Program-made: the position numbers and the translations under genes
Origin: a virus
Direction: 5' to 3' (one strand)
UHGV virus genome: UHGV-0185643
DNA: 48,591 nt
Notes under the pieces: generated by a model
The model's database searches: none
The model's input: the letters and a program-made list of their open reading frames with translations, nothing else
Told to the model about the DNA's origin: nothing
Shown here: piece by piece, positions 1 through 48,591 of the stretch
How positions within the stretch are numbered: the first letter of the stretch is position 1
Layout: each line of letters opens with the position of its first letter

Positions 1-774
1 ATGTCATCAGAAAATTTTGTCACCTTCTGGCTCGCTAGAGCCGATCTTCCATACTTTCTTGAACCTCATGAATTTTACGTTTCGGAGGCCAAGCGTAGAC
101 TTCTATCGCAGTTTGGCGATTTAGAACAAGAAGCAGAAAGGAGGGAACAACAGTATTTGGAAGCTACCTCAAAATATTTCGATCCTGATAACGATGATCC
201 AATGGCTGCCTACGAGCAAGCCTACCACGTGGGAATTAATTATGTATGGTCGCTTCTGGAGATGCAAAATACCGTGTTGTTGGCATTAACGGCAGGAATG
301 TACCACCAGTTTGATAAAAAACTAAGAGAACACACCATCAAAGAACTAAGTAACTGGTGCAAAAGAGAATTAATTACTCCCATGATCTGGAATATAACTT
401 TCCATCAGCTTATTGATTTACTCGAATGGATTGGCCTCAAAATCAATGGAACCGGATACGGAGAGAGGATCAAAGCCTGTAACTTGGTAGTAAACGTATA
501 CAAGCATGGGGACGGGCCTGCGCATCAAACACTATCATTCAATCATCCTGAGTACTATCAACACCCTACCGATGTTCGAGGTACGCAGAACATACATGAC
601 CATGATGATTTACATGTATCAGAAGAGCAATTTGTAGAGTTTGCTGACGCAATAACTGAATTCTGGAAAGCAGTTCCAGAGAATTGCTATTACTCAGATC
701 TCAAAGAAGAACCCAAATGGTTGAGTAAAGTCGTAACAAAATTCGATAAAAAACAGAAGGGAAATAGGGACTAA
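1..774 (+). CDS. Hypothetical protein (257 aa), AT-rich cargo-like gene; may be 5'-truncated by the window edge
   Basis: ORF begins with ATG at position 1 and runs to a stop at 772-774; no motif I recognise. Confidence 0.4.
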   Translation: MSSENFVTFWLARADLPYFLEPHEFYVSEAKRRLLSQFGDLEQEAERREQQYLEATSKYFDPDNDDPMAAYEQAYHVGINYVWSLLEMQNTVLLALTAGMYHQFDKKLREHTIKELSNWCKRELITPMIWNITFHQLIDLLEWIGLKINGTGYGERIKACNLVVNVYKHGDGPAHQTLSFNHPEYYQHPTDVRGTQNIHDHDDLHVSEEQFVEFADAITEFWKAVPENCYYSDLKEEPKWLSKVVTKFDKKQKGNRD

Positions 775-882
775 TTACCCATCTCAAAACATCAAGTTTG
801 CAGTGCCCTGCTCCCCGTTTATTAGTATGGAAGTTAACAATGTCTGCTTCTGACACATAACAGCCCTTAAGATGGTAACTCG

Positions 883-932
883 CCGTCATGGGGTGTCGGG
901 GGTCGGAGGTTCAAATCCTCTCGTGCCGACCA
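883..932 (+). tRNA. Partial tRNA-Pro-like sequence (anticodon loop with GGG, T-arm GGAGG-TTCAAAT-CCTCT, acceptor 3' strand CGTGCCG, discriminator A, CCA); 5' half degenerate or absent, so a pseudo-tRNA or att-site remnant
   Basis: Cloverleaf 3' half folds by eye and matches tRNA-Pro T-arm and acceptor sequences recalled from E. coli; upstream sequence does not form a D-arm or acceptor 5' strand. Confidence 0.6.
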
Positions 933-945
933 AAAATCCTCGAAG

Positions 946-972
946 AACCAGCCTGTTACGGCTGGTTTTTTT
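946..972 (+). terminator. Rho-independent terminator following the tRNA-Pro fragment
   Basis: Stem AACCAGCC / GGCTGGTT with 6-nt loop followed by a T7 run. Confidence 0.7.
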
Positions 973-1062
973 ATGCCTGTTTTCTGAACGGGGAAGCAAC
1001 GGGGAATAATTGGGGAAAAACCCCGACACAAAACATCGACTTTACCGTAAAGTTTCAGCTAT

Positions 1063-1452
1063 TCACATCACTGGGCAGTCATCAAACTCCGCGTTCCTGG
1101 CATCATTAATGATGTACGTGATAACACCAAATATTGCGTGTGAAGAATTATAGCCATCACCGTCTTCTGGCAGCACTTCTCTTCTCCCGTTCTCCAGATT
1201 TATCAGGTGGGGCTGAGGGTGAGTTCGGTATCGCTTGATCCTGAATTCCCCATCTATCGCGCATATCAGCAGCGAGCCATCACAGGCTGAAAGCGACGCG
1301 TCCACAACAAGTAGTGCCCCCTGGATTATCCCTTCCCTGAAATGTGAACACGATGCCCGCATGAAATAAGTCGCTGCGGGCTGGCTGATTAGCTGTTGAT
1401 CGAGGGAAATCCTTGTTTCAACGTAATCACTGGCAGGTGAAGGGAAGCCCAT
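1063..1452 (-). CDS. UmuD'/HumD-like S24 peptidase-fold protein starting directly at the GFPSPA motif (no N-terminal arm, no cleavage site)
   Basis: Translation MGFPSPASDYVE...DGEFRIKRY aligns by eye to UmuD from its post-cleavage residue; longer ORF 1063..1551 trimmed to the internal Met because the upstream ORF stops at 1455; no umuC follows. Confidence 0.7.
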   Translation of the reverse strand: MGFPSPASDYVETRISLDQQLISQPAATYFMRASCSHFREGIIQGALLVVDASLSACDGSLLICAIDGEFRIKRYRTHPQPHLINLENGRREVLPEDGDGYNSSHAIFGVITYIINDARNAEFDDCPVM

Positions 1453-1454
1453 GG

Positions 1455-1694
1455 CTATAGTCCTCCGTTTGGATTGAAAAGCTGAAAGGTACGGTTCTCC
1501 CCTTCCTGCGTTGATACATCGCGGAATGATGTCACATACCACTCGATCCATTCGTTAGCCTGCTTCATCGTCCAGTTCCAGTTAACCTTGCTCAGTTCCT
1601 GGACAAACCGCTGTGTGGTGACGGTCTTCCGGCCATTAGGTTCTTGCTGTATCGAAGCATGCCAGGCCATTTCAATATCGCTGCGTCGTGGCAT
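1455..1694 (-). CDS. Hypothetical small protein (79 aa) immediately upstream of, and probably co-transcribed with, the UmuD'-like gene
   Basis: ORF with ATG at 1694 preceded by GAGGGG Shine-Dalgarno at 7-nt spacing; stop 3 nt before the UmuD'-like start. Confidence 0.45.
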   Translation of the reverse strand: MPRRSDIEMAWHASIQQEPNGRKTVTTQRFVQELSKVNWNWTMKQANEWIEWYVTSFRDVSTQEGENRTFQLFNPNGGL

Positions 1695-1736
1695 CAATTA
1701 ACCCCTCTTGAATACCGGATAAAAACACAGTATAAA

Positions 1737-1756
1737 TACTGTATATCCATCCAGTA
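1737..1756. promoter_or_regulatory. Candidate LexA (SOS) box TACTGTATATCCATCCAGTA in the divergent promoter region between the small-ORF/UmuD'-like operon and the DinI-family gene
   Basis: CTGT-N8-CCAG with flanking TA/TA, the same variant I recall for the E. coli dinI operator; lies 17 bp upstream of the 1773 start codon. Confidence 0.6.
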
Positions 1757-1772
1757 AAGATGACTACAAGAA

Positions 1773-2015
1773 ATGTTCGTGGAACTCGTTTATGACAAAA
1801 GGAATTTTGATGGGCTGCCTGGTGCAAAAGATATCATTCTGGGCGAATTGACCAAGAGGGTTCACCGGATCTTCCCCGATGCTGATGTTCGGGTTAAACC
1901 GATGATGACACTGCCGGCGATCAACACTGACGCCAGCAAGCATGAGAAGGAACAGATAAGCCGTACTGTTCAGGAAATGTTTGAAGAAGCTGATATGTGG
2001 CTGGTTTCAGATTAA
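1773..2015 (+). CDS. DinI-family protein (80 aa)
   Basis: Length and C-terminal motif EKEQISRTVQEMFEEADMWLVSD resemble DinI (…QRISEILQETWESADDWF…); preceded by an SOS-box-like site. Confidence 0.65.
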   Translation: MFVELVYDKRNFDGLPGAKDIILGELTKRVHRIFPDADVRVKPMMTLPAINTDASKHEKEQISRTVQEMFEEADMWLVSD

Positions 2016-2143
2016 ACACCTTGAACCGTCATATTGCTTAAGTACAATCCGCCGTGACTGGCAATCATTCAATACTCGCACTATCGAACGTTCGCCAGTC
2101 GGCCGCAATCATGCTCTTGCATACGGCGTGGTTGCGGCAACCG

Positions 2144-3700
2144 TCAATTTTGCTGGCTACCTTTCAGCGTCTCAATCACATTCTTCAGGGAATTGAGTTC
2201 AGACATCTGTTCCTTCATCGCTCTGCCCATATAAACCATAGCGCATGCCATATCGGCCATAATGACATTATTATCAAGGGCAAGGGTATCGTCTTTGAGA
2301 CCAACCTCAATCTGATGGTCAACATATTCGTTACCGGACTCATCCACACCAACAACGTCCTCAAAAACAGGTCCACCAGGCACTATCTTTACGTACTGCG
2401 GATCAACTTTAGTCAGATCCTGGGCAATAAGGCCAAAACGCTGTGTATCCGACCCCTTATACTTAAACATGGTCGGTAACCACTGCATGACACGGTCGAA
2501 ACTGTCTTTCCCGTCCCGATATTGGATATCTTCTTTTAGATCGCGGTCTGATGTCGCATTCTTGGCGAACACGTACGATCCCTGCCAGTTTGACCCGGAT
2601 TCGTTCCATACGTCAGTAGTGATATCACCAGACTGAGGATTGAATCTGAACATCCTGTGATATCTGGCATCGCCCATAAAATGTAAGACGCCATGTGGCC
2701 AGCCATTGGCACCATTAGAAATGAGTCCCAGTGACAGACGAGTACTCCACCCACCCGATGCAGAAGAACCACCAGAAACGATTGGAGCCCAGCCACCATC
2801 ATTTCCACCAACAATGGCGGACCAGTAAGGGGTGGTCCATGGACCATCAACATCCCCCCAGCCACCCGATCCGCACTGTCCCCAGAAACCACGTGGTGAT
2901 TGTATAACCCCACCATAACCAGAAAGAAAGTTGAAACGGTATGTGTTCGCTCCTGCTCCAAAACTATTCGCGATTAGAGCAATGGCATCCAGATAATTAC
3001 CCGCACCTCGTATCCCGCCAAACTGATAGAACGAATTCCCCATCCACCCCTGCAGCTGGTTCATCATCCAGCCCAGTTCACCATCAACGTTATTCGACGT
3101 CAGTAAAATATCCTTCTTGACGCCAGCAGTGCTTTTGACGCCTGTACCCGACCCACCCGCCACCGAATTGACGCCACGGGTGCCAAGAACACTACCGAAC
3201 GTAACATCCTGAGAGTTTCCCAAAGTGAGATTATCGCGGGCCGCATTTTTATCAGGCAGATCGGCCAGGGCCTGGCTTTTCAACAAAGCATTATTGATCT
3301 GATCAATAATGCTTTTCCATGATGGTCCTGTAAACTCCGTATTGTCAGGAAGCCTGACAGTAATATTGCCGTTCGCAGAGAATAAAAGTTGCCAGTTCTG
3401 TTTGTCGTAATTCAGCCCCCGCAGCGCCTCCGTGTTCTGCACCACCATTGCGGCAGTAACCATATTCAGCGCCACACGAGGAACAGCTGACCAGGCCGCG
3501 CCAGATTGGGTTGGCCCGGTGTAATTGCTGACCAGCGTCAACGCTGTACCACTTTCCACGGACTTAACCGGAAGCGTATAGGGAACACCACCGACCGTAA
3601 CAACAATAAAATCTCCGGCCGCCACCTCAGTGGTAAACGCGGTCCCGCTGCCAGCGACCGCAGCCGAGTTATTCATCAGGGTTAATGTTCCTGCTGACAT
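2144..3700 (-). CDS. Tail fiber protein with C-terminal S74-type intramolecular chaperone (self-cleaving) domain
   Basis: Gly/Ser-rich repeats; C-terminal SDRDLKEDIQ...RFGLIAQDL...VDPQYV motif typical of endosialidase-chaperone domains; AGGAG RBS upstream of ATG. Confidence 0.75.
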   Translation of the reverse strand: MSAGTLTLMNNSAAVAGSGTAFTTEVAAGDFIVVTVGGVPYTLPVKSVESGTALTLVSNYTGPTQSGAAWSAVPRVALNMVTAAMVVQNTEALRGLNYDKQNWQLLFSANGNITVRLPDNTEFTGPSWKSIIDQINNALLKSQALADLPDKNAARDNLTLGNSQDVTFGSVLGTRGVNSVAGGSGTGVKSTAGVKKDILLTSNNVDGELGWMMNQLQGWMGNSFYQFGGIRGAGNYLDAIALIANSFGAGANTYRFNFLSGYGGVIQSPRGFWGQCGSGGWGDVDGPWTTPYWSAIVGGNDGGWAPIVSGGSSASGGWSTRLSLGLISNGANGWPHGVLHFMGDARYHRMFRFNPQSGDITTDVWNESGSNWQGSYVFAKNATSDRDLKEDIQYRDGKDSFDRVMQWLPTMFKYKGSDTQRFGLIAQDLTKVDPQYVKIVPGGPVFEDVVGVDESGNEYVDHQIEVGLKDDTLALDNNVIMADMACAMVYMGRAMKEQMSELNSLKNVIETLKGSQQN

Positions 3701-3724
3701 GGATATCTCCTGAATTAAGATAAT

Positions 3725-3752
3725 AAAAAACCCGCCGGAGCGGGTTATTTTT
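3725..3752. terminator. Bidirectional intrinsic terminator between the lipoprotein moron and the tail fiber gene
   Basis: Stem CCCGC / GCGGG flanked by an A-run upstream and T-run downstream. Confidence 0.6.
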
Positions 3753-3758
3753 GGTATT

Positions 3759-3998
3759 TCATTGAGGGCAATTCGAACTGGTGAAATTATTTTTATTCAC
3801 CCATCGCCAGTTAAAGGGATAACCGGCCCTGTACTCAGTCTGATTAACAACTTTTTGCACACCGTAAATTTGCACTGACTGGGGCTGTCCACCAAGCACT
3901 AACTCAGCCTGACAAACCGGTTTCTGTTTCTCCAGAACAGGTCCTGAACAGGCTGAAAGCACCAGGCAGACAATAACTGGAATAATTATATTTTTCAT
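3759..3998 (-). CDS. Small lipoprotein (79 aa, lipobox LSAC) moron between tail-fiber-region genes; candidate superinfection-exclusion (Cor/Llp-like in position) protein
   Basis: N-terminal signal peptide MKNIIIPVIVCLVLSAC with lipobox; AT-rich flanks; own terminator downstream. Confidence 0.6.
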   Translation of the reverse strand: MKNIIIPVIVCLVLSACSGPVLEKQKPVCQAELVLGGQPQSVQIYGVQKVVNQTEYRAGYPFNWRWVNKNNFTSSNCPQ

Positions 3999-4106
3999 TT
4001 CGATACCAGAGTTAATTATTTAAACAAAAAATAACCAATGGCATTGAATAATAAAAATAGTTTTAATAGATCAATATTCTAAAATTGATCGTTTAAATCG
4101 ATCAGT

Positions 4107-4781
4107 TTAATCATATGCAGCTGTGTTTATCGCCGTTATCACAATTCCACTATTTGTCGTACCGATTGAAGAGCCGCTTGCTGTTGTTGATGTAAGTCCT
4201 TTTATTCTCGTTCCCGCACCTTCATTGAAGCAACCTGTACCCACATCCACAGACTGAATGATTGGCTGTCCACCAGGTGCCGAACCAGCATGAAGGAGAA
4301 CAGATCCCAGCCCCATCGGATTTATGGCCCATTTGCCTGCCATGTATGTATCAATGTTAAGCCCACCACTTACAGCACCTGGTGAACCAATAGTTGTAAG
4401 GTCGCTTAATACCCGGGACTCATTCGTAAGTACCAGTGTCCCTTCGGCATCCCATATAGCCACCCCCCAGGCAGGAAGCGTAAGCGGATATATGGCAAAA
4501 AAATAGGCCTCAAGGACAAAAGCCGATCCCCTGTAATTAGACGCATTAACACTGAACGTATTGCCACTTTTTGAAGCTGATATCTTCGCCGGGGCGCTGG
4601 TTCGTGCAAATGCAATCCCTCCCTTCTGACCGTCGATAGTAACAGACGCCGAAACACTGTTAAAATTCCCCCCAAAAGTTGAGTTTACAGTGACTTTCCG
4701 GTAAAGCGTCATTGGTGTGGAATCAGGCGTGATAAAAGGGTTCCCGTTAGGTAATGAAATCAATGCGCCATATTTAGCCAT
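4107..4781 (-). CDS. Hypothetical tail-associated protein (224 aa) downstream of J
   Basis: ORF translationally coupled to the preceding ORF; Gly/Ser/Thr-rich; no recognisable motif. Confidence 0.5.
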   Translation of the reverse strand: MAKYGALISLPNGNPFITPDSTPMTLYRKVTVNSTFGGNFNSVSASVTIDGQKGGIAFARTSAPAKISASKSGNTFSVNASNYRGSAFVLEAYFFAIYPLTLPAWGVAIWDAEGTLVLTNESRVLSDLTTIGSPGAVSGGLNIDTYMAGKWAINPMGLGSVLLHAGSAPGGQPIIQSVDVGTGCFNEGAGTRIKGLTSTTASGSSIGTTNSGIVITAINTAAYD

Positions 4782-5096
4782 CTACGCAGTCTCCGCAAAA
4801 ACGATTAACTGCACTTTGACTGCCGGGTAATCATTAATCCCATCACTACCTGAAGGCTGTATTGTTATGGTGTTTCCAGATGCAATAATATTTCTTTTAT
4901 CTGTGTAACTTATTGTCCCTTTATCCTCCAGAGTACCAACCGCAAAACCGACCTTTAAACCGGGCTCGAGGTTGAACTGGTAGCTTCCCGTTTTCTGACC
5001 TAAAGCAAGATCGATGATTCCCACCACGGTTACAGGTTTAATGCCATAGTTATTCGGGACACCGTTAGCGTCCCATGTCTGAATTCCCCATGTCAT
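4782..5096 (-). CDS. Hypothetical tail-associated protein (104 aa) immediately downstream of J
   Basis: ORF start overlaps the J stop codon (coupled). Confidence 0.5.
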   Translation of the reverse strand: MTWGIQTWDANGVPNNYGIKPVTVVGIIDLALGQKTGSYQFNLEPGLKVGFAVGTLEDKGTISYTDKRNIIASGNTITIQPSGSDGINDYPAVKVQLIVFAETA

Positions 5097-8000
5097 CAGA
5101 ATACCCCTGTTAATTTGCCAATCTGCACGCGGAGAACGCCATTGCCATCTTTAACGCTGTAATTCAGATTGGTCATTTTCGTTGCCCCCTCCCCGGCAAC
5201 AGCCCCATTCATTTCAAACGTTCCGTCTGATTTCATAATGGTGCCTGTTTGTCCCTGAACATAATTAGCGGAGCGCAGTTCGCCAATTTTTGCCAGAGTG
5301 ATTTGACTATACTGAATAAAAGCATCGCTGATAAACACCTGACCATTAATAGAAGCAAACGGAGAATATTGTGTATCACCGCTGCCACTCATCAGGACGA
5401 ACTGATTGGCGTTAAAGCCGACACGGGTGACTACCGGCTTACCCGCTTCGGCCAGCACGGCAATCGACATCCCGGCGTTATACATCACACCGTTTATTCG
5501 AACTCCGGTTTTAAGAGTGTAAATTGCAGATGCCCCGGTCGCATCAACCACGGCGGTGAGCTTATCTTCCAGCGCGGCAGTCACATCATTGAACTGCGCC
5601 TGCACCTGCGTCGACATTTCAGCCATGGCTTTATCGACCTGCGCAATGGTCGTTTTAACCACCAGAATATCCGCGCGTACCTCGCCGTACTGCGCCCACT
5701 GGTGTTCCACGGTTGCATGGTTGGCCAGCGCGTTCTGCAATGCGGCTTCGAGATTGGTATCAATGTCGCCAGTCAGGCGGTCACCGTCGGCAGATGTCAG
5801 GAAGTCATCAGCAATATCGCCCAGGTAGTCGTCAGCATTCGCATTAGATTCACCACGAACCCAGTCGGTCCAGTCACTCTGATTACCAATGCGATCAACC
5901 AGACGAGCCCGGTACCAGAACTCCTGACCTGCCTTCAAACCCAGTTGGGTATATGTGTGTTGAGGATACGGAACTCCTGCAAGCAGCAGAGGATTATCCC
6001 CATTTCCGTTTGCTGAATACTGCAGTTCGGTCTGGAGAGTATCACCTGTATCCGCCGGAAAGGACCAGTCAGCCTGTATGCCCCAGTTGATTGCTGTGGT
6101 GCGCAGACCAACCGGCTTGGGAACATCCCCAGTACGTCCAGTGAGATGAGTCAGCACAGAAGAGGTCCACAAACTGGACGCTCCACCAGAGTTAATGGCG
6201 CGGACTCTCACGAGGTAATCGCCTGAGAAAATCCCGGCGATCTCTATATTGCGCAAGCCTGTTTCGGGAATGTTGATCCACTCATTATCACCACGTTTCC
6301 ACTGTGCCTGATACGCGACAATATCCGCCTGAGGTTTCCCGTTTTTATCTACTGGCGCATCCCAACTCGCAACCATGGTTGCAATACGCTGCCCCTGCCG
6401 GACCGAGTCGTAACTGCTAATCGCGATATTCGTGGGCTGGCTAACCAGGCCTATCGGTAACAGACTAATCGGCGGCGTATCCAGCCGGGCGTTGTTATCA
6501 ACGGCATCGTACTTAGCCCCGTTGTACTCTGCACCGGTGATACTGTAGGTGTTCTCTTCATCGTTAAATGTCAGATTGGTTACACGGAAATACTGGAGGC
6601 GCAACTGGCCTGCATCGATAACAAAAATGGCATTAGGTTGTGGCTCAGCGGTAAAGGCAGTAGCCAGTATCAGTTGCTGGCCGTTAACCGCCTGAATGGT
6701 TCTGCTCTCAACGGTACCGCCCAGGGTACGAATCATCAGCGTATCACCCGCCACCGCACTCGTGCCGCGATCGGTAGTTACTGACTTCAACCCTGCATCG
6801 TAATCAGTAATACGTCCACCATAGACACGCCCAGACAGCCGCTCATCTGCAAACGCAAATACGGTCCCCGGCACATAAGCGAAGCCATCGAGTCCCGTCT
6901 GGACAGTGATAATACGGTCCAGAGAATTGGAGTACACTGCCCAACCACCCCGGCGCTGAGCTTCGCTTTCACGTGTGCAGCCAATCGCGGTTAGCTGAGT
7001 CTGCTTAAACTTGAACTGCTTAACCAGATCGGGAAACATCACTGCAGTAGTGCGATCCTGATAGTGGTTATCCGGGTCACTAAAGTTAATCAGCGCTGAG
7101 CTATAGCGATTCTTTTCACTGCCGCTGGAATAGGTTGGTTTCCCGACCACAGAGGCACGGGTGAGGATCTGAAGTTTTGACGTATCCGCAGGCATATCAG
7201 AGACAACATTGAACATGTTGTTGCCCCAGAAAGTCATTCCGTTGAAGCCCGCGGCAATATCTTTAATCACCTGCCAGGCATCAGCCTGGGACTGGATGTA
7301 AACGTCAAACATGAAGCGTGGCTCGGTAACGCTTCCGCCTTTCCCGTCGGGTACCTTCTGGTCGCAGCGCTGGGCGATGCGATAGAGCTCCCACTTATCG
7401 AGCATTTCTGGCGTCACGCGGCGCCCAAGACCGAAGCGCGGCTCAGTCACAACATCGAACCAAATCCACGCCGGGTTATTCGTCCAGCCCCATTTAAACG
7501 TCCCGTCCCATGTTCCGCTATAAGTCCGCGCTATTGGATCATAGTTCGAAGGGATTCGGATGATGCGCCCCTTCGGCATGCAGGAAATCTTAGGGATGTT
7601 GTTGAATGACTTTGCGTTAAAGGACACGTACAGCAGCGCTGTGTGTGGATATCGTAGGCGAGCATCGATCACCTCAGTAATCGCTTGCACCTGCGTTTTG
7701 TTCTGCAGCATCTGGCTGGTGCTGTCATCGGTGTCACGCACCACTCGAATTTGCCAGCCAGTGCTGGCTTTGGGAAGATTAATACGGTGGGTTAGTTCAT
7801 AGAGCGAACTGAGCTTCTCTGTGACGGTTTTAGTCATGACTGTCGAGTAAGCGCCACCGTCCACCGCAAGGTCAATATGGTACTGAACCGTGGTGCCGAC
7901 AATATCCCCATCGTTTTCCTGCTGCTGTAACCCAGGGATGCCAATACGAACCAGCACCGCGTCAATCTGGGTGTTACTCAGTGCGCGGGTCCATGGTGTG

Positions 8001-8305
8001 GCCTTTGTCAGCGATACGCCAACCGTAGTTTCATTCTCGACTGCAGGGAATCCCGGTATTGGTGTCTGTGTCTGTGTGCCAGGCCGGAATTCCCATGACA
8101 CATTTTCAAAATTCATCGTTCCGTCGGGGTTTCCCAACGGCGTACCGTCCAGGAATATCCGGGTCGCATCCAGGCCACCAGCAAACTCACCCTCCCCGAG
8201 CGCCAGCAGCATGCGGCAGCGCGCCATTGACTGAGCCGAATCGGGCTGTTCTACAGGTGTATGCTGCTTCTGGCTGCCACCCTTTGCACCAGTGATCACT
8301 TCCAT
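5096..8305 (-). CDS. J: Host specificity / central tail fiber protein J
   Basis: About 1069 aa; N-terminal MEVITGAKGGSQKQHTP resembles lambda J N-terminus; position after I; start trimmed to the internal Met so it does not overlap I. Confidence 0.85.
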   Translation of the reverse strand: MEVITGAKGGSQKQHTPVEQPDSAQSMARCRMLLALGEGEFAGGLDATRIFLDGTPLGNPDGTMNFENVSWEFRPGTQTQTPIPGFPAVENETTVGVSLTKATPWTRALSNTQIDAVLVRIGIPGLQQQENDGDIVGTTVQYHIDLAVDGGAYSTVMTKTVTEKLSSLYELTHRINLPKASTGWQIRVVRDTDDSTSQMLQNKTQVQAITEVIDARLRYPHTALLYVSFNAKSFNNIPKISCMPKGRIIRIPSNYDPIARTYSGTWDGTFKWGWTNNPAWIWFDVVTEPRFGLGRRVTPEMLDKWELYRIAQRCDQKVPDGKGGSVTEPRFMFDVYIQSQADAWQVIKDIAAGFNGMTFWGNNMFNVVSDMPADTSKLQILTRASVVGKPTYSSGSEKNRYSSALINFSDPDNHYQDRTTAVMFPDLVKQFKFKQTQLTAIGCTRESEAQRRGGWAVYSNSLDRIITVQTGLDGFAYVPGTVFAFADERLSGRVYGGRITDYDAGLKSVTTDRGTSAVAGDTLMIRTLGGTVESRTIQAVNGQQLILATAFTAEPQPNAIFVIDAGQLRLQYFRVTNLTFNDEENTYSITGAEYNGAKYDAVDNNARLDTPPISLLPIGLVSQPTNIAISSYDSVRQGQRIATMVASWDAPVDKNGKPQADIVAYQAQWKRGDNEWINIPETGLRNIEIAGIFSGDYLVRVRAINSGGASSLWTSSVLTHLTGRTGDVPKPVGLRTTAINWGIQADWSFPADTGDTLQTELQYSANGNGDNPLLLAGVPYPQHTYTQLGLKAGQEFWYRARLVDRIGNQSDWTDWVRGESNANADDYLGDIADDFLTSADGDRLTGDIDTNLEAALQNALANHATVEHQWAQYGEVRADILVVKTTIAQVDKAMAEMSTQVQAQFNDVTAALEDKLTAVVDATGASAIYTLKTGVRINGVMYNAGMSIAVLAEAGKPVVTRVGFNANQFVLMSGSGDTQYSPFASINGQVFISDAFIQYSQITLAKIGELRSANYVQGQTGTIMKSDGTFEMNGAVAGEGATKMTNLNYSVKDGNGVLRVQIGKLTGVF

Positions 8306-8315
8306 ATTACATCCA

Positions 8316-8340
8316 TAAAAAAAGCACCCAATTGGGTGCT
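8316..8340 (-). other. Intrinsic-terminator-like hairpin plus U-tract between I and J
   Basis: Stem AGCACCC / GGGTGCT with AATT loop followed on the minus strand by a U7 run, directly upstream of the J start. Confidence 0.5.
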
Positions 8341-8360
8341 TGATATTCAGAAAGGAGTTT

Positions 8361-8954
8361 TCAGATGTCTTCTGCGACGATGCCAGCACTGATGATGGCG
8401 CCGCCAATCTCGCGCTCACCATAAAGAAGCGCGACCGGGTTACCCATCGCAAGGGTGTTCACCGAGCCACCGAAGGCATATGAGGGTCTATTGTCAGGAT
8501 CGTCTCGCCCCTGTAGTCCTTTGGGCTGGGGCGAAAGCATCTGGTAAATCCCACCAGCCATCATTCCGATACCAGCGGAGACCATACCCGCGCCAATGAT
8601 ACCTGCTGAACCGAACGTCATGCCCGTGACGACGATGCCCGCCACAACCATGACAGCACCCAATATTGTCTGGAACAAACCCGCTTTTTTTGCCCCTTCC
8701 ATCACGGGTGCTATGCGAATATCGGTGCTTCCGGCTAGGTTCTTAAAATCATCCGCGCCAATGTTGCGCCTGCCGCGAAACACCGCGAACGTCATACCAT
8801 TCTTTTTGGCGTTCAAAAGATAGCTTTCCAGCCCGTCCAGGTTGATACATAACGCCTTCACGGCTTCCGCTGACGTCTGCACCGCCAGTTTATGCACGCG
8901 CCCAAATCGCGCACCCAGCGCACCGTACAATCGAATCGTGGTTAAGCGCGCCAT
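8361..8954 (-). CDS. I: Tail assembly protein I
   Basis: Position between K and J; Gly-rich hydrophobic C-terminal region typical of lambda I. Confidence 0.75.
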   Translation of the reverse strand: MARLTTIRLYGALGARFGRVHKLAVQTSAEAVKALCINLDGLESYLLNAKKNGMTFAVFRGRRNIGADDFKNLAGSTDIRIAPVMEGAKKAGLFQTILGAVMVVAGIVVTGMTFGSAGIIGAGMVSAGIGMMAGGIYQMLSPQPKGLQGRDDPDNRPSYAFGGSVNTLAMGNPVALLYGEREIGGAIISAGIVAEDI

Positions 8955-9673
8955 GGCTGAATCTCCTGCGGCAAATATTTATGACGAACGCAGATCATCA
9001 TCCTGTCTTTGAAATAACCTCGCGCATACGGCGTGATGCAGGATGGTTGCCCGTACAGATGGTGAAGCAGCTCGCCTTCCTCGGTAATGATCCCCGCGTG
9101 GTTCCACTTACTGGATTCAACCTGCATGATGACCATACAGCCTGGCGACGGGTCGCATTCGACAAACCCCTCCCGTTCCCAGTTATCGAAATAGAGGTTG
9201 TCAGGGTACTGGCTTTCCCACCACGGGTATTCAACGCGAAAATCAGTCAGCATTACACCCTGGGTGGCATGCCAGTCCATGATCAGCCCCCAGCAGTCGT
9301 GAGAGCCAAGGATGAACGGGCGTCCTATCAGCGGGATAGCGTCCGGCGTTAACTCAGCATATTCATCGCAGTCCGGCGCGTAGATGCCCCAGACCACACT
9401 GGAGTTATTGCACTGCTGGCGGTCCAAATCGGACGGAATAGGCCGGGCACCGTCGCCTGGGTGGGAGTGTATGACTCTAATAATGGTTCCTGCGTCCTCG
9501 GCATTTGCCCAGTGCTCACCATCAATACGGAAATGCTCAGATGGGTTTTCATGACTGTTCGGTACCGGAATATATCGCTGACGCCTTCCTGACTGGATGA
9601 CAAAGCCGCAGCACTCGCGTGGCGATTCCTCCATAGCATGCGCCCGGATAGCGTTCATTATCGTTTTGTTCAT
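8942..9673 (-). CDS. K: Tail assembly protein K (NlpC/P60 plus JAB/MPN metallopeptidase motifs)
   Basis: Motifs ...ESPRECCGFV... and ...VIHSHPG... as in lambda K. Confidence 0.85.
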   Translation of the reverse strand: MNKTIMNAIRAHAMEESPRECCGFVIQSGRRQRYIPVPNSHENPSEHFRIDGEHWANAEDAGTIIRVIHSHPGDGARPIPSDLDRQQCNNSSVVWGIYAPDCDEYAELTPDAIPLIGRPFILGSHDCWGLIMDWHATQGVMLTDFRVEYPWWESQYPDNLYFDNWEREGFVECDPSPGCMVIMQVESSKWNHAGIITEEGELLHHLYGQPSCITPYARGYFKDRMMICVRHKYLPQEIQPWRA

Positions 9674-9685
9674 ATTGAAGTCCGG

Positions 9686-10459
9686 TTATCGGGAGAAGAG
9701 AACAGTTGCCGGGAATCCCCCAAAATCGAGGGTGGCAGTATTGGGTTCAGCCAGGCCCGCACCAAATCGCTTGCGGCAATCGCTCAGGCAACCACCGCAC
9801 ACGTCCAGCGCAGGGTCAGCGACCACATTCCCCCTCGCATCAAAATATGCTGTTCCATTGTAGGTGCAGCCGTCACCGCCGCGGTACTGGCCGCGCAGCG
9901 CCCACTCGCACAGCGATGTAATTTGACGGGTGGGAATAACCAGGTTCTGCAGGTCTGCAGGACTACTCAACGCCCACGTCACCTCTTCATCATCTTCAGA
10001 GGTTTTAGTGTCCAGCCAGAAGGTCTGCAGGGAGAACATCGTCGGGTCTGCTGTCGGATTCACCCCGCCCGGGAAGTTCACCGCATCGAGGTAAACAGCG
10101 TAGGTGTCGATAATACTCACCTTTGCATTCACCATATCCTTGAACTGGAGGCACAACGCAGTGATATGCCCGTCAAGGTTCGATACGCTCAGCTTCGGTT
10201 CTGCGGCCTGGTCGGTTGAAAGTGCGAGGTCAGAAATCTGGAAGGGCCAGAAGTCGAAGGTTTTGCCATCCCAGATGATGGGCTTTGGTCCAAGCTTAGC
10301 TTCATCTCCGTTCGCCGCTTCAATCTCGGCGGGCGTATGGGGAAACGGACTGTAGTGAAAGCGGTGAATACCGCCGCTGAACTCTGAAGCATCTACTTCA
10401 ACCAGCCGGACTCTACCGCCCGGCGCCAGCATTGCAGCTGTATCAATCAGTGCTGTCAT
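9686..10459 (-). CDS. L: Minor tail protein L
   Basis: Lambda L-like, with C-terminal Cys cluster (CGGCLSDC) and synteny M-L-K-I-J. Confidence 0.8.
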   Translation of the reverse strand: MTALIDTAAMLAPGGRVRLVEVDASEFSGGIHRFHYSPFPHTPAEIEAANGDEAKLGPKPIIWDGKTFDFWPFQISDLALSTDQAAEPKLSVSNLDGHITALCLQFKDMVNAKVSIIDTYAVYLDAVNFPGGVNPTADPTMFSLQTFWLDTKTSEDDEEVTWALSSPADLQNLVIPTRQITSLCEWALRGQYRGGDGCTYNGTAYFDARGNVVADPALDVCGGCLSDCRKRFGAGLAEPNTATLDFGGFPATVLFSR

Positions 10460-10467
10460 GCTCCACC

Positions 10468-10818
10468 TCAGGCATAGACGCCATAGGCGCGCTTAATCGT
10501 GAATGTCAGCTCAGCGAATTTGCTGCTGAGTTGGTTTTTACGCACCGAATCGGTCACGACGCGATACAGACCCATCTCCTCGCCCGGCGGCGTGATGACG
10601 AATGCTTTAACGGTATGTGCCAGAAGGAAGTCACGAACAGTATTCACTTCTGAGTCAGCGCCCACATGCTTCATCGGTATCTGAATCGCCGTGGAATTAA
10701 TGCCGTTCTCAGCCACCTGCTCGTAGCCATCACCAAACTGCGCCGAGCGCACCGTTTGACTGTATTCGACAGCACCCGCGCCGAGTTGCGAGTGCCAGTT
10801 GTAGGTATCAACTGCCAT
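10468..10818 (-). CDS. M: Minor tail protein M
   Basis: 116 aa protein in the lambda M position. Confidence 0.75.
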   Translation of the reverse strand: MAVDTYNWHSQLGAGAVEYSQTVRSAQFGDGYEQVAENGINSTAIQIPMKHVGADSEVNTVRDFLLAHTVKAFVITPPGEEMGLYRVVTDSVRKNQLSSKFAELTFTIKRAYGVYA

Positions 10819-10829
10819 ATATACTCCAT

Positions 10830-10853
10830 AAAAAAAACCCAGCCTGAGCTGGG
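10830..10853 (-). terminator. Intrinsic-terminator-like hairpin plus U-run directly upstream of M, insulating the tail operon from the inserted moron
   Basis: Stem CCCAGC / GCTGGG with 4-nt loop followed on the minus strand by a U8 run. Confidence 0.6.
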
Positions 10854-11011
10854 TTAAACATTAGGTTATTGATTAAGCTGATGAAAAATTAACCTGAAAT
10901 AACATCCTTGAAAAAAGAATTAGTTACTTCACACATATAAAATGATGAAATATGCGACACTCCGTCAATATTTTTATCCATCATAGCTAACCAATTCACA
11001 GGGATAGTTTA

Positions 11012-12625
11012 ATGAATATTGTGCATTATGCAGCCATTGGAGCTGTAGCTTTCGTAGTTGTTCTAACAATTTTGGTGATAAACATCATTAAATTAAAGTC
11101 AGCCAAGGCTGATGCAGCAGAAAAGGCGGCAAAACTTGAGCGTTACGCGTCAATCACCAATGCTGAAACAGAAGCTGAACGAATCGTGAATGCAGCTAAG
11201 CAAACCGCAGAAGAGTTAATTATTGATTCGCAGAATAACCTTGACGAGGCAAAAGCTGAAGCAGCCAACACTATTGCAGCCAGTGAAAAAGATGCAAGAT
11301 CTATAACACAGCGTGCGGAGGATATTCTATCAGATGCGCGTTTAGCAGCTAAGCGAATGAACGCAGAGGCGCTGACCGCTGTAGAAACACAAAGAGTCAA
11401 GCGTGCAGAAATTGAAAAACAGATTGATGAATTGCGTAAATCCTATCGTGAGAAAAAAATCACTTACGATGAGCTGACGGAAGCCCTGTCAATTTATAAA
11501 GATGATATGGAATTTGCTGACATGGGGTTCTATGCACCACACTTCGATTTTGATACCTCGGCTAGTTTTCAGGATGCGATCAAGGCATGTCGCGAACGGC
11601 AAAAAAATCTGCTACGTGACAAAACTGAATTTGGCGCAATACATTGCCCTACTGAATGGACGGTTGGCGGCTCTAAAAGTGAAGGTCGGAAAATGACCAC
11701 TCGCGGCATTCAGATGACAGCACGTGCATTCAATGGTGAGTGTGATGCAGCTATTGCAAACTGCACATTTAAAAACGTTTATCAAATGGAGCAAAGAATT
11801 TATAAAGCCTTTGATGCCTTGAATAAGATGAATGAGGTTAACCAGATTTACATCAATCGTGCTTTTTTAGATTTGAAGCTGGATGAACTTCGACTTACAC
11901 ATGAATATCGTTTGAAAAAACAAGAAGAACGAGAAGAACAACGTGAAATCCGCGCTCAGATGGCTGAGGAGAAGCGAGCTCAAGCCGAAATTGATCGTGC
12001 ACTTCGAGAGGCTGAAGATGAAGAACGCCGCGCCCAAAAAGCGTTGGATAAAGCCCGAAAAGAAATGGAATCGAAGCTAGCCCAAATGACAGCTGAGCAA
12101 GTTGAGAAACACCAAGCGAAGGTATCCGAATTAGAACATGCCTTAGAAGAGGCATTGTTGAAAGGCCAAAAAGCTCTTTCTATGGCTCAACAAACTAAAC
12201 GCGGCCACGTGTACGTTATCTCTAATATTGGTTCGTTTGGTGATGATGTTTTTAAAATAGGAATGACACGTCGACTTGACCCTCAAGATCGAGTGGATGA
12301 ACTGGGTAGTGCATCAGTCCCATTCCTGTTCGATGTTCATGCAATGATTTTCAGTGAAGATGCACCAACAATGGAAAACATGCTCCACCAGCGTTTCAAT
12401 GAGCAACGCACTAACCTAGTTAATAAGCGTAAAGAGTTTTTCAATGTAAAATTAAGCGATATCAAAGATGCTGTGTTTGAGATCGCAGGTAAAGATGTAG
12501 ATTTTATCGAAACAGCAACTGCTCAGCATTATTATGAAACAAAGGCAATTCGTAAGCAGAAAGCGGATATCATTTCAGTTGTTCCTCAAGAGGAAAAACT
12601 ACCTAAATTTGCGGACGCAATATAA
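11012..12625 (+). CDS. Membrane-anchored coiled-coil protein (537 aa) with C-terminal T5orf172/GIY-YIG-like (MUG113-type) domain; candidate defence or exclusion effector
   Basis: N-terminal hydrophobic helix IGAVAFVVVLTILVINII; long charged heptad-like segments; C-terminal GHVYVISNIGSFGDDVFKIGMTRRLDPQDRVDEL...EFFNV motif; AGGGA RBS; transcribed against the tail operon; AT-rich. Confidence 0.6.
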   Translation: MNIVHYAAIGAVAFVVVLTILVINIIKLKSAKADAAEKAAKLERYASITNAETEAERIVNAAKQTAEELIIDSQNNLDEAKAEAANTIAASEKDARSITQRAEDILSDARLAAKRMNAEALTAVETQRVKRAEIEKQIDELRKSYREKKITYDELTEALSIYKDDMEFADMGFYAPHFDFDTSASFQDAIKACRERQKNLLRDKTEFGAIHCPTEWTVGGSKSEGRKMTTRGIQMTARAFNGECDAAIANCTFKNVYQMEQRIYKAFDALNKMNEVNQIYINRAFLDLKLDELRLTHEYRLKKQEEREEQREIRAQMAEEKRAQAEIDRALREAEDEERRAQKALDKARKEMESKLAQMTAEQVEKHQAKVSELEHALEEALLKGQKALSMAQQTKRGHVYVISNIGSFGDDVFKIGMTRRLDPQDRVDELGSASVPFLFDVHAMIFSEDAPTMENMLHQRFNEQRTNLVNKRKEFFNVKLSDIKDAVFEIAGKDVDFIETATAQHYYETKAIRKQKADIISVVPQEEKLPKFADAI

Positions 12626-12643
12626 CATTTCAATGACAAATTT

Positions 12644-12670
12644 AAGGGCGGTTTTTAATCGCCCTTTTAT
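12644..12670. terminator. Bidirectional intrinsic terminator between the convergent moron genes
   Basis: Stem AAGGGCG / CGCCCTT with 9-nt loop, T-rich on both sides. Confidence 0.65.
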
Positions 12671-12685
12671 GTTAAAAGTCATTAG

Positions 12686-13168
12686 TTACATGTTTTTGTA
12701 ATAGCCGACTTTAGAATCAAAGTCCTGTTTTGCGAGTGGCGTTTGGCTTGTCACATAAGTCTCCCAGGAGCTGTACGCCTCTACGAGCGCGCGCTTTTCT
12801 TCTGCATCCTTAGTACTCGATTTCATTATTTCAAACACTCCAGAAGCATTCTCTTTGCGTTTGTTTTTTCTGTTAGCGCCGCAAGTCGCTATTGCATCGG
12901 CTACAGAATTATTCCACCCAACCAACTGCAGGATCTCCATTCTCTTTTGAATCACGAACTGATCCGCAGACGCATTCCGTGCCTGAGTCGACAGGTATTC
13001 AGCAAACTCCATTTTGTTCATTGGCACTTTGGAGACTGACTCAATATTTACGTCACACTTCGAAAGCTCATCATACTTGGCTTGTTTTTGCGCGTTGTTG
13101 ACTGGACCATTGCCCGCGCACGCAGAAAGAGCCATTGCTAACACCACTGTCGTGAAGACCTTTTTCAT
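12686..13168 (-). CDS. Lipoprotein (160 aa, lipobox LSAC), moron partner convergent with the T5orf172-like gene
   Basis: Signal peptide MKKVFTTVVLAMALSAC; start chosen at the second ATG for better SD spacing. Confidence 0.55.
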   Translation of the reverse strand: MKKVFTTVVLAMALSACAGNGPVNNAQKQAKYDELSKCDVNIESVSKVPMNKMEFAEYLSTQARNASADQFVIQKRMEILQLVGWNNSVADAIATCGANRKNKRKENASGVFEIMKSSTKDAEEKRALVEAYSSWETYVTSQTPLAKQDFDSKVGYYKNM

Positions 13169-13268
13169 TATCATCCCCTGATTAGTATGGTTTTGACATA
13201 ATAACCATGGGAGGCATCGGTGTAACCAGGTACGGGTTATATTGCCATATCAGAATTTACGACGATGC

Positions 13269-16200
13269 CTATTTTGGCTGGAACTGCCTACCAAGGAGGC
13301 CATCACTTCGAGTTGCCCTCATAAGGATCTCCGTCACCTTAGTTTCTATTTCCTTCCCTAACGCCCGCGCTGCTGCGCCTCCGTCTCCAGATGTGTTAGA
13401 TGTTGCATTGCCCTTATTATCGACATAAATATCAATGTTGACCTGCGGCTGGGCTCCACCTCCACCCTGCGCCCTTACACCAAGTCTTCCAGCAGAATCC
13501 CGTGTCAGCGGCATGATGGCCTCTTCACCTGCCTCAGCAAAAACTCCACCTTTGGCGAATTTAGATGCCCCTTGGAAGGTGAAATACTGAGGAGAGTCGT
13601 AGACGCCATTCACGTACTTACTGAGGCCCGGAGACTCATAGACTCCGCCTTTTGCGTTCGGGGTGAATGATGGAACAGCGAATGATTGCCCGCCCCCAGC
13701 CGAAGCAACAGAGCCACCACTGATCCACCCCATTGCGGCCTGCACTGCATAGGCAACCATGAGGCGGTTCGTCACATCAAGGATCATCTTGAGCATGGAT
13801 TTGCCGAATTCTTTAACTGATGCTTTGCCAGTGGTCATCAGCTCAGTCAGCATGTCGCCCAAGCCAGTCAGCGTGGAGCTGGCGACGTTTTTCACAGCAT
13901 CGTATGTGTTAGTGGCAGCGTCCAGATACTCATTCCATCCGCTTAAAGCACCAGCCTTCCAATCACCGCGAAGCTTATCCTCTTCGGCGTAGTAGTTACG
14001 AAGGGCTGCCAGCTCTTTCTCATAGCCAGCATCTTCTAGCTTTCCGCCACCATTCAGCCATCCCTGACGAAGCTGCGCTTCTTCGGTCATTCGCTGAGCC
14101 ATACGACTGCTTAAACCTGACCCGCTACGTAACGCCTCAGACTTTTCAGCCATCTGCGTTACATACTTATTAGCCTGCTGTGCCAGGCCGTTAATCTTCT
14201 GCTGGGCCTCTACTTCTTTGTTCTTCTGATCCACAACCTTCGCGGCATTCAGAATGGCTTCTCGGCTAGACAGGAGTGACTTCTCCTGCGCGGTCAGTGC
14301 GCGGGTTTTGGCAGCCTCGTCCAGTTCCACAAAGCGTGACTGTTGTTTGCTGAATTCGGTATTTTTGGCGTGAATATCGCCGGTCTGACGCAGGGTTTCG
14401 AGGGTTTCCGTTAAGGTCCTTGCCTGCGCCCGGTAGTTCTCCAGGGTGCGATCGCCAGCATCGAGTGTTGCTTTCGCTTCTTTTGTCTTTTTGGCTGAGT
14501 CTTCTGCAAGCTTCGAGACTGCGTTTCTCGACTCGCGGCTCGAGCCCCCTTCCCCTTTAACGCTGGCACCTCGCGCTTCGGCTTCATAGCTTGCCTGTGC
14601 ATTAGGCGCAGTGACCCGCTTCCAGAGTTCATCGTAGCGTTTTTTGTTCGCTGCGATCTCTTTGTCAGCTTCCGCCCCGGCCTTTTTCATAGCCTCAACA
14701 TCCATGCCGAGGAAGTCGGTTATTGCTCCGCCGCCCGGGATTTTCTCAGCCCATCCTGCAATGGTCCCAGTAAACTTGGAATCCAGAGAGGTAATGTTGA
14801 GGAACAGGTCCTTTATCGAAGCTTCAACCAGGTTGAAAATATCGATCACCTGATTTCCCCAGGCGCGGACAGTAATCCCGATATCATCAAAGGAGTCAGA
14901 TGCTGTTTTCTTCAACCACTGCCAGGACTGCCCAATATTGTCGGTGGCCCTGTTGGTCTCTTCTGCGCGCTTTGCCATAACGCCAGCAAACAGGTTGATG
15001 GCTTCGTTTACCGCCGCCTGCTCCCCCTTCTGCTTACGCAACTGGATGATGTGCTTCATCATGGCTTCATCAACAAAGCCATACTGCTCATTCAGGCTGG
15101 CCAGCCCTTTCACCGGGTCGCTGACAATCTTGCCGAAGTCGGACATCGCCGTTTTGGTGTCACTGCCAGCCTTGCCCATCAGAGTGATGGACGTGGCGAT
15201 CTGCTTCATCTGGCTGGCGGTATATTTACCAGTGTCATTCAGCGTAACCAGCGTATCTACGGTGGAACTGATGGATGTATTCGTCTTGCCGGCCACCTCT
15301 TCAGCAGCCTCATTGAGCTTCTGCATTGAGGAAAAACCAGCGCCACCCATCATGATGACCGATCGCGCCACTTGGTCGAATTGCTCGGATGAACTATATG
15401 CCGCAGTAGCCAGCAGACCAACCGTACCGACCAGACCTGCCAGCGCAATAGTGGTTGGGTTAATCATCCCAGCCATGCTGCGGATGTATTCGCCGACGCC
15501 AGTGAGCGCCCCCTGAACCCCGCCAAACTGGTCTTTAATCTGCCCGCCCTGTTGCAGCAGGATCAGGAAAGGAGACTGCCCACCAGCCAGCTGCGTGGCG
15601 ATATCGGTGAACTGTGCTGGTAGTGTGCGCATTGCTGCGCTGTACTGGCCGACAGATATACCGGCACGACGCGCCGCAGCCTCCTGGCGAGATAGTGCCT
15701 CTGGCAGCACGTCAGCCACGCCAGACAGGCGCTCACGCGTCTGGTTCAGGATTGTATTGAAGTGCTCGAACTGCGCGCCGTTAATACGCCCCGCTTCGAA
15801 GTGTGCCACCAACTGCGCATGCTGCTCATCCAGCGAGTTAAACGCGCGGATAGTCGGGTCGATAGAGCCCAGCAGGTTTTTCAGTGCTGCTGATTGTTTC
15901 TCGGCAGCCTGGGTCGCGGCCAGTTCTGCCTGGGCGCGCGCCGCTGCTTCTCCGGTATCCGTCAGTTTTAACCGGGTCTCGTCCAGGATTTTGTTGTAGT
16001 GCTGAAAATCATCAGTATCCAGGAAACCTTTGGTCTGGAAGTTGCGCAGTGCGGCCTGTTGTTCATCCAGCCGGTTCAGCGCCTTGTTAACTGGATCGAT
16101 ATTCTCCAGCAGCCCCTTCAGCGCGATCTGCTGTTCCTTGATACCTTCAGTGCCCTGTTTCGCAGACTCAGCACCAGCACGGAATACGCTATTAAGGTCA

Positions 16201-16316
16201 TCAGCTTTGCCTACGGCACCCGCCGCGGCTTCACCGAGTTTATCCAGCTCGTTGCTGGCTGTTTTCAGGTCAGAAACATCGGCCCGTAAAGTAATCGAGG
16301 CGATCTGGTCAGTCAT
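13269..16316 (-). CDS. Tail tape measure protein
   Basis: 1015 aa, coiled-coil and Ala/Gly-rich, located between G-T and M. Confidence 0.9.
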   Translation of the reverse strand: MTDQIASITLRADVSDLKTASNELDKLGEAAAGAVGKADDLNSVFRAGAESAKQGTEGIKEQQIALKGLLENIDPVNKALNRLDEQQAALRNFQTKGFLDTDDFQHYNKILDETRLKLTDTGEAAARAQAELAATQAAEKQSAALKNLLGSIDPTIRAFNSLDEQHAQLVAHFEAGRINGAQFEHFNTILNQTRERLSGVADVLPEALSRQEAAARRAGISVGQYSAAMRTLPAQFTDIATQLAGGQSPFLILLQQGGQIKDQFGGVQGALTGVGEYIRSMAGMINPTTIALAGLVGTVGLLATAAYSSSEQFDQVARSVIMMGGAGFSSMQKLNEAAEEVAGKTNTSISSTVDTLVTLNDTGKYTASQMKQIATSITLMGKAGSDTKTAMSDFGKIVSDPVKGLASLNEQYGFVDEAMMKHIIQLRKQKGEQAAVNEAINLFAGVMAKRAEETNRATDNIGQSWQWLKKTASDSFDDIGITVRAWGNQVIDIFNLVEASIKDLFLNITSLDSKFTGTIAGWAEKIPGGGAITDFLGMDVEAMKKAGAEADKEIAANKKRYDELWKRVTAPNAQASYEAEARGASVKGEGGSSRESRNAVSKLAEDSAKKTKEAKATLDAGDRTLENYRAQARTLTETLETLRQTGDIHAKNTEFSKQQSRFVELDEAAKTRALTAQEKSLLSSREAILNAAKVVDQKNKEVEAQQKINGLAQQANKYVTQMAEKSEALRSGSGLSSRMAQRMTEEAQLRQGWLNGGGKLEDAGYEKELAALRNYYAEEDKLRGDWKAGALSGWNEYLDAATNTYDAVKNVASSTLTGLGDMLTELMTTGKASVKEFGKSMLKMILDVTNRLMVAYAVQAAMGWISGGSVASAGGGQSFAVPSFTPNAKGGVYESPGLSKYVNGVYDSPQYFTFQGASKFAKGGVFAEAGEEAIMPLTRDSAGRLGVRAQGGGGAQPQVNIDIYVDNKGNATSNTSGDGGAAARALGKEIETKVTEILMRATRSDGLLGRQFQPK

Positions 16317-16631
16317 TATTTCGTCTCCTTATGCATTACCTTGAGAGCCTCGCTTTCCATAATCTGAAGGTCAGCCATGCAGGCCGCCGCATCCTCAACC
16401 CCGTGTAACTTAAACATCCAGGGGAGAACATTGTAATCAAGGCCGGTCGCCCCGCTCGCACCAACGCGCCATTGAGTCGCCAGTACAGAGAAGATGGTGA
16501 AGGCTTTCCATACCGACGGCAGGATCCCCACCTCTTCCTCCACGTCCTCAGGCATCAAACCAAAAGCGCTCAACTCCGCGAGAGTCGGTCCCGGCGTGTA
16601 CAACGCTGCGGCGACCTGCCTCAGTTTTTTT
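16316..16631 (-). CDS. Tail assembly chaperone T segment, expressed as a G-T fusion by -1 programmed frameshift
   Basis: ORF in the -1 frame relative to G, overlapping the G stop; slippery A-AAA-AAC heptamer at about 16624-16630. Confidence 0.7.
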
Positions 16632-16959
16632 CGCGGATACCCATCAGTTCTTTGGTGTAGGCCAGACCGATGCTGTCGAAAGCGCGAGGATAGTTCTTCA
16701 GGAGGACAATTACGTTATCGCGAGTGAACTCGTCAGGCAGGGCCCAGCCTTCGACGATTTCCATCAAGTAATCGGCCTGCGGTTCGACGGGGGCTTTTTT
16801 ACCTTCAGCTGATTTCTGCAACTTCTCATCCATTACGCGCAGCTCTTCGAGCGTCTTATGGCGGGAAGTGAAGGTCAGTTTGCCGTCTTCAGCGCCGGCG
16901 CGCGGGATGCTGGCGGTTACGGAAAAGGTAGGATTCGGGATCAGAGAGAATTTGGTCAT
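16621..16959 (-). CDS. Tail assembly chaperone G
   Basis: 112 aa ORF directly upstream of the tape measure gene, ending at the slippery site. Confidence 0.75.
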   Translation of the reverse strand: MTKFSLIPNPTFSVTASIPRAGAEDGKLTFTSRHKTLEELRVMDEKLQKSAEGKKAPVEPQADYLMEIVEGWALPDEFTRDNVIVLLKNYPRAFDSIGLAYTKELMGIREKN

Positions 16960-17000
16960 GAAGTTATCTCAGAATGGCCCGGCGAACCGGGCATAATTGG

Positions 17001-17933
17001 TTAGCTGATAGTGACAACGCACGCAGCCGATGTGATGGTTTTGCCTGCGGCGTCGGTGACTTCGCAGGTGTAAGAGCCAGCATCACCGGATGCCACAGAC
17101 GGGATGTTGAACGTCGAGGCCGTTTTGCCCGGAATGGCTGTGCCACCCTTCTTCCACACGTAGGTGTAAGGTGCTGAACCGCCCTGCATGACCACAGCCA
17201 GGTCCAGAGCTGAGCCAGTAGCAACAGATTTTGTTGGGGACAGGTCAGTCAGGAATGCCAGCGGCACAGCGGAGGAATCAGCGATCGGGTAAATCTGCAT
17301 ATCCGATTCGAAGTTCATGCGCGCTTCGTTACTTTCCACGGCATTGATTTCGGTACGTGGTACCTTCTGGAAGGACACTTTGGCAGAGTAGTAGCGATCA
17401 GCTTTACCGCGTGGGTTATGGAACCATACCGCCGTAGTATCGCTCGACTCGTCGAGTTCAATCAGGCGTTTGTAGATAGCCAACTGCGGGTCATGAGCGA
17501 AAGTGTAGACCTGCACCACAGCGTTTTTAAACGTCGGGATAGTACGGGCCTTATCATCCTCCAGGAACTGGATGCTGATAGTCTGCTGGTCACCACCTTC
17601 GGTAGATAAGGTCATGACCTGAGGCATGGTGATCCACGAATCGATTTTACGAAGCGTACCCGCACCGGTACCTGCCGGAAATTTCGTGGTATCGGTGGTA
17701 TCGAACGCTTCCAGCACGATTTTAGTACCGGTGACTGATTTGACGCGCACCACCATGTTGTCGAGCTTCAGCCAGCCAGAGCTGACCTGGACGACATCAC
17801 CCGCGAGGATGCCAGCCGCAGAGGCAACGGTCAGTTCGCATTCCGTTGCATTGGATGCCGCAGTGAAGACAATCGGCGCAAGATAGGCCTTGGCCACGTT
17901 TACACGCGACCCGTTAGGGATTGCGAATGCCAT
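17001..17933 (-). CDS. Major tail protein V with C-terminal Ig-like domain
   Basis: 310 aa; C-terminal segment ...YTYVWKKGGTAIPGKTASTFNIPSVASGDAGSYTCEVTDAAG... resembles Big_2-type Ig domains; AGGAGA RBS. Confidence 0.8.
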   Translation of the reverse strand: MAFAIPNGSRVNVAKAYLAPIVFTAASNATECELTVASAAGILAGDVVQVSSGWLKLDNMVVRVKSVTGTKIVLEAFDTTDTTKFPAGTGAGTLRKIDSWITMPQVMTLSTEGGDQQTISIQFLEDDKARTIPTFKNAVVQVYTFAHDPQLAIYKRLIELDESSDTTAVWFHNPRGKADRYYSAKVSFQKVPRTEINAVESNEARMNFESDMQIYPIADSSAVPLAFLTDLSPTKSVATGSALDLAVVMQGGSAPYTYVWKKGGTAIPGKTASTFNIPSVASGDAGSYTCEVTDAAGKTITSAACVVTIS

Positions 17934-17948
17934 AGCATTCTCCTGAAT

Positions 17949-18410
17949 TTAAGTAATAAAAAACCCACCAGATAGTGGGCAGTAATCAGCGCGGTACTGC
18001 ATGCTGACGGGGATGGAGTAGGTGATGGAGCCGCTGCTGCCGTTTGGTGCAGAGGTCGGACGGTCCTGTATTGGTGAACGAATCTGTGGCGGTCCGTTGA
18101 TGTAAGTCGTGAGGTCACCATCCACCAGCGGTAGCCCTTCGGGGAAAGCGTCAGCGATGGACTGAGCCAGTCCTCTGGCCTGAGTCACGCCGCTACCCGC
18201 CGGAGCGATAATGTTGAGCTGGAGAATGCCCTGATAGGTTCGCAGTTGGCCTTCCATATCTTGCCCAACTGTTTGAGCCGGCAAGATGTAAACGCGCCCG
18301 TACGGCGCATTATTCGGAGGGGTGAACGCGATATTAGGCCAGGCGACAGGCAGACCGAGCGATGAGCAGATAACCGCGACACGGCTTTCCAGCAGGTCAG
18401 CGATCCGCAT
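17949..18410 (-). CDS. Tail terminator protein (U-like position)
   Basis: Position immediately upstream of V; start uncertain (18410 or 18428). Confidence 0.55.
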   Translation of the reverse strand: MRIADLLESRVAVICSSLGLPVAWPNIAFTPPNNAPYGRVYILPAQTVGQDMEGQLRTYQGILQLNIIAPAGSGVTQARGLAQSIADAFPEGLPLVDGDLTTYINGPPQIRSPIQDRPTSAPNGSSGSITYSIPVSMQYRADYCPLSGGFFIT

Positions 18411-18417
18411 TGACTGT

Positions 18418-19017
18418 TCACCGACCATTGCGCACCTCGCTCATAGCCTCACGGAACAGCTGCGCGGCATCCAGCGCAGTTATGCCAACCATGCCGCCAG
18501 GCGCCTGTCCAGAATGCCCATTCTCCAGGGCTATGGCATAAGGCAGGTTATTGGTGAAGTAAATCGAATTAACCTGCCCTACTCTGAACACCTCCAGGAC
18601 CTCCATTCCACGTGAGTTAGAACCCTGCCCGGACGCATCTGGCGTCTCGTTCGATTCGGTTGGCTGACTATCAAATCCCACGTACCAGTTATTTTTGAAA
18701 CGGCCTCCAACATACCCATCAGGCTTTTTGATATCCATCGAGTCATTAACACGCAGCCCGCGCTTAAGTCGCCCTGACTTTGTGAGGTTGTCCGGGTCAT
18801 CACGCAAAGCCGCGTTATGTTCCCGAACCGCAGTGTTGTAAGAGGTTGCCGTCTGGTTCACCTGCCAGATATCCGGCTGCCCGACGGGCGACATATCCAC
18901 CAGCCGTCCGAGTATTTTGATACCTGTCCGGCGCACCACCTGGTCTATGTCCTCCTTTGAGCCATCGACGAACAGCTGAATAGCAGCCAGGAACGGCTGA
19001 TTAGCAGTGTCAGCCAT
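18418..19017 (-). CDS. Tail completion / neck protein (Z-like position)
   Basis: Synteny between the head-tail joining genes and the tail terminator. Confidence 0.5.
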   Translation of the reverse strand: MADTANQPFLAAIQLFVDGSKEDIDQVVRRTGIKILGRLVDMSPVGQPDIWQVNQTATSYNTAVREHNAALRDDPDNLTKSGRLKRGLRVNDSMDIKKPDGYVGGRFKNNWYVGFDSQPTESNETPDASGQGSNSRGMEVLEVFRVGQVNSIYFTNNLPYAIALENGHSGQAPGGMVGITALDAAQLFREAMSEVRNGR

Positions 19018-19019
19018 AG

Positions 19020-19373
19020 TTACGCCCTCAGTTGGATGTTGTAGGAGATCAGTACATCAGCAGGCTTGACCGCATTCGGCTGCACCACGCGCCATTTCTT
19101 GCCGTCGATTTCGATGCGGTCATCGATACGCACTTCCGTTTCGAACGTGGCTGCCAGTTTTTTATCGCCCGTGGCGATCAGGGAACCGTCGATTTCTCGG
19201 GATGAGTATTCGGTGATAACGCCGGTGACGGTTGCTGTTACTGCAGGTGTTGTGACTTCCTTGCCGAACTGATCTCGAATGGCGCTTCCGCCGCGGGTTA
19301 GTTGGTATGCCTTCCCGTTCTCGGTCAGCAGCCGGGTTGCGGTCGCGCGCATGCGCAGATAGCTAATTGCCAT
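19020..19373 (-). CDS. Head-tail adaptor / head closure protein
   Basis: Synteny; start trimmed to the internal Met MAISYL to avoid overlap. Confidence 0.45.
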   Translation of the reverse strand: MAISYLRMRATATRLLTENGKAYQLTRGGSAIRDQFGKEVTTPAVTATVTGVITEYSSREIDGSLIATGDKKLAATFETEVRIDDRIEIDGKKWRVVQPNAVKPADVLISYNIQLRA

Positions 19374-19374
19374 A

Positions 19375-19857
19375 TCAGCCCCTTTCGATACGGATCTGAT
19401 TGCCGCCGACCACCAGCCCGCGCAGCGAGGAATAGAACCAAGGGAATGACGGCGCCGCCTTGTTGGTGCCCACTTCATACTGAACAGTCACAGCACCCTC
19501 GACACGTTCCATCGTCACCGCACCACCACCGGCAACCGAAGGCATTAAGTCAATCTCCTGCGACTCGATAGCCATGCGGCACTGCGCGTCAACCAACCGC
19601 TGTGGGATAGCATCATCCGGCAGGTCAACACCATCGAAGCGAACGCCAGAGCGAGGCCAAGATAGCGGCTGTGAAGCAACGCTGCGCTGCCCGCGCCATG
19701 ACTTACCTTCCAGATAATCCATCGCCTGCATCAGCATCTGGTCGCACTCAGCATCATCGGTAGGTACGGTATATCCGCGCCCCGCTGCGAACGCACGCAG
19801 GTCAATAACGCCAGCGTAGGTGTTAAAGTCTGGCGAATGAGGATCGGCCACCAGCAT
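19375..19857 (-). CDS. Head-tail connector protein
   Basis: Synteny downstream of the capsid gene. Confidence 0.45.
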   Translation of the reverse strand: MLVADPHSPDFNTYAGVIDLRAFAAGRGYTVPTDDAECDQMLMQAMDYLEGKSWRGQRSVASQPLSWPRSGVRFDGVDLPDDAIPQRLVDAQCRMAIESQEIDLMPSVAGGGAVTMERVEGAVTVQYEVGTNKAAPSFPWFYSSLRGLVVGGNQIRIERG

Positions 19858-19859
19858 GG

Positions 19860-20081
19860 TTATTCCTCCAGACGCCAGTCCAGCGCCAACCAGTTATCCA
19901 CTTCGGCAGGGTGAACCTCAGCACTCAGCGGACCGTTGGGAAACTCTGGAATATCACGCACCATGACAACCAACTCAATACCAGGCTGTTCCTGCTGGGC
20001 AGGCGCATGTTCAGCGCCGTTCTGCGCAGCAAGCTTTTCAGCCTCACGCAGCGCGCGCTGCTCTTTGGTCAATCCGGCCAT
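19860..20081 (-). CDS. Small hypothetical head-associated protein
   Basis: 73 aa ORF tightly packed between the capsid and connector genes. Confidence 0.4.
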   Translation of the reverse strand: MAGLTKEQRALREAEKLAAQNGAEHAPAQQEQPGIELVVMVRDIPEFPNGPLSAEVHPAEVDNWLALDWRLEE

Positions 20082-20120
20082 TGGGCCTCCTGAATAACAA
20101 AGGGGCCAAAGCCCCTGCGG

Positions 20121-21257
20121 TTAGCCCATGATGATGGCGGAATGCTCTTCCTGAACAGATGCAACGCCCCACGCCACACCGACTTCGTAACGCACCTGAC
20201 GGTACTGACGGTACAGAGCGATCTGGAAGGTGATGCCAGAGACAGGATCGGTTACGTTCATCACATCGTCAGCGGTATCACCGCCTTTTGGCATGGCAGG
20301 AGTACGGCAAGCCAGCAAAAATGCGTTACGGTCAAAGGCAACGTTTGGCGCGAACTCGCTCAGCACAGTGACAGTTGCCTGGTCCGCCAGATCCTGACGC
20401 AGGCCCGGTGCGCCAATGGTGATGCTCGATGAGGTTGCAGCAACGACCATGTACTGGTTGTCATCACCGTCGAACTTCACCGCTGTGCCTACAGCGATCC
20501 CACCAGTACCAGCAGAGATAGCAACAATGATGTCTCCCTCTTTCTTCGCGCCGTTGACCTTGTAGCCAGCCGCAGTGCTTTTCGCGGTACGCTTGATGTT
20601 GGCGGATTCATGCAGGTTAAAGCCCATCACTCGACCGATGATGCCTTCGCGCAGCAACTGATCGGTACCGGCTTCGTTTGCTTTGAACAGTACGGACTGC
20701 TTACCACGAATGGATGCCATCGCTTCGCCACCCAGTACCATGCGCAGGTCAGTAGTTGGTGCGCCGTTATCCACCAAAATCTGGCGGGCCAGCGCAGCAT
20801 CGGATAGATCGTCTTTTACGCTGAACGGGGTATTTTTCGGCGTTCCGACGGCGCGGGAAGATTTGTAGGCCAGCGCCGCCAGGTCAGCATCCATTTCGTT
20901 GCTCAGTGCGCGGAAGGCCTGAGAGAACTGGTCAGCCAGGACAATGTCATAGGTACCTGATGGCCCGATAGCAAGCTGTTCTTCACCATTCCATTTGACT
21001 GGGGCCATTTTAGATTTGGTGATTTTGACGTCCACGGTACCGATGTTCTGATCGCCGTCGTTTGGCGCGGTTGCCGCCGGGGTGATATCAACGGTGGAGG
21101 TTTTCGGTGCAACGGGCGCGGTCACGGTCTGGTCTTTAGCTGCGGCATCGGCCTTAGCGTTACGGGCAACCGCCGGGATAAAGCCCACCTGCTCGCGGGA
21201 TACGCGATTAAGCGCGGTGAAGATGGTTGGGATGAGGCCAGTAAGAGTATTGGACAT
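20121..21257 (-). CDS. Major capsid protein
   Basis: 378 aa ORF following a scaffold-like gene, in the canonical position. Confidence 0.75.
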   Translation of the reverse strand: MSNTLTGLIPTIFTALNRVSREQVGFIPAVARNAKADAAAKDQTVTAPVAPKTSTVDITPAATAPNDGDQNIGTVDVKITKSKMAPVKWNGEEQLAIGPSGTYDIVLADQFSQAFRALSNEMDADLAALAYKSSRAVGTPKNTPFSVKDDLSDAALARQILVDNGAPTTDLRMVLGGEAMASIRGKQSVLFKANEAGTDQLLREGIIGRVMGFNLHESANIKRTAKSTAAGYKVNGAKKEGDIIVAISAGTGGIAVGTAVKFDGDDNQYMVVAATSSSITIGAPGLRQDLADQATVTVLSEFAPNVAFDRNAFLLACRTPAMPKGGDTADDVMNVTDPVSGITFQIALYRQYRQVRYEVGVAWGVASVQEEHSAIIMG

Positions 21258-21273
21258 TCAAGTTTCCTTTCGA

Positions 21274-22065
21274 TTAATCAACGATGCTCGTGCCACCGCC
21301 AATGACCGTTTGTTGTTCAACTGGCGGTAAGGCGTCGAAAGCAGCGCGTTTCATGGTTTTCTGCCCGGCCTGATGCTGCGACTGGTGAGAGCCACCGCCG
21401 CTGTTGCCGGACGATTTGAGGATGTAGTCTTTCTGCGGATGCAACTCGACCAGCGATTCCAGCGCTTCATCGAAGCTGGCCAGTTCGCCAGGCTTGGTGC
21501 GGGAGAACACCTTGTTGCCCTGCCCGTCGTAGGCCACGACCTTGCCGTCTTCGATTTTGAAGTTCTGCCCGAAGTGAGAACGCACGAACTCAGCCGGGAT
21601 CGCCATCTTCTCGGAGATGAACTTCGAACCGCCGAAGCGGCTGCAGATCATCTCGTTGTAGAGTTGGGTTTCCAGTTTCTGGTTCTTGCCGTTCGCTTCG
21701 TCCAGTTGCTGCTGGAAGACCTTGGTGATCTCAGCCTTCACCTGGTCAACGGCGCCAGCATCGATCAGTTTCTTCTGGTCGATTTTGGTCACCATCTCCA
21801 GGGCTTCGAGCGCCTTGGTCGGGTCGGTGATGCCAGCGAATTTCGCGAGACCGGCTTCCGCTGTTTCCTTCGCCTCACGGTGAGTTTTGGCTTCACTATT
21901 CAGGGAGGTAATTTTGGTCATCGCTGCGACCGCGTCGAACGGAATCTCTTTGCCGTCGTCATGGACGTACACAGGCATACCGTTTTCAACGACCACATTT
22001 CCGTTAACATCGAGTTTGAGTTTCATTGTTTTGCTCCAGCCTTCCGGCCATTGGTAGTGGGTCAT
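21274..22065 (-). CDS. Scaffolding protein (putative)
   Basis: Helical, charged 263 aa protein between the head-morphogenesis and capsid genes. Confidence 0.5.
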   Translation of the reverse strand: MTHYQWPEGWSKTMKLKLDVNGNVVVENGMPVYVHDDGKEIPFDAVAAMTKITSLNSEAKTHREAKETAEAGLAKFAGITDPTKALEALEMVTKIDQKKLIDAGAVDQVKAEITKVFQQQLDEANGKNQKLETQLYNEMICSRFGGSKFISEKMAIPAEFVRSHFGQNFKIEDGKVVAYDGQGNKVFSRTKPGELASFDEALESLVELHPQKDYILKSSGNSGGGSHQSQHQAGQKTMKRAAFDALPPVEQQTVIGGGTSIVD

Positions 22066-22150
22066 CCGACCCGGTCACCGCGTCGCATCCGCTCAGCGGC
22101 AGGCATAAAAAAGGCCACCCGAAGGCAGCCTGATGTTGATTAGGTTTACG

Positions 22151-23254
22151 TTACTCGAATGCCGACGCATCCACACGGCGCAGTTCCTCCAGGGTCATGA
22201 ACTCCCCTGCATCGTTGAACAATTCCGGCACAGTGATTTTACCGTCACGCAGCATCTGCGCACGGGTGACGCCCAGCACCTGCTCCTGTCGCGCGTACGG
22301 CTGCCGGGTAAGCCAGTCGGCATAGCTGGTATGCGCTGGTACCTGCCCGTCCATTGACGCGCGAGTGGCGTTGCTCAGCTCGCCAGAGGGTATCTGCAAT
22401 TCCTCCCACGATTTGGTGATCAGGATTTCGCCGGAGCGGCAGCAGAAGTGGATTTTGCCGGGGCCGCGCAGATACGGGATTGCATGGCCCAGCGGCCTGC
22501 CGTCAAGAGTGTAGAGCTTGCGGTCTCGAATGATGCACCACTGACTGGTATGCGTATCCAGCGTGGATGACCATTGCTTAGCCTTGACGATATCGCTGTT
22601 GGCCTGGGCGAACTCCTGGCGCGCCGTTGCGGCCATATGATTCACCGCGGTGCGGGTCACCACTGCCAGGTCACGGCGAGAAGTGTTAATAATTCCGTTC
22701 TGGCGGTTAAGTTGCGGCGTGCCGGCGACGCGCTTCACGATCTGCTCGACGGTTTCACCCTGAAGAAATCCGGAACGCACGGCATTGGTGATTTTATCCA
22801 GCCGGTCGGCTTCAAGCTTCTGTCCCCACTCTTTTAGCAATCGCCCCTGAAACGGCTGCGCTGCTGCAGCGGCGTAGACCTGCTCTGATGCGATGCTCTG
22901 CAGCGGAACGTGCTTCAGGATCTGCTTAGGAATGATGCTGCTGAACAGGTCAATCTGATACCCGGTCTCATACTCAACGTAGCGCGTCAGCTCGCGAGCC
23001 AGCGCCTCGTTAACTGGCCCATAGGCCTGCTGGTTCAGGTCACGCACACCAGTCAGCAGAGAAGCCAGGCGGCGGGCGCTGTAGGTATCCGCCCGCTTGC
23101 CGTCCAGCAGCACTAACAGTTTCGCGGCTAGTTCTGCATCCAGTTTGTTCAGCAGCGCCACCATGCGTCGGGCGACGCTTGTGCCGTAGCGCGTCACATA
23201 CAGGCCGTGAGCAATGGTCTCGTCCTGCAGGCGGTCATTGACGGAGCGCACCAT
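22151..23254 (-). CDS. Minor head / head morphogenesis protein (Mu F / SPP1 gp7-like position)
   Basis: 367 aa ORF immediately after the portal gene. Confidence 0.55.
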   Translation of the reverse strand: MVRSVNDRLQDETIAHGLYVTRYGTSVARRMVALLNKLDAELAAKLLVLLDGKRADTYSARRLASLLTGVRDLNQQAYGPVNEALARELTRYVEYETGYQIDLFSSIIPKQILKHVPLQSIASEQVYAAAAAQPFQGRLLKEWGQKLEADRLDKITNAVRSGFLQGETVEQIVKRVAGTPQLNRQNGIINTSRRDLAVVTRTAVNHMAATARQEFAQANSDIVKAKQWSSTLDTHTSQWCIIRDRKLYTLDGRPLGHAIPYLRGPGKIHFCCRSGEILITKSWEELQIPSGELSNATRASMDGQVPAHTSYADWLTRQPYARQEQVLGVTRAQMLRDGKITVPELFNDAGEFMTLEELRRVDASAFE

Positions 23255-23255
23255 G

Positions 23256-24659
23256 TCACACCTCGTCCGGTGGTGGTTCGGTCAGCGAAGATGACTCTGT
23301 CAATAGCTCGCTCAGCACCAAATCGGGATCCGCATCAGCATCAATAAGGTTGAGCTTCTGCAGGGCTTTAATCGCATCGATACGGCGGAGGTCACCACCC
23401 TGACGCAGTGACTGAATAGCCAGCGCAGCAGGCGGGTTGAACTCTTTCGACTCTACATCCAGTTCAGTGCGGACATCGACGTTGCCACCCTCCTTCTCGC
23501 CGATGTACTCAGCCATGATTTGCAGGATGTTGTCGATCGCATCTTCCAGGCTGGTTGCCATGGTGTAGAGCGGCGACTGTTCCTGCATTTTCTCTTCCGA
23601 GGTCTGGTCTACGGACTTGGTTGAAGTGTTGTCGGTGCGCAGCAGCTTTGCGCCCGCCTGGCGCATCTGCTCTACCAGGTCGGTTAGGGACTCTTTACCA
23701 GCACTGATCGAAGTACCTGTGTGTTCGACGTATTCAAGCCCCTGTTTCTGTCGATCGGAGAATTGAGTTGCAGACGAAGAACCGATAACCAACTCTTGCC
23801 CCTCCTCCAGTCCGAATACTGTTAGTAGCGGCACCCGCGCGACGTGCAGGATGTTGTCCTGCTCACTCTGGCTCTGCCAATGCTTGATGTTCAGCAGCGC
23901 CATGTTCAGCAGCGGCGGAGAAGCGCACATAAACCCGGTGCGCTTGGTGTAGAGCGTTACCAAGGTGATATCCCTGCGAGAGGTTTGCCATTCGTCGTGT
24001 AACGCCCAGGTGGCCTGCCCTTCTGCACCGGTAGACTTCCGGTAAATCTGCACCATGCCCGGCGTCAGGAGGCGGATCTGTTCGACTTTCGTCTGCCCGA
24101 AGTCATCGCCATCCTCGACAATCACCTCTTTGATGCGCAGCTCGGTCAATACGACCTTGCCGCCGGTCATCTTAGATTTCCAGCCGATCAGCTGTCGGGG
24201 ATTCAGCATCGTTACGTACGGTCGTGCGCCAGTGGCTTTCTCATCCGCCTTGGTCTTCACTTGCTCGGCGTCCACCCGGGGGTAGTCCACCAGCGCATGG
24301 GAAAGCCCATACTGCATCGCCAGGCTGAAGAACGACTGCGCCCATACATCCAGGCGGGTGCCTTCAAGGTCCACGTCTTTTGCGAACTCGCGCAGCTGAT
24401 CTGGGACGTTCTCGCCCAATTGGATGGGTTCAGCAAATACGCGCCCAACATTCTGGTTGATCGTCTCTTCGTAGGCAGGGAGAAGCGTGGCCACTGCCAG
24501 GCGCTTTTTGTAATCCTCTTTATCTTCCTTCGGCCAGCGCGGCAGATAGGCCTCACCCAGCTGACGCATGTACAGCGTGCCGCCCATCAGGGCGTCGTTA
24601 ATGTCCCACGCCTGCACCATGTTCCCATAGTCCAGATTGGGTGTTGAAATATCAGGCAT
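23256..24659 (-). CDS. Portal protein
   Basis: About 467 aa ORF directly downstream of the large terminase; start trimmed to the internal Met MPDISTP to remove overlap. Confidence 0.7.
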   Translation of the reverse strand: MPDISTPNLDYGNMVQAWDINDALMGGTLYMRQLGEAYLPRWPKEDKEDYKKRLAVATLLPAYEETINQNVGRVFAEPIQLGENVPDQLREFAKDVDLEGTRLDVWAQSFFSLAMQYGLSHALVDYPRVDAEQVKTKADEKATGARPYVTMLNPRQLIGWKSKMTGGKVVLTELRIKEVIVEDGDDFGQTKVEQIRLLTPGMVQIYRKSTGAEGQATWALHDEWQTSRRDITLVTLYTKRTGFMCASPPLLNMALLNIKHWQSQSEQDNILHVARVPLLTVFGLEEGQELVIGSSSATQFSDRQKQGLEYVEHTGTSISAGKESLTDLVEQMRQAGAKLLRTDNTSTKSVDQTSEEKMQEQSPLYTMATSLEDAIDNILQIMAEYIGEKEGGNVDVRTELDVESKEFNPPAALAIQSLRQGGDLRRIDAIKALQKLNLIDADADPDLVLSELLTESSSLTEPPPDEV

Positions 24660-24663
24660 GGAG

Positions 24664-26235
24664 TTAAATCCGTAGGTTAGTGACTTTGCCGACTTTCTTC
24701 GGCGGTGAATGTAATACGGCGTAGCGCGTACCATCCCAGTCGTGGTCTTCTTGCTGGGTGTCAACGTCATCAGGGTTCTTGCTGTCGCGAACGAGTACCG
24801 GCACACGGCTTATCCAGCCCCGGCAGTAATCAAACACGTAAAATGCTGGCTTCTCAGGCATGCCTGACTCCAGCTTCTTGCCCTCAATGACGGCCTCGAG
24901 CATGTCAGCAAATAATGCTGCGCCGTTCACGCGCGATCCGGGTTTCTTATTGGATGGCACCCATTTAACGCCCTGCGATTCCATCTTCTGGGCAATGGAT
25001 AGCTCATCATCGCCGGTGTTGTATATAGCCCCATCAGCCGGGCCGGAACTAACCTGCTTGCAGATGCCCGGCATTATGTTCAGTTGTCCCTGCGTCACGC
25101 CGTTGAGCTTTATCTCATCCGGCTCAGCAAGTTCTATTCCCTTAAGACGTTTATCAACCCATGCCACGCCTTTTGCGACGTTCGTCGAGGACATATTCAG
25201 ACCTTTGTTCAGCTCATCAGGCGGGCAGCCGTACCACTCACCTATCAGAATCAGCGACCCGGCAGGTGGGCAGAACTGGCGACCGTCCGACAGCTCTGCG
25301 GCGGTGCCGTCAGTACGCGCCCACCATAGATTAGAGAAGGGTTTCGATTCGCCCCAGTCATGGGAGCGGTCGACGGTCCAGCTATCCGGTATCCGGAACG
25401 GTTTGATAACGTGTAGTGACGCATTCCACAGGTGGTCAAAGCGTCCGCCGCTGGTGACGTCCCAAGAGCCCTCTACCCACGCTTTACGCCGGTTAGGGTC
25501 TTTGATAGCCATCAACGTCGCTATGTATTGCGGATCGAGATACGGGTTCTCTTTAAATGAGCCGTGAATCGCAACGCGGGTAAGCGTTACATCCTCTTCC
25601 CGCTCCGTCTGCGGGTTAAACACCTTCTGCGTTTCGCGAATGATGGTGCCGCGCGGTGCTGGCTCAATGAAGCGCTTCTTCACCCAGGTATGGCCGATGC
25701 CAAACGGGTTCGTCGTGCTGAACGTTTCCAGGGGAATAGGCTTCAGCATGCTACCGTCAGGCAGCGGATAGTTTTCTGGCCGGAACGACGAGCGACGGCA
25801 TGAGAACATCATTTCGTAGAACTCGGCAGACTGCTGTTTTGTAAGTTCGTTAAAGCCGATAAACGGGAACTCCTGTCCGTGATAGTCCCAGTAGTCGCTC
25901 TCTTCTTTCCCGAAGCGGAAAAGCAGCTCCTCTCCGGTCGGCCAAACCCATCGCAATTCACTGGCGGATGCAAGATATCGAGCCCCGTCGTTAAACAGGC
26001 GATACATACGTTTTGACTGGGTAATGATGTCGGTGAGGTTTTTATACTCGGTATCGAAAATGACACCTCGCCAGAACGAGCCATAGCCCAGGCCAACCAG
26101 TCGACGAAAGCGCGCCAACTGCGCAGCAGTCTTACCAGGTCCGCGCGTCCCCTCGTAGAGGATTTCGTTACATGGGCAACTCAGGGAGAGCGATTGCGAC
26201 CCCGGCAAAGGTTTCCAGACGGCTTTATAATTCAT
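24664..26235 (-). CDS. Terminase large subunit
   Basis: 523 aa; N-terminal ATPase region with GTRGPGKT P-loop-like motif; follows the small subunit with a 4-nt overlap. Confidence 0.85.
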   Translation of the reverse strand: MNYKAVWKPLPGSQSLSLSCPCNEILYEGTRGPGKTAAQLARFRRLVGLGYGSFWRGVIFDTEYKNLTDIITQSKRMYRLFNDGARYLASASELRWVWPTGEELLFRFGKEESDYWDYHGQEFPFIGFNELTKQQSAEFYEMMFSCRRSSFRPENYPLPDGSMLKPIPLETFSTTNPFGIGHTWVKKRFIEPAPRGTIIRETQKVFNPQTEREEDVTLTRVAIHGSFKENPYLDPQYIATLMAIKDPNRRKAWVEGSWDVTSGGRFDHLWNASLHVIKPFRIPDSWTVDRSHDWGESKPFSNLWWARTDGTAAELSDGRQFCPPAGSLILIGEWYGCPPDELNKGLNMSSTNVAKGVAWVDKRLKGIELAEPDEIKLNGVTQGQLNIMPGICKQVSSGPADGAIYNTGDDELSIAQKMESQGVKWVPSNKKPGSRVNGAALFADMLEAVIEGKKLESGMPEKPAFYVFDYCRGWISRVPVLVRDSKNPDDVDTQQEDHDWDGTRYAVLHSPPKKVGKVTNLRI

Positions 26236-26807
26236 CCACCAAGAACCTCGCTCTGCTGTTTCTGTGCTGCTGCTTCCCAGCTATCCACATTGTCGCTGGT
26301 CGGTACCAGAATAACGTTGTGGGTCGCCACGACTTTCTGTTCGACCTGCTCTTTGAAGGCCTGCACCTTGATGTGCTTGCCGAGCAGTTCAAGGTTCTTG
26401 ACCTTATCCGGCCACTTAATCTTCTTGAGCAGTGCGGCGGTGTTTCCCTCGGCGGACATCTCGACGACATCCAGCCCGGATAATGTCGTCCTCCAGACCT
26501 TCGGCCACTGTGACACTGGCCTGAGTTCACCGGTCGAGGTCAGGATGTCCAGCACGTCCATCTGGTCTATCTCAACGAGACGATTCAGGACGTATGTCGC
26601 ATTTATGCCAACCAGATCATTGCGTTGCGCTTTAAGTTCGGCAATTCTGGCCTGGATGTCAGGTTTTGACAGGTTTTCGGACGCAGTGCGGTTAGCTGTC
26701 TTTGCGCTGTACCCCGCCCGAATAGCCGCTTGCGTGGCGTTTAAATCGATGAGGTACTCGCGACAGAACATCTCTTGTTTGTCGGTAAGTGCCATGTTTA
26801 CCTTCAA
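26232..26807 (-). CDS. Terminase small subunit (Terminase_2-type)
   Basis: N-terminal LTDKQEMFCREYLIDLNATQAAIRAGYS motif. Confidence 0.8.
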   Translation of the reverse strand: MKVNMALTDKQEMFCREYLIDLNATQAAIRAGYSAKTANRTASENLSKPDIQARIAELKAQRNDLVGINATYVLNRLVEIDQMDVLDILTSTGELRPVSQWPKVWRTTLSGLDVVEMSAEGNTAALLKKIKWPDKVKNLELLGKHIKVQAFKEQVEQKVVATHNVILVPTSDNVDSWEAAAQKQQSEVLGG

Positions 26808-26817
26808 GGAGCAGGAT

Positions 26818-27009
26818 ATGAGTAATTATAAAATTGGTGACAAAGTGAAACTTAAATCCGGCGGACCGGTTATGACTGTTCATGACACCAATGTGCAAGT
26901 CCCAAAATATCGGGGAAACTTACGGTGCCAATGGTTTGCAGGAAAGAAACTTGAAGAAGGTTATTTCCCGGATGACTCACTTGAGGAAGTCGGGGATGAC
27001 GAACAATAA
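26818..27009 (+). CDS. DUF2158/YodC-like small protein (63 aa)
   Basis: Motif KIGDKVKLKSGGPVMTV...CQWF; AAGGA RBS; divergent from the terminase operon. Confidence 0.5.
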   Translation: MSNYKIGDKVKLKSGGPVMTVHDTNVQVPKYRGNLRCQWFAGKKLEEGYFPDDSLEEVGDDEQ

Positions 27010-27268
27010 GGATCAAACCATCCTCTGGATGCTTGAACATCTCAAAAAAGACGGATGTCTATATCAAGATGATGTAGTCGATCATTTGGTTAAAACTAAA
27101 AATGAAGACCTTTTAGTTGAGAATGCCGACGGAAATTTAGCTTTGAGTCGTCAGATTCTTACTTTGTTTATGAAACATACAGCAGACGATGTTGTTTGGG
27201 TTAAGCCGCAGCGTTATTGGCGCTATCGTGTCGCTGAGGATGAACCTGGTCGTGAGGCCCGTGGGTAA
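26996..27268 (+). CDS. Hypothetical protein (90 aa), coupled to the preceding small gene
   Basis: ATG overlapping the upstream stop region; followed by a terminator. Confidence 0.4.
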   Translation: MTNNKDQTILWMLEHLKKDGCLYQDDVVDHLVKTKNEDLLVENADGNLALSRQILTLFMKHTADDVVWVKPQRYWRYRVAEDEPGREARG

Positions 27269-27272
27269 ATTA

Positions 27273-27297
27273 AAGGGCGATCATTCGCCCTTTTCTT
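27273..27297 (+). terminator. Rho-independent terminator
   Basis: Stem AAGGGCGA / TCGCCCTT with TCAT loop and a T-tract. Confidence 0.7.
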
Positions 27298-27571
27298 CGA
27301 CACTCTCTTCCAATGGCGTGAACTGCACGCGCTTTACATCGGCCGGAGCAAAATACAGCCACTGGCCCGTTTCCGTCGCCAGCGGCACAAAACCGTTAAC
27401 CAACTCAGGCTGACGTCTCGACATCTTACCAGTGAAGGTTTCGCCTGTTTAGGTAGTGAAGAGATGTGGTAGATGTAGGACATTGAGCGCCTCTTTATCC
27501 GCTGGTAGGGATATCTAGTTTATTATCCGCTGTAGGGGATAATGAAAAACTCACGTTCAATCATGCAATGT

Positions 27572-27597
27572 AAAAAACCCCGGCAGAGCGGGGTTTG
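27572..27597 (-). terminator. Rho-independent terminator for the 164-aa moron gene
   Basis: Stem CCCCG / CGGGG followed on the minus strand by a U6 run, directly after the stop at 27614. Confidence 0.7.
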
Positions 27598-27613
27598 AAA
27601 GTGCCATTAAGAA

Positions 27614-28108
27614 TTAGAGTTCTCTTTTGAAAATACGCGCAGAGGCTACTTTATCTGTGCCGTTCATTCCATACGGATGTTGCGTATGGTACTTACGAAG
27701 CAGTAAATCGCATACCTCTTGATGTCTTGAGAGAAGAATTTTGTCAACATCACCCTGGTTTTTTGCATCAGGGAATACGTCTAGGTTGACCAAAAACAAA
27801 AAGTCATCTTCACCATGCGGGGTGTGAGCCACATACAGATATCCTTCATCTGCGATTTTAATTGCTGTAAAGCCTGTAACCGATGAAGGCTCAATATATT
27901 TATCAATTTCGCCTGGAGGAAGTAAACCTAGAGCATCACGAACCAATGTGGTGCAGAAAGCCACATCATTAGGATCGTCAAAGTTAACAGCTCGCGTCGC
28001 TTGGTTTTTACCAAATGTCTGAAGAATCTTTTCTTCACTATAACCTTCTTGGTCCAAATATCTAATCCACTGATATAGGTGCGCCCAAGGATTTCTTTTC
28101 CAGCCCAT
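27614..28108 (-). CDS. Hypothetical protein (164 aa), standalone AT-rich moron with its own terminator
   Basis: ORF with adjacent intrinsic terminator; no motif I recognise. Confidence 0.5.
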   Translation of the reverse strand: MGWKRNPWAHLYQWIRYLDQEGYSEEKILQTFGKNQATRAVNFDDPNDVAFCTTLVRDALGLLPPGEIDKYIEPSSVTGFTAIKIADEGYLYVAHTPHGEDDFLFLVNLDVFPDAKNQGDVDKILLSRHQEVCDLLLRKYHTQHPYGMNGTDKVASARIFKREL

Positions 28109-28336
28109 TTCACTCTCCTTTTACCAAAGAAATCCAATAGTACCGTATATATGTTAGTTCTGTGAAATCTGTAAAATTTAATTAAGACACTGTTCTTTGA
28201 CGTAGTCCTGCAGATACCCAACCTGCTTCGTCACTGTGACGATTTGCCCTCTGAGGGTGAAATAATCCTGTTCGACGGCTCAATAAGTTGGGTCGTTACC
28301 ATCATCCTTACCGATGATGTTGTCTGTTTCACTCAC

Positions 28337-28459
28337 TCAGTAGTTAGTATGGTTCTGCATTGTCCCTTCACTAATGTCGTGCTGCGATATAATTTCACGG
28401 AGGGACATCACTCCGGCACAGCACGCCGTCCCGATGGCCTCCCAGTCCGGCTTGCTCAT
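28337..28459 (-). pseudogene. Short ORF (40 aa, MSKPDWEAIG...) resembling the N-terminus of the HTH protein at 29158..29376; likely a gene remnant
   Basis: Shared N-terminal MxKPDW motif; premature stop. Confidence 0.3.
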
Positions 28460-28821
28460 GCTTCTTTCCTATTAAAGTAATCCCATTGATGACCTATGGT
28501 AAGACGGAAGTAAACCTGTCATCTATGCTACCGAGGAAATTCTCGATGGACGAAACAATTACTGAAAATGCTATTAAGCAAGCATATAGCGTTACCATCA
28601 TGCAGCTTTTTAATGTCTATCTAAATTCAGCAAACGATCCCAACGCATCAGCAAGATTTCAGGAAGGGCTTCGTCTTGCGATACAAGTCCGAGATGCCTG
28701 TATGCAAATCGCCTCCCAAAACCATGCGCCATGAATTTATTAGCGGCTATTCACAAACTGCCATTACGATGGGGCTACCCATGGTGATGGCAATAAAAAA
28801 CCGCCCGAAGGCGGCTTGTTA

Positions 28822-29049
28822 TCAATTACTTAATAACTTTTCGATATTGGATGGGATCGGAGCTCCAGGCTCTGCTTTCAGCTTGCTTAGTCTTATGATA
28901 ATAGCCTGCTTCTCCGCCTCACTCGCTGCTTGGTAATAGGGTTTTATCCCTTTAATGATATCGTCAACTGTAGCAGTAGAACCAACGCCAGCGCCTGGCT
29001 CGTTTTTATTCAAAGCGCTGTAAATAATTTCCTCAATAGCCTGATTCAT
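28822..29049 (-). CDS. Hypothetical protein (75 aa)
   Basis: ORF trimmed to the internal Met MNQAIEE; AT-rich region. Confidence 0.35.
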   Translation of the reverse strand: MNQAIEEIIYSALNKNEPGAGVGSTATVDDIIKGIKPYYQAASEAEKQAIIIRLSKLKAEPGAPIPSNIEKLLSN

Positions 29050-29157
29050 AGTTATTACCCAAAATGAGTGGCGACATACCACAACCTGTATATCGATGTA
29101 ATACTCGTTGCCCTGTTCAAACTGCTCATGCTGGGGTTTAAGGATGCCCACGCTTTC

Positions 29158-29376
29158 CTACGCAGTATCGCCGTCAGCCGGTGAGGCAGCTTCAACCACA
29201 ACCACGTGTGACATCTGGCTTTGCGCAGTTTTTTGCGCAGCTGGCTTTTTGATATAGCGCCGCGCAGATGTGTAATTCAGTCCCTGCTCTTCGCACCAAT
29301 CTTTCGGGGAAATACCTGATTTGGCATGGTCGGACAGGAACCGTTGCTGAAGCTCGCCCCAGTCCGGTTTTGCCAT
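29158..29376 (-). CDS. Small putative DNA-binding (HTH) protein
   Basis: MAKPDWGELQQRFLSDHAKSGISPKDWCEEQGLNYTSARRYIKK looks like a helix-turn-helix. Confidence 0.4.
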   Translation of the reverse strand: MAKPDWGELQQRFLSDHAKSGISPKDWCEEQGLNYTSARRYIKKPAAQKTAQSQMSHVVVVEAASPADGDTA

Positions 29377-29466
29377 GATTATTCACCAAGTGATCAATAT
29401 CTATTATCGTAAGGAGGAATAACGTGTATTTTACAAAGTTTGTATTTTTATGCTCAGAGCGTAACC

Positions 29467-29730
29467 ATGATCATCGAAGAAGCTAGAGGCTTTTTATTTC
29501 AACAAGGTATGCTGGAAGAATGTGTTAAACATCCTATTTATATAATTAACGGAAGTACGGATAAGCAGGATGACCCAGTGGTTTTATCTGAATATCTAAT
29601 CATGATAAATAGCAACGGGGACACCATTGCTGGGCGTTCACCAAATAGTCAATGGAGCATGTACCCCATCGCTATTAAAGACACGCACCCTAATATAACA
29701 AGTCATCTGCACGCTATAACTATCCCATAA
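29467..29730 (+). CDS. Hypothetical protein (87 aa), AT-rich, convergent with Rz
   Basis: ORF from an internal ATG; weak RBS. Confidence 0.3.
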   Translation: MIIEEARGFLFQQGMLEECVKHPIYIINGSTDKQDDPVVLSEYLIMINSNGDTIAGRSPNSQWSMYPIAIKDTHPNITSHLHAITIP

Positions 29731-29732
29731 TT

Positions 29733-30293
29733 TTATTGGGCGGCATTCGCGTTGACTTGTCTCAGCATTTCAATTTCCCGGATGCCCGCTAGCTGGTTAT
29801 TCGCCTTCTCAATGGTAGCCAGCAGCGGATTAATCCATAGAACAGCCTGACAGTACGTTATTGAGCTGGCGGCAGCGGTGCTATCACCGGCTGCGTCAGC
29901 GTTCCCGGTATCGGGTTGCATTGCGCTGGCACGTAAACGGTACGCGTATTTGAGCAGCCCACCAGCAACATCAGCAGGCACAGGCAGATCACAGTTTTTT
30001 TCACGTCGTAGAATCTCCCGGTATTTGATGACTGTTCTCTCTGTGCCGGCATCTATCAGCGAATTCATGCGGCTGGCGTTCTCTGCTACTTGGTTAAACC
30101 GGTTGAAGTTGAAAGCCTGTGTAGTTATTACCGTCGCCTGTAATGCGTTATCGCTGCGCAGTACCCGGTTGTCATTCTCGAACGCGGTCAGCGCCGCATT
30201 GCTGCGTACCAGCAGAACACAGAGCACCGCAATGATGGTTACGACGACCACCAGCAGAATCGCGACAATCGTAATTTTGCTGGTTTTCATCAA
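29733..30293 (-). CDS. i-spanin (Rz-like)
   Basis: N-terminal TM helix [23 protein letters not shown]; start overlaps the endolysin stop; contains an embedded lipoprotein ORF in another frame. Confidence 0.6.
29858..30004 (-). CDS. o-spanin (Rz1-like lipoprotein) embedded in the Rz gene, GTG start
   Basis: In-frame GTG gives [19 protein letters not shown], a lipoprotein signal peptide with lipobox LVGC; Pro-rich mature part. Confidence 0.6.
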   Translation of the reverse strand: MKKTVICLCLLMLLVGCSNTRTVYVPAQCNPIPGTLTQPVIAPLPPAQ

Positions 30294-30862
30294 AATACCC
30301 CCGGAACTGATACCGGAATGCCTGGGTTAAGCGGCCCGAGCCCATCACCAAGAACCTGCGGTTTTTCTGCCCACAGGCAAACTTCACGCTCAATCTCACG
30401 CCGGGTGATTAAACCCTTCCACTGTTTGCCACCGGCATATGTCCAGCGCCGTAATTGTTCGCAAGCCCCTTTTGTGTCGCCCAGGTTGATTTTGCGTAGC
30501 AGCGTGGAGGTTTTGAAGTTGCCAGCACCGACGTTGTACGCGAATGAGTAAAGTGCACCCCGCATTGTTGCCGGGATCGGAACCTTGATGTAGGGGTCAA
30601 TCTGACGTGCGATGGTATTCAGATCTTTTGTGAGCAGAATGGCACACTCTGTCTCGGTGTACGTCTTCCCGATTTTGACGTCGCTGCCAGTGTGCCCGTA
30701 GCATACCGTCCAAACCCCAACTACATCCCGATAAGGCTGATAGCGCACACCTTCAAGGCCATCATTACCCGTTGGACCAATAATCAACGCCGCTGCGATA
30801 GCAATAGCGCCAGCGGGTATAGCTGCAATAACGCTATTCTTCAGCTTTGGTGGCATAGCCAT
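30290..30862 (-). CDS. SAR endolysin (GH24, phage-21 R-like lysozyme)
   Basis: N-terminal Gly/Ala-rich weakly hydrophobic SAR helix [20 protein letters not shown] followed by [18 protein letters not shown] with E-8aa-D-5aa-T catalytic spacing. Confidence 0.8.
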
Positions 30863-31112
30863 TGCGCCGATCCTCCCGTTCTTTCCAGCGGAAATACCAG
30901 TTCACTGCACAGGTAATAACTGTGCATGCGATACCGACAATAATTGCCCAGTCGCTCAGGCTTAACCCTGCAATTCTGTCGGCCAACATCCAGGACACCT
31001 CTTTTGCTGTTTTAGCTGTTTCGGCATATGCCTTCGCTGATACACCGCAGCCGGTCAGCGTGGTTCCTGTTCCATATGAAAGTCTGCTGTAAATGGTGCT
31101 CATTCTGGTCAT
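30834..31112 (-). CDS. Pinholin-like holin (S21-like) with dual-start motif MTRM
   Basis: GGAGGTGA SD 7 nt upstream of ATG at 31112; two in-frame Mets (M1, M4) separated by a basic residue; two TMDs; C-terminal basic tail resembling S21. Confidence 0.7.
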
Positions 31113-31220
31113 AGCCTCACCTCCGATTTTTCGGATGGCGCTGTGTGTGATGAAAGGGTCAGGCTTCACGGGCTGGATTTATCAACAAAGCACGTAGTAA
31201 TTGATTCCCGTGAGCCTGAA

Positions 31221-31248
31221 ATGAAAAAGGCCGCCATTTGGCAGCCTC
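31221..31248 (-). terminator. Terminator-like hairpin between the Q-junction lipoprotein gene and the lysis genes (tR'-like candidate)
   Basis: Imperfect stem followed on the minus strand by a U5 run. Confidence 0.4.
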
Positions 31249-31492
31249 GAAAAAAAATAAGATTGTTTAAATCGACATATTAAGTGGATTACCAAAAACC
31301 TCTGACATAGCGATAAGACAAATGATGTCGCTATAAGTAACATGTCATATACCAACGACTGATTTTCCTTTCAGCCTCCTAACAGAGGTATCCGTGCAAT
31401 GCGCTATCTGAATAGCTCATCACGTACGATACAGCAACATTCTTCTGTATTAAAATCTATGAAATGAGCAACTGATAATAGTGGTTCAAATA

Positions 31493-31738
31493 CTATCGGC
31501 ATGAAGCGCTGGTACTGCATTGTAGTGTATCAGTAGGCACCCATTTACCATTGCTACATACGAATTTCTTCACTCCAGGAAAACCACCTGAAGTTGCACA
31601 CGTATAGCATTTCTCTTGCCCATTTACACATGCAGATTGTATTTGGTTGGGTGATTTATCAATTGTGGAAGAGTTTGTGCTGCATGCTGATAGAAAAAAC
31701 GCTGATAAAACAGTGGAGTAAAAAATTATCTTATGCAT
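31493..31738 (-). CDS. Cysteine-rich small lipoprotein (81 aa, lipobox LSAC) moron at the Q-lysis junction
   Basis: Signal peptide MHKIIFYSTVLSAFFLSAC; six further Cys; embedded in a strongly AT-rich segment. Confidence 0.6.
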   Translation of the reverse strand: MHKIIFYSTVLSAFFLSACSTNSSTIDKSPNQIQSACVNGQEKCYTCATSGGFPGVKKFVCSNGKWVPTDTLQCSTSASCR

Positions 31739-31943
31739 TTTTTATACCTTCATAAGATTATTAATATTATATATTTATCATTATAGGCGCCTTTAAAAAT
31801 CCTTCCAACCGACATTCAGAATGCTTTTTCTTACTCTCCAGAAACGCAAAAACCCAAGGCGTCAACCTCAGGCTTGAAAACTCATTTACTGCCAGTGCAT
31901 ACAACAATGGCACAATATCAGATTTACACGAAATATATCCATT

Positions 31944-32633
31944 TCAGTTCGGTTTTGCAAGACTTACATCCAAATTTGTCGCCTTTTGTTGTGAACGTGA
32001 TCGCGAAACAGAAAGGAGCGCCTGATTATCAAGGTGCACGAATTCTTGTTTCATCGCCAGCCAGTGCGGGAGGTAGGTTTCAGTCCAAGTTGGCTTTGAT
32101 ACCCCTACCAGTTGCGCCAGCTGCTGGTACTCGTATGTGCTGCGCCCTGCTAGTTCTGCTTTCACATCCTGAGCAGCAAGCCAAATTAACGCCTTCAACC
32201 GTTCGATGGTTTTACCAGCTATCTTTCGAGACCCCATCTGCGACTTGAATTCAGCCCACGCCCACTGAGTAATCAACACCTGACTCTCCCAGCTTACGTT
32301 CTCGCTGTAGTTCCACAGTAGCCAGGCCTTCTGGGGTTCTTCAAGTGACATCAGCGCCCGGCGCCACGATGCGGTGTAGAATTCTACCGGCTGCACCAGG
32401 GGAATATGTGAACCCTTGGCATGCGACTGTTTGCCCGGTATTGGTGGGTTATCCAGCGTAATCATTTTCCCGGTCACTTCATCATACACACGGAGCTTCT
32501 TACGTTTAAACGTTCCCGTATCAAACTGGGCGTTCTCAAGCCACGCCATCAACTGCCCTTTCGTCGCACCACTTAAATCGGCGGTGGCCACCATCAGCTG
32601 CTGGCGCACGTATTCGAGAAATTGAGTGTTCAT
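31944..32633 (-). CDS. Putative late-gene antiterminator (Q-like by position)
   Basis: 229 aa ORF between the nin genes and the lysis cassette; no Zn-finger cysteines, so family assignment is uncertain. Confidence 0.45.
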   Translation of the reverse strand: MNTQFLEYVRQQLMVATADLSGATKGQLMAWLENAQFDTGTFKRKKLRVYDEVTGKMITLDNPPIPGKQSHAKGSHIPLVQPVEFYTASWRRALMSLEEPQKAWLLWNYSENVSWESQVLITQWAWAEFKSQMGSRKIAGKTIERLKALIWLAAQDVKAELAGRSTYEYQQLAQLVGVSKPTWTETYLPHWLAMKQEFVHLDNQALLSVSRSRSQQKATNLDVSLAKPN

Positions 32634-32763
32634 ACAGTACCGCCTATGGTTTTAATGTAGTTCTTCAGTATTCGGTAGTCCGTCAGCACAGAGCCGGGGA
32701 AATGGTATAAGCGCAATCGCTGCCAGCGAACGCGGAGGTGATCGGCAAGGTAGGTTTCGAATG

Positions 32764-33405
32764 TCACACTGCCTCCTGTTTTCTTGGGCCGACATACTCG
32801 CCATATAAAGGCGCTCTACCTCGTGCCTTCGTGTGCCGATGAGTTACCTTTGGTGAAAACAATGCATCTTCCACACTCATTCCTTGCTTCAGGCGTAGCT
32901 TGATTGTGTTACCAGCTACAGAAACCCTAGGGTCCCTTGACCATTCGGTAGCTGTTTTTGTTTCTCCAGAGAACGTAATTCCGGTTCGCCCTTTTTTGGT
33001 ATGTTCTGGAATGTGAACCCGAGATCGCATGACATTGCATGCACGACAAAGAACCCTCAGATTTGACTCGTCATTGTTGTCCACAACCTCATCAATGTGA
33101 TCGATATGCACCGTCTTCCATGTGACAGTCTTTCCGCATTTCTCACACGGAGGTAGCGCCTCGCCATGTCGGTCATAGATAACCTTCCGATGCTCATAAA
33201 CGAACCCATTCGCCATTACCAACGGATGATCTGGCATCTTGAGCATCTGGTAACCCTTACCATTCCTCTGTCTGGTCTTTCCCTTTCCAACTTTTGTAAG
33301 TTCGTAGGTTCCGTAGCGCATCATCCTGAAGTAATGCATTTGACAGATGCCCTTTCCCGGGTAGTGCTTGCATTCACGATCACAACCTTCAACTTTGCAT
33401 TTCAT
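32764..33405 (-). CDS. HNH endonuclease
   Basis: N-terminal Cys/His cluster (CKVEGCDRECKH...CQMH) and HNH motif VHIDHIDEVVDNNDESNLRVLCRACN. Confidence 0.75.
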   Translation of the reverse strand: MKCKVEGCDRECKHYPGKGICQMHYFRMMRYGTYELTKVGKGKTRQRNGKGYQMLKMPDHPLVMANGFVYEHRKVIYDRHGEALPPCEKCGKTVTWKTVHIDHIDEVVDNNDESNLRVLCRACNVMRSRVHIPEHTKKGRTGITFSGETKTATEWSRDPRVSVAGNTIKLRLKQGMSVEDALFSPKVTHRHTKARGRAPLYGEYVGPRKQEAV

Positions 33406-33416
33406 GCAGCACTCTC

Positions 33417-34049
33417 CTAGGCTTTTTGACGACGCTTACTCAGCGCATTCGCTCTGCGGGAAAAAATTGACTTCATTCTCTTCAGGTAGTGGATGTCGAA
33501 CCGGCGCGGCTCGTTGTCGGATTCAAGGCGCTCGACACGTTCCAGGCCAATGCGTTCAATCAGGCGAATGCGATACTCAACGGTATTTCCGCTTAATTGG
33601 CGGTTGCACCGTGTACAGGCTGAATGAACGTTAAAGACGTTGAATTTGAGATGTGACGCAGCACCGCGCGAACGGTAATGACTGGCATCGATGGCACTAC
33701 CAGTCAGATAGTTGCTTTTGCCAATGAGCGGATTGCCGCAACTGACACGGTCTTTCCCCTCATCACGAATCCTGATGTACCGATTGAAAGCGGACTGAGC
33801 CTCTTTATCCCACTGGGATTTAGTCTTCAATGACTCGCGCACCCTCTGGCGACGTTGGCGTTCTTTTTTCTCGGCTGCGCGCTTTTTGGCAGACTCCTTG
33901 CGTTGTGCCGCCTCCCTGACCTTTCTGGTCTGCTCTTTTCCAACCGCGCTAGCGCACTCATAACCGCAGACAGTCTGCGTATCGCGAACAGGATGGAACC
34001 ACTGGCGGCATTCTTTGTTGGCGCACTTCCGGCGCGGTAACTTAGCCAT
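33417..34049 (-). CDS. ninG: NinG / Rap-like recombination protein
   Basis: MAKLPRRKCANKECRQWFHP... and downstream Cys/His motifs match lambda NinG by eye. Confidence 0.75.
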   Translation of the reverse strand: MAKLPRRKCANKECRQWFHPVRDTQTVCGYECASAVGKEQTRKVREAAQRKESAKKRAAEKKERQRRQRVRESLKTKSQWDKEAQSAFNRYIRIRDEGKDRVSCGNPLIGKSNYLTGSAIDASHYRSRGAASHLKFNVFNVHSACTRCNRQLSGNTVEYRIRLIERIGLERVERLESDNEPRRFDIHYLKRMKSIFSRRANALSKRRQKA

Positions 34050-34051
34050 AA

Positions 34052-34258
34052 TCACCCCCAGACCTTTTGCCGAAAGGTTCTTGGTGTACGCGCCGGATGC
34101 TCGCATTCAGGTAATTTTGCGCTAACAGTCCAGGTGATATTGTCGCGATTCAGGCTGCGTTCTACCGTGGCGCCGCGGCGTCGGTAACAGGCAATAAGTT
34201 CGTCGGCCTGCTCGGTTGTGCATTCGTGATGGTGGAACCAGGAAAATTTCATCGCCAT
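34052..34258 (-). CDS. Hypothetical nin-region protein (68 aa)
   Basis: ATGA-coupled to the upstream gene. Confidence 0.4.
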   Translation of the reverse strand: MAMKFSWFHHHECTTEQADELIACYRRRGATVERSLNRDNITWTVSAKLPECEHPARTPRTFRQKVWG

Positions 34259-34860
34259 CACCCCGCAAAACTCATAAGCTGCGCAGCGGCGTTTTCCGCT
34301 TCTCGCTGAGTCTTGAATGCCCGGGACAATACCCAGCGCCACAGAACATCGAGCGCGGCTTTGTAAAGTTGCTGGAACTCGGTTTCGTCCATGTTGGCGA
34401 AAGCTATGCTGCGGGGGTGTTTACGAAGAGTTCCGTCAGGTAGTTGAATTGCGTCGTAGTGGCCGGCCTCGACAATTACCCAGGCACGGTACGCGTCAAA
34501 GGATTTACACAGGCTGATCCCATTGGTAACTCGGCGACTGGCTACCTGCTCCAGATACTGCTCGGCAGCATCCAGCAGTGCGCCTTCGTTTCCACCAAAT
34601 GCCGCGAGGAATTTAGCATAACCATTTACGAGCTTACGCTCATTGCTGGATATCGCCCCTCCAGTAGGTTCCCAGTATTCAAACCCGAGATTCAGGAGCG
34701 CAAAAAAACGGCGATGGAATGCGGGATTCCTCACCTGGCGAAATTCGGCTACCAGCACGGCACCGAGTTTGATTTTTGATTGCAGAATATCGCTGGTCTC
34801 CGGCGTCGCGGGGATCAGGATTCCTGATGACTGCTTGATGAGTTGTAGTTCGTGCGCCAT
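34258..34860 (-). CDS. Nin-region protein of unknown function (200 aa)
   Basis: ORF in the nin region; family not assignable by eye. Confidence 0.5.
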   Translation of the reverse strand: MAHELQLIKQSSGILIPATPETSDILQSKIKLGAVLVAEFRQVRNPAFHRRFFALLNLGFEYWEPTGGAISSNERKLVNGYAKFLAAFGGNEGALLDAAEQYLEQVASRRVTNGISLCKSFDAYRAWVIVEAGHYDAIQLPDGTLRKHPRSIAFANMDETEFQQLYKAALDVLWRWVLSRAFKTQREAENAAAQLMSFAG

Positions 34861-34942
34861 GGTATTCCCCGTGGCGCATAATTGTCAGGTTACTGGTTGT
34901 TCAGGCCAGTGACAGAATTATGATTGGGTACGTAGCATTAAG

Positions 34943-35164
34943 TCAATTTTTAGAAGTCATCTCCCTTACAACTTCCATGATGGTTTCTTTGGACCAGTAC
35001 AATTCATCTCTGGATAATTTTCTGTTAGTTACAGAACCGGCCTTGGCTGAAAGGATGTAGCGTTCATCCGCTGCAAGTCCGAAAGACAAAAGCTCCCGAC
35101 CTTTCCCATCGGTTATGATCACCCGTAAATTATCAGCAAGATCTGATTGGGCTATATCTGCCAC
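34943..35164 (-). CDS. Hypothetical protein (73 aa)
   Basis: ORF only. Confidence 0.35.
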   Translation of the reverse strand: MADIAQSDLADNLRVIITDGKGRELLSFGLAADERYILSAKAGSVTNRKLSRDELYWSKETIMEVVREMTSKN

Positions 35165-35273
35165 TTAATCCCCCTGAGCGACATACAGACGCGATTAAAG
35201 AATGTCGGCAGCAGCATCAAAGGGATACACATTTTGGTATTCTGATAAATGCGCGCCAGCCTTAAGCGCAATT

Positions 35274-35507
35274 CTAATAAAACCAGTCGTCAGCGCTTTC
35301 CCAGGTATCCTGGAGGATTGATTCAATTTTCTTTTTATCGTCCTTGTCACCGCCAAAAACACTTAACCCATCCGACCCGGCACGGCGGATTGTGAGCCTG
35401 CAATTGTCATAGTGATCATTCAGGCGCTTAAGCAATTCTTTCTCCAGTGCAGGAACCGCGCCTTTAGGAAGTTCTTTCATACGATCAATGGTTAATTCAA
35501 CTTTCAT
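35274..35507 (-). CDS. DinI-family protein (second paralogue)
   Basis: MKVELTIDR...KKKIESILQDTWESADDWFY closely resembles the DinI C-terminus; perfect LexA box upstream. Confidence 0.75.
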   Translation of the reverse strand: MKVELTIDRMKELPKGAVPALEKELLKRLNDHYDNCRLTIRRAGSDGLSVFGGDKDDKKKIESILQDTWESADDWFY

Positions 35508-35525
35508 AATGGCCTCCAATGCATA

Positions 35526-35545
35526 TACTGTGTTTTTATACAGTA
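35526..35545. promoter_or_regulatory. LexA (SOS) box TACTGTGTTTTTATACAGTA upstream of the DinI-like gene
   Basis: Perfect CTGT-N8-ACAG palindrome with TA flanks, 19 bp upstream of the start codon. Confidence 0.7.
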
Positions 35546-35814
35546 TACCTATGAGAGGAAATGATCAACGTTTTAAGAGCACAAATTGTTAATTTCCTGT
35601 CAGGAATAAAAAAAGAAAACCCGCCGTAGCGGGTTGAATTCGTGATGGTTTATAAAGATGTAATTTCTTTCTACTGACAAATCTATGGCTACCCATTTAC
35701 CCTCAAACGTGAATACAGCATACGCGCCGACATACTGATTATCTCTTTGTGGATCGGGATATGATCAACCTTCTGCCAGAACGTAAAACTTGATGCCGCT
35801 GACAAATAAACAGC

Positions 35815-36075
35815 TCATTGTTTCTTCTCGTTCTGGGCTGCCATATCCAGATAGCGCGGGTCGGATGCTCTCGGTAATGTCAGACTTTGCTCGCGATAGT
35901 AGCGCACACGCTCCATGAAGTATTCGCGGAGATGCTCTGGCTGATCACGGGCTTCCTGTTCAGCGATAACCGGCATGTTCAGGCGCTCTTTGTCCGCTAC
36001 TCCGGATGCTGCAAAGTCAACGTTAACCTTGTCCTGCTCTTCTTTCGGCTTGGCTGCAATGTTATGGTTGGACAT
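35815..36075 (-). CDS. Hypothetical protein (86 aa)
   Basis: ORF only. Confidence 0.4.
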   Translation of the reverse strand: MSNHNIAAKPKEEQDKVNVDFAASGVADKERLNMPVIAEQEARDQPEHLREYFMERVRYYREQSLTLPRASDPRYLDMAAQNEKKQ

Positions 36076-36165
36076 GGTAATCTCACCGGTTAGCTGAGGG
36101 AACGATTCTCCTCAACTTGATCATTCAATCTGATTTGTAATCTTCCGAAATTTGAAATAACATCT

Positions 36166-36570
36166 TTACTTTAATTTATATATTAAACAATCCACAATAT
36201 CCAAACCATTAACCATACTATTTGAAAGTCGAACTTTGCTATTTTCAATAGAGAATGCTCCTTTCATCATTTTATAAATAAAAGCAGACTCTCCTTTAGC
36301 TTCGATTGCTTCAAGTGGTATGGAATGGTATTTATTTGATCTATTATCTCTATTGATTTGACTTATAAGGCTATAAACGAATGTAGGCCCTTTCTCCTCA
36401 AGATCACTTATTACCAAAATATATTTCCAAGAAAACATTTCCCCATAAAAAAACCACATGGCAGCGGATAAAGCTACTCCTTTCTTCTCTAACTCTTTCA
36501 TTAGAAATTGGCCAGAATTTTCCATAGAGGTCGTCATTGAGTGACCTATTACCAGTGACTTCTTACCCAT
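36166..36570 (-). CDS. Hypothetical protein (134 aa), downstream partner of the HEPN-like gene in an AT-rich cassette
   Basis: ORF overlapping the upstream gene by 22 nt; strongly AT-rich; no recognised motif. Confidence 0.45.
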   Translation of the reverse strand: MGKKSLVIGHSMTTSMENSGQFLMKELEKKGVALSAAMWFFYGEMFSWKYILVISDLEEKGPTFVYSLISQINRDNRSNKYHSIPLEAIEAKGESAFIYKMMKGAFSIENSKVRLSNSMVNGLDIVDCLIYKLK

Positions 36571-36971
36571 TGCAAAACTCCAGATTGATTATTCTCAGCT
36601 GCTTCGATGAGCTGCTCCGCCATAGCCCGACTGATAGTAGTTTCGTAGCGGAGTTGTTCACTCCAATCCTTCATAACAGTCCAAAATATTTCAAACTGCC
36701 CATCCTGGGCAGCTAATTGTCTATGTGATAGTTGTAGGCTCGCCACCTGCATGAGCTTTGTTAGATCATGAACATGTGAGTCCATGGCTAACTTCTTGTC
36801 AGGAAATTGAAATGCCGTCACATTTTTTGCTATACATGCTTTAAGAGCGCACTCAACTGCGTATCCGCAGAGGTAGTATGCACCATGATATAATCCATTC
36901 TGTAACAGACATTTTGCTTCCGTTAACCTTATACCAGTTAAAACTTCTAGGTCAGATTTATTCATTTGCAA
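36549..36971 (-). CDS. HEPN-like alpha-helical protein (140 aa)
   Basis: N-terminal helix pattern AKCLLQNGLYHGAYYLCGYAVECALKACIAK resembles the HEPN signature; downstream SHVH; AT-rich. Confidence 0.5.
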   Translation of the reverse strand: MQMNKSDLEVLTGIRLTEAKCLLQNGLYHGAYYLCGYAVECALKACIAKNVTAFQFPDKKLAMDSHVHDLTKLMQVASLQLSHRQLAAQDGQFEIFWTVMKDWSEQLRYETTISRAMAEQLIEAAENNQSGVLQWVRSHW

Positions 36972-37083
36972 ATATTCTAATTTTCTTTCATAGGCACATG
37001 GTACTCATTGAGTGTAATTCTTTCCAACAAATTATCAGATATATACGATAAAAGGTCGCTTGATCAATTTTCGGAGCTAGGAG

Positions 37084-37536
37084 CTAAATGATGTGAAGGC
37101 GCGGCTCCCCGTTTTTCGGCTCAGGCCACTGACGCTGCTTATTCACCGCCAACTTTTCTACCATCGCCTGGTTAATCTGCTCGTCACTGATACCGGCACG
37201 ACGTTGCGCATCCCATAACAGGAATTGCATGTCAGCCCATTCGCTAAGGTCGCCTGGTTCAGCAGCAGCCTCGAGTGCTTCTTTGGAAAGGTGCTTCAGC
37301 GGACCAACTGGACCGACATCGCCGAAAGTAGCCAGTGACCACGCTGCATGTTCACGGCGTACTTGTTCGCGGGCCATCGACTCCAGAACCCCATTAAACA
37401 CCTTCACAGCATCAGCCATTGCGTAGCCGAGATTGCCGCCGTCGCTTTGTGCTGCTGCTTTGCTGAGTATTTCTCTTATCTGGTGCAGGCGATTGAGTGA
37501 TACAGGACCGTTCGCCGGGTGGTTGTTAGTGGTCAT
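37084..37536 (-). CDS. DUF550/MazG-like nucleotide pyrophosphohydrolase-domain protein (putative)
   Basis: Start trimmed to the internal Met MTTNNHP (ATGA-coupled to the upstream gene); family assigned from recall, unverified. Confidence 0.4.
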   Translation of the reverse strand: MTTNNHPANGPVSLNRLHQIREILSKAAAQSDGGNLGYAMADAVKVFNGVLESMAREQVRREHAAWSLATFGDVGPVGPLKHLSKEALEAAAEPGDLSEWADMQFLLWDAQRRAGISDEQINQAMVEKLAVNKQRQWPEPKNGEPRLHII

Positions 37537-37844
37537 ACTGATGCTCTCCCGTAAAATGCCAGAACCCGCTTCATCGCCGGACTTGTACGGCATACTGAAG
37601 TAACCATGTTTTTTCTCATGTTCGATTTGATCTGCTTGATATTCAGTTCCCCGCCTAGTTGCAGCGAATAGACCGGGTGATGTGGCTCCCCAGCGCGAAT
37701 AACTACTGCCCTACGTACCAGGTGAAGCAGCAGGTTGTGTGCTTTCTTGCAGTCGCATCCCAGCAGGTTCTGAACCTGACGCGGGGTTATGGTCTGGTTA
37801 ACCCGAAGGAAATCGACAATTGCCCACAGTGATTTGCTTGCCAT
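37533..37844 (-). CDS. Hypothetical protein (103 aa)
   Basis: ORF between the DnaC-like and DUF550-like genes. Confidence 0.4.
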   Translation of the reverse strand: MASKSLWAIVDFLRVNQTITPRQVQNLLGCDCKKAHNLLLHLVRRAVVIRAGEPHHPVYSLQLGGELNIKQIKSNMRKNMVTSVCRTSPAMKRVLAFYGRASV

Positions 37845-37862
37845 AGTGATTTTCCCTCGCGG

Positions 37863-38612
37863 TTATTTAACGATCCGGAGATGGCTAACGTTCTTGCGAT
37901 AGCTGCCCCAGTCAAAGTTCACCCACATCCCGCCATCCATCTGGAGGCGATCGATAACCCGCGCACCCAACGCGCCGAGAAGTTCGTCGTGGTTCAGATT
38001 CGTCAGAACGCCAACCGGGCGCATTGATGACAGCCGACGGTCAATAACCTGATTCAGAATGACTTTCTCCCCGTTGCTACCGCGCTGAATACCGACTTCA
38101 TCCAGCACCAGCAGATCGACTTTGCAGAGGTCATCCAAAAGTGAAGCCTCGGATTGACCACCGTCGTAGCACTCGCGAACGCGCAGCATCAGATCAGGGA
38201 TTGTCACCACCAACACAGATTGCCCACCGGACAGGAGATGATTCCCGATTGCCGCTGCCAGATGGTTTTTCCCGGTACCAGGACCGCCACTGAATACAAA
38301 ACTCGCAAAGCCGGCTCCAAAGTTCTGCGCGTAGCTCTTTGCCATGGTATAGGCCTTGCGCTGTTGCTCCCCGGACACTTCGTAGTTGGCGAACGTGCAG
38401 CTGCGGTGCAGGCTTTGAATTCCTGAGCGGCCGAAGATTTTCTCTGTGCGCGCTTTCTGATTCAGCTTGTCCAACTCTTCGCAATGTTTCAGGCCTTCTT
38501 CCCGCTGCCACGCCAGCAGCTCTGCTGCGCTGGTGAACTTCGGCTGAACGCCTGGCGGAATGAGTTTTTTCAGGCGCTCAAGAGCGCTGCCGGAATTAAC
38601 AATGTTTTTCAC
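37863..38612 (-). CDS. DnaC-like replicative helicase loader (IstB-type AAA+ ATPase)
   Basis: Walker A GGPGTGKNHLAAAIG and Walker B LLVLDEVG. Confidence 0.8.
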   Translation of the reverse strand: MKNIVNSGSALERLKKLIPPGVQPKFTSAAELLAWQREEGLKHCEELDKLNQKARTEKIFGRSGIQSLHRSCTFANYEVSGEQQRKAYTMAKSYAQNFGAGFASFVFSGGPGTGKNHLAAAIGNHLLSGGQSVLVVTIPDLMLRVRECYDGGQSEASLLDDLCKVDLLVLDEVGIQRGSNGEKVILNQVIDRRLSSMRPVGVLTNLNHDELLGALGARVIDRLQMDGGMWVNFDWGSYRKNVSHLRIVK

Positions 38613-38614
38613 CG

Positions 38615-39559
38615 TTACCCCCTGAATCCGGTTGGGATGGTTTTATCTGGCTCGGAAATGCGGTTCACATCCCTCCCCGTTTTGCGGTCGTTGAGAGCGA
38701 ACTTCGGTTTGAACAGTCCCTGGTATCCGTTGGCGATACTGGTGTTGATCACATCAACCGGGTCATGCCCTTCGTCCAGGCAAGCCTTGAGCAACTTGAA
38801 AGCTTTGGTGACCGTCATTTCGGTCTTGATGGCTTTGCCAGACTGTTGGCGGTAGGCAACCCACTCATTCCAGGACACAGAATCAAGCCACTCAGGAACG
38901 GGAATCGTCAACGGGTCAAACTTACCCCTCCCCTTTGGGGGATTAGAGGGGGTTAGATCTGTATTTATATTTGTATTTGGAAGAATGTCTTTGGTGTTCC
39001 CTGTTTTCAGGGATACCTCTCCCTGTTTTTGGGGATGGTTATCCCCGTTTTCAGGGATGGTTGAATGGGTAAAATTGCTATCCCTGAATTCGGGGATGGT
39101 AATTACCCATGTAACAACTTCAGCAGCAGGAAACACCGCTGGACACTTCATGCAATTTGGCTTGGTATACGCCCATTTATCCAGGCTGGTATTAATCCCT
39201 ATGTATCTGGTTTGCCCAATGCGGCGCAGGATGATGATGTTCCGATAGGCAAGGCTCAACACGGCCTCAGAGACGTGCTTCACCTTCAGCGTCGTTTTAT
39301 CTGCAATGAGGCTATTGGCGATGCGGTCAGAACTCTTAGACCAGCCATAGGTCAGACGAACGATAGCATTCAGCACCCGAAACTCACGCCCGGATAGTTC
39401 GACGATACACAGGGCATCCTGAATCTGGTTGGCCAGGCGCAAATAGCCTTTCTCCAGATCAGCCATGCTGCTCTCCTGTTTCCCCTGCTGTGTGGGGAAT
39501 TTGAATATTTCAGCGGTATTTGACATACTGTTCCCCGCAATCACTTTCCGTTTTTGCAC
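38615..39559 (-). CDS. Replication initiator (lambda O-like) containing the origin iterons
   Basis: Position upstream of the DnaC-like gene; embedded iterons and AT-rich segment as in the lambda O/ori arrangement. Confidence 0.7.
   Translation of the reverse strand: MQKRKVIAGNSMSNTAEIFKFPTQQGKQESSMADLEKGYLRLANQIQDALCIVELSGREFRVLNAIVRLTYGWSKSSDRIANSLIADKTTLKVKHVSEAVLSLAYRNIIILRRIGQTRYIGINTSLDKWAYTKPNCMKCPAVFPAAEVVTWVITIPEFRDSNFTHSTIPENGDNHPQKQGEVSLKTGNTKDILPNTNINTDLTPSNPPKGRGKFDPLTIPVPEWLDSVSWNEWVAYRQQSGKAIKTEMTVTKAFKLLKACLDEGHDPVDVINTSIANGYQGLFKPKFALNDRKTGRDVNRISEPDKTIPTGFRG
38998..39099. repeat. Origin iterons: four 18-20 bp units each with internal dyad (tCCCTGttttCAGGGa type), followed at 38945-38990 by an AT-rich segment
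   Basis: Units at about 38998-39015, 39020-39038, 39041-39060 and 39079-39099; closely resembles lambda ori iterons (TCCCTCaaaacGAGGGA). Confidence 0.75.
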
Positions 39560-39610
39560 CTGAAGGCCGTTGGTGTTCGAGCACCGCGGCTTTCGCCATT
39601 TTTAAACCCG

Positions 39611-40150
39611 TCATACAACCCCCAGCATCAACTGCACCATCTCCATCAGCGGACCGGTTAAGCCAGGGTCAACGCGGTACATCTCCACGATCCCCTCGCT
39701 CAGCTCTTTCAGCTTCTGATGACGCGGCGCATCCATTGCGACAGCTATCTTCGCTTCGCTGGTTTCCTTCTCCATACGTGCCAGGCGAGCCATGATGTTG
39801 TCTTCTGGCAGCAGGCGGTTGCGGTATTCAATCGGCAGAACTGCGAGGATTGCGGGAGTCAGCTGGCGAACGTTCTCGCGGTACCGCTCGCTGTTGAAAT
39901 GGTTATCGAGGAAGCGGAAAAGCTTCTGGCGCTTTCGGCAGAGATCATCAGGGAAAGTGATGTCGTCACCACCCTGCGCCTGGTACTCTTCGATGATCAG
40001 AGCAGTAACTACGTCCTGACCATCAGCACCAGCCCAGGAGCGAACCGCATCACGAATATCTTCGTGGCTCGGCCCCCTGCGTGCTTGAGCGCGATTTATC
40101 ATTACCCCTTGAGTAATATCGCTATCATTCTGATAAGTAAGTGTCTGCAT
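39611..40150 (-). CDS. YdaT-like regulator (CII functional analogue of Rac-type prophages)
   Basis: Segment RQLTPAILAVLPIEYRNRL resembles Rac YdaT (…IPAILAILPRELRHRL…); position after the Cro-like gene. Confidence 0.55.
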   Translation of the reverse strand: MQTLTYQNDSDITQGVMINRAQARRGPSHEDIRDAVRSWAGADGQDVVTALIIEEYQAQGGDDITFPDDLCRKRQKLFRFLDNHFNSERYRENVRQLTPAILAVLPIEYRNRLLPEDNIMARLARMEKETSEAKIAVAMDAPRHQKLKELSEGIVEMYRVDPGLTGPLMEMVQLMLGVV

Positions 40151-40161
40151 GATTAAGCCTC

Positions 40162-40380
40162 CTAACGTGGCAAACCATCTGTTGGGTTTGGGTAAATATC
40201 ACTACGGACCTCATGCGGAGTGATTTTCCAATCGAGTAAACGGCAAATTGGAAGCACGCGGTGCGCAGGAACCTCGTGGTTTAACCAAAGGCTGACCGCT
40301 TGAGACGTAGTGCCAAGATTTTTCGCTATTTCTGTTTGCGTCATAACCGCACAAACACGTTGTTTAATGGAATTTGTCAT
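40162..40380 (-). CDS. Cro/YdaS-like HTH regulator
   Basis: HTH TQTEIAKNLGTTSQAVSLWLN; divergent from the repressor gene; start trimmed to MTNSIKQ. Confidence 0.65.
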   Translation of the reverse strand: MTNSIKQRVCAVMTQTEIAKNLGTTSQAVSLWLNHEVPAHRVLPICRLLDWKITPHEVRSDIYPNPTDGLPR

Positions 40381-40486
40381 ATGCAACCCTCGGATATTGA
40401 AATTCAAGATTACAACATGAAAAAAATATTTTCAATCCTGAATGAAAATAATCTTTGCAATGCGGAATGAAAGGCTACCTTGTAGA

Positions 40487-40906
40487 ATGGAAGACATGAA
40501 AAAAGCACCCAACGAAGCGTTTGCCTACCGACTTCAGCTCGTCAGAGATGAGTTCGGTTGGAACATGTCAGATATAGCCCGGAGAGCGATGGTTACTCCC
40601 CAGGCAGTGCAGCAATGGGCCAAAGGAGAGTCAGCTCCAAGAGGTGAGCGCTTAAAGCGTCTCGCTGCAGCTGCTGGAAAGCCCGAACATTGGTTTTTCA
40701 TGCCACCAAATACCGAAGGTGAAGATGCTGGGGTGCATGAGCCACCGCGGCAACTGGATGAAAAAGAAATCGCACTGCTTACGTTGTTCAATCAAATGCC
40801 AGAAGCTGAAAAGCTACGTTTGATAGTGCATGCCAAGGCTACCTTGAGAGAGCTTGATCTCCTCAAAGATGATGTGTCTAGCATCATTCAAAGTATTCAG
40901 AAGTAA
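40487..40906 (+). CDS. Prophage repressor, XRE-type HTH, no S24 peptidase domain
   Basis: HTH MSDIARRAMVTPQAVQQWAKGE; about 140 aa; start uncertain (40442, 40487 or 40496). Confidence 0.6.
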   Translation: MEDMKKAPNEAFAYRLQLVRDEFGWNMSDIARRAMVTPQAVQQWAKGESAPRGERLKRLAAAAGKPEHWFFMPPNTEGEDAGVHEPPRQLDEKEIALLTLFNQMPEAEKLRLIVHAKATLRELDLLKDDVSSIIQSIQK

Positions 40907-40923
40907 AATCCCCCCTTCTTTTT

Positions 40924-40949
40924 AATGCAATCAGTCAGTTGATTGCATT
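40924..40949. promoter_or_regulatory. Perfect 10-bp inverted repeat AATGCAATCA-6 nt-TGATTGCATT immediately after the repressor stop (operator or weak terminator candidate)
   Basis: Exact reverse-complement arms read from the sequence. Confidence 0.4.
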
Positions 40950-41099
40950 TTCACGCCATCAATTGAAATTATTATTTTCATTTCGCTTGCATATTGCAAT
41001 TTTCATTTGTATTGTTACTGACATCGACAACAAGCGCATCGTTGTCAGGTTCAAGAAACGTTCCGCCAGCCTGGCGACAAGGGCAAAGAGGGGATTGAG

Positions 41100-41300
41100 A
41101 TGCAAAACAACCACACAATACCAAACAGCGGCCGCGCAGTTGCAATGCGTAACCAGCGCACCGGCGCAGCATGGCTGGTCTCTTTTGATTACCGCGAAAG
41201 CATGTACTGGCACGAACCGCAGGGCAACCTGCGCCACATCCGCCGCCCGTATGCTTCCCGCACCATTGAACCGAATCTGGTTCTGGCTGGTACGCACTGA
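41100..41300 (+). CDS. Hypothetical small protein (66 aa)
   Basis: ORF downstream of the repressor in the early-left operon. Confidence 0.4.
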   Translation: MQNNHTIPNSGRAVAMRNQRTGAAWLVSFDYRESMYWHEPQGNLRHIRRPYASRTIEPNLVLAGTH

Positions 41301-41497
41301 TGAACACTCTTTTCGCGTTAGTGCTGACCATTGGCATGACCAACGGTGATTATCAGGATGTTGTACTGGGTGTTTATGGCGACCAGCAGCAATGTGAGCA
41401 GGCAGCTGTTGAGCAGCAGGTTTCAGGTAGCTGCTACCCAGTTGAAAGGATCATCAGTAGTGAAGAATTACCTGCTCAGGCAGACGTTAAGTTCTGA
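41300..41497 (+). CDS. Hypothetical small protein (65 aa) with hydrophobic N-terminus
   Basis: ORF; N-terminal MNTLFALVLTIGMTNG. Confidence 0.35.
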   Translation: MNTLFALVLTIGMTNGDYQDVVLGVYGDQQQCEQAAVEQQVSGSCYPVERIISSEELPAQADVKF

Positions 41498-41501
41498 GGA
41501 A

Positions 41502-41666
41502 ATGATGATGCAGACCAAATGCGGTTATTGCAACAAGCCGGTTAAACCGGAAGAAGTAATCAAAAGCACCCTTCTCTATCGCAACGGCTCACAGCTGGCA
41601 CGCAAAGAGAAAGAGTATTGTTCCAAACGTTGCGCTTCGCACGACCAGATGGCTCACGAAGGCTAA
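41502..41666 (+). CDS. Small zinc-ribbon protein (54 aa)
   Basis: CGYCNKP ... CSKRCASH cysteine pairs; GAGGA upstream. Confidence 0.45.
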   Translation: MMMQTKCGYCNKPVKPEEVIKSTLLYRNGSQLARKEKEYCSKRCASHDQMAHEG

Positions 41667-41805
41667 CGTAAAACCCGCGCAAGGCGGGATCTACGTCCGG
41701 TGCCACCGACCAAAGTTACACCGGAAACAACATCAAAACCAAAGTTAACCCAATGGGCGCTATCAATGGTCCGGGGATTCTAACACCCAAAAATGAGGAT
41801 CTCAC

Positions 41806-44736
41806 ATGGAATTTCCATATGTAGTTAAAGCCACACAAAAGTCGGGAAAGCCTGATGCTTTTGTCTGGTTCACTGCAAAAACTGAGGCTCGCGCCAACCT
41901 GATGCTGGACGTTGCTCTGGAAGACGCTGGCATCGAAACCGGCCGTGGTAAGGACTACGCCAAGCCTATCCGCACTGACTTCCCAGTTGTTGATGACCTT
42001 CCGGAAGAAGGTGAAGTTGATTTCACCTGGTGTGATCGTTACGAACTGCAGGACGACGGGCGCATCTGGCTGCCAAAGGCCGCTGGCGACGTTGTCACCA
42101 CTATCCCTGCCGATGTAAAAAATACCGATGAAGTAGCGACATCTGACGAGAATGTATCGTTAGAAAACCGCACTCCAGCAGTCCGTTTTGCCTTCCATCT
42201 GATGAGCGATAAATACCAGACTCACGTCACTAAAGAGCAGCAGCTGGCTGCCAGCGAAATGTCACTGGACGAAAGCAATACCTATCTCCAGAACTTGCTG
42301 CAGGTTAAAAATGATGTTCCTGAAATTGGCGAACTCAGTCTGAATGCTGAGTGGAAAATGATTCAGGCGATTAAAGACATCTTCGAACAGGGTGAAGAGC
42401 ATGAACCTGAAGTGATCGCTGCTTTCATGTCTGACTGGGTGAACGCAGAAGCAGGTGATCGCAATCAACTGGTTGAAGACTGGCGCAGTGGAAAGTTTCC
42501 TCTGCTCAAAACTGAAACCACCAGCGTTGGTGATGAAGTCGGTCCCGAAGAACAATCTCAGCAGCCAGAGCAGCCGAACCTGATCGTCGTAGCCACCCTG
42601 CCATTCCGTCAGCGCGTACTGGCTCAGTTCATCGGTAATGGTGAATATCTCTATCACGTCGATGCCGCGCAGAAAAAAGAGATTGTCCGCCTTGAGATGG
42701 ACACTGATGACACGTACATCCAGAACCTGCTGCTGGCTGCTGAGAATGTGGAGGCATTCAAAAAAGCCATTGAGCACGATATTCATAAAGTCGTGAATGC
42801 CGTTAAGAAAGTCTTCCCTGTCGACGGTAAGAAACCGGAGCTGGCAACAGTTATCCAGTTCCTGACGGTGTGGTTCAAAACTGAATACATCGATCGCGGC
42901 CTGCTGGTCAAGGAATGGCAGAAAGGCAATCGTGTAACAACCATTAATCGCACACCTTCAGGTGCGAACGCCGGCGGCGGCATTGTCTCTGACCGAAAAT
43001 TCCCGCAAACCATTCTCGGTCTGGAGCATGAGATTGCTCTGGCGTTACGTGCCCGTGACCGCGAATTTGATATTTACAACGTCCCTCTGGATATAGAACT
43101 ACAGGCAAACTCCATCATGAATAAGATGGACGATCCCGAATGGCTGGCGACTCGAGAGAGATTCGTTTCAATTCCTGGTGGCCTGGACTACTCACGTGCC
43201 TGCATCATCGCAACAGTAAAAACCACACCAGAGGGGCTTTATGCTGATCCTGTAAAACACCAAGAATATTTGAATAGAGTACTTACGGAAACCGACCACG
43301 CCAACCCAGATCCATTGCTCGTTGATATAGCCTGCGGTCGTTCGTCTATGCCTGTACCTATGAAACAGGAAAAAGTAACGGCCGAAGAGGTAAACAAAAT
43401 TCTTGCAGCTTCCCGCGGAGAATATGTCGAGGGGATTAGTGACCCTACAGACCCGAAATGGATCACAGAAGACCTCGCATTAACCGCCCAACAAATAGAT
43501 GACCGTTCACCACTTAATAAGGAAACCACCAGCAATGTGCAGATGGAAGAAACTGTCAGTGATGAAGAGCAGTCAGGCGAAAGCAGTCTGGAAACTGGTG
43601 AAGAGTCACATACCGGCCAGCAAGCCGATGTAAACCAGAATGCGGATTCTGTCGCCCAAAATAGCGATTTTGTAAACCAAACCGAACCGGTTGCGGCACA
43701 AATCAAGCCAGAATCTCATTCTGACGAACCGGCTGTTGTGTACCCTGCTTACTTTGAGCCAGGCCGCTATGAAGGATTGTCGAACGAGGTTTATCACGCA
43801 GCGAACGGTATCAGCTCAACCCAGGTGAAAGACGCACGTGTCAGCCTGATGTTCTATCACGGCCGTCACGTGACCAAGACTATCCGTCGCGAAAGCAGCG
43901 AGGCGCTGACGTTAGGTAGCCTGGCGCACACCCTGGCCCTGGAGCCCGAAAAGCTCCACGAAGAGTTTGCGGTATTCCCAGGTATTCCGGCTGAGGCGTT
44001 TACCACCACCGACTCCATGAAGGCGTTCATTCGAGAATTTAACGCGGATAAGCCAAAGGCCGAGCAACTGAAGCTCACCGGTAAGAAAGAAGAACTTCAG
44101 GCGGCGATACGCGCGGTCAGCCCGGAGGCCATTTTCGCTGATGAATTTGAGCAGCAATGGCGTGATAGCGTTGATGGGAAAACCATCCTGTCCAGAGAAC
44201 AACTGACGCTGGCCACGGCAATTCAGCAAGCCCTACTGAATCATGAATCAGCCGGGAAACTGCTGCGCCATCCTTCCCGTTCAGTGGAAACCAGTTATTT
44301 CGGGATGGACGACGAAACCGGTCTGGAAGTCCGTGTGCGCCCTGACCTTGAGGTTGAAATCAACGGCGTTCGTATCGGTGTTGACCTGAAGACGATCAGC
44401 ATGGGACGCGTTAAGCAAGACGGTTTGCGCGCCAAACTGCACCGGGAAATCATCGACCGCGACTACCACCTCAGCGCTGGCATGTATTGCTCCGTTGCCG
44501 ACTTTGATCAGTTCTTCTGGATCTTCGTCAACAAAGACGAGGGCTACCACTGGGTGGCGGTAATTGAGGCATCGGAAGATTTGCTCGACCTCGGGCTGCT
44601 GGAGTATCAGCGCACCATGCGTGCACTCGCAAATGCGTATGACACCGATTGCTGGTCTGCACCGATAACCGAAGACTACACCGACGAACTGAACGACTTC
44701 GACCTGCGCTGCCTTGAAGCGCTGCGTCTGGCTTAA
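41806..44736 (+). CDS. recE: RecE-like exonuclease VIII (976 aa)
   Basis: Large protein immediately upstream of a RecT-like gene; acidic linker; C-terminal nuclease-like region; GAGGA RBS. Confidence 0.65.
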   Translation: MEFPYVVKATQKSGKPDAFVWFTAKTEARANLMLDVALEDAGIETGRGKDYAKPIRTDFPVVDDLPEEGEVDFTWCDRYELQDDGRIWLPKAAGDVVTTIPADVKNTDEVATSDENVSLENRTPAVRFAFHLMSDKYQTHVTKEQQLAASEMSLDESNTYLQNLLQVKNDVPEIGELSLNAEWKMIQAIKDIFEQGEEHEPEVIAAFMSDWVNAEAGDRNQLVEDWRSGKFPLLKTETTSVGDEVGPEEQSQQPEQPNLIVVATLPFRQRVLAQFIGNGEYLYHVDAAQKKEIVRLEMDTDDTYIQNLLLAAENVEAFKKAIEHDIHKVVNAVKKVFPVDGKKPELATVIQFLTVWFKTEYIDRGLLVKEWQKGNRVTTINRTPSGANAGGGIVSDRKFPQTILGLEHEIALALRARDREFDIYNVPLDIELQANSIMNKMDDPEWLATRERFVSIPGGLDYSRACIIATVKTTPEGLYADPVKHQEYLNRVLTETDHANPDPLLVDIACGRSSMPVPMKQEKVTAEEVNKILAASRGEYVEGISDPTDPKWITEDLALTAQQIDDRSPLNKETTSNVQMEETVSDEEQSGESSLETGEESHTGQQADVNQNADSVAQNSDFVNQTEPVAAQIKPESHSDEPAVVYPAYFEPGRYEGLSNEVYHAANGISSTQVKDARVSLMFYHGRHVTKTIRRESSEALTLGSLAHTLALEPEKLHEEFAVFPGIPAEAFTTTDSMKAFIREFNADKPKAEQLKLTGKKEELQAAIRAVSPEAIFADEFEQQWRDSVDGKTILSREQLTLATAIQQALLNHESAGKLLRHPSRSVETSYFGMDDETGLEVRVRPDLEVEINGVRIGVDLKTISMGRVKQDGLRAKLHREIIDRDYHLSAGMYCSVADFDQFFWIFVNKDEGYHWVAVIEASEDLLDLGLLEYQRTMRALANAYDTDCWSAPITEDYTDELNDFDLRCLEALRLA

Positions 44737-44750
44737 TGGAGGATTTGACC

Positions 44751-45791
44751 ATGCAAAATACCAACATCATTACGACCGAGCAGGCACCAAACACCATTTC
44801 CGCCAGCAACGCTGTGTTCAACGTGCAGGCACTCGGCCAGCTTACCTCTTTTGCTGAATTGATGGCGCAGTCTGTCGTCACCGTCCCCAAACACCTTGCG
44901 GGGAAACCCGCCGACTGTATGGCTATCGTCATGCAGGCTATGCAGTGGGGAATGAACCCATATGCAGTTGCCCAGAAAACACACCTGGTCAACGGTGTGC
45001 TGGGTTACGAAGCGCAGCTGGTTAACGCAGTGATCTCCAGTTCCAGCGCCATTATTGGCCGCTTCCATTACGAGTACGGCGGTGACTGGGAGAAGATCGC
45101 CGGGAAAAAAGACGGTCGTGATGAATTAGGTCTGTTTATCCGGGTTGGCGCCGTACTGCGCGGAGAAGAAGAAATTACCTGGGGCGAGCCAATCTACCTG
45201 GCAGATATCACCATACGTAACTCGCCACTGTGGAAAACAGCGCCGAAGCAGCAGATCGCTTATCTGGCAGTGAAGTACTGGGCTCGCCTGTACTGCCCAG
45301 AAGTCATCCTCGGCGTCTACAGTCCAGATGAAGTTGAGCCACGCACTGAGAAAGAGATTAACCCGGCGCCGCAACGCGTTAGCCTGGCCGATATTTCAGG
45401 TGACACCGTCACAACCACGCAAAGCGCACAGGAATCGTCGGTAAATATCGACTCTCTTGCCGATGATTTCCGCGAACGAATCGATGCCGCTCAGGATGTT
45501 GATAGTGCAAAAGCACTGCGCGCTGATATCGAAAGCGCGAAGGCCACACTCGGATCAGCCCTGTTCACCGAGCTGAAGAATAAGGCAGTGAAACGCTATT
45601 ACCTGGTTGATTCACGTAACAAGGTTGAGGCCGCGATCAACTCCCTGCCGTCTCCGGACGAACCGGATGCAGCTGAACGGTTTGGGGAAGTTGAGCGAGT
45701 TCTTGCAACTGCGAAACGTCATCTGGGCGACGAGCTGCACGATCAGTTCAGCATCACCCTGGCGGATATGAAACCGGAATACGTTGGCTAA
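44751..45791 (+). CDS. recT: RecT-family single-strand annealing recombinase
   Basis: Coupled to the recE stop (TAATG overlap; GGAGG SD before ATG at 44751); RecT-like core. Confidence 0.65.
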   Translation: MQNTNIITTEQAPNTISASNAVFNVQALGQLTSFAELMAQSVVTVPKHLAGKPADCMAIVMQAMQWGMNPYAVAQKTHLVNGVLGYEAQLVNAVISSSSAIIGRFHYEYGGDWEKIAGKKDGRDELGLFIRVGAVLRGEEEITWGEPIYLADITIRNSPLWKTAPKQQIAYLAVKYWARLYCPEVILGVYSPDEVEPRTEKEINPAPQRVSLADISGDTVTTTQSAQESSVNIDSLADDFRERIDAAQDVDSAKALRADIESAKATLGSALFTELKNKAVKRYYLVDSRNKVEAAINSLPSPDEPDAAERFGEVERVLATAKRHLGDELHDQFSITLADMKPEYVG

Positions 45792-45798
45792 CTGGGTT

Positions 45799-45816
45799 GG
45801 GAGGGTTCGCCCTCCC
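45799..45816 (+). other. Stable stem-loop GGGAGGG-TTCG-CCCTCCC after recT, without a U-tract
   Basis: Perfect 7-bp GC-rich stem with UUCG tetraloop. Confidence 0.4.
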
Positions 45817-45830
45817 ACTGAGGAGATGTA

Positions 45831-46073
45831 ATGCGACTAATTAACCGTGCAAATCAGCAATCCCCGTTAGCGCGTCAGGCATGCGACATAGCACTGGCCA
45901 CTCATGCAGAACGTTACGGCGACTATGGCCGCAGCAAGATGAAGGAAACGTACACGGTGAGAGTTGAAGGTGTGAAGGTCTGGGTGGAAGTGGTGAACCG
46001 TAAGGCTAGCTACGTGGCCACAGCAATGACAGGTATGCGTCGTTTGCGCGCGCTGCCGGGTCAGGTTTCTTGA
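45831..46073 (+). CDS. Hypothetical protein (80 aa)
   Basis: ORF with GAGGAG RBS. Confidence 0.45.
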   Translation: MRLINRANQQSPLARQACDIALATHAERYGDYGRSKMKETYTVRVEGVKVWVEVVNRKASYVATAMTGMRRLRALPGQVS

Positions 46074-46118
46074 TATTACTTTTGGAAATGGCCCAGTTCG
46101 GGCCATTGGAGAAAAACG

Positions 46119-46319
46119 ATGGATGATATTTTGCTGACGTCAGACCTGACCAGTCGATACAAAATCTCACGTAAAACCCTTTGGTCATGGCAAAGCACAG
46201 ACACGATGCCGCGGGGTTTTGCGAAGCCGTTCCCCGCCCCGGACTTCCCCGGTAACCCTAACCGCTGGAAGTCGGAGTCAGTCAAAGAGTGGGAAGGTGT
46301 GAAACAGCCAATTAACTGA
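46119..46319 (+). CDS. AlpA-family excisionase / transcriptional regulator
   Basis: Motif [20 protein letters not shown]; adjacent to the integrase gene; GGAGA RBS. Confidence 0.7.
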
Positions 46320-47505
46320 ACGGCTCACCGATGATGTTTTCAAGATGGCTCTGCCAAACGTGGAGCCAGTGTTTTTGATCATCGATGTAGTCATGCAGGT
46401 TATAGTGCGCCATCACGCCAACCATTTGGTGACCAAGTAACTTTTCAATCACATGCGGCGGACAGCCAAGTTCTGAAAGATTTGTTGCGATTGTTCTTCT
46501 CATATCATGGAGAGACCAGGGCTCCATGCCGGATTCTGACCAAATATACCTGGCGTAGTTCGAAGCAACTGGCGGATGAACCGGGACGTCTTTAATTTCC
46601 CCATCCAATAAGCGCTGTGAAGTGACTAAATGCTTTGTGTTGATCTTCTCAAGATGATTTTTTACCAGTCCCACCGCAGCATCAGAAAGAGCCCTTCTCA
46701 TGTGCACTCGCGTTTTGTAACTTCCAGCAGGAACTATCCATTCATTTTCATCCAGCTTGAACCATGACCTTTCGCTTAACCGAATCTCTGCCGTCCTACA
46801 GCCGGTCAACATAATAAATTTCACAAGAAACACGGACTCTATGGACATGCGGTTTTGCAGCCACCGATAAATAGCCACCAGCTCACGATCATCCAAGCGC
46901 CGCGTTCTCTTTTTCGGTTTTTGGCCAACGTCAGTGGGTAGCAATCCCTCGAGCGGATTGGTCGATATTACGCCTCGGTTAATACAGAACCTGAATGAGC
47001 GTTTGCACAGCGAAAGCATATAATGAGCCATCACCCTGCTTTCAATCTGATCAAAAACATCTATCCAGTGCCTTTTTGTCGAATTGTCGACTTTGACGTT
47101 TCGCATCGGTTCGGCGATATGCTTGGCAAATACCAACTGATAATAACCTGTCTTTGTCAGTTGATTAGCGATGCAGTGTTTCTCGATCCAATAATTGAAT
47201 GCTTCCGATACGGCCATGGAACCTTCGCGGGTCAATTTCTCCAGCTTTACTTGCTCTCGGGGATCGAGTCCTTCAGTAAGCCAGATTCTGAATTGCTGAC
47301 GCCTTTCCCTTGCCTGAGCAATACTCATTGCTGGATAATCGCCGACATTGAGTTTTACAGCTTTGCCTGCCCATCTGTACCGGTAGAAGAAAGAGACCTT
47401 TCCGGCCAGACTGATTCTTGCGTTGAGTCCGTGAGAATCTGAAATAATTTCGATATCATCGCGTTTCTTGCCAAGGGCCTTCCTGAGCTTTGTGTCAGTG
47501 ATCAT
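46312..47505 (-). CDS. int: Tyrosine integrase (P4/CP4-57-like, N-terminal arm-binding domain)
   Basis: N-terminal [10 protein letters not shown]...FFYRYRW arm-binding-type domain; C-terminal catalytic motifs HDMRRT ... LGHQ ... HY; start trimmed to an internal Met. Confidence 0.85.
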
Positions 47506-47731
47506 TGAATAGGTACACATTTGGCTTTTGAGTACGCAAAAGTGTACACAAAACTCATTGCTCAAAGATACCCACAATGTAACACTTGTACTCGGAGTGT
47601 GATAATTGGAAGGCTGAAAGGCAGGCGGCAGAAGGGTTCAACGTAACAGAACGTTTTTATGCGAAATTCTTCGAAATGGGCTGAATGACAATACAAAAAA
47701 GTATTTTAAAAACAAAACAAAAACAGACATT

Positions 47732-47756
47732 GGGCACCGCCAGCGGTGCCCTTTTG
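47732..47756. terminator. Bidirectional intrinsic terminator (terminates host yciY-like gene)
   Basis: Stem GGGCACCG / CGGTGCCC with T-tracts on both sides. Confidence 0.7.
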
Positions 47757-47759
47757 GGA

Positions 47760-47933
47760 TCAGATGCTGTGGATCGCAAACAGCAACGAGTTGCGTTGAT
47801 GGTTGAGAATGCACTTTCTGATAGTGTGGATACGCATATTACGACGCGATTGTCCTTCAAGCCAACGTGCTTTACGGCGGCTAGCCTGACGTAGCATCCG
47901 CCAGCGTCCCACTTCCGTTCTACTACGCTTCAT
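47760..47933 (-). CDS. yciY: Small basic protein, YciY-like (host)
   Basis: MKRSRTEVGRWRMLRQASRRKARW... resembles E. coli YciY as recalled; adjacent to cls. Confidence 0.5.
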   Translation of the reverse strand: MKRSRTEVGRWRMLRQASRRKARWLEGQSRRNMRIHTIRKCILNHQRNSLLFAIHSI

Positions 47934-48075
47934 GTTTACTACTCTTTCAGTCACTGAGTGACCATTATAACGCCACACCGAATGCAGACCAGCGGTTTTC
48001 CCGTGTTTTTATTTGCCAGATTAATCCTGATGCGTAAACTCTTAACAATACGCTTTCAAAAGGATTTTTAAATTT

Positions 48076-48591
48076 ATGACAACCTTCTACACCGTGGTGA
48101 GTTGGCTGGTCATTCTGGGTTACTGGGTACTCATTGCTGGCGTAACATTACGCATTCTAATGAAACGACGCGCAGTGCCCTCCGCAATGGCCTGGCTTTT
48201 GATCATCTATATTCTGCCATTGGTAGGGATCATTGCTTATCTGTCCTTCGGTGAGCTCCACCTGGGTAAACGCCGCGCCGAACGCGCCCGGGCAATGTGG
48301 CCGTCAACGGCCAAGTGGCTGAACGATCTTAAAGCCTGTAAGCATATTTTTGCGCAGGAAAACAGCAGCGTCGCCTCCTCCTTATTTAAACTGTGCGAGC
48401 GTCGTCAAGGAATCGCCGGCGTTAAGGGAAATCAGCTGCAGCTGCTCACCAGTTCAGATGACGTGATGCAGGCGCTGATCCGTGATATTCAACTGGCGCG
48501 CCACAACATAGAGATGGTGTTCTACATCTGGCAGCCGGGTGGTATGGCCGATCAGGTAGCCGAGTCGTTAATGGCTGGCGCGGGGGGGGGG
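48076..48591 (+). CDS. clsA: Cardiolipin synthase A, N-terminal part (host gene, truncated by window end)
   Basis: [55 protein letters not shown]... is near-identical to enterobacterial ClsA N-terminus. Confidence 0.9.

Follow-up and report, generated by a model that had tools for sequence, protein, structure and literature searches.

The tRNA-Pro fragment near the left end of the analysed DNA (48,591 nucleotides of the virus genome UHGV-0185643, called here the window) is very probably the relic of a proL-type attachment site carried inside a phi80-like prophage that is itself integrated at yciI, and the terminator that follows it would be its remaining function. The fragment is neither a boundary nor a gene, and it gives no evidence for a second element; it is an ordinary mosaic relic. 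A preliminary description, made from the sequence alone, had proposed an att remnant or the relic of an earlier integration, which holds in spirit, the fragment being a decayed tRNA-Pro copy within a proL-type arm. The features on which this reading is based are collected in Table 1.

Table 1. Positions of the attachment-site relic, its neighbours and the right end of the prophage in the window.
Feature	Position	Strand	Evidence
ORF1, cargo, 257 aa, phrog_19541 (PHROG of unknown function)	1-774	+	PHROG match
tRNA-Pro copy, decayed 5' half	851-882	+	Family alignment to proL
tRNA-Pro(GGG) proL 3' part, exact	883-932	+	50/50 identity to K-12 proL
Intrinsic terminator, GAAGAACCAGCC-TGTTAC-GGCTGGTTTTTTT	942-975	+	Folding; alignment with K-12 proL downstream region
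Probable phage-side arm of old attachment site	976-1030	+	Three direct GGGGAA repeats at 990-1017
umuD-like gene and 79-aa ORF, transcribed toward the relic	1063-1694	-	Pfam Peptidase_S24; PHROG UmuD-like
LexA-box-like site TACTGTATATCCATCCAGTA	1737-1756	+	Pattern search; divergent promoter region of umuD-like operon and dinI
dinI-like gene	1773-2015	+	Pfam DinI, E 4e-21
Integrase (tyrosine recombinase; Arm-DNA-bind_3 and Phage_integrase)	46312-47505	-	Pfam; PHROG integrase
Integrase-proximal arm of phi80-type attachment site	47506-47691		Homology to phi80 attP region
Attachment core TACAAAAAAGTATTTTAA, yciI 3' end	47692-47709		Comparison with five empty sites
Host yciY	47760-47933	-	Translation; Pfam YciY in related loci

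Structure of the tRNA-Pro fragment and its terminator

The best preserved part of the fragment, CCGTCATGGGGTGTCGGGGGTCGGAGGTTCAAATCCTCTCGTGCCGACCA, corresponds to canonical positions 27-76 of the E. coli K-12 proL tRNA-Pro(GGG) and is identical to it at every position. It runs from the first stem base of the anticodon arm through the variable loop and the T-arm to the 3' strand of the acceptor stem and the CCA end, and the anticodon arm, the T-arm and the CCA end are intact, as the preliminary description had it. Judged by this identity, the stretch would be the identity block (O) of a proL-type attachment site. The 5' half, in which a degenerate D-arm had been suspected, matches proL at 15 of 26 positions in the family alignment and carries a 5-nt insertion in the D-loop, reading GGTAACTCG where proL has GGTAGCGCA. 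The 5' strand of the acceptor stem is TGACACA as compared with CGGCACG in proL, and its pairing with CGTGCCG (5/7) leaves an acceptor stem with two mismatches. The D-arm has no stem, being broken by the 5-nt insertion, and the T-arm still folds. Since the acceptor stem has two mismatches, the D-arm is destroyed and the 5' half is decayed, no tRNA can be produced from 851-932. ARAGORN, which the preliminary description had recommended as a check for an intact tRNA, predicted 0 tRNA genes over the window. The Rfam search over the window gave no match at the gathering threshold, and the tRNA model scored 15 bits on the fragment against a threshold of 29. Weak Rfam matches to STnc50 (minus strand, E 0.18), HPnc0260 and RNAI were discarded as far below threshold and accounted for by the terminator and T-arm hairpins.

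The terminator, judged a good one at the outset, is separated from the CCA end by a 9-nt spacer and consists of a 12-bp stem followed by a run of seven T. Homology with the terminator of the native proL extends up to TTTTTTTAT, with a compensatory change in the stem (CCAGCC/GGCTGG in the window, CCAACC/GGTTGG in K-12), and the hairpin is kept in 53 of 53 unique variants, again with compensatory stem changes. The calculated stability of the hairpins of related copies ranges from -9 to -21 kcal/mol, with a value of -17.5 for the 50-nt downstream stretch of the window. For transcription on the minus strand, just a weak TTCTTCG tract comes after the hairpin. A simple consensus terminator scan of the window did not list this hairpin, probably because its stem pairs into the T tract, and its absence from that scan does not mean that there is no terminator at 942-975. 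The cargo genes on the plus strand, ending at 774, and the umuD-like operon on the minus strand converge on the hairpin, an arrangement from which we infer that the surviving function of the block may be termination, mainly of cargo transcripts.

Phage-side arm, SOS genes and cargo

The triple GGGGAA repeat next to the terminator is unique within the window, with 0 such arrangements expected by chance, and is common to the attP of the phages Eeyore, Flotzy and Phi06_2987 and also to the UTI89 prophage and Gifsy-2. Eeyore has an additional TGGGGAAAAAC in the integrase-proximal arm, just past the integrase stop codon. The repeats may represent arm-type integrase binding sites.

The operon facing the relic comprises the umuD-like S24 peptidase gene (1063-1452) and the 79-aa ORF (1455-1694). 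In the divergent promoter region that it shares with dinI, a second LexA-box-like site with one mismatch is found at 1713-1732, and a LexA site is annotated in the corresponding position of phi80. The window holds three LexA-box-like sites where 0.88 are expected, a count that is not significant alone. The dinI-like gene shares ~71-73% nucleotide identity with dinI of Eeyore, Flotzy and phi80. A second perfect TACTG-N10-CAGTA LexA-box-like site (TACTGTGTTTTTATACAGTA) was seen in the early region, at 35526-35545. Among the 56 ORFs scanned, another ORF besides 1773-2015 matches the DinI family (E 8.9e-26), which suggests two dinI-like genes in the prophage.

On the other side of the relic, ORF1 is the final gene of a variable cargo block and reads toward the terminator. 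It has no Pfam or PADLOC match. A 356-aa gene to the left of it, ~0.2-1.3 kb beyond the window start on the overlapping contig L003 (8696-9766; see below), matches the defence protein PD-T7-5 (PADLOC E 3.9e-102), and ORF1 could be either a partner of PD-T7-5 or a separate uncharacterised defence gene. The possibility that ORF1 is an inverted homologue of the GIY-YIG gene of UTI89, which also encodes 257 aa, was considered and dropped, as the two proved unrelated on comparison. Further left, directly after the real att arm, L003 carries a gene for a SRAP protein (YedK-like, SOS response-associated peptidase; 7818-8465). SRAP, umuD-like and dinI genes recur together at this end of the prophage as an accessory set with an SOS theme.

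Ends of the prophage and its integration module

The ends of the element were located with the help of L003, a metagenomic contig that overlaps the window by 10,774 bases with full identity and adds 10 kb leftward. The gene order on this contig is ompW, yciC, yciB, yciA, tonB, yciI, SRAP, the 356-aa gene, ORF1 and the pseudo-tRNA. A search for the empty site among contigs encoding an identical YciY yielded five prophage-free loci, all with a spacing of 50 bp between yciY and yciI. Their alignment to both sides placed the junctions at L003 7640 and window 47692, with a 16-bp overlap. The sequences of the left junction (CCGTACAAAAAGGTTTTTTGA), the right junction (CAATACAAAAAAGTATTTTAA) and the empty site (CCGTACAAAAAAGTATTTTAA) thus give TACAAAAA as the core, located at the last codons of yciI. 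It is present at both ends of the insert and as a single copy in each of the five empty sites. The partner of the core copy listed in Table 1 is TACAAAAAGGTTTTTTGA, at L003 7625-7642 (window -2375 to -2358), and yciI gets from the phage a synonymous replacement of its 3' end. The insert measures ~50,067 bp, its left end lying 2.37 kb beyond the window start and the pseudo-tRNA ~3.2 kb inside. The element is thus a ~50-kb phi80-like prophage at the 3' end of yciI, with both boundaries resolved. The suggestion that the tRNA fragment marks a junction or prophage boundary does not stand, as the empty locus, with its 50 bp between yciY and yciI, puts one junction at 47692-47709 and the other 2.37 kb before the window start.

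A direct repeat shared by the left and right parts of the window had also been suggested as a check. None of at least 11 nt was found between 1-4000 and 47400-48100, and therefore the left att lies outside the window. A 12-nt match, TAGGTACACATT (L003 7716 and window 47510), was rejected as the att core by the empty-site alignment; it is an arm-type motif present in both phi80-like arms.

As initially described, the integrase at the right end adjoins yciY and cls, the latter beginning at 48078, and not a tRNA gene. The right flank of the window is 80.6% identical to the kch-yciY-cls region of E. coli. A run of ~10 G (gcgggggggggg) within cls at the window end (48580-48591) looks like a sequencing or assembly artefact at the end of the contig. 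The specificity of the integrase is unrelated to the proL relic. The Pfam scan of 56 ORFs matched every family to at most one ORF and therefore indicates a single integrase in the prophage; a homologue of the Eeyore integrase was not found in the window by tblastn. The same scan shows a complete lambdoid set, with Q, NinG, replication O, terminase, tape measure, tail and lysozyme. A 537-aa ORF on the plus strand (11012-12625), opposite to the surrounding minus-strand block of tail genes, may be an inserted moron or mobile element.

The closest parallel for the integration module is phi80 (NC_021190), in which the same order is seen: DUF4060, a xis-like ORF, the integrase (minus strand), attP, accessory genes, dinI, tail fibre and a cor-like gene. 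When attP is reconstructed and aligned with the corresponding region of phi80, the identity is 73% over 331 nt. The arms are homologous, as is the core, which occupies the 3' end of yciI. In the alignment, the core annotated in phi80, ACAATTTAAGAAAGTGT, falls on ACAATACAAAAAAGTAT of the window, whose core differs from that of phi80 in fitting the host yciI (TACAAAAAAGTATTTTAA). The two elements also differ between attP and dinI, where phi80 has pinL and pseudogene fragments, whereas the prophage described here has SRAP, PD-T7-5, ORF1, the proL relic and the umuD-like gene. In three further loci encoding an identical YciY (L008, L013 and L017), the yciI site is occupied by different prophages, with an integrase and DUF4060 module that are nearly identical and early genes that vary (RecE/RecT variants, KilR, YdaS/YdaT, BstA-like). 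The att site is thus heavily used in the host group.

Comparison with proL-type attachment sites

The proL gene is documented as a site of prophage integration in E. coli (PMC8767318); the literature search for an earlier description of the relic returned only proL in this role. Positions 887-1028 of the window match the free E. coli phages Eeyore (PP925821), Flotzy (PP925827) and Phi06_2987 (KM389287) with 83-86% identity, and the homology extends from the anticodon loop across the terminator into the GGGGAA arm. In Eeyore and Flotzy the homologous block is placed directly downstream of the integrase gene and is followed by a umuD-like gene (minus strand), a small ORF (minus), dinI (plus) and a tail fibre gene (minus), the order found at 1063-3700 of the window. 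Lysogen loci in which ARAGORN predicts a tRNA-Pro(GGG), with LapC encoded upstream, represent the native proL locus. Downstream of the intact proL, these lysogens have the terminator, GGGGAA arm and umuD-like gene seen in the window, with 97.1% identity to window 933-1678 in the case of L066. Since this layout is shared with both free phages and proL lysogens, the fragment is best explained as the integrase-distal half of a proL-type site.

The attP of the three phages and the attL at lapC-proL thus have the same O block and type of terminator as the window, together with the three GGGGAA repeats and the neighbouring umuD-like gene, small ORF, dinI and tail fibre gene. Unlike in these sites, no adjacent or cognate integrase accompanies the relic, which is internal to a prophage integrated elsewhere. 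Its left side differs as well, being a decayed 5' half that comes after cargo, neither the integrase-proximal arm of Eeyore nor an intact 5' half. With the classical tRNA fragments of the attR type the relic has in common that it is a partial tRNA copy that stems from the biology of the integrase and is not a gene. Such fragments, however, are found at the junction of element and host, with host DNA next to them, whereas the one described here is inside the element, with phage DNA next to it.

Related relics and the cargo hot spot

Related copies of the relic are present in ~80 other prophage loci, including Gifsy-2 and the UTI89 prophage. An exact-pattern scan (tRNA 3' end, 48-60 nt, CGGRGAA-N5-GGGG) had 13 matches among species-representative genomes and 85 among viral contigs, the intact lapC-proL loci included; the pattern biases this sample toward intact copies. 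The decayed 5' half of the window type is found in ~25 loci, with the consensus TTCTGGCACATAGC-nGCC-n7-GGTnGCnCn-CCGTC, a group that takes in copies on the chromosomes of C. murliniae and C. braakii as well as the UTI89 prophage linked to ssrA. Conservation among these copies is weak in the 12 nt that precede the pseudo-tRNA (mean pairwise identity 0.60), and farther upstream the sequences are unrelated. Within the family sharing the 5' half, the mean pairwise identity is 0.94 at positions 27-59, which lie outside the search pattern, 0.77 in the 5' half and 0.74 in the arm. In other classes of relic the 5' half is missing, and just vestiges precede the anticodon stem. A vestigial tRNA stretch of 10-15 nt before the anticodon loop is common to several classes, whose breakpoints are spread over linear positions 23-33.

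The genes upstream of the block are highly diverse, with at least 27 unrelated clusters over 100 loci. These neighbours include LapC, the Eeyore integrase, DUF4236, AbiTii, GtgE, SRAP, DUF7380/DUF4209, NUDIX, T5orf172, histidine phosphatase, Bro-N, GIY-YIG and several proteins that have no Pfam family, as well as a weak HEPN-like match (HEPN_RiboL-PSP) under the Pfam cutoff. Downstream, the neighbour is a umuD-like gene in 50 of 97 loci and SRAP in 29 (79/97 together). The block is thus the border between conserved accessory genes of SOS type and a hypervariable cargo rich in defence and virulence genes.

Two of these copies reside in well-known prophages, and neither is annotated. The UTI89 copy (L001 6001-6196, NC_007946 2902880-2903075) is found between a GIY-YIG gene and a dinI pseudogene; it has the same decayed 5' half as the window, with 86% identity over 829-1024 and two substitutions in the 3' block. 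The copy in Gifsy-2 of Salmonella LT2 (L020 1507-1634, NC_010393) comes directly after the effector gene gtgE and is followed by a SRAP-homologous region (L020 1780-2347), also unannotated in the record, next to sseI; it differs from the window in having no 5' half and an internal deletion in the anticodon region. Both share with the window the tRNA-Pro 3' block, the terminator, the GGGGAA arm and the placement near the integrase-distal prophage end, between variable cargo and genes of SOS type (SRAP or dinI), and the two prophages have integration sites other than that of the window.

Alternative explanations

That the pseudo-tRNA site can still recombine, serving proL phages or satellites as a secondary attB or for docking, or allowing cargo to be swapped by an integrase acting in trans, would agree with the intact core (50/50 from the anticodon stem-loop to CCA), the three intact arm repeats, the higher conservation of the O block than of its flanks within the relic family, and the highly diverse cargo that abuts the block within a few nucleotides. 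We consider it unlikely because neither a proL-flank junction nor a nested integration was found: the 5' variant of the window joined to the native proL downstream flank occurs in 0 of 5426 complete E. coli genomes, and a nested integrase-arm junction at the relic in 0 of 13 genome loci. The window moreover has no cognate integrase, and the upstream neighbours include no integrase next to the 5' variant of the window, as an active attP with this variant would have. The cargo breakpoints are also off the presumed crossover point, with 10-15 nt of vestigial tRNA retained left of the loop. A joining of the diverse cargo at the anticodon-loop crossover by site-specific recombination was dropped in view of this shared vestigial tRNA and of the breakpoints at 23-33. 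A related proposal, in which the block is a selectively maintained landmark that forms the fixed right-hand border of the cargo hot spot and a substrate for a proL-type integrase in trans (a platform for cassette exchange or docking), appears improbable too; if true, it would place such a docking or cassette platform inside prophages that integrate elsewhere. One observation does count against the relic interpretation: the 3' block is better conserved than the flanks in relics, whereas a neutral relic predicts even decay. This excess could possibly come from repeated recent derivation from active sites, which the 97% match of L066 supports, from gene conversion with the host proL, or from a residual role as a recombination substrate.

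The hypervariability of the cargo among related prophages, and its ending exactly at the pseudo-tRNA, would also be expected if the relic marked a tandem junction, with a small cargo island (SRAP, PD-T7-5 and ORF1) beside the prophage. We regard this as very improbable, given that the 3.2-kb cargo block has no integrase, that a single pair of att cores surrounds the 50-kb insert, with empty sites that have none of the insert, and that neither a third copy of the att core nor a repeat of at least 11 nt was found. The phi80-type integrase-distal arm is furthermore contiguous with the start of the cargo, and phi80 too has accessory genes between attP and dinL. There is, finally, hardly any likelihood left for a decayed phage-encoded tRNA-Pro, as had been entertained in the preliminary description, that once served in translation, or for a tRNA-derived small RNA of regulatory or anti-defence function. 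A full gene length is still recognisable and the T-arm still folds, but intact copies exist solely at the host lapC-proL locus, and the terminator and the arm belong to an attachment site that stands beside the integrase in free phages. Where the 5' half differs between family members, acceptor pairs are lost and not compensated, and no plus-strand promoter-like site was found upstream of the fragment, the single one in 1-2200 being at 2021.

Origin and significance of the relic

According to the relic interpretation, 851-1030 would be the tRNA-side, integrase-distal half of an attachment site from lambdoid phages that integrate into the host proL. This half-site would have been stranded once the integration module was changed to the phi80-type integrase and attP, which target the 3' end of yciI. 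The old site is separated from the new attP by SRAP, PD-T7-5 and ORF1 and is therefore found ~3.2 kb inside the prophage. Its 5' half has decayed, and the cognate integrase is absent. The ancestor of the relic may have been an attP or, alternatively, a captured attL that took the host tRNA along through imprecise excision. The terminator between the cargo genes and the LexA-controlled umuD-like operon would be the sole function kept, as its position and compensatory stem changes suggest, and the block may serve passively as a homology anchor for the exchange of cargo between prophages.

Fragments of tRNA genes are widely used as markers of the ends of prophages and islands. An internal fossil attachment site such as this one can mislead boundary calls based on them; for the window, the prophage boundaries are now settled and a false boundary signal is removed. 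Because the block separates a conserved SOS module from variable cargo, it is a convenient landmark for finding the cargo hot spot. The relic also documents the replacement of integration modules in lambdoid phages.

Follow-up and report, generated by a model that had tools for sequence, protein, structure and literature searches.

A divergent HumD-DinI module under probable LexA control at the tail-fibre/att end of a Gifsy/lambda-like prophage

The virus genome UHGV-0185643 was analysed over its whole stretch of 48,591 nucleotides, referred to here as the window, and positions 1,063 to 2,015 hold two divergent transcription units. The prophage is Gifsy/lambda-like and belongs to a host of the Salmonella/Citrobacter type, and the two units lie at its tail-fibre/att end. 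The leftward unit encodes a 79-residue protein (orf79) followed by a UmuD' homologue of the HumD family, the rightward unit encodes a DinI-family protein, and a strong LexA site lies between them. It is likely, in our judgement, that they form an SOS cargo ('moron') module repressed by LexA, with HumD working together with the UmuC of the host and the DinI paralogue acting on RecA filaments. The identities of the genes and their starts are direct observations. The neighbouring genes encode a protein of phrog_19541 and a tail-fibre protein with an S74 chaperone domain. The module comprises the following features.

1063..1452, minus strand: humD-family gene, 129 aa, from MGFPSPASDY... to ...EFDDCPVM, a pre-truncated UmuD' homologue
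1455..1694, minus strand: orf79, 79 aa, fold predicted to be a winged helix; opens the leftward operon
1462..1466, minus strand: GGAGG, Shine-Dalgarno sequence for humD as read from the sequence, inside the last orf79 codons and 9 nt from the humD ATG
1702..1707, minus strand: GAGGGG, Shine-Dalgarno sequence for orf79 as read from the sequence, 7 nt before the ATG at 1694
1708..1736, plus strand: predicted rightward promoter of the DinI-family gene, found by eye; -35 TTGAAT (1708-1713), 17-nt spacer, -10 TATAAA (1731-1736)
1713..1732, no strand: degenerate second LexA box (box 2), TACCGGATAAAAACACAGTA, CTG changed to CCG, 24 bp from box 1; a one-mismatch match
1729..1758, minus strand: predicted leftward sigma-70 promoter of orf79-humD, from a promoter scan; -35 TTTACT (1758-1753), 18-nt spacer, -10 TATACT (1734-1729)
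1737..1756, no strand: LexA box 1, TACTGTATATCCATCCAGTA, exact TACTG-N10-CAGTA, 17/20 to consensus, 16 nt upstream of the DinI-family ATG
1773..2015, plus strand: DinI-family (MsgA-like) gene, 80 aa, Pfam PF06183

In the mechanism that we propose, host LexA would occupy box 1 in the lysogen. In the leftward promoter this one operator takes in the -35 hexamer and the spacer, in the rightward one the start region, so that both would be shut. On DNA damage, activated RecA would promote self-cleavage of LexA and both promoters would fire. The leftward transcript would then yield orf79 and, through closely coupled translation, HumD, which lacks the 24-residue N-terminal arm and could, as a dimer, pair directly with host UmuC to give a Pol V-like translesion activity; being made without the arm, HumD should therefore need no RecA-mediated cleavage. 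The rightward transcript would yield the DinI/MsgA-family protein, expected to bind RecA filaments and to tune their co-protease activity, and orf79 would be an optional small winged-helix protein, probably a protein-binding accessory. SOS-controlled modulation of mutagenesis or of RecA would be the standard expectation for the HumD family.

The leftward gene had been described in the initial annotation as UmuD-like, starting in the activated form and resembling HumD of phage P1, and the searches bear this description out. Its 129-residue reading frame begins MGFPSPASDYVE, and the product scores 223.3 bits against the NCBIfam HumD equivalog NF051876 (cut-off 120), covering profile positions 1-129 of 129, while scoring under the cut-off of the NCBIfam UmuD subfamily model. 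Identity to P1 HumD is 69.8% over the full length (residues 1-129), the same value being found for P7 and related plasmid prophages, and P1 HumD is likewise a 129-residue protein with an MGFPSPA start, no N-terminal arm and no cognate umuC; the UmuD-like proteins of HK140, HK639, phiKO2, N15 and BTP1 are 62-70% identical. Alignment with HMMER places residue 2 of the window's HumD, which starts Met-Gly-Phe-Pro-Ser-Pro-Ala, opposite residue 1 of UmuD' in the structure 1UMU (E = 1e-22) and opposite Gly25 of full-length UmuD (8GMT_B), the first residue of UmuD'. On this alignment HumD is therefore born in the post-cleavage form. The exact sequence is present in NCBI as a Salmonella enterica protein, and in PGAP annotation it is called 'HumD family translesion DNA polymerase'.

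The truncated start is, as judged by alignment, a feature of the HumD family. Methionine comes first in all 102 aligned homologues of 124-131 residues, and Met-Gly in 101 of them; many loci have an in-frame stop 0-7 codons upstream of the humD ATG, and in those that are devoid of orf79 the MGFPSPA start is preceded, at no more than a few codons' distance, by either an in-frame stop or the LexA box. The same 102-sequence alignment reveals a conserved C-terminal tail, NDARxxEFDDCPVM, that UmuD does not have.

The Ser/Lys dyad region, on which the UmuD-like assignment had been made to depend, was recovered on alignment, with Ser36 and Lys73 in the window's HumD and a degenerate GDSM motif. When the 102 HumD-family sequences were aligned with UmuD' using MAFFT, the column of UmuD' Lys97 contained Lys in 100 of them, and that of Ser60 contained Ser in 73, Thr in 28 and Ala in one; HMMER by itself sets a His against UmuD Ser60. 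The GDSM motif of the family reads [R/C/A]-[S/T]-H-[F/Y]-R-E, with a one-residue deletion. Neither the G-D-S-M context nor the Ala/Cys-Gly cleavage site of a self-cleaving S24 peptidase is found in the window's HumD, which has no such site and no arm. The S24 fold is retained, the protease activity is probably vestigial, and the dyad looks like a relic rather than an active site. A vestigial dyad is as expected of a protein with nothing left to cleave.

The absence of an adjacent umuC gene, also put forward at the outset, was found to extend to the whole window: a tblastn search with two IMS-family proteins returned no UmuC/IMS-family sequence anywhere in it (best E = 0.12). Neither did any enterobacterial locus examined have umuC beside humD; downstream of humD these loci contain either no long same-strand reading frame or Pfam-unrelated ones (those tested were MFS, LepA and cation efflux), and an IMS-family polymerase gene follows humD only in distant non-enterobacterial relatives that are 34-44% identical. 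The partner polymerase would have to be that of the host, whose umuC, lying in the host genome outside the window, is an assumption on our part. The partnership of HumD with UmuC is likely by analogy with P1 HumD, which is 70% identical and not the same protein, and which, according to McLenigan and colleagues in 1999, reportedly replaces UmuD' functionally, works with UmuC and restores SOS mutagenesis, and is also said to bind RecA; such a replacement is known for P1 HumD only. P1 HumD is reportedly expressed poorly and complements well only from a high-copy plasmid, which makes the physiological benefit of the HumD family itself debatable. Scans of positions 700-2200 for tRNA genes and Rfam families gave no match, and a direct-repeat search produced no convincing pair of att sites.

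Between the promoter and humD lies orf79, the co-oriented 79-residue ORF that had been placed ahead of HumD in the same operon and was indeed found there. Its start is counted from the ATG at 1694, a TTG one codon earlier being also possible, and its TAG stop is 2 nt ahead of the humD ATG. With the GGAGG sequence located within its last codons and its stop 2 nt before the next ATG, translation of orf79 and humD appears to be closely coupled. A longer reading of 162 residues exists in the humD frame and overlaps orf79 out of frame, so that the question arose whether the upstream ORF and humD might be joined in frame into a full-length UmuD; orf79 was found to lie in another frame and to end in a stop. 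Among 11 orthologous orf79 sequences, substitutions in the orf79 frame fall on codon positions 3:1:2 in the proportion 2533:1295:1022. In the last 34 codons, where the 162-residue reading overlaps, the proportion is 1094:492:361, and because of this third-position excess the stretch is taken to be translated as orf79, which is under purifying selection as far as its stop. The different frame, the stop and the excess of third-position substitutions together exclude the upstream ORF as the missing N-terminus of UmuD. orf79 is a real, conserved gene. Its end, ...NPNGGL*, is conserved among orthologues, and the segment ...STQEGENRTFxLFNPNGGL is near-invariant in close relatives. At 90% identity its family forms 40 clusters, and at 50% it has 174 representatives; almost without exception these are stand-alone proteins of about 79 residues. 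No match to orf79 was found in Pfam or NCBIfam, and it belongs to phrog_3893, whose label names no function; a profile search gave only weak multi-repeat matches to eukaryote-type HA-domain proteins, which we judged uninformative. The AlphaFold2 model (pLDDT 84.6) has an a1-b1-a2-a3-b2-b3 winged-helix topology with a surface that looks non-basic.

The predicted winged-helix fold of orf79 and a HumD that begins exactly at the post-cleavage Gly would both suit a LexA- or UmuD-like protein split in two, with orf79 as its N-terminal domain and HumD as its post-cleavage S24 domain, the two products acting as one unit, for example a DNA-binding regulator. Two further observations point in the same direction. 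The orf79 tail, TFQLFNPNGGL, resembles the UmuD arm, which we take to read TFPLFSDLVQC, at the same offset from GFPSPA, and frameshift fusions of orf79 to humD recur (P0041/P0042, with 427 and 112 member sequences, P0194, P0232 and P0261), the widespread Salmonella allele P0041/P0042 being a fusion through a 2-nt deletion. Fusion points differ among lineages and the alternative frame is not kept open. Moreover, humD genes that are about 91% identical occur with orf79 (in the window and in loci L005 and L006) or without it (in L007 and L008), sharing the promoter, operator and Shine-Dalgarno cassette; in L007 and L008 the same GAGGGG cassette directly precedes humD. This presence or absence beside nearly the same humD argues that orf79 is a dispensable inserted gene and not an obligate subunit of HumD. 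We regard a split protein as very unlikely, and as the least credible of the readings considered here. Two related candidates were examined separately and rejected. A programmed orf79-HumD frameshift is excluded, since upstream of humD the alternative frame runs without a stop for no more than 3-43 codons, a length that differs between loci, and the fusion points vary; and the TFxLF tail is excluded as a homologue of the UmuD arm or as a clamp motif, as it is not conserved in distant family members.

The placement and the conservation of the LexA operator were observed directly. The spacer between the divergent genes is 78 bp long and contains TACTGTATATCCATCCAGTA, which was scored against the 20-bp palindrome TACTG(TA)5CAGTA, the LexA consensus of gamma-proteobacteria with its invariant CTG-N10-CAG. 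The initial annotation had spoken of a dinI-type LexA operator; a strong canonical SOS box, matching 17 of 20 positions, is indeed present, while 'dinI-type' corresponds to no formal class and that part of the description falls away. Motif scoring, suggested there as a check, found the exact TACTG-N10-CAGTA form at two sites only in the 48.6 kb (1737-1756 and 35526-35545), each ahead of a DinI-family gene, and a CTG-N10-CAG site of at least 16/20 arose in only 2 of 300 shuffles of the window. The heterology index of box 1 is about 1.8, comparable with the strongest operators, and that of box 2 about 7.1, both being rough values that rest on a list of E. coli SOS boxes. An identical or near-identical box 1 is present at the same position in L005-L008, L010, L011, L021 and L032, and in the last four of these, which are Kluyvera, Citrobacter murliniae and Pseudocitrobacter loci, the position of box 2 is intact, TACTGTGTTTTTATCCAGTA. 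Since box 2 is degenerate here, repression may be leakier than in relatives with two intact boxes. More broadly, almost every complete locus among the 80 species-level loci has a strong box about 35 bp upstream of humD or orf79, and such a box also stands ahead of the humD module in P1, N15, phiKO2 and HK140.

In the predicted leftward promoter the -35 hexamer and the spacer are overlapped by box 1, which in the rightward promoter adjoins the -10 hexamer, so that one bound LexA dimer would obstruct both. The rightward promoter was not listed by the promoter scan, because its -10 hexamer ends in A, and it is conserved in the orthologous intergenic regions. Conservation and placement lend strong support to repression of both promoters by LexA acting at box 1 and make binding of LexA to the site likely, and what is known of the gene families makes SOS induction of both units likely.

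On the other side of the operator, the divergent DinI-family gene that had been proposed was confirmed at 1773-2015 on the plus strand, with PF06183 matched at 75.5 bits against a gathering threshold of 24.2. The protein belongs to phrog_189, 'RecA filament binding protein DinI', and matches the DinI structure 1GHH (E = 1.5e-7), the acidic C-terminal helix ...EEADMWLVSD included. The NCBIfam equivalog of chromosomal DinI, NF007893, is matched at only 41.8 bits against a cut-off of 111, and by this profile evidence the gene is an MsgA-like or prophage paralogue and not an orthologue of chromosomal DinI; the sources of its homologues call them 'virulence protein' or compare them with msgA. Experiments in Salmonella have shown that DNA damage induces msgA as well as prophage homologues of dinI, all with boxes 14-19 nt from their ATG (PMC8072944), and the box of the Gifsy dinI gene is needed for its LexA-dependent control (PMC3121763). 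The prophage has a second DinI-family gene, 18 nt downstream of the other exact LexA site (35526-35545) and within a Gifsy-type operon of LexA box, dinI and candidate antirepressor at 34943-35545.

The presence of these two families at one operator invites another explanation, namely that activated RecA filaments are occupied by HumD together with the DinI paralogue and that the selected function is not mutagenesis. The effect could be a damped or reshaped SOS response, limited recombination, or a change in how LexA, UmuD or the repressors of other prophages in the same cell are cleaved, with a benefit to this prophage during its induction. Both families are RecA-filament binders by established knowledge (for DinI, the phrog_189 label and the references in PMC3121763), the two genes are co-regulated from one operator, and the second LexA-controlled DinI gene, in the Gifsy-type operon, would count as an investment in SOS tuning. 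However, linkage of dinI to humD is confined to close relatives, and at most humD loci dinI is not a neighbour, so neither gene requires the other; in addition, induction was not significantly affected when Gifsy dinI homologues were removed by non-polar deletion (PMC3121763). We think it unlikely, if still worth serious attention, that joint occupation of RecA filaments is what the module was selected for. In the preferred reading HumD serves translesion synthesis with host UmuC, and an effect of the DinI paralogue on RecA is likely as well, by analogy with its family.

The role of orf79 within such a module can be approached through its distribution. It is present in about 33 of the 80 species-level loci and, in the loci examined, always directly upstream of humD, whatever the phage type. 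One might suppose that orf79 is an SOS-induced antirepressor or an anti-defence factor with no tie to humD beyond a common promoter. Being small, LexA-controlled and encoded outside the immunity region, it resembles GfoA/GftA, Tum and AntC (PMC3121763), and the non-basic look of its winged-helix surface would agree with this. Yet its sequence shows no resemblance to the Gifsy-type antirepressor candidate encoded in the window, its constant place ahead of humD in the loci examined speaks against such a role, and the prophage already has a dinI-antirepressor operon; we consider such a function improbable. For orf79, both an antirepressor role and that of a split-off N-terminal domain are less likely. 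A Gifsy-type antirepressor was in addition rejected as an identity for orf79, on the same lack of similarity, and so was P1 Lxr, as P1 gave no match and lxr encodes 190 residues on the other strand.

A further, though unlikely, idea is that orf79 is induced in the SOS response as an accessory that serves the orphan HumD system alone, and that it provides, for instance, a function of the UmuD arm in trans or brings HumD-UmuC to phage DNA. The arm function that orf79 could supply might be, to give examples, partner, clamp or protease targeting. Its strict adjacency and coupling to humD in those roughly 33 of 80 loci, its near-invariant C-terminal segment and its lack of known relatives are all compatible with an accessory role. 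Were this true, the phage would possess in orf79, HumD and the DinI paralogue a toolkit of three parts for rewiring translesion synthesis in the host. The one question that the locus makes testable is what role is played by the small winged-helix protein that often precedes humD.

The module itself is already known, being annotated in phiKO2 and HK140, and P1 has an annotated LexA site at humD. In the GenBank record of P1 this site lies between lxr and humD, with the box about 20 nt upstream of the humD ATG; unlike the module described here, the divergent partner is lxr and not a DinI-family gene, no orf79 homologue is present, and P1 is a plasmid prophage in which humD lies beside phd-doc. 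The divergent genes gp22 (DinI) and gp23 (UmuD-like) of phiKO2 lie downstream of the tail genes, and its GenBank record lists a LexA binding site and overlapping divergent promoters, an arrangement as found here. The HumD proteins of phiKO2 and N15 (gene 26) are 66-67% identical to that of the window, but phiKO2 has no orf79 between operator and humD, N15 has no dinI gene adjacent to gene 26, and both are linear-plasmid prophages. In HK140 the three-gene module is present as gp26 (DinI), gp27 (hypothetical) and gp28 (UmuD-like), which adjoin attP; gene order and orientation agree with those of the window, as does the location between tail fibre and att. Its orf79 homologue, however, is only 39% identical, and its different intergenic region contains a single box, TACTGTATTCATATACAGTC.

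More distant parallels can be drawn with UmuD/UmuD' of E. coli and with the plasmid operons of the impCAB type, which share the S24-family fold and LexA-controlled expression, the latter also pairing a gene for a UmuD-like protein with impC, a small gene whose product is a homologue of DinI. The position of impC is reported to be upstream of impA (Lodwick 1990). UmuD and ImpA are nonetheless precursors that need cleavage by RecA* and are co-transcribed with umuC or impB, whereas in the window the arm is absent, GDSM is degenerate, the tail NDARxxEFDDCPVM is specific to HumD and no polymerase gene is present. In the LexA-controlled dinI-antirepressor operon of Gifsy prophages (Lemire et al. 2011, PMC3121763), too, a prophage DinI-family gene is immediately preceded by a LexA box, at 16-19 nt from the ATG, but this operon belongs to the nin region, triggers induction and includes no UmuD-like gene, in contrast to the module studied here at the att end. 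Linkage of dinI to humD is found only in close relatives, from Citrobacter, Kluyvera, Klebsiella, Pseudocitrobacter and one Enterobacter.

The module illustrates clearly the way in which cargo genes of temperate phages are connected to the SOS circuit of the host, and it supports the automatic annotation of the HumD family, the DinI family and the LexA box. In lysogens, a pre-activated UmuD' of phage origin could increase the mutagenesis that DNA damage induces, a matter of relevance to how antibiotic resistance evolves in Salmonella and Citrobacter; the idea of such mutagenesis in lysogens is said to go back to the 1999 work on P1 HumD. The exact orf79 sequence was found in a TPA Caudoviricetes record, and E. 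coli genomes, including that of Nissle 1917, carry the module at about 90% DNA identity, with PGAP giving the humD gene there either the HumD name or 'S24 family peptidase' and the dinI gene the name 'DinI family protein'.

The window carries a second DinI-family unit, laid out like the dinI-antirepressor operon of the Gifsy type, which is under LexA control (Lemire et al. 2011, PMC3121763), and comprising:

35526-35545, operon on the minus strand: second perfect LexA box, TACTGTGTTTTTATACAGTA
35274-35507, minus strand: second DinI-family gene (Pfam DinI, 90.6 bits)
34943-35164, minus strand: 73-aa ORF with a GTG start, following the DinI-family gene

The box lies 18 nt upstream of the DinI-family gene, and a terminator-like hairpin comes before it; the unit spans 34943-35545 on the minus strand. 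The prophage also has a candidate repressor gene, and RecE/RecT-type genes and an integrase that adjoin the host cls gene:

40442-40906, plus strand: candidate prophage repressor, short at 154 aa
41806-45791: RecE/RecT-type genes
46312-47577: integrase

HTH_3 is the only domain found in the candidate repressor, with no S24 peptidase domain; this short form fits prophage induction through an antirepressor rather than through self-cleavage of the repressor.

HumD, the pre-truncated UmuD' homologue, has a distinctive C terminus:

1063-1107, minus strand: HumD residues 116-129, the tail NDARxxEFDDCPVM

This tail is near-invariant in the HumD family and specific to it, whereas UmuD' has no such tail. 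In-frame fusions of HumD to orf79, the 79-aa ORF directly upstream, occur through frameshift alleles in two Salmonella enterica protein clusters (P0041 and P0042, with 427 and 112 member sequences, respectively), as well as in P0194, P0232 and P0261; the Salmonella fusion is a 2-nt deletion within ...GAGAACCGTACC... Such fusions explain why the 79-aa protein is named ‘LexA family transcriptional regulator’, ‘S24 family peptidase, frameshifted’ or ‘DNA polymerase V’ in databases. UmuD' homologues starting with MGFPSPA were also found in non-enterobacterial loci (L071, L076, L077, L079 and L082, from Sumerlaeia, a Proteobacteria MAG, Chitinophagaceae and Niastella), a biased sample, as the scan pattern contained the initial Met. 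In all of these loci an IMS-family (UmuC-like) gene follows, which suggests that a pre-truncated UmuD' does exist together with its cognate polymerase outside the HumD clade.

Beyond the humD end, window ~873-974 (plus strand) shows ~89% identity to the 3' portion of the tRNA-Pro gene of E. coli together with its terminator, and has a match in each of the 5426 complete E. coli genomes. In this stretch ARAGORN found no intact tRNA, and a search for a direct repeat matching it returned none. The fragment is probably an att-site remnant lying just outside the prophage. The two ends differ, with the tRNA-Pro fragment beyond one and cls abutting the other. Outside the fragment lies a further ORF:

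1-774, plus strand: 257-aa ORF, phrog_19541

It has no Pfam match, and near-identical copies are present in E. coli, Citrobacter, Klebsiella, Yersinia and Morganella. Another gene sits within the tail-gene block, on the strand opposite to it:

11012-12625, plus strand: 537-aa protein with DUF4041 and T5orf172/MUG113 (GIY-YIG-like) domains

This gene may represent further cargo or a defence function. The G run gcgggggggggg that closes the window inside cls (48580-48591) is probably a contig-end assembly or sequencing artefact.

Follow-up and report, generated by a model that had tools for sequence, protein, structure and literature searches.

What does a 79-aa lipoprotein contribute to a prophage when its gene lies among the tail fibre genes, and how is the expression of such a gene controlled? 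The question is raised by a 48,591-nt stretch of viral DNA (UHGV virus genome UHGV-0185643), referred to below as the window, which is a complete lambdoid prophage of Citrobacter. The features of the locus, and two landmarks of the prophage, are as follows.

2144..3700, minus strand: 518-aa side tail fibre, a relative of N15 gp25 with a C-terminal Peptidase_S74 chaperone domain
3725..3746, both strands: two-way intrinsic terminator, AACCCGC-TCCG-GCGGGTT then TTTTTT as read on the cor strand (terminator scan, folding)
3759..3998, minus strand: cor, encoding a 79-aa phage exclusion lipoprotein (ORF call, profile matches, alignments)
3999..4106, minus strand: AT-rich intergenic region (108 nt, 21–22% GC) with the regulatory element and the presumed cor promoter
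4107..4781, minus strand: 224-aa gene, homologue of N15 gp23 and phi80 gp23 (PHROG 425), co-inherited with cor
4782..5096, minus strand: 104-aa gene, homologue of N15 gp22 (PHROG 557), co-inherited with cor
5096..8305, minus strand: J-type central tail fibre (tail tip protein), its C-terminus resembling N15 gp21 and HK225
41806..45791: RecE/RecT
46312..47577: integrase

On the minus strand the order is thus J, the 104-aa gene, the 224-aa gene, cor, the terminator and the tail fibre gene, with DinI and UmuD-like genes further on; a repressor-region HTH protein and a YdaT-like protein are also encoded in the prophage, and ARAGORN found no tRNA in the window. At the DNA level, neither the sequenced phages nor the E. 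coli genomes include a close relative: megablast of positions 3301..4800 against 50,697 phage records gave no match, and in the complete E. coli genomes only J and dinI match, cor being absent. The locus thus comes neither from a phage already sequenced nor from E. coli.

The lipoprotein gene is almost certainly cor, the lysogenic-conversion gene of phi80-, N15- and HK022-type phages. Its product starts with MKNIIIPVIVCLVLSAC followed by SGPVLEKQKPVCQ...NCPQ, the residues after MKNIIIPVIVCLVLSAC beginning SGP. Codons 1–17 form the signal peptide, with the lipobox L-S-A-C, the Cys17 codon at 3950..3948 and a serine at +2, for which the +2 rule predicts sorting to the outer membrane. The protein matches the NCBIfam equivalog NF047972 (‘phage exclusion lipoprotein Cor’, ‘lamb_exclu_cor’) at 136.7 bits against a cut-off of 31, and over its full length (residues 1–78 on profile positions 1–77 of 78), and it matches PHROG 1119 (‘Cor superinfection exclusion protein’) with an E-value of 4e-26. 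Pfam holds no Cor model; its sole match to the 79-aa protein, LptE at an E-value of 0.09, is below threshold and was taken as chance. Homologues were found by tblastn in 198 phage records, all at ≤60% identity to the window Cor; those annotated as Cor include LAU1, HK75, HK542, the mEp phages, N15 and HK225, and more distant ones occur in T1-like phages. Towards the experimentally studied Cor proteins identity is 52–57% (52–60% is also given). Across family alignments of 18 and 32 sequences, Cys17, Cys29 and Cys77 are invariant, and G36, Y45, the AGYPFNW motif and W66 are invariant or nearly so. The exact 79-aa sequence is present on many Citrobacter genome contigs, and close relatives are named ‘phage exclusion lipoprotein Cor [Citrobacter freundii/braakii]’ by NCBI. 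The gene is already known and already named in public annotation, and the window adds one more Cor allele.

What the first-pass annotation had seen at this locus from its letters is confirmed in all its parts, and its interpretation, a lipoprotein that would exclude superinfecting phages by masking a receptor, is supported. The open reading frame at 3759..3998, with its 79 codons for amino acids, its LSAC lipobox and Cys17, is the lipoprotein gene that it described, the likeness to the Cor proteins of phi80 and N15 is borne out by the two profile matches given above, and by its coordinates the gene has the post-J genes on one side and the tail fibre gene on the other. The bidirectional terminator ascribed to the gene is equally real. 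Its 7-bp, GC-rich stem (3729..3746) lies 13 nt past the cor stop codon. The terminator scan reports it for both strands, with a folding energy of −13.6 kcal/mol (z −3.8) for the cor strand and of −12.4 kcal/mol for the plus strand. The terminator separates cor from the tail fibre gene, is invariant in eight related loci and stands at the same place in N15, phi80 and LAU1. Upstream, the AT-rich region is confirmed by a GC content of 21% at 4000..4099 against 45–55% in the flanks, and a spacer length of ∼107–109 nt is kept in most loci.

The designation of cor as a moron holds in part, the terminator of its own being clear but a promoter being annotated only in the phi80 GenBank record. Presence and replacement of cor among related phages are cassette-like, as in a moron: behind the same upstream element, a TonB_C protein takes the place of cor in two loci (L092 and L107); in ES18 the orientation of cor is inverted, and T1-like phages have it convergent. 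The surrounding order is shared with known phages. From J through gp22, gp23, cor, the terminator and the tail fibre to the UmuD-like gene it equals that of N15 genes 21–26, and its J-to-tail-fibre part is common to LAU1 and phi80. The gp22-like and gp23-like proteins of the window are 60% and 52% identical, respectively, to those of N15. In seven genomes with an identical Cor, the two post-J proteins are 90–100% identical, while J varies between 36 and 100% identity and, in six of the seven, identity in the distal tail fibre is only ∼20%. Retention of the post-J proteins with Cor while J and the tail fibre are swapped fits the receptor-specificity-module view of Maffei 2021, in which a locus for the receptor-binding protein is accompanied by a cognate exclusion protein. 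Cor would accordingly travel as one module with the gp22-like and gp23-like genes, a module that would end at its own terminator.

How Cor may exclude other phages is suggested by its fold. A search of the PDB sequences with the Cor profile returned nothing beyond signal-peptide matches, and no sequence homology to Llp; in structure, Cor has the same fold as T5 Llp (PDB 8a60 and 7qjf), with 11% identity in the structural alignment. A 2026 preprint also finds that models of Cor and Llp share an architecture, and calls the mechanism of Cor unsolved. In the literature, with reference to Uc-Mass 2004, the Cor proteins of HK022, N15 and phi80 are described as inactivating FhuA, thereby lowering ferrichrome uptake. 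From its sequence and established lipoprotein biology, the precursor is expected to be exported and lipidated at Cys17. Its small β-barrel domain, of the T5 Llp fold, would then bind the periplasmic side of the TonB-dependent transporter used by the phage, most likely FhuA, and lock this receptor. A locked receptor would exclude the phage itself and other FhuA-dependent phages, at the cost of ferrichrome uptake.

That FhuA is the target is probable. An unlikely alternative, though one with some arguments of its own, is that this member of the Cor family blocks another receptor to which the gp22/gp23/J module is matched, be it a different TonB-dependent transporter or a Citrobacter outer-membrane protein. 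The host is Citrobacter, identity to the characterized Cor proteins is no higher than the range given above, the gp22-like and gp23-like proteins have diverged from N15 to the extent already stated, and related lipoproteins of small siphophages are matched to different receptors, e.g. Rtp45 to LptD. However, the NCBIfam match is to an equivalog, and FhuA is the target of every member of this lambdoid Cor clade that has been studied. The last 300 residues of J, moreover, are 77–79% identical to N15 gp21 and HK225, with divergence of the C-terminus from N15 over the last ∼70 residues. FhuA is therefore retained as the probable target.

The second part of the question concerns the AT-rich spacer, where an element of ∼46 bp comprises three GATC sites and two dyads that look like OxyR half-sites.

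4088..4102, no strand: dyad 1, which the cor strand shows as ATCGATTTAAACGAT; it agrees with the OxyR consensus ATAGnTnnnAnCTAT at 8 of 10 positions, and the full inverted repeat spans 4086..4104
4057..4071, no strand: dyad 2, which the cor strand shows as ATCTATTAAAACTAT; it starts 31 bp after dyad 1 and agrees with ATAGnTnnnAnCTAT at 8 of 10 positions
4100..4103: GATC-1, in dyad 1
4087..4090: GATC-2, in dyad 1
4069..4072: GATC-3, holding the left arm of dyad 2

The full inverted repeat of dyad 1 (4086..4104) is TGATCG-TTTAAAT-CGATCA on the plus strand; its arms of 6 bp are separated by 7 nt, and it begins 2 nt past the stop codon of the 224-aa gene. The first-pass annotation had seen this repeat and had proposed it as a possible operator of the lipoprotein gene. 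The inverted repeat is there, but it had been written one base short, and the extra T of its left arm has no partner. The idea of an operator is probably correct in essence, and the repeat looks like a protein-binding site; it is only half of the element, however, and the best candidate binder is host OxyR, acting against Dam methylation, rather than a phage repressor. The dyad exceeds chance, with one occurrence of ATCGnTnnnAnCGAT in the window against 0.04 expected from shuffles, and the element is conserved across dozens of divergent loci.

Its conservation upstream of cor, which extends across the Enterobacterales, was followed in two collections. The first holds 27 genome loci from Citrobacter, Enterobacter, Phytobacter, Kosakonia, Trabulsiella, Hafnia, Kluyvera, Pseudocitrobacter, Serratia and Erwinia, with Cor at 45–89% identity to that of the window; the GATC triad (x, x+13, x+31) is present in 22 of these and begins at or just past the stop codon of the gp23-like gene. 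The second holds 59 distinct cor upstream sequences from viral contigs (IMG/VR), 54 of them with the triad. In all 54, T6 and A10 are invariant in both dyads, and positions 5, 7, 8, 9 and 11 vary. The ungapped consensus of 16 non-redundant sequences, tGATCGtTTTnAnCGATCAAT-(N9)-ATTGATCTaTtaAATCaATT, likewise has fixed arms and selected fixed inner positions, the rest being free. Fixed T6 and A10 with free neighbours make up the pattern of the OxyR dimer consensus ATAGnTnnnAnCTAT. When ATAGnTnnnAnCTAT was scored at offsets from −40 to +74 in the 16 non-redundant loci, the mean was 7.9 at 0 and 7.2 at +31, against a background of ∼3. Each dyad misses two of the ten consensus positions, those missed being 3, 4 and 13.

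The element has exceptions and can be lost. At position 10 of dyad 1, phi80 and one other locus (L018) have G in place of A; N15 is without GATC-2 and GATC-3, yet its Cor works in conversion; ES18, with its inverted cor, has no triad; and in a virulent T1-like phage the 530 bp upstream of cor contain no GATC. The loss in N15 with a working Cor, together with ES18, indicates that the element is dispensable. It also occurs elsewhere. A scan of IMG/VR for TTGATCGnTnnnAnCGATCAA gave at least 120 sites, and 72 of the 120 among the matches listed lie ∼70 nt upstream of a cor-like ORF. Also among the matches listed are one site at a P22-type gtrA and sites in front of a phage gene for a Dam methylase, of a 56-aa membrane ORF beside P2-type tail sheath genes and of a gene for a secreted protein with a TonB C-terminal domain. 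In most of the listed sites, which occur in either orientation, the third GATC recurs at a distance of 18 bp.

This pattern bears on two readings in which the block would bind no protein. In one, dyad 1 would form an RNA hairpin that weakly terminates or attenuates the J-gp22-gp23 transcript at its end, as its place just behind the stop codon, its folding at −6 kcal/mol (z −2.7) and the AUUUU that follows it in the window would allow. Such a stem is weak, however, and the T-run varies between loci (CGATCAATAACTG, CGATCAAATCAAC). Changes in the outer arms are one-sided and uncompensated (ACGATCG..CGATCAA, CCGATCG..CGATCAA), T6 and A10 are fixed in what would be the loop, where a hairpin has no need of them, and a second dyad that is unrelated to any hairpin is co-conserved with the third GATC. 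The hairpin reading is thus very improbable. Equally hard to sustain is the idea that the block is a functionless recombination linker, carried along by the gp23-like gene, whose 3′ end is conserved. The block borders on the gp23 stop codon (GAT TGA TCG) and overlaps it in many loci, and gp23 and cor are co-inherited; but conservation is patterned and non-uniform, with arms, T6 and A10 fixed and spacer positions free, and the same cassette stands in both orientations before the unrelated genes for GtrA, Dam methylase and the TonB_C protein. FhuA is Fur-regulated. A Fur box, suggested in some loci by the flanks GATAATTGAT..ATCAATTATC, was rejected when the 19-bp Fur consensus was found to match no better than it matches shuffles. 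The readings set aside (ALTERNATIVES) are therefore the RNA hairpin or terminator, the Fur box and neutral hitchhiking.

The preferred reading of the element as an OxyR site draws on the P22 gtr region. There, TTGATCG-GTAACAA-CGATCAA ... ATAGATAAAAACTAT ... TTGATCG-CTTGTAT-CGATCAA is found, with half-site offsets of 32 bp. Broadbent 2010 showed that OxyR uses these sites as half-sites (A, B and C), that it no longer binds once Dam has methylated the GATC pairs, that methylation is in turn prevented where OxyR is bound, and that gtr expression phase-varies in dependence on dam and oxyR. The arms of dyad 1 in the window, CTGATCG/CGATCAA, are those of gtr(A/C) except for the outermost position of one arm, and LAU1, phi80 and most other cor loci have the exact gtr arms TTGATCG/CGATCAA. 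The second dyad is B-like, and in the window 12 of its 15 bases are those of gtr(B). The 31-bp offset between the cor dyads fits the extended mode of binding by reduced OxyR, which Broadbent invoked for gtr.

Another regulator is a less probable occupant of the dyads, although it deserves more weight than the hairpin or the linker. Another LysR-type protein (T-N11-A) might bind there, SeqA might act on hemimethylated GATC or Dam methylation might act on RNA polymerase, and cor would then be regulated without an OxyR/Dam phase switch. ATC-N9-GAT is a generic LysR-type motif, the GATC cores are the most conserved bases, and distant loci from Serratia and Erwinia (L029, L034–L036) keep the GATC pairs with other flanks and spacings; the consensus positions missed by the dyads point the same way. 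Against this, the arms TTGATCG/CGATCAA are the same as those of P22 gtr half-sites with proven OxyR binding, the inner positions T6 and A10, which are invariant, are specific to OxyR, and the second dyad lies at the offset expected for reduced OxyR. OxyR thus remains the favoured binder.

For a site of this kind to control cor, it has to be related to a promoter. For cor of phi80, three features are annotated in GenBank record FN582354.1: ATTATA as the −35, TGGTATTGT as an extended −10 and, 26 nt upstream of the ATG, a start site. Two candidates emerge in the window.

4028..4037, minus strand: TGGTTATTTT, aligned with the phi80 cor extended −10 TGGTATTGT (by prediction and annotation transfer only)
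4074..4069 and 4053..4048, minus strand: alternative predicted promoter, with −35 TTGATC (GATC-3), −10 TATTAT and a 15-nt spacer

The −10 block of the first is kept as TGnTAT(T/C)GT in many loci, and the second scores best in the Citrobacter-type group only. A sigma-70 PWM scan of 32 intergenic regions gave weak candidates, none at a conserved position. By analogy with phi80, transcription of cor would start near 4020, and the OxyR-like site would extend from about −82 to −36 with dyad centres near −74 and −43. The stretch from −82 to −36 is the usual position of a LysR-type activator. The site would hence be placed as for an activator, and would also touch the −35.

Taken together, these data lead to a proposal for the control of cor. 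The gene would be transcribed from a weak promoter within the 108-nt spacer, directly downstream of a ∼46-bp site for one OxyR tetramer that consists of two dyads 31 bp apart and three Dam sites. Binding of OxyR and Dam methylation of the GATCs would be mutually exclusive, as at agn43 and P22 gtr, and the outcome would be either a heritable ON/OFF state or OxyR/Dam-dependent expression of cor, either sign being compatible with the sequence. Half-site dyads at helical-phase spacing, GATCs inside the half-sites and likeness to a verified half-site are all found at cor, with a half-site offset of 31 bp that compares with 32 bp at gtr and 22 bp at agn43. It is this architecture, in which OxyR binding and Dam methylation would exclude each other, that points to a heritable or OxyR/Dam-dependent expression state. 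The exceptions noted in N15, ES18, the T1-like phage and phi80 count against such a switch or restrict its reach. On balance, the sequence slightly favours the view that cor is under a Dam/OxyR epigenetic switch. Since lysogens of phi80 and mEp167 show exclusion at the population level, any OFF fraction would be small. A full-text literature search, within the literature that is open without subscription, gave no link of cor to OxyR, Dam or phase variation, and the conserved OxyR/Dam-type signature upstream of cor thus appears to be unreported.

It is tempting to extend this proposal, with more reserve, to the cor genes of temperate lambdoid phages throughout the Enterobacterales. These may be under a heritable Dam/OxyR switch by which lysogens hedge between open and blocked FhuA, the ∼46-bp GATC-triad cassette being portable before cor, gtr, the Dam methylase gene and the gene for the secreted TonB C-terminal domain; the chance that this holds is put at somewhat below even. 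If true, some cells would have an open FhuA, and with it iron uptake but also sensitivity to phages and to colicin M, while the others would be FhuA-blocked. Such a switch would account for the way in which lysogens keep down the cost that a blocked FhuA imposes on iron uptake. It would also matter for phage therapy and for antibiotics that target FhuA, albomycin among them, with resistance that would be heterogeneous and reversible. Should the signature be functional, superinfection exclusion by receptor blocking would be a further surface trait, beside agn43, gtr and opvAB, with epigenetic phase variation. The rule, GATC at x, x+13 and x+31 with two dyads, is simple enough for the genome-wide prediction of phase-variable prophage genes.

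What this analysis adds to a known gene is the explicit link between the folds of Cor and Llp and the conserved OxyR/Dam-type signature upstream of cor. The Llp-like fold provides a concrete structural model for the mechanism of Cor and makes binding of Cor to FhuA directly testable. The best overall explanation of the locus, and a probable one, is a Cor exclusion lipoprotein with an Llp-like block of FhuA and OxyR/Dam-regulated expression.

Comparison with known systems places both halves of this explanation. With the Cor proteins of phi80, N15, HK022 and mEp167, the window protein has in common its family, its size, the lipobox, the conserved cysteines and AGYPFNW, and with the phi80/N15 type its gene occupies the same slot in the series J, gp22, gp23, cor, terminator and tail fibre. 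Phi80, HK022 and the mEp phages also have the upstream GATC element. The characterized Cor proteins differ from that of the window in sequence, at 52–57% amino-acid identity, and the host of the latter is Citrobacter.

For the element itself, the closest likeness is to P22 gtr, which has in common with cor the dyad arms TTGATCG-N7-CGATCAA, GATC pairs 13 bp apart and a neighbouring ATAG/CTAT-type half-site about three helical turns away. Like cor, gtr is a prophage conversion gene that alters the cell surface and phage susceptibility. The arrangement at gtr is the larger of the two, with three half-sites, four GATCs and two alternative OxyR sites (AB for ON, BC for OFF), whereas the cor element has two half-sites, three GATCs and a single site, and its offset is 31 bp in place of 32 bp. 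In number of sites, cor is nearer to agn43 (flu) of E. coli K-12, where ATCGTTTATATCGAT is found with a third GATC 19 bp upstream. Both have one OxyR-sized site with three GATCs, at spacings of 19 and 13 in agn43 and of 13 and 18 in cor, and agn43 has one dyad of the form ATCG-nTnnnAn-CGAT. They differ in that the dyad offset of agn43 is 22 bp and its site lies downstream of the transcription start, whereas the offset in cor is 31 bp and the site, by analogy with phi80, would lie upstream. The logic of agn43, in which OxyR represses and methylation relieves repression, is one possible model for cor.

The genes for the gp22-like and gp23-like proteins form, together with cor, which encodes the exclusion lipoprotein, a single co-inherited block, with 90–100% amino acid identity between the window (4107..5096) and the compared loci L003–L010. 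J shows 36–100% identity across the loci sharing this block, and six of the seven have a distal tail fibre of ∼20% identity. The exception is L007, which is identical throughout. Since identity is maintained block-wise while J and the tail fibre vary, these sequence comparisons suggest that Cor is matched to the post-J proteins, rather than to J alone.

Besides cor, the prophage carries a PD-Lambda-1 gene within the tail-gene block, on the strand opposite to the tail genes. By its sequence matches, this ORF is a second defence moron. It is listed here with two ORFs of the window for which searches of Pfam and PADLOC gave no match.

Window 11012..12625, + strand: PD-Lambda-1 anti-phage defence protein, 537 aa (PADLOC E 5e-201; Pfam DUF4041 plus T5orf172/MUG113)
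Window 12686..13174, − strand: 162-aa ORF adjoining PD-Lambda-1
Window 1..774, + strand: 257-aa ORF at the prophage edge

The 257-aa protein is found again in L007, adjoining the same prophage end.

The element upstream of cor also precedes other genes. In the IMG/VR contigs L092 (2532..2988) and L107, the GATC-triad, OxyR-like element is followed, instead of cor, by a gene for a secreted protein of 115 aa. This protein contains a TonB C-terminal domain (Pfam TonB_C, E 3e-15) and may be a decoy disabling TonB-dependent receptors by a route other than that of Cor. Among the IMG/VR matches listed (contigs L046, L091, L051, L060, L063, L077 and others), the dyad TTGATCGnTnnnAnCGATCAA occurs upstream of a phage D12-class Dam methylase gene; in P2-like phages it is flanked by a 56-aa membrane ORF on one side and the tail sheath gene on the other. 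Most of these non-cor sites have a third GATC 18 bp away. Dyad and third GATC together resemble a regulatory cassette that is portable between phage accessory genes.

In contrast with temperate phages, the virulent T1-like phage JulesPiccard (L040 2480..3010) has no GATC within 530 bp upstream of its cor homologue, which is preceded by a small ORF and is convergent with the J-gp22-gp23 block. The triad is also absent from phage ES18 (L038 5580..6150), and N15 (L001 4860..5460) has lost GATC-2 and GATC-3 and retains dyad 1. Relative to N15, cor and a ∼170-nt post-cor segment, present in both phages and absent from the window, are inverted in ES18 as one block.

Follow-up and report, generated by a model that had tools for sequence, protein, structure and literature searches.

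A SNIPE-family gene at the tape-measure/M recombination hot spot of an HK639-like lambdoid prophage

PD-lambda-1, a defence family that has been studied experimentally and was renamed SNIPE (Vassallo et al. 2022, PMC9519451; Saxton et al. 2025, 10.1101/2025.11.03.685801), is an inner-membrane GIY-YIG nuclease that cuts the DNA of siphoviruses while they inject it and takes its position from the tape-measure protein (Saxton et al. 2025, 10.1101/2025.11.03.685801). For this recently characterised defence, location at the injection site is what separates self from non-self. The E. coli protein has a transmembrane (TM) anchor, and its topology was mapped with PhoA and LacZ. Its N-terminal region associates with ManYZ, proximity and crosslinking were found to both ManYZ and the tape-measure protein, and the larger globular domain containing DUF4041 binds DNA and the tape-measure protein. 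Phage lambda was blocked only if the protein was membrane-anchored, and TM deletion or a soluble form was toxic. Replacement E414A abolished defence, while W257R broadened it, with stronger defence against Bas14-18 (10.1101/2025.11.03.685801). The E. coli SNIPE was active as one cloned gene (PMC9519451; 10.1101/2025.11.03.685801).

We found a gene of this family in a 48,591-nucleotide stretch of viral DNA (UHGV virus genome UHGV-0185643), here called the window. The gene occupies a recombination hot spot, bordered by the tape-measure gene and gene M, in an HK639-like lambdoid prophage whose host was probably Citrobacter. The features of the locus were as follows.

13269..16316, minus strand: tail tape-measure gene, flank and left border of the hot spot; 1015-aa ORF, 77% identical to the phage HK639 tape-measure protein
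13176..13226, minus strand: conserved leader of the first cargo slot, with a promoter-like GTTACA-17 nt-TATTAT (13226-13198, promoter scan) and a Shine-Dalgarno sequence AGGGGA (13181-13176) before the ATG at 13168
12686..13168, minus strand: lipoprotein gene, 160 aa from the likely start, the ATG at 13168 (ORF open from 13174), convergent with the SNIPE gene; phi80 MorF / phrog_8179 family
12644..12666, plus strand: intrinsic terminator 3' of the SNIPE gene, in the gap that separates the convergent genes; dG -13.9 kcal/mol (z -3.7), then UUUUAUGUU
11012..12625, plus strand: SNIPE / PD-lambda-1 homologue, 537 aa, opposing the tail operon; PADLOC PD-Lambda-1, phrog_1847
10856..11011, plus strand: AT-rich region upstream of the SNIPE gene (sequence inspection, promoter scan)
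10828..10855, minus strand: strong intrinsic terminator, right border of the hot spot; hairpin 10836-10855 plus U8, dG -13.6, z -2.9
10468..10818, minus strand: minor tail protein M, flank; 116-aa ORF, 84-100% identical across 80 viral contigs

The genes L, K, I and J came after M with the strand unchanged. The sequence-only reading had claimed a 2.4 kb AT-rich insert between the tape-measure gene and M, and such an insert was present: the gap measured 2.45 kb, had a GC content of 0.42 overall and held two convergent ORFs. Within the island GC ranged from 0.36 to 0.44, against about 0.54-0.56 in the flanks, which placed it about 12 points below the tail genes. Terminators had also been proposed on both sides. 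The one at the M border was found (10855-10836); it lay just upstream of the Shine-Dalgarno sequence of M, was kept in relatives, and is annotated as a terminator in the HK639 record. At the tape-measure border, terminator and promoter scans found nothing terminator-like and a promoter-like site instead; the second terminator of the island was the one between the convergent genes. That hairpin (12644..12666), when read on the minus strand, had no U-run. Upstream of the SNIPE gene the promoter scan gave no convincing promoter, its sole match (10995-11022) overlapping the start codon. The window had no match in Rfam. The late tail transcript runs antisense to the SNIPE gene; we counted this arrangement, and the lack of a convincing promoter, against the explanation preferred below.

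The 537-aa protein matched the PADLOC model PD-Lambda-1 (PDLC03977) with an E value of 5e-201, residues 1-536 aligning to positions 1-495 of 496 in the model, and it also matched PDLC03976 (E 2e-178) and phrog_1847 (E 8e-160). It had been taken for part of a defence module that could be assigned to no named system. The attribution to defence held, since PADLOC and Pfam DUF4041 place the protein in a phage-defence family; the lack of a name did not, as the system is PD-lambda-1, now SNIPE, and its mechanism has been published (10.1101/2025.11.03.685801). Three segments of the protein were delimited.

11027..11089, plus strand: N-terminal transmembrane anchor, residues ~6-26; a single hydrophobic segment (maximum Kyte-Doolittle 19-residue mean 2.88), then K27, K29 and K32
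11723..11878, plus strand: core of DUF4041 (PF13250, label now 'SNIPE'), residues 238-289; Pfam E 1.2e-18, 67.2 bits against a cut-off of 27
12203..12481, plus strand: GIY-YIG-type nuclease domain (T5orf172/MUG113), residues 398-490, from Pfam; codon of the catalytic Glu455 at 12374-12376

Residues 31-150 and 300-390 contained no Pro or Gly and were rich in charged residues and Ala. The TM anchor, coiled coils and T5orf172/GIY-YIG domain that the earlier reading described were all present, and both models suggested for a profile search, T5orf172 and DUF4041, matched. The Pfam matches to DUF4041, MUG113 and T5orf172 each exceeded the gathering score. The glutamate of the 'EFF' motif that had been highlighted is not the counterpart of the required one: reference E414 aligned to E455, which lies in a TMENMLH motif. 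NCBIfam gave only sub-threshold coiled-coil matches (DivIVA, Rad50, SMC), and a PDB sequence search gave only chance coiled-coil matches (E > 0.1) and no solved SNIPE structure.

A GIY-YIG-type domain would also be expected in a selfish homing-type endonuclease of the GIY-YIG/T5orf172 kind, which would spread through cleavage of unoccupied sites flanked by conserved genes and would bring the host no defence. Such an element would agree with a solitary gene that stands between conserved neighbours in numerous unrelated settings, and with DNA homology that ends almost at the limits of the ORF. However, homing endonucleases are not known to have a TM anchor or long coiled-coil stretches. The full-length match was to a defence protein, whose E. 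coli member blocks lambda only in its anchored form and is toxic when soluble, and the window locus showed no target-site duplication and no intron or intein context. We regard this explanation as very improbable. A search for the features of the free-standing GIY-YIG homing class likewise led to its rejection: the TM anchor, coiled coils and DUF4041 were present, and Pfam found no NUMOD or HTH module in the protein. Membership of the SNIPE family was established by the PADLOC and Pfam matches, and the 537-aa gene very probably encodes a defence nuclease of this family carried as prophage cargo.

We compared the protein with P0104, which has 9/9 of the residues named in the SNIPE paper and is therefore the characterised E. 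coli protein. The two were 49% identical, the alignment covering residues 11-537 and identity being far higher from residue 130 on. Both have, in the same order, a TM helix, a coiled coil, DUF4041, a long helical linker and a C-terminal GIY-YIG domain (T5orf172/MUG113); the catalytic glutamate is kept (E414 in the reference, E455 in the window), and each is a lone gene on a lambdoid prophage. However, the reference has 500 aa against 537 aa in the window protein, which has about 40 extra N-terminal coiled-coil residues, and the N-terminal 'adapter' region that associates with ManYZ in E. coli was poorly conserved. Reference W257 corresponds to R294, just past the DUF4041 match, and reference E264 to L301. 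The E. coli gene lies in the early region, between replication gene P and a Bro-N antirepressor, whereas the window gene is at the tape-measure/M junction of a prophage whose host, unlike that of the reference, is probably Citrobacter. An identity of 49% leaves room for another target range; this and the divergence of the N-terminal region count against the SNIPE reading as stated.

By homology with the E. coli protein, we infer the following course of events. [quoted passage not shown] When another siphovirus injects, the DUF4041 domain would engage the incoming tape-measure protein and DNA, and the C-terminal GIY-YIG domain, through Glu455, would cut the entering DNA. The membrane tether would hold the nuclease off the chromosome. 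The cell and its resident prophage would survive, so that this would be direct defence and not abortive infection.

The distribution of the gene was determined in 78 related tail operons, in which M was at least 84% identical. SNIPE was present at 5 of the 78 tape-measure/M junctions and absent from 73. The island lies inside the tail operon and adjoins the tape-measure gene, and its proteins might for that reason be thought to serve tail assembly or the phage's own DNA injection. However, the strand of the SNIPE gene is opposite to that of the tail operon, the gene is missing from 73/78 close tail operons while the content of the slot swaps among unrelated families, and GC is about 12 points below that of the tail genes. 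A tail or virion accessory role is thus scarcely credible. The earlier view of a moron island that is not tail structure agrees with these data, which point to horizontally acquired cargo. SNIPE adjoined a tape-measure gene in two tail-module types. A systematic link of SNIPE to tape-measure genes was considered and rejected, the E. coli reference and other homologues being located elsewhere. These other homologues stood singly at different prophage positions, on an ICE and within chromosomal islets. When isolate phages and 5,426 E. coli genomes were searched with the island by megablast, the SNIPE gene had no match; only a morF-like stretch and tail genes were recovered.

The lipoprotein gene, claimed earlier as a convergent gene for a secreted product, was confirmed on the minus strand, with the lipobox LSAC at Cys17; C17, C38 and C96 were invariant. 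The protein matched phrog_8179 (E 1.1e-47, residues 3-162 against positions 1-159 of 159) and was 61% identical to phi80 morF. Its predicted structure was a helical bundle (pLDDT 86.7) with only non-specific fold matches. It has the lipobox and the conserved Cys pair of phi80 MorF (PHI80_20) and, like it, is a moron co-oriented with a lambdoid tail operon, but the phi80 gene lies between I and J and not between the tape-measure gene and M. A literature search on phi80 morF returned nothing relevant and no reported function. The Cor and Llp receptor-blocking lipoproteins are also small, prophage-encoded and expressed in lysogens (PMC3594210), and a comparable function is plausible for the lipoprotein slot. 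However, the mature domain of the window lipoprotein, a predicted helical bundle, is unrelated to Cor, and membership of the Cor family (phrog_1119) was rejected, the match (E 0.003, residues 3-50) covering the signal peptide only.

The lipoprotein had been described as the partner of the 537-aa protein. If so, an outer-membrane sensor or blocker and an inner-membrane nuclease would form one defence or superinfection-exclusion system, for which it speaks that the genes are adjacent, convergent and in a common low-GC island, that both products are predicted envelope proteins, and that the pair recurs in four loci (L002, L014, L019, L040). These loci were near-identical (92-100% DNA identity, three aligned) and are therefore not independent occurrences. 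Among the 78 related tail operons, the lipoprotein gene occurred without SNIPE in eight loci (L041, L042, L063, L069, L072, L086, L087, L090) and SNIPE without the lipoprotein gene twice. DNA homology to the lipoprotein-only relatives was lost within 10835-10856 and returned at 12688. The neighbours of SNIPE varied by locus, being lipoprotein C2, C25 with C5, C26 with FtsK_gamma, DUF2545, TIR_2 or housekeeping genes. In L003-L006 and L034 they differed from the lipoprotein, and elsewhere the gene stood alone. In addition, the single cloned gene suffices for E. coli SNIPE, and in phi80 the lipoprotein gene is between I and J. The two genes are distributed independently, and the lipoprotein is therefore not the partner of SNIPE; a two-gene module is improbable. 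We regard the lipoprotein gene as a separate moron, of the phi80 MorF family and with its own conserved promoter-like leader; the most plausible role of its product is envelope-level exclusion or a fitness function.

This junction had been expected to be empty in lambda-like phages. That is true of HK97, in whose record H and M are adjacent, and of phi80, which also has no cargo there, but not of the lineage of the window: all 78 related operons carried 298-4946 bp of cargo, and in none of them was the junction empty. The leader was kept in relatives with unrelated downstream ORFs (clusters C0, C1, C2, C4, C25, C26, C30, C41, C70). Further cargo across relatives included Fic/Doc, YafO, Panacea and antirepressors. 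When ten alternative first-slot proteins were examined with Pfam, nine had no family and the tenth had a zinc ribbon only, and PADLOC gave a single weak HEPN match among ten other hot-spot cargo proteins. We found no description of SNIPE in a tape-measure/M context.

A tentative and rather doubtful interpretation is that the junction in HK639-like lambdoid prophages is a dedicated two-part 'entry-defence' hot spot. The promoter-like leader right after the tape-measure stop may drive a single lipoprotein or membrane protein out of an interchangeable set of at least ten that are unrelated to each other, and a second slot may gather SNIPE, Fic/Doc, YafO, Panacea-type toxin-antitoxin modules and antirepressors. 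If this were true, the window prophage would stack an outer-membrane or periplasmic lipoprotein and an inner-membrane nuclease against incoming siphoviruses, its DUF4041 surface (R294) and longer N-terminal adapter would give a target range unlike that of the E. coli prototype, and the first-slot proteins would be a reservoir of undescribed superinfection-exclusion proteins. The main gene itself needs no new concept and extends SNIPE to a diverged Citrobacter-type variant. Since R294 is natural in the window protein and broadens defence when introduced in E. coli SNIPE, the protein is a ready natural variant for range tests of DUF4041 and the adapter. The anatomy of the hot spot may be more useful, as new superinfection-exclusion proteins could be sought among the unrelated envelope proteins linked to the leader, which make up a small and well-defined group of candidates.

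Among other membrane-level exclusion systems, Zorya and Kiwa also act at the inner membrane where the genome is injected, and Zorya has a nuclease effector. However, both are multi-gene systems that sense envelope perturbation, and they had no homology to the 537-aa protein and no PADLOC match. The HK97 gp15 moron has no sequence relationship to SNIPE: it is a small YebO-like protein without a nuclease, is encoded upstream of the tape-measure gene, and stops channel formation or injection without cutting DNA. Nevertheless, gp15 is likewise prophage-expressed cargo in a lambdoid tail operon, adjoining the tape-measure gene, and an inner-membrane protein that blocks siphovirus genome entry in dependence on the tail/tape-measure region of those phages (Cumby et al. 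2012; PMC3594210).

The tail operon and the segment that interrupts it were arranged as follows.

10468-10818, minus strand: M gene of the tail operon, followed by L, K, I and J on the minus strand
10836-10855 plus U8, minus strand: intrinsic terminator (hairpin, dG -13.6), directly upstream of the M Shine-Dalgarno
11012-12625, plus strand: 537-aa ORF, between the tape-measure gene and M
12644-12666, plus strand: intrinsic terminator after the 537-aa ORF (dG -13.9)
12686-13174, minus strand: second ORF of the junction, convergent with the 537-aa ORF
13170-13268, minus strand: conserved leader of ~100 nt just after the tape-measure stop codon, with a promoter-like site
13269-16316, minus strand: tape-measure gene of the tail operon

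Because both ORFs were present and the GC content dropped inside the segment (0.36-0.44, against 0.54-0.56 in the tail genes), the low-GC, two-ORF segment seen between the tape-measure gene and M by the sequence-only reading is real. That reading had also placed terminators on both sides. The one before M was found, is kept in relatives and is annotated in HK639, but at the tape-measure border of the segment no terminator was found and a promoter-like site was present instead.

The remainder of the window is a lambdoid prophage with RecE/RecT-like recombination genes, an integrase, a YdaT-like protein and an S74-domain tail fibre, and its tape-measure protein was nearest to the counterpart in phage HK639 (77% identity). 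It combines a Rac-like early region with an HK639-like tail module. The early region, with features at 39611-40150 (-), 40442-40906 (+), 41806-45791 (+) and 46312-47577 (-), holds the genes for the YdaT-like protein and the integrase and also those for an HTH regulator, for RecT and for a large RecE-like exonuclease that combines Exonuc_VIII with a PDDEXK-like domain. Beyond J, 1063-1551 and 2144-3700 (both -) encode a Peptidase_S24 protein (162 aa, UmuD- or repressor-like) and a tail-fibre protein (518 aa, S74 intramolecular chaperone domain at the C-terminus).

The 537-aa protein was covered end to end by the PADLOC PD-Lambda-1 models (E 5e-201 and 2e-178), a search that the sequence-only reading had proposed. 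Pfam detected DUF4041 (residues 238-289) and MUG113/T5orf172 (398-490), all well above gathering scores (that reading had proposed the DUF4041 and T5orf172 models), and the PHROGs assignment was phrog_1847. The features had thus been seen correctly and the category, defence, guessed correctly, but the view that no named system could be assigned does not hold, for the name is PD-lambda-1/SNIPE and its mechanism is published. PD-lambda-1 was found by functional selection against lambda-vir (Vassallo et al. 2022, PMC9519451) and renamed SNIPE by Saxton et al. (bioRxiv 10.1101/2025.11.03.685801). The window protein adds a new, diverged member to the SNIPE family, and its gene occupies a hot spot within the tail operon.

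We compared 80 viral contigs (L014-L093) with an M 84-100% identical to that of the window. In each locus we mapped the end of the tape-measure gene, M, SNIPE and the lipoprotein encoded by the convergent ORF, and then clustered all junction ORFs. L014 was the same as the window over the compared features (M, SNIPE and lipoprotein genes plus the 250 C-terminal tape-measure residues). The junction was scorable in 78 loci and empty in none of them; it was 298-4946 bp long, had a GC content of 0.40-0.52 and held 83 ORF clusters. SNIPE occurred in five junctions, three times with the window's lipoprotein (cluster C2), once with lipoprotein C25 and C5, and once with the secreted C26 and an FtsK-gamma-domain protein. 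The C2 lipoprotein was found in 11 of the 78 loci, eight of which lacked SNIPE, and it was the sole cargo in L063 and L086. The phi80 counterpart of the lipoprotein gene, morF, is placed between I and J. Comparison with the lipoprotein-only loci placed the SNIPE insertion at about 10856-12687. This distribution contradicts the earlier pairing of the two proteins: the lipoprotein is not a partner of SNIPE.

The lipoprotein is 160 aa long from ATG 13168, the start with a properly spaced Shine-Dalgarno. Its lipobox is LSAC, with Ala at residue +2, and it has two additional invariant cysteines. Under the usual Lol-avoidance rule residue +2 sorts lipoproteins, Ala leading to the outer membrane; the predicted destination would therefore be the outer membrane. 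The structure model was a confident helical bundle (pLDDT 86.7) with generic fold matches, and the family is small (43 database clusters, in Enterobacteriaceae prophages only). Membership of Cor was rejected, as the Cor match was limited to the signal peptide. Judged from its context and by comparison with Cor, Llp and HK97 gp15 (PMC3594210), the lipoprotein may act in envelope-level exclusion or host fitness.

Across relatives L014-L093 the leader contained GGTTACA, 17 nt and TATTAT/TATCAT, then AAACCATnnTAATCAGGGGATGATnnTG; that of the window had a promoter-like GTTACA-17 nt-TATTAT, AGGGGA and the start codon. It was conserved although the downstream ORFs belonged to unrelated families, at least ten of lipoproteins or membrane proteins being swapped, and it resembles a fixed platform for the expression of exchangeable cargo. 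The product of the first slot was always small and was a lipoprotein, a secreted protein or a membrane protein (clusters C0, C1, C2, C4, C25, C26, C30, C41, C70 and C82). Pfam gave no family for nine of ten first-slot representatives, and C30 matched a zinc ribbon only. Later slots carried Fic/Doc, a YafO toxin (HK639_18), a Panacea-type antitoxin, P22-type antirepressors with Arc-like repressors, and an IS66 element, the last in L018. Toxin-antitoxin-like cargo was seen in L012 (phage HK639, HK639_16 to HK639_18), L016, L023, L024, L047 and others; the YafO-family HK639_18 is annotated 'unknown', and the relatives' cargo included a SocA/Panacea antitoxin followed by another gene. Besides SNIPE, PADLOC found no named system among ten other cargo proteins of the hot spot, of which one had a weak HEPN match. 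Within the hot spot, the conserved leader and the interchangeable envelope proteins that follow it have been explored least, and no description was found in the literature searchable here.

SNIPE is encoded antisense to the minus-strand late tail transcript, and no minus-strand U-run follows the lipoprotein gene (the hairpin at 12644-12666 has none on that strand), so late transcription should read through SNIPE. Transcription of the lipoprotein gene possibly also reads antisense through it. Such read-through could lower SNIPE expression in lytic growth.

SNIPE homologues outside the HK639-like lineage (58-80% identity) were found in several settings, some as solitary chromosomal genes, and DNA homology among the contexts ended near the ORF ends. 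In a Klebsiella oxytoca prophage (L007, CP130257; 5389-8084), an 80%-identical SNIPE homologue directly followed a tape-measure gene of another type, and its neighbours were two Arc-like genes and the genes for a DUF2545/zinc-ribbon protein, a P22-type antirepressor and a SocA/Panacea protein; this is a second tail module with cargo at the post-tape-measure position. In Yersinia (L009-L011), a 73%-identical SNIPE (6001-7614) lay in the transfer region of a conjugative element beside a TIR_2-domain gene, with TraU, TraG_N and TraC near and, in one variant, a YobI-ATPase gene; this locus may represent an ICE-borne defence hot spot. The E. coli reference SNIPE is carried by a lambdoid prophage, within its early region.

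Hydrophobicity and composition of the 537-aa protein agreed with the N-terminal TM anchor and two long coiled-coil stretches read earlier. The sole strongly hydrophobic segment, residues 6-26, is followed by three lysines and fits a predicted N-out/C-in anchor. Residues 31-150 and 300-390 contain no Pro or Gly and 60-87% charged residues, Gln and Ala, which fits two helical/coiled-coil stretches; this composition explains weak DivIVA, SMC and Rad50 matches. In the AlphaFold2 model, residues 385-537 (pLDDT 72) had the beta-beta-alpha-beta-alpha order of GIY-YIG domains, and a sequence search found no solved structure of the SNIPE family.

E. coli SNIPE is a single-pass inner-membrane protein with a periplasmic N-terminus, the remainder being cytoplasmic; defence requires its GIY-YIG nuclease domain, being lost in the E414A mutant, and without the TM helix the nuclease is toxic to the host (10.1101/2025.11.03.685801). 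It cuts phage DNA during, not after, injection, leaves prophage induction unaffected, associates with ManYZ in the lambda case and targets siphoviruses only (10.1101/2025.11.03.685801). The homologue search yielded P0104 (E. coli, 500 aa, cluster of 975 sequences). All nine residues singled out in the SNIPE paper (E223, N250, L253, W257, E264, K305, I308, T319 and E414) are present in P0104, which is therefore either the characterised protein itself or nearly identical to it. The window protein aligned with P0104 over residues 11-537 at 49% identity, with high identity from residue 130 onward. E414 corresponds to E455 (motif TMENMLH), a position invariant across 22 homologues. [quoted passage not shown] W257R is among the substitutions that strengthen E. 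coli SNIPE defence against Bas14-18 (10.1101/2025.11.03.685801); W257 aligned with R294 of the window protein (nt 11891-11893), and Arg is natural in the window clade.

Follow-up and report, generated by a model that had tools for sequence, protein, structure and literature searches.

Organization of the lysis-to-packaging junction

We analyzed positions 27269 to 29450 of a 48,591-nucleotide viral genome (UHGV-0185643), which at its full length is referred to as the window. This lysis-to-packaging stretch of an enterobacterial prophage consists of leftovers of past phage-phage recombination and of intact AT-rich cargo (Table 1). Judged by sequence comparison, the leftovers are stumps of two foreign small terminase genes (terS-A and terS-B), one stump of an Rz gene (Rz-B) and one frameshifted small gene. 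An earlier note had described the interval as an AT-rich accessory block, which it is to a moderate degree: its GC content is 0.446 compared to 0.506 for the whole window (7.6th percentile among equal-sized windows). The GC content is patchy, with core-like values of 0.52–0.54 in the stumps and 0.39–0.43 in the intact cargo. A scan found 11 terminator-like sites versus 3.3 expected from shuffled sequences, and promoter-like sites in the region were not above chance (3 versus 5.9 expected in shuffles). Besides the terminator behind the 164-aa gene, scanning and folding confirmed further terminators, a minus-strand hairpin and a bidirectional one. No tRNAs were found in the window, and an Rfam search at E ≤ 1 returned two chance snoRNA matches and nothing else.

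Table 1. Predicted features of the junction, listed in the direction of late transcription.
Feature	Position	Strand	Basis
Rz-type i-spanin, intact	29733–30293	−	ORF list
Rz1-like lipoprotein ORF, embedded in Rz	29858–30052		
orf87, 87 aa, convergent with Rz, GC 0.39	29467–29730	+	gene call in L010/L011
terS-A stump, first ~88 codons of a long (235–329 aa) terS	29113–29376	−	PHROGs, alignments
phrog_18074 cargo gene, intact, 74 aa, GC 0.427	28822–29046	−	
Conserved ~60-nt terminator element (hairpin 28798–28817 and T-run)	28755–28818	−	scan and fold, z = −3.2
orf82, 82 aa, uncertain coding candidate within the 28460–28754 spacer	28486–28734	+	
terS-B stump (40-aa ORF), first 38 codons of a HK639/SEN34/XJ55-type terS (~200 aa)	28337–28459	−	
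Rz-B stump, last 33 codons and stop of a different Rz spanin	28178–28292	−	
Sigma-70-like promoter candidate, TTCACA-18-TACTAT, 28 nt before the p164 ATG	28137–28166	−	scan
p164 gene, 164 aa, soluble acidic protein of a rare uncharacterized family, GC 0.416	27614–28108	−	
Intrinsic terminator of the p164 gene, hairpin and T-run	27575–27596	−	scan and fold
Two 19-nt direct repeats, TTATCCGCTG(G)TAGGGATA	27495–27541	.	repeat family D4
phrog_6581 gene, normally 71–72 aa, frameshifted	27281–27483	−	alignment to intact genes
Bidirectional terminator hairpin between the converging phrog_6581 remnant and DUF6953	27272–27293	.	fold
DUF2158/YodC and DUF6953, overlapping pair, divergent from terS	26818–27009 and 26996–27268	+	Pfam, E = 5e-16 and 8.5e-23
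terS-C, functional small terminase, Terminase_2, 187–191 aa	26232–26807	−	Pfam, E = 1e-40
TerL, after terS-C	24664–26235		

The upstream boundary of the block is the intact Rz gene, with which the functional lysis cassette ends. This gene comes after a holin and a Phage_lysozyme gene in L010/L011, two identical contigs, and its product is 88% identical to that of a Citrobacter pasteurii prophage (L038). The downstream boundary is terS-C, of which stand-alone 187-aa homologues are annotated in E. coli and 273 relatives were found across Enterobacterales genomes. The DUF2158-like pair that the earlier note placed inside the interval is real but lies just outside it; the terminator ascribed to the pair does fall inside. 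The folding energy of this hairpin is −14.9 kcal/mol on one strand and −14.4 kcal/mol on the other (z about −3.5). The DUF2158/DUF6953 pair is also found upstream of terS-C homologues in Atlantibacter, Yersinia and Xenorhabdus (L043, L051, L057), and YodC adjoins terS in many E. coli prophages. The Rz-B stump, the frameshifted phrog_6581 gene, the intact phrog_18074 gene and orf87 on the opposite strand had been overlooked in the first reading.

Stumps of small terminase and spanin genes

The 72-aa ORF (29158–29376, minus strand) and the 40-aa ORF had been described as duplicated HTH-gene fragments, the former intact. Both do start with the shared M-x-KPDW motif, but they derive from two different terS families with only six residues, or 26 nt at 77% identity, in common. 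The alignments argue that they are 5′ stumps of these families (phrog_51/phrog_32222 and phrog_1206, respectively), not duplicated regulators. Nor is the 72-aa ORF intact: it represents codons 1–72 of a terS of 235–329 aa and arises from an in-frame stop (29158–29160) inside the terS-A stump, beyond which the alignment runs on to 29113. The N-terminal part of terS-A matches phrog_51 (positions 1–54, E = 1e-21) and phrog_32222. With the stop read through, terS-A is 75% identical at the amino acid level to codons 1–96 of the E. coli D7 terS; it is 83% identical at the nucleotide level to the 5′ end of the 329-aa terS of prophage locus L001, and it also matches terS genes of Klebsiella, Yersinia and E. 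coli. Homology extends no further than 29113, the point at which the Terminase_2 core would start, and the GC content of the stump is 0.538. Compared to a phrog_51 terS, the 72-aa ORF shares the N-terminal DNA-binding region; the Terminase_2 core is absent (no Pfam match in this ORF), and TerL is not adjacent, being 2.9 kb away beyond another intact terS. The terS-A sequence also accounts for a listed ORF of 109 aa, which is the phrog_18074 gene with read-in from the stump; its N-terminal extension, GILKPQHEQFEQ, is terS-A sequence. A scheme in which a functional terS had been split by an insertion (the 72-aa ORF matching positions 1–54 of phrog_51 and terS-C positions 85–231) was rejected because stand-alone 187-aa terS-C homologues are usual in E. 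coli and across Enterobacterales.

The terS-B stump matches positions 4–39 of the 207 positions of phrog_1206, far from the full length of about 200 aa of a phrog_1206 terS. It is 68% identical to residues 1–38 of the 200-aa XJ55 terS and 83–86% identical at the nucleotide level to the terS 5′ ends of HK639, SEN34 and Klebsiella phages (GC 0.537).

The two ORFs could instead encode functional small HTH proteins, that is, terS DNA-binding domains exapted as regulators or as packaging-specificity or interference factors. The 72-aa ORF retains the whole conserved N-terminal region (phrog_51 residues 1–54), so that a product could in principle still be made, its score against the NCBIfam model of an IS66 TnpA-like HTH accessory protein exceeds the cut-off (31.1 bits versus 28), and it is unaltered across several assemblies of this prophage. 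These assemblies, however, all contain one and the same prophage, and a terS frame that aligns beyond the stop marks a nonsense mutation of recent date rather than a gene dedicated to a short product. The 40-aa ORF breaks within the conserved N-terminal region, and equivalent stumps elsewhere differ in length (27–279 nt) and are mostly unannotated. We therefore consider exaptation improbable and treat both ORFs as putative terS stumps.

The translation of the Rz-B stump, AVEQDYFTLRGQIVTVTKQVGYLQDYVKEQCLN*, matches the C-terminus of the L001 Rz, and the stump matches the 3′ ends of "lysis protein" genes of E. coli and Klebsiella phages. The N-terminal transmembrane segment and the coiled-coil body in the periplasm of an Rz i-spanin are missing, and in-frame stops precede the last 33 codons. 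The stump lies directly upstream of the 164-aa gene and is joined to the terS-B stump within about 50 nt. The sequence at this joint (28293–28345) has no homology to either parent, which fits with illegitimate joining. The entire terS-B/Rz-B junction is also present in Citrobacter murliniae (L052; 85.7% identity over 279 nt).

Intact and decayed cargo genes

The phrog_18074 gene matches its profile over positions 1–75 (E = 2e-38). The terminator element behind it recurs at the same junction in at least nine loci and was found at 86–96% nucleotide identity in L008, L022, L029, L037, L041, L052 (twice), L065 and L106. A segment covering the adjoining spacer (28433–28800) is 94% identical in a Buttiauxella MAG prophage with other flanks (L046), in which orf82 is conserved at 96% amino acid identity. 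Neither orf82 nor orf87 gave a match in tblastn searches of phage records. The only protein cluster that matched orf87 among 5.8 billion proteins is all Citrobacter. Searches of Pfam, PHROGs, PADLOC and NCBIfam with orf87, orf82 and p164 gave nothing. None of the PADLOC defense models matched a block protein at E ≤ 0.1 except for a marginal AbiEi match (E = 0.013), which falls on the HTH of the terS-A stump.

The phrog_6581 gene carries a 1-nt deletion near 27460 compared to the intact genes of XJ55 (72 aa) and 21AR0133 (71 aa). What remains is a 47-aa ORF from an internal Met (27281–27424) that covers profile positions 21–65 only. The 19-nt direct repeats lie 12 nt upstream of the phrog_6581 start and are possibly an operator.

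The 164-aa ORF and the hairpin with T-run that follows it were both present as the earlier note had claimed. The gene is organized as a typical moron unit would be, with a promoter-like site, a gene and a terminator. The promoter stays a candidate because promoter-like sites are not commoner in the region than in shuffles; −35/−10-like hexamers are found at a matching distance upstream of several divergent p164 homologues with unrelated flanks. The homologues end in terminators as well, the same hairpin in L001 and different ones in L006 and L007. They are always located just past the lysis cassette, usually right after Rz, and always on the late strand, and they occur with three different lysis cassettes and before three different terS types. 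In addition to having its own terminator, p164 is missing from the relatives L008, L009 and L022 and from most of 80 terS-C loci, and its GC content deviates from that of the flanking core (0.416 versus 0.53–0.55). Outside phages the p164 domain is fused to XRE-type HTH domains. These HTH-fused relatives have no recurrent partner gene nearby; P0011 lies in an ICE-like region, and the contigs with P0010 and P0014 are short. An IS3-family element interrupts a p164 homologue in L114–L116 (partial contigs). A profile search of contigs of species-representative genomes with the p164 alignment found no relatives. Four proteins from the p164 profile search (P0020, P0023, P0025, P0027) were rejected as spurious, being long Ig/fn3/FG-GAP/GA repeat proteins.

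A profile and structure search of the 164-aa protein, proposed in the earlier note, assigned it to no known family and pointed to a weak likeness to the DUF1488 fold. The model gave no Foldseek match in PDB or BFVD at E ≤ 0.001, a profile of 20 family members gave no match in PDB sequences at E ≤ 1, and the DUF1488 Pfam model (PF07369) did not match these 20 members at E ≤ 5. The C-terminal half of the modeled protein weakly resembles the DUF1488 fold (PDB 2gpi, Shew_3726). The hallmark of that fold would be a mixed sheet of four strands in which a left-handed crossover connects the last two, and p164 is at most a candidate for it. The sequence identity is 5% and, unlike DUF1488, p164 has an extra helical N-terminal domain of about 70 residues. 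No functional data on DUF1488 were found in the literature.

Most likely, p164 is expressed from the prophage and would act as a soluble protein-binding or regulatory factor. The alternative that p164 is a dedicated late-function accessory, for instance in lysis timing or as a packaging helper, and not lysogen-expressed cargo, appears unlikely to us. It would explain the position on the late strand immediately 3′ of the lysis cassette in all cases, and Q-antiterminated late transcription would co-transcribe a gene whose own promoter is a candidate only. Against this, most relatives that share the lysis or terminase modules lack p164, the gene accompanies three different lysis cassettes and three terS types, and it has its own terminator each time. 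The HTH fusions in non-phage contexts and the IS inactivation of a homologue also speak against a late function, although the contigs concerned are partial and may come from nonviable phages.

Variable content and recurring breakpoints among relatives

The earlier note had interpreted the interval as repeated cargo insertion and decay at a recombination hotspot. The gene content of the junction is not conserved in a packaging or lysis role, because E. coli LR-28 and 21AR0133, whose terS/terL are 87–88% identical at the nucleotide level, carry entirely different cargo (Rha or KilA-N and other hypotheticals). Among 36 genomes the distance between Rz and terS-C varies between 454 and 4074 nt, with a median of 1409; in the window it is 2938 nt. 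Components of the block occur separately or in other combinations in other prophages. As for decay, the block holds four decayed pieces, namely the two terS 5′ stumps, the Rz 3′ stump and the frameshifted gene.

The region had also been proposed for alignment across related prophages, and the same breakpoints recur there. Three short sequences are involved, namely the 3′ end of Rz, the terminator element of ~60 nt and the 5′ ends of terS genes. Rz 3′ stumps are present in L030, L037, L041, L052 and L106, and terS-B 5′ stumps of 27–120 nt in L029, L046, L052 and L106. Locus L106 is 97.7% identical to the window across 2.36 kb, and the homology ends exactly at the ATG of the terS-B stump. L065 is a mirror case, with a terS-C stump upstream of an intact terS-A. 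Unannotated terS stumps are located at the same junction in P22/BTP1 and in E. coli E24377A. What was observed directly are the stumps with their homologies, the variation between relatives and the recurring breakpoints.

Proposed history of the junction

Because the cargo differs among relatives, the gap varies and the three breakpoint sequences recur, we read the block as three stacked lysis-to-terS units. In the direction of late transcription, the first unit would comprise the intact Rz, orf87 and the terS-A stump, and the second the phrog_18074 gene, the conserved terminator element, the spacer with orf82 and the terS-B stump. The third would comprise the Rz-B stump, p164 and its terminator, the frameshifted phrog_6581 gene, the DUF6953/DUF2158 pair and the functional terS-C. 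With three stacked junction units, the interpretation given in the earlier note therefore holds, with the refinement that the process looks like out-of-register recombination of whole junction units, not point insertion of single cargo genes.

It is very probable that the interval is a mosaic lysis/packaging junction enlarged by out-of-register recombination between heterologous lambdoid prophages, in at least two events. In such an event, one phage would contribute a site within the terS 5′ end or ahead of it, and this would pair with a site of another phage in the Rz 3′ end or further upstream. A viable hybrid would keep one lysis cassette and one terminase intact and concatenate both cargo regions, and the superfluous gene ends would be left as stumps which then decay. 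The Rz 3′ end (about 115 nt), the ~60-nt terminator element and the first 30–150 nt of terS, including the MxKPDW-coding stretch, probably serve as the recurrent crossover anchors. A "boundary/linker sequence" idea for lambdoid modules was reportedly put forward by Clark et al. in 2001. The prophage encodes RecE/RecT (41806–45791). The order and number of recombination events are reconstructed, not observed, and we infer both this order and a role of phage single-strand-annealing recombinases. Some of the joints could be the result of illegitimate end-joining or of single-cassette insertion instead of unequal homologous exchange.

Insertion of a single mobile cassette (a transposon, an integron-like element or a satellite remnant) once between the lysis genes and terS would be compatible with a block GC content below that of the flanks and with the several terminators inside it, and the IS3-family element in the p164 homologue of L114–L116 demonstrates that mobile DNA does visit the site. 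Profiles from Pfam, PHROGs and NCBIfam, however, detected no integrase, transposase or recombinase inside the block, and no direct or inverted repeats beyond chance length turned up at the flanks in a repeat search, so that the mark of a transposon or site-specific insertion is missing. Moreover, the components are separate or recombined in other prophages and the GC content is patchy, with core-like stumps and AT-rich cargo. A single insertion is therefore very unlikely. Even less probable, to a degree that makes it practically negligible, is a metagenome assembly chimera. The proteins of the window are recorded as "MAG TPA: Caudoviricetes sp.", but 5.3 kb are present at 99.98–100% identity in independent JGI and ENA assemblies (L010, L011), the same gene order is found in shorter Logan and NCBI contigs from other samples and in IMG/VR contig L105, and neighboring block genes are present in the isolate genome of Citrobacter sp. 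Cc227 (OGV54_20910, OGV54_20920).

Stepwise out-of-register exchange between prophages, the reading preferred here, can be extended. Tentatively, and with a good deal of doubt, the lysis-terS junction of these Enterobacterales prophages might be an integrase-free cassette-exchange platform with p164 as a new factor. The three short arms would persist as substrates for RecT-type relaxed recombination, and accessory genes would be swapped and stacked between them. The p164 protein would be a new prophage-expressed defense, anti-defense or regulatory factor, and it would define a new domain family with a helical N-domain and a DUF1488-like C-domain that is elsewhere fused to an XRE HTH.

Relation to known systems

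The block is a clear yet ordinary case of phage mosaicism, a phenomenon that is already known, and none of these findings overturns current understanding. It offers a clean, well-resolved example of cargo accumulation in temperate phages, in which the stumps record at least two earlier exchanges of packaging or lysis modules. The recurrence of the breakpoints in other genera points to specific short sequences that channel recombination at the junction. For annotation, the consequence is that the ORFs of 72, 40, 47 and 109 aa should not be counted as genuine small genes. Candidates for functional screens of prophage cargo are p164, as a rare and confidently folded family, and the DUF2158/DUF6953 pair.

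Lambdoid morons are promoter-gene-terminator units, for example in HK97/HK022 or as lambda bor and lom (review PMC3594210). Like these, the block contains AT-rich extra genes between late-operon genes that are missing in close relatives, and p164 has its own terminator and a promoter-like site. Unlike lambdoid morons, several units are stacked here with core-gene stumps between them, and the promoter is a candidate only. PMC3945230 describes relaxed homologous recombination by phage Rad52-like/RecT recombinases as a generator of mosaics. The junction resembles such mosaics in that its exchanged segments are bordered by short stretches that are conserved but diverged, and in that RecE/RecT are encoded by the prophage. 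It differs in at least the terS-B/Rz-B joint, which is without homology and may be illegitimate, and RecET is a candidate agent for these joints.

The Tab/anti-Tab moron of Pseudomonas phage JBD26 adjoins the terminase genes, comes with a promoter of its own and is expressed from the prophage (PMC10884400). Both Tab and p164 are small ORFans without a known family, and both lie within the late operon next to terminase genes; unlike p164, Tab is located between terS and terL on the opposite strand, and the two have no sequence or structural similarity. By analogy, Tab is a precedent for what junction cargo can do, and p164 or the DUF2158/DUF6953 pair might have a role in defense.

The Rz-to-gene 3 region of P22/BTP1 (rha, pid, DUF2560) represents this junction in a phage of related type, likewise with accessory genes. 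It contains an unannotated stump of a Terminase_2-type terS that is 79% identical at the nucleotide level to the 5′ half of the terS of the window. It differs from the window in its cargo (Rha antirepressor, Pid) and in having one stump versus three. We call the P22 terS stump undescribed solely from its absence in the P22 annotation.

Structure of the prophage and of the interval between lysis and packaging genes

The window is a complete lambdoid-type prophage (see table). Proteins identical to those it encodes are on record as 'MAG TPA: Caudoviricetes sp.', and close relatives are found mostly in Citrobacter, and also in Klebsiella aerogenes and Enterobacter. A stretch of 2.9 kb separates Rz from terS-C, the functional small terminase gene, and most of it is covered by the interval singled out in the earlier note (27269-29450). 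Two independent assemblies (L010, L011) share the arrangement at 99.98-100% identity over 5.3 kb, and the gene order of the block is repeated in shorter contigs from other samples, so that an assembly chimera could be ruled out. The block is AT-rich to a moderate degree (GC 0.446 versus 0.506 in the window, 7.6th percentile) and terminator-like sites are enriched (11 seen versus 3.3 expected). Its content splits into two GC classes: remnant gene ends (stumps) are core-like (0.52-0.54) and intact cargo genes range from 0.39 to 0.43.

Positions of features in the window
Feature	Position	Strand
TerL	24664-26235	minus (late strand)
terS-C (Terminase_2 small terminase)	26232-26807	minus (late strand)
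DUF2158/DUF6953 pair	26818-27268	
Bidirectional hairpin	27272-27293	
19-nt direct repeats	27495-27513 and 27523-27541	
Terminator of p164	27575-27596	
p164 (164-aa cargo gene)	27614-28108	minus
Rz-B stump (3' end of a second, foreign Rz)	28178-28279	
terS-B/Rz-B joint	28293-28345	
Recurrent terminator element (~60 nt)	28755-28818	
Terminator	28798-28817	
Lysis cassette (holin, lysozyme, Rz/Rz1)	29733-31169	minus (late strand)
Antiterminator Q	31944-32633	
RecE/RecT	41806-45791	
Integrase	46312-47577	
DUF4041 protein	11012-12625	plus
81-aa ORF	31493-31738	minus
Most AT-rich 500-bp bin	36001-36500	

Decayed gene ends in the block

Two ORFs starting with MxKPDW had been described as duplicated HTH-gene fragments, one of 72 aa and intact and one of 40 aa. 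Both ORFs are present, but their common part is limited to six residues (26 nt at 77%) and they match different small terminase families. The similarity of the 72-aa ORF to phrog_51 and phrog_370 spans their N-terminal 54 positions, and that to phrog_32222 positions 1-84 (long type, terS-A). The 235-aa terS of E. coli D7 aligns with the window in a single frame from 29376 to 29113 (75% identity), crosses the stop codon at 29158-29160 unbroken and stops at 'GILKPQHEQFEQ', exactly at the start of the Terminase_2 core in D7. Because the alignment continues through the stop and ends at this core, the 72-aa ORF is a terS 5' stump carrying a nonsense mutation rather than an intact gene. In the listed 109-aa ORF, read-in from the terS-A stump is joined to the downstream 74-aa phrog_18074 gene. 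The 40-aa ORF matches positions 4-39 of the other family, phrog_1206 (terS-B), and corresponds to the first 38 codons of the E. coli XJ55 terS, which encodes 200 aa; at the DNA level it shares 83-86% identity with terS 5' ends in HK639, SEN34 and Klebsiella phages. That terS-C itself is a split gene was ruled out, because stand-alone 187-aa homologues are the norm.

Two further decay products had been overlooked. The Rz-B stump, directly upstream of p164, encodes AVEQDYFTLRGQIVTVTKQVGYLQDYVKEQCLN*, the C-terminal end of an Rz spanin from another prophage (L001); in E. coli and Klebsiella phages it also matches 'lysis protein' genes at their 3' ends. Downstream of p164, a phrog_6581 gene, 71-72 aa long when intact (XJ55, 21AR0133), has lost 1 nt after about codon 8, so that a 47-aa internal ORF remains. 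Two partly palindromic 19-nt direct repeats (TTATCCGCTG(G)TAGGGATA; 28-nt spacing) lie 12 nt upstream of this frameshifted gene and may, from their sequence, represent an operator.

The DUF2158-like pair reported earlier exists, just outside the interval rather than within it, and is found beside terS-C in only a few of 80 terS-C loci (L043, L051, L057). Only 22 nt (26796-26817) separate the terS-C start (ATG at 26795) from the divergent DUF2158 start (26818), and any promoter of the pair must therefore fall inside the terS coding sequence.

Variable content and recurrent breakpoints

The comparison drew on Enterobacterales genomes, in which 80 loci carrying a terS-C homologue were retrieved. 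In the 36 loci with a recognizable Rz, the Rz-to-terS distance ranges from 454 to 4074 nt (median 1409), with 2938 nt in the window. In E. coli prophages with terS/terL at 87-88% nucleotide identity, the gap is occupied by Rha or KilA-N genes together with other hypothetical genes. Relatives thus differ in cargo and gap length; the gap does not hold a conserved gene set serving packaging or lysis.

In related prophages, three short sequences return at the lysis-terS junction, with all content between them variable. The first is the Rz 3' end, of which additional stumps occur in L030, L037, L041, L052 and L106. The second is the ~60-nt terminator element, found at 86-96% identity in L008, L022, L029, L037, L041, L052 (twice), L065 and L106. 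The third is formed by terS 5' ends, with terS-B stumps of 27-120 nt in L029, L046, L052 and L106. Citrobacter murliniae (L052) has the whole terS-B/Rz-B joint in common with the window (85.7% over 279 nt), and the cargo behind it differs. Between 26102 and 28459 of the window, L106 matches at 97.7% identity; homology ends exactly at the ATG of the terS-B stump, with a terS-C 5' stump upstream instead. Enterobacter soli (L065, 6001-8463) shows the mirror image, a terS-C stump (residues 3-143 of 191) upstream of an intact 329-aa terS-A, and therefore either terS type can become the stump. An unannotated terS-A-like stump is also present in E. coli E24377A. In P22 (40745-41005) and BTP1 (L024, 470-716) an unannotated stretch is ~79% identical in nucleotides to the 5' half of terS-C. 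This identity and its position between the DUF2560 gene and pid mark it as a Terminase_2-type terS stump at the lysis-to-gene-3 junction familiar from P22. Variable cargo, decay products and recurrent breakpoints together support the earlier interpretation of repeated cargo insertion and decay at a recombination hotspot.

We infer that the block consists of three stacked lysis-to-terS junction units. In an out-of-register crossover, a site within or ahead of terS in one phage would be joined to a site within or past Rz in a second phage. The resulting hybrid would keep one working lysis cassette and one working terminase with both cargo regions concatenated, and the redundant gene ends would be left behind to decay. 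The conserved arms are plausible substrates of phage single-strand-annealing proteins acting by relaxed homologous recombination, a process described in PMC3945230, and the prophage itself encodes RecE/RecT. At least one joint, that between terS-B and Rz-B, resembles neither parent in sequence and may have arisen by illegitimate joining. Searches of the block for genes of mobile elements and for flanking repeats found none. It is well established that late operons hold variable moron regions, that phages are mosaics and that recombination takes place at short conserved stretches; specific to this block are the resolution into three stacked units, the four decay products and anchors recurring across genera, as well as a new uncharacterized protein family, p164.

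The p164 family

The 164-aa ORF with its own terminator was confirmed. Profile searches gave no match for p164 in Pfam, PHROGs, PADLOC or NCBIfam; it matches only six clusters among 5.8 billion proteins, and an exhaustive search yielded about 15 genuine relatives. In every phage context with visible upstream sequence the gene lies on the late strand after the lysis cassette, mostly 70-160 nt past the spanin gene (exceptions are L007, with an opposite-strand ORF in between, and L112, with a gap of about 1 kb). It precedes terS-A (L107, L110, L115), terS-B (L111, L112), terS-C (window, L106) or an HNH/Terminase_4 module (L006, L007). L111 and L112 keep the order Rz, p164, phrog_6581 and intact terS-B, which resembles the third junction unit of the window in an undisturbed state. 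A terminator follows each copy, with different hairpin sequences in L006 and L007. Several divergent homologues have -35/-10-like hexamers 28-35 nt ahead of the ATG, a weak indication of a promoter because promoter-like matches in the region are not above chance. In L114-L116 an IS3-family element, whose orfA and orfB lie on the opposite strand, interrupts the homologue after about codon 61 (L115, 1755-3119).

The AF2 model of p164 is confident (pLDDT 87): the N-terminal domain is helical, and the C-terminal domain has the order beta-beta-beta-alpha-alpha-beta. p164 is an acidic, soluble protein (pI about 5 family-wide), and in two relatives, one in an ICE-like region, an XRE-type HTH precedes the p164 domain. 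Our best guess is that p164 is expressed from the prophage and binds other proteins or has a regulatory function, perhaps in connection with defence; any specific role is at best rather unlikely. Tab (PMC10884400) is a precedent for an ORFan defence moron beside terminase genes. The p164 slot of L001-type prophages also houses a RelA_SpoT-domain gene: in L001-L005 and L107 (about 7075-8390, L001 coordinates), with a 96%-identical p164, the next gene encodes a 348-358-aa protein resembling CapRel-type fused toxin-antitoxins. A 67-aa HEAT-repeat ORF on the other strand also follows p164 there, and then an intact 329-aa terS.

Other islands in the prophage

A 537-aa protein with DUF4041 and T5orf172/MUG113 domains is encoded on the opposite strand within an island rich in AT (at roughly 10.5-13 kb, with a GC of about 0.42) amid tail genes, which is another moron-like insertion and possibly defence-related. 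An 81-aa ORF with a lipoprotein-like signal sequence (MHKIIFYSTVLSAFFLSAC...) and no Pfam match lies between the Q antiterminator and holin genes, in an island of 37% GC. Among the 500-bp bins of the window, the one richest in AT (GC 0.35) is located in the early region.

Follow-up and report, generated by a model that had tools for sequence, protein, structure and literature searches.

An intact lysis cassette with a dual-start class II holin, a SAR endolysin, and a GTG-initiated o-spanin nested in Rz in a lambda-like prophage

The window analyzed here, i.e. the whole 48,591-nt stretch of virus genome UHGV-0185643, carries an intact and coherent four-gene host-lysis unit of a lambda-like prophage, composed of genes for a holin, an endolysin, an Rz-like i-spanin, and an Rz1-like o-spanin. 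An earlier note, made from the sequence without database searches, had proposed such a cassette at 29733-31112; all four open reading frames (ORFs) are present there, on the minus strand, and the anatomy of the cassette was read correctly, including the GTG start of the o-spanin. Family matches in Pfam and PHROG profile scans exclude chance ORF calls for all four genes, and an NCBIfam scan assigned none of the four proteins to a meaningful family. Every computational test that we ran backed the functional reading, in which the holin is of class II with two starts, the endolysin is of the SAR type, and Rz contains an embedded Rz1 lipoprotein initiated at GTG. We therefore regard it as highly probable that this Q-driven cassette works through a holin/antiholin pair made from two starts, a SAR endolysin, and a spanin bridge. 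The source element is probably a mosaic lambdoid prophage of Citrobacter or a close relative.

Table 1 Features of the lysis cassette and its upstream region (positions in the window).
Feature	Position	Strand	Remarks
Antiterminator Q gene	31944..32633	minus	Upstream of the cassette; PF06323, E = 2e-100
Promoter-like site	31960..31932	minus	After Q; consensus match only
Terminator-like hairpin	31875..31850	minus	After Q; consensus match only
RNA hairpin	31118..31140	minus	CGCC-A-UCCGA / AAAA / UCGGA-GGUG; 3' arm holds the holin SD GGAGG
Holin	31112..30834	minus	92 aa; 5'-most gene of the cassette
Holin products	Met1 at 31112; Met4 at 31103		Met1: 92-aa putative antiholin; Met4: 89-aa putative holin; extra positive charge from Arg3
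Endolysin	30862..30290	minus	190 aa; SAR endolysin, GH24, R21-type; catalytic E37, D46, T52
Endolysin SAR helix	30835..30776	minus	Residues 10-29
Endolysin C-terminal tail	30293..30361	minus	Residues 168-190; absent from R21/RrrD
Rz (i-spanin, Rz-like)	30290..29733	minus	185 aa
Rz1 (o-spanin, Rz1-like)	30004..29858	minus	48 aa; GTG start; nested in the +1 frame of Rz

The genes are tightly packed: the 5' end of the endolysin gene overlaps the 3' end of the holin gene by 29 nt, and the ATG of Rz overlaps the stop codon of the endolysin gene (TGATG). The antiterminator Q, encoded upstream, drives late transcription into the cassette, and between Q and the holin gene lies a small lipoprotein ORF that has promoter-like and terminator-like signals of its own. 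The structural genes of the window resemble those of HK639 (82%), and its early region, which includes RecE/RecT, resembles those of mEp237, HK225, and Gifsy; together with the upstream position of Q, this agrees with the lambda-like tail and Rac-like early region claimed earlier. Scanning the whole window against Rfam gave no match, and a tRNA search found none. An identical holin occurs in several Citrobacter species, and a 49.9-kb IMG/VR contig encodes an identical holin and an identical Rz.

The holin begins with MTRMSTIY. A Shine-Dalgarno (SD) sequence, GGAGG (31124..31120), lies 7 nt upstream of the first ATG (31112..31110) and a second ATG is found at codon 4 (31103..31101), which is the Met1-Thr-Arg-Met4 dual start behind a strong SD described in the earlier note. 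We use the term dual-start antiholin as defined in PMC12642591. Among relatives of the holin, the dual start is kept in 43 of 43 genomic loci (55-100% identity), with conservation of 90% or more at Met1 and Met4 and always Lys or Arg at position 3; these loci come from Citrobacter, Kluyvera, Klebsiella, Yokenella, Phytobacter, Pectobacterium, and Symbiopectobacterium. A parallel, MKSM, is found in EssD, the S21-like holin of DLP12. A longer 111-aa holin ORF, starting at GTG 31169 in one JGI gene call (P0003), was rejected, given that the upstream part diverges like non-coding DNA in relatives and that the SD and a hairpin directly precede ATG1.

Two Pfam families of holin superfamily II match the holin above their curated cut-offs, namely the HP1 holin family as the best (PF16080; E = 1.7e-11, 44.3 bits, cut-off 28.8) and, with a lower score, the P21 holin S family (PF04971; 31.6 bits, cut-off 26); both matches span only residues ~38-80, i.e. 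the second transmembrane domain (TMD2) and the basic tail. The holin also matches phrog_20 (E = 2.9e-21), and its relatives are named "HP1 family phage holin" by NCBI. Its 28% identity with EssD is likewise confined to TMD2 and the C-terminal tail. TMD2 (residues 55-74) is strong (dG 1.2, KD 1.9), 3 residues shorter than in S21/EssD, and followed by the basic C-terminal tail. In a multiple alignment, a weakly hydrophobic segment rich in Gly, Thr, Ser, and Ala (residues ~11-30) parallels TMD1 of S21, with a 19-residue dG sum of +9.0 vs +6.5 and a KD of 0.26 vs 0.59 for EssD/S21 TMD1, and a G/A/S/T content of 65% vs 55% for S21 TMD1. Because a charged insertion of ~19 aa, which S21 lacks, separates this very weak first segment from TMD2, the two-TMD, SAR-like topology predicted for the holin is not secure.

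Directly 5' of ATG1, the leader is predicted to form a hairpin that sequesters the holin SD and is present in the centroid fold of the leader. Of 59 distinct homologous leaders, nearly all fold into this hairpin and, in 30 distinct leaders, 93.3% of the cells were paired, vs 37-47% for slid controls. Variation falls mostly in the loop, and compensatory changes occur in 3 of the 9 pairs, although these changes are few (6 cells) and the 3' arm is constrained anyway as the SD. The fold of the whole leader is not significant (z-score -0.57), so that only the local hairpin, by covariation, is meaningful. This conserved hairpin is new in this analysis. In phage lambda, a stem-loop termed sdi at the ribosome-binding site of gene S reportedly sets the S107:S105 ratio. 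By analogy, the hairpin is a candidate regulator of the choice between Met1 and Met4: in both cases two Met starts are split by a basic residue and a stem-loop at the ribosome-binding site could set the product ratio. Lambda S differs in belonging to the class I holins, with three TMDs and large holes, and in sequence it is unrelated to the HP1-family holin studied here.

The second gene encodes a lysozyme (PF00959; E = 4.4e-46, 156.7 bits) that shares 76% identity with RrrD/R21. Its alignments with the phage 21 lysozyme (PDB 3HDE, E = 3.2e-87) and with RrrD of DLP12 (4ZPU, E = 1.7e-86) start at the N-terminus and include the SAR helix, residues 10-29 aligning with residues 8-27 of R21. The E37-8-D46-5-T52 triad aligns with that of R21 and is invariant in 41 sequences. 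The N-terminal segment is 55% Gly, Ala, Ser, and Thr, has no Cys, is flanked by charges, and is marginally hydrophobic like the RrrD segment; therefore, we assign the protein to the R21-type SAR endolysins, which bears out the earlier description of a Gly/Ala-rich helix followed by an E-8-D-5-T triad. By homology, the enzyme would be released from the membrane upon loss of the proton-motive force (PMF) and refold into its active form. Its start is ambiguous: Met1 (30862) has the better SD spacing, and Met3 (30856) aligns with Met1 of R21 and is invariant in the family.

The two spanin genes match phrog_214 (Rz, E = 2.1e-52) and phrog_456 (Rz1, E = 2.7e-7). Rz has an N-terminal TMD (residues ~6-28, dG sum -6.2) followed by a periplasmic domain, and its Cys100 and Cys147 are invariant in 55 of 55 sequences. 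Rz1 starts at a GTG codon 286 nt into Rz and lies wholly inside it. Its lipobox is LLVG|C17 with Ser at +2, its predicted mature form has 32 aa with 25% Pro, and its second Cys, C29, is present in all of the distinct HK225-type frames listed. The conserved C100 and C147 of Rz and C29 of Rz1 are as expected for disulfide-linked spanin complexes. In Pfam, Rz found no Rz match at E ≤ 0.1 (PF03245 being absent), and it has no detectable similarity by BLASTP (E = 2.8) to RzpD, the Rz of phage 21/DLP12; between Rz1 and RzoD, the similarity is limited to the signal peptide and lipobox. Judged by these comparisons, the pair falls outside the lambda/21 Rz-Rz1 family (PF03245, PF06085) and belongs to the embedded two-component group of HK225, ZF40, and mEp237, which have been described as one embedded spanin family (Kongari et al. 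2018, PMC6139136). The curated o-spanin of HK225 in that study has 48 aa, a mature form of 32 aa, and an offset of 286 nt.

A GTG-initiated o-spanin lipoprotein inside Rz had been proposed from the window, and both its nesting and its start codon were found as described; of 83 relatives, 79 use GTG as the start and about three use ATG, one further apparent ATG (locus L018) being a pattern artefact. The earlier note had also named, as what would refute its reading, an Rz1 frame that is not translated. The diversity of the relatives by codon position and the stops upstream of the GTG in some of them support the GTG start and translation. Nucleotide diversity at third positions of Rz, 0.43-0.46 outside the overlap, falls to 0.095-0.10 once the GTG is reached. 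By Rz codon position (first/second/third), it is 0.22/0.05/0.09 in the overlap vs 0.25/0.16/0.46 outside. The collapse at Rz third positions, with Rz first positions (the third positions of Rz1) becoming the most variable, is a +1-frame coding pattern that begins at the GTG, and it indicates that the nested Rz1 frame is translated from this codon.

Initiation at an upstream in-frame ATG (30052), which would yield a 64-aa precursor, has in its favor that this ATG is found in the window and in 60 of the 83 relatives, with the frame open through to the GTG. Nevertheless, we find this hardly credible: in 18 of the 83 relatives a stop just upstream of the GTG, between the two positions, leaves no in-frame upstream start; the relatives with ATG at the start have it exactly at the GTG codon; Rz third-position diversity is still normal (0.38) over the 48 nt from ATG to GTG and drops only from the GTG on; the ATG lacks a preceding SD, whereas the GTG has GGGAGA 10 nt upstream; and the curated HK225 protein has the length expected from the GTG. 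Similarly, the N-terminal segment of the endolysin could be an ordinary cleavable signal peptide or a permanent membrane anchor, since it is somewhat more hydrophobic than that of RrrD (KD 2.47 vs 2.11; dG 0.13 vs 0.78) and its small residues (AIA-A) could mimic a cleavage site. Its residue-for-residue homology with the SAR helix of R21, which is retained in the full-length structure 3HDE, and its composition, rich in small residues and devoid of Cys, make this highly improbable. It is also very unlikely that the cassette is a decaying, non-functional remnant carried by a cryptic prophage. Two observations would fit decay: Rz is followed by no more than a 72-aa fragment that resembles the N-terminal part of a small terminase, and the element is known from its sequence only; however, the frames, overlaps, SDs, lipobox, catalytic triad, and cysteines are intact, the frames are under purifying selection across relatives, and the window holds a full set of structural and early genes.

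The type of hole made by the holin is a more difficult question. S21-type pinholins form heptameric pinholes of ~2 nm that do not release cytoplasmic endolysin, and act in the pinholin/SAR pathway (PMC9636201). The holin of the cassette may be such an S21-like pinholin, with small holes and release of TMD1; this is supported because a SAR-type endolysin follows the holin in every intact relative. An endolysin with an N-terminal hydrophobic SAR-like segment lies downstream of the holin in 39 of 39 intact genomic loci and in ~77 of ~77 viral contigs, the latter adding few independent lineages beyond the genome set given that their holins are 98-100% identical. Such partnering is necessary for a pinholin but not sufficient, because a canonical large-hole holin can work with a SAR endolysin too. 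The protein could then belong to the canonical class II holins of the HP1 family and open large, non-specific holes, its SAR endolysin being freed by the depolarization that any holin causes. The higher score of the HP1 family over P21 S, the low identity with EssD/S21, the shortened TMD2, and the insertion after the first segment all fit this reading, and the authors who described Klebsiella phage Mulock used only the name class II holin for its homolog, which they pair with a SAR endolysin (PMC6856289). On the other hand, the endolysins beside the holin relatives are of at least four types and none is soluble among about 115 loci, the composition of the N-terminal segment is like that of S21 TMD1, and the dual start with its basic residue parallels the 71/68 pair of S21. 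We thus consider a large-hole holin possible but rather doubtful, and an S21-like pinholin is the reading adopted below.

The gene structures and homologies, the conserved dual start, hairpin, and Rz1 frame, and the association of the holin with SAR endolysins are observed, whereas the size of the holes, the release of TMD1, the dependence on the PMF, lipidation, and timing are inferred in the scheme that follows. Late transcripts antiterminated by Q would be translated into the four lysis proteins. The 92-aa form of the holin would act as the antiholin, with its additional Arg3 retarding the release of the N-terminal segment, and the 89-aa form as the active holin, the ratio of the two probably being set by the hairpin that buries the SD. 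The holin would build up in the inner membrane until it collapses the PMF at a set time, most likely via small S21-like holes. Until then, the R21-type endolysin, exported by Sec, would stay tethered and inactive through its weakly hydrophobic SAR helix; depolarization would free it into the periplasm, where it would refold and cleave the murein. The i-spanin, held by its TMD in the inner membrane, and the lipoprotein o-spanin in the outer membrane would form a disulfide-linked bridge across the periplasm and, once the murein is gone, this complex would fuse or disrupt the outer membrane.

The C-terminus of the endolysin exceeds that of phage 21 R by 23-25 residues. This Pro/Gly-rich tail has the consensus KPQ.L.DG.GPLNPG.P...PGVF and occurs in ~40 protein clusters from Citrobacter, Kluyvera, Enterobacter, and others. 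Its 17 distinct nucleotide versions have 8, 9, and 22 variable sites at the first, second, and third codon positions, respectively, and the GPLNPG.P...PGVF half is conserved with many synonymous changes. As judged from this codon pattern, the tail is under purifying selection; a conserved and selected tail on this endolysin is new in this analysis. A spanin-linked read-through was rejected as its origin, because the tail is found with two unrelated types of i-spanin, and for the same reason it is counted as part of the endolysin. An AlphaFold2 model of that protein (41-sequence alignment), built as a test for docking of the tail on the domain, was too poor to use (mean pLDDT 54), and the tail, with values below 40, appears disordered. 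We tentatively propose, as a possibility that we hold with less than even confidence, that the tail is a functional add-on marking a widespread subfamily of R21-type SAR endolysins and that, with the SD hairpin, it forms regulatory layers that the phage 21 paradigm lacks. If true, the tail might modulate release, localization, or activity of the enzyme in the periplasm.

The closest cassette of an isolated phage is that of Enterobacteria phage HK225 (NC_019717), with 86% nucleotide identity over 95% of the cassette, and E. coli prophages reach 87-88% nucleotide identity. In HK225 (holin gp67, endolysin gp68, and Rz-like spanin gp69), the four genes have the same order and overlaps, the endolysin also has 190 aa with the C-terminal tail, and the 48-aa o-spanin is embedded at the same offset. 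The differences lie in the center of the endolysin and the ends of Rz, which diverge (Rz has 178 aa, vs 185 aa in the window), and in the interval between Q and the holin gene, where HK225 has a reverse-oriented hypothetical gene in place of the lipoprotein ORF. With mEp237 the window shares the holin, the holin region being 97% identical.

Phage 21 and DLP12 (S21 or EssD, R21 or RrrD, and Rz/Rz1 or RzpD/RzoD) provide the paradigm, with the same gene order, a spanin gene nested in the +1 frame, a holin whose two Met starts flank a basic residue, and a homologous endolysin that has the SAR helix and the E-D-T triad in common. In contrast, their holin has 71 aa, vs 92 aa here, their Rz is unrelated by sequence, and their endolysin is without the 23-aa tail. 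In DLP12, essD ends at 2114 and rrrD starts at 2114 (locus L084), so that the two genes share one base, compared with the 29-nt overlap in the window. The phage-21-type label given in the earlier note is thus apt for the endolysin, by descent, but not for the holin, which is a remote relative, nor for Rz, and the nearest cassette is that of HK225. Klebsiella phage Mulock has a homologous holin with an MTKM dual start, the same SD hairpin with a compensatory change in the stem, and an R21-like SAR endolysin; its endolysin, however, has 167 aa and no tail, and its spanins are of the overlapped SfV type rather than embedded.

All four genes belong to families already in databases, and the HK225 cassette, including its unannotated embedded o-spanin, has already been curated, so the cassette has little discovery value in itself. 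The hairpin and the endolysin tail could refine the view of lysis-timing control in the large, uncharacterized group of HP1-family holins. For annotation, the cassette offers a comparative in silico demonstration of a translated, GTG-initiated nested gene; PGAP and GenBank records of close relatives miss Rz1 and label Rz as "hypothetical protein".

Between the antiterminator gene Q, with the terminator-like hairpin (tR') that follows it, and the holin gene lies an ORF for a small lipoprotein, in the position that the Stx genes hold in Stx phages. Because this ORF has promoter-like and terminator-like signals of its own, it looks like a moron. A Pfam search with the 81-aa product gave no match, nor did tblastn against 50,697 phage records, and the sole PHROG match (phrog_8846, E=0.0074) was marginal and below threshold.

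Features in and around the lysis cassette
Feature	Coordinates	Strand	Remarks
Lipoprotein ORF, 81 aa, Cys-rich	31493..31738	-	Lipobox FLSAC
Promoter-like site of the 81-aa ORF	31808..31780	-	
Terminator-like hairpin of the 81-aa ORF	31248..31227	-	
Hairpin sequestering the holin Shine-Dalgarno sequence	31118..31140	-	Conserved
C-terminal tail of the R21-type SAR endolysin, 23 aa	30293..30361	-	Pro/Gly-rich
ORF, 96 aa, TTG start	29440..29730	+	Antisense to late genes; directly adjoins the Rz stop
ORF, 72 aa	29158..29376	-	Downstream of the lysis genes; matches small terminase subunit (phrog_51)

Within the cassette itself, the hairpin at the holin ribosome-binding site shows compensatory changes between genera, and it is possible that this structure regulates the dual start (Met1 or Met4) of the holin. 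The C-terminal tail of the endolysin is under purifying selection and is widely distributed among prophages of Citrobacter, Kluyvera, and Enterobacter, its presence not being tied to the type of spanin encoded downstream.

Two further ORFs lie beside and beyond Rz. The similarity of the 72-aa ORF to small terminase subunits is confined to the first ~54 residues of the latter, and its matches in E. coli span ~160 nt; the ORF is a remnant left by truncation, or else it encodes a short HTH protein. For the 96-aa ORF on the opposite strand, Pfam and PHROGs searches found no family.

For HK225, E. coli OW1E2, and other closely related sequences in RefSeq, the publicly available annotation lacks the embedded o-spanin gene. 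In RefSeq records of E. coli, the i-spanin is named "hypothetical protein". The annotations of these relatives also disagree on the start of the endolysin, which one record places at Met1 and the other at Met3.

The holin gene is present many times over in the genomes of Symbiopectobacterium purcellii, with 8 loci, and Symbiopectobacterium sp. RP, with 7 (L191-L204 and L210 among the related loci). Several of these copies are truncated or have no endolysin gene downstream, which, together with their multiplicity, suggests that these symbionts carry numerous decaying prophages.
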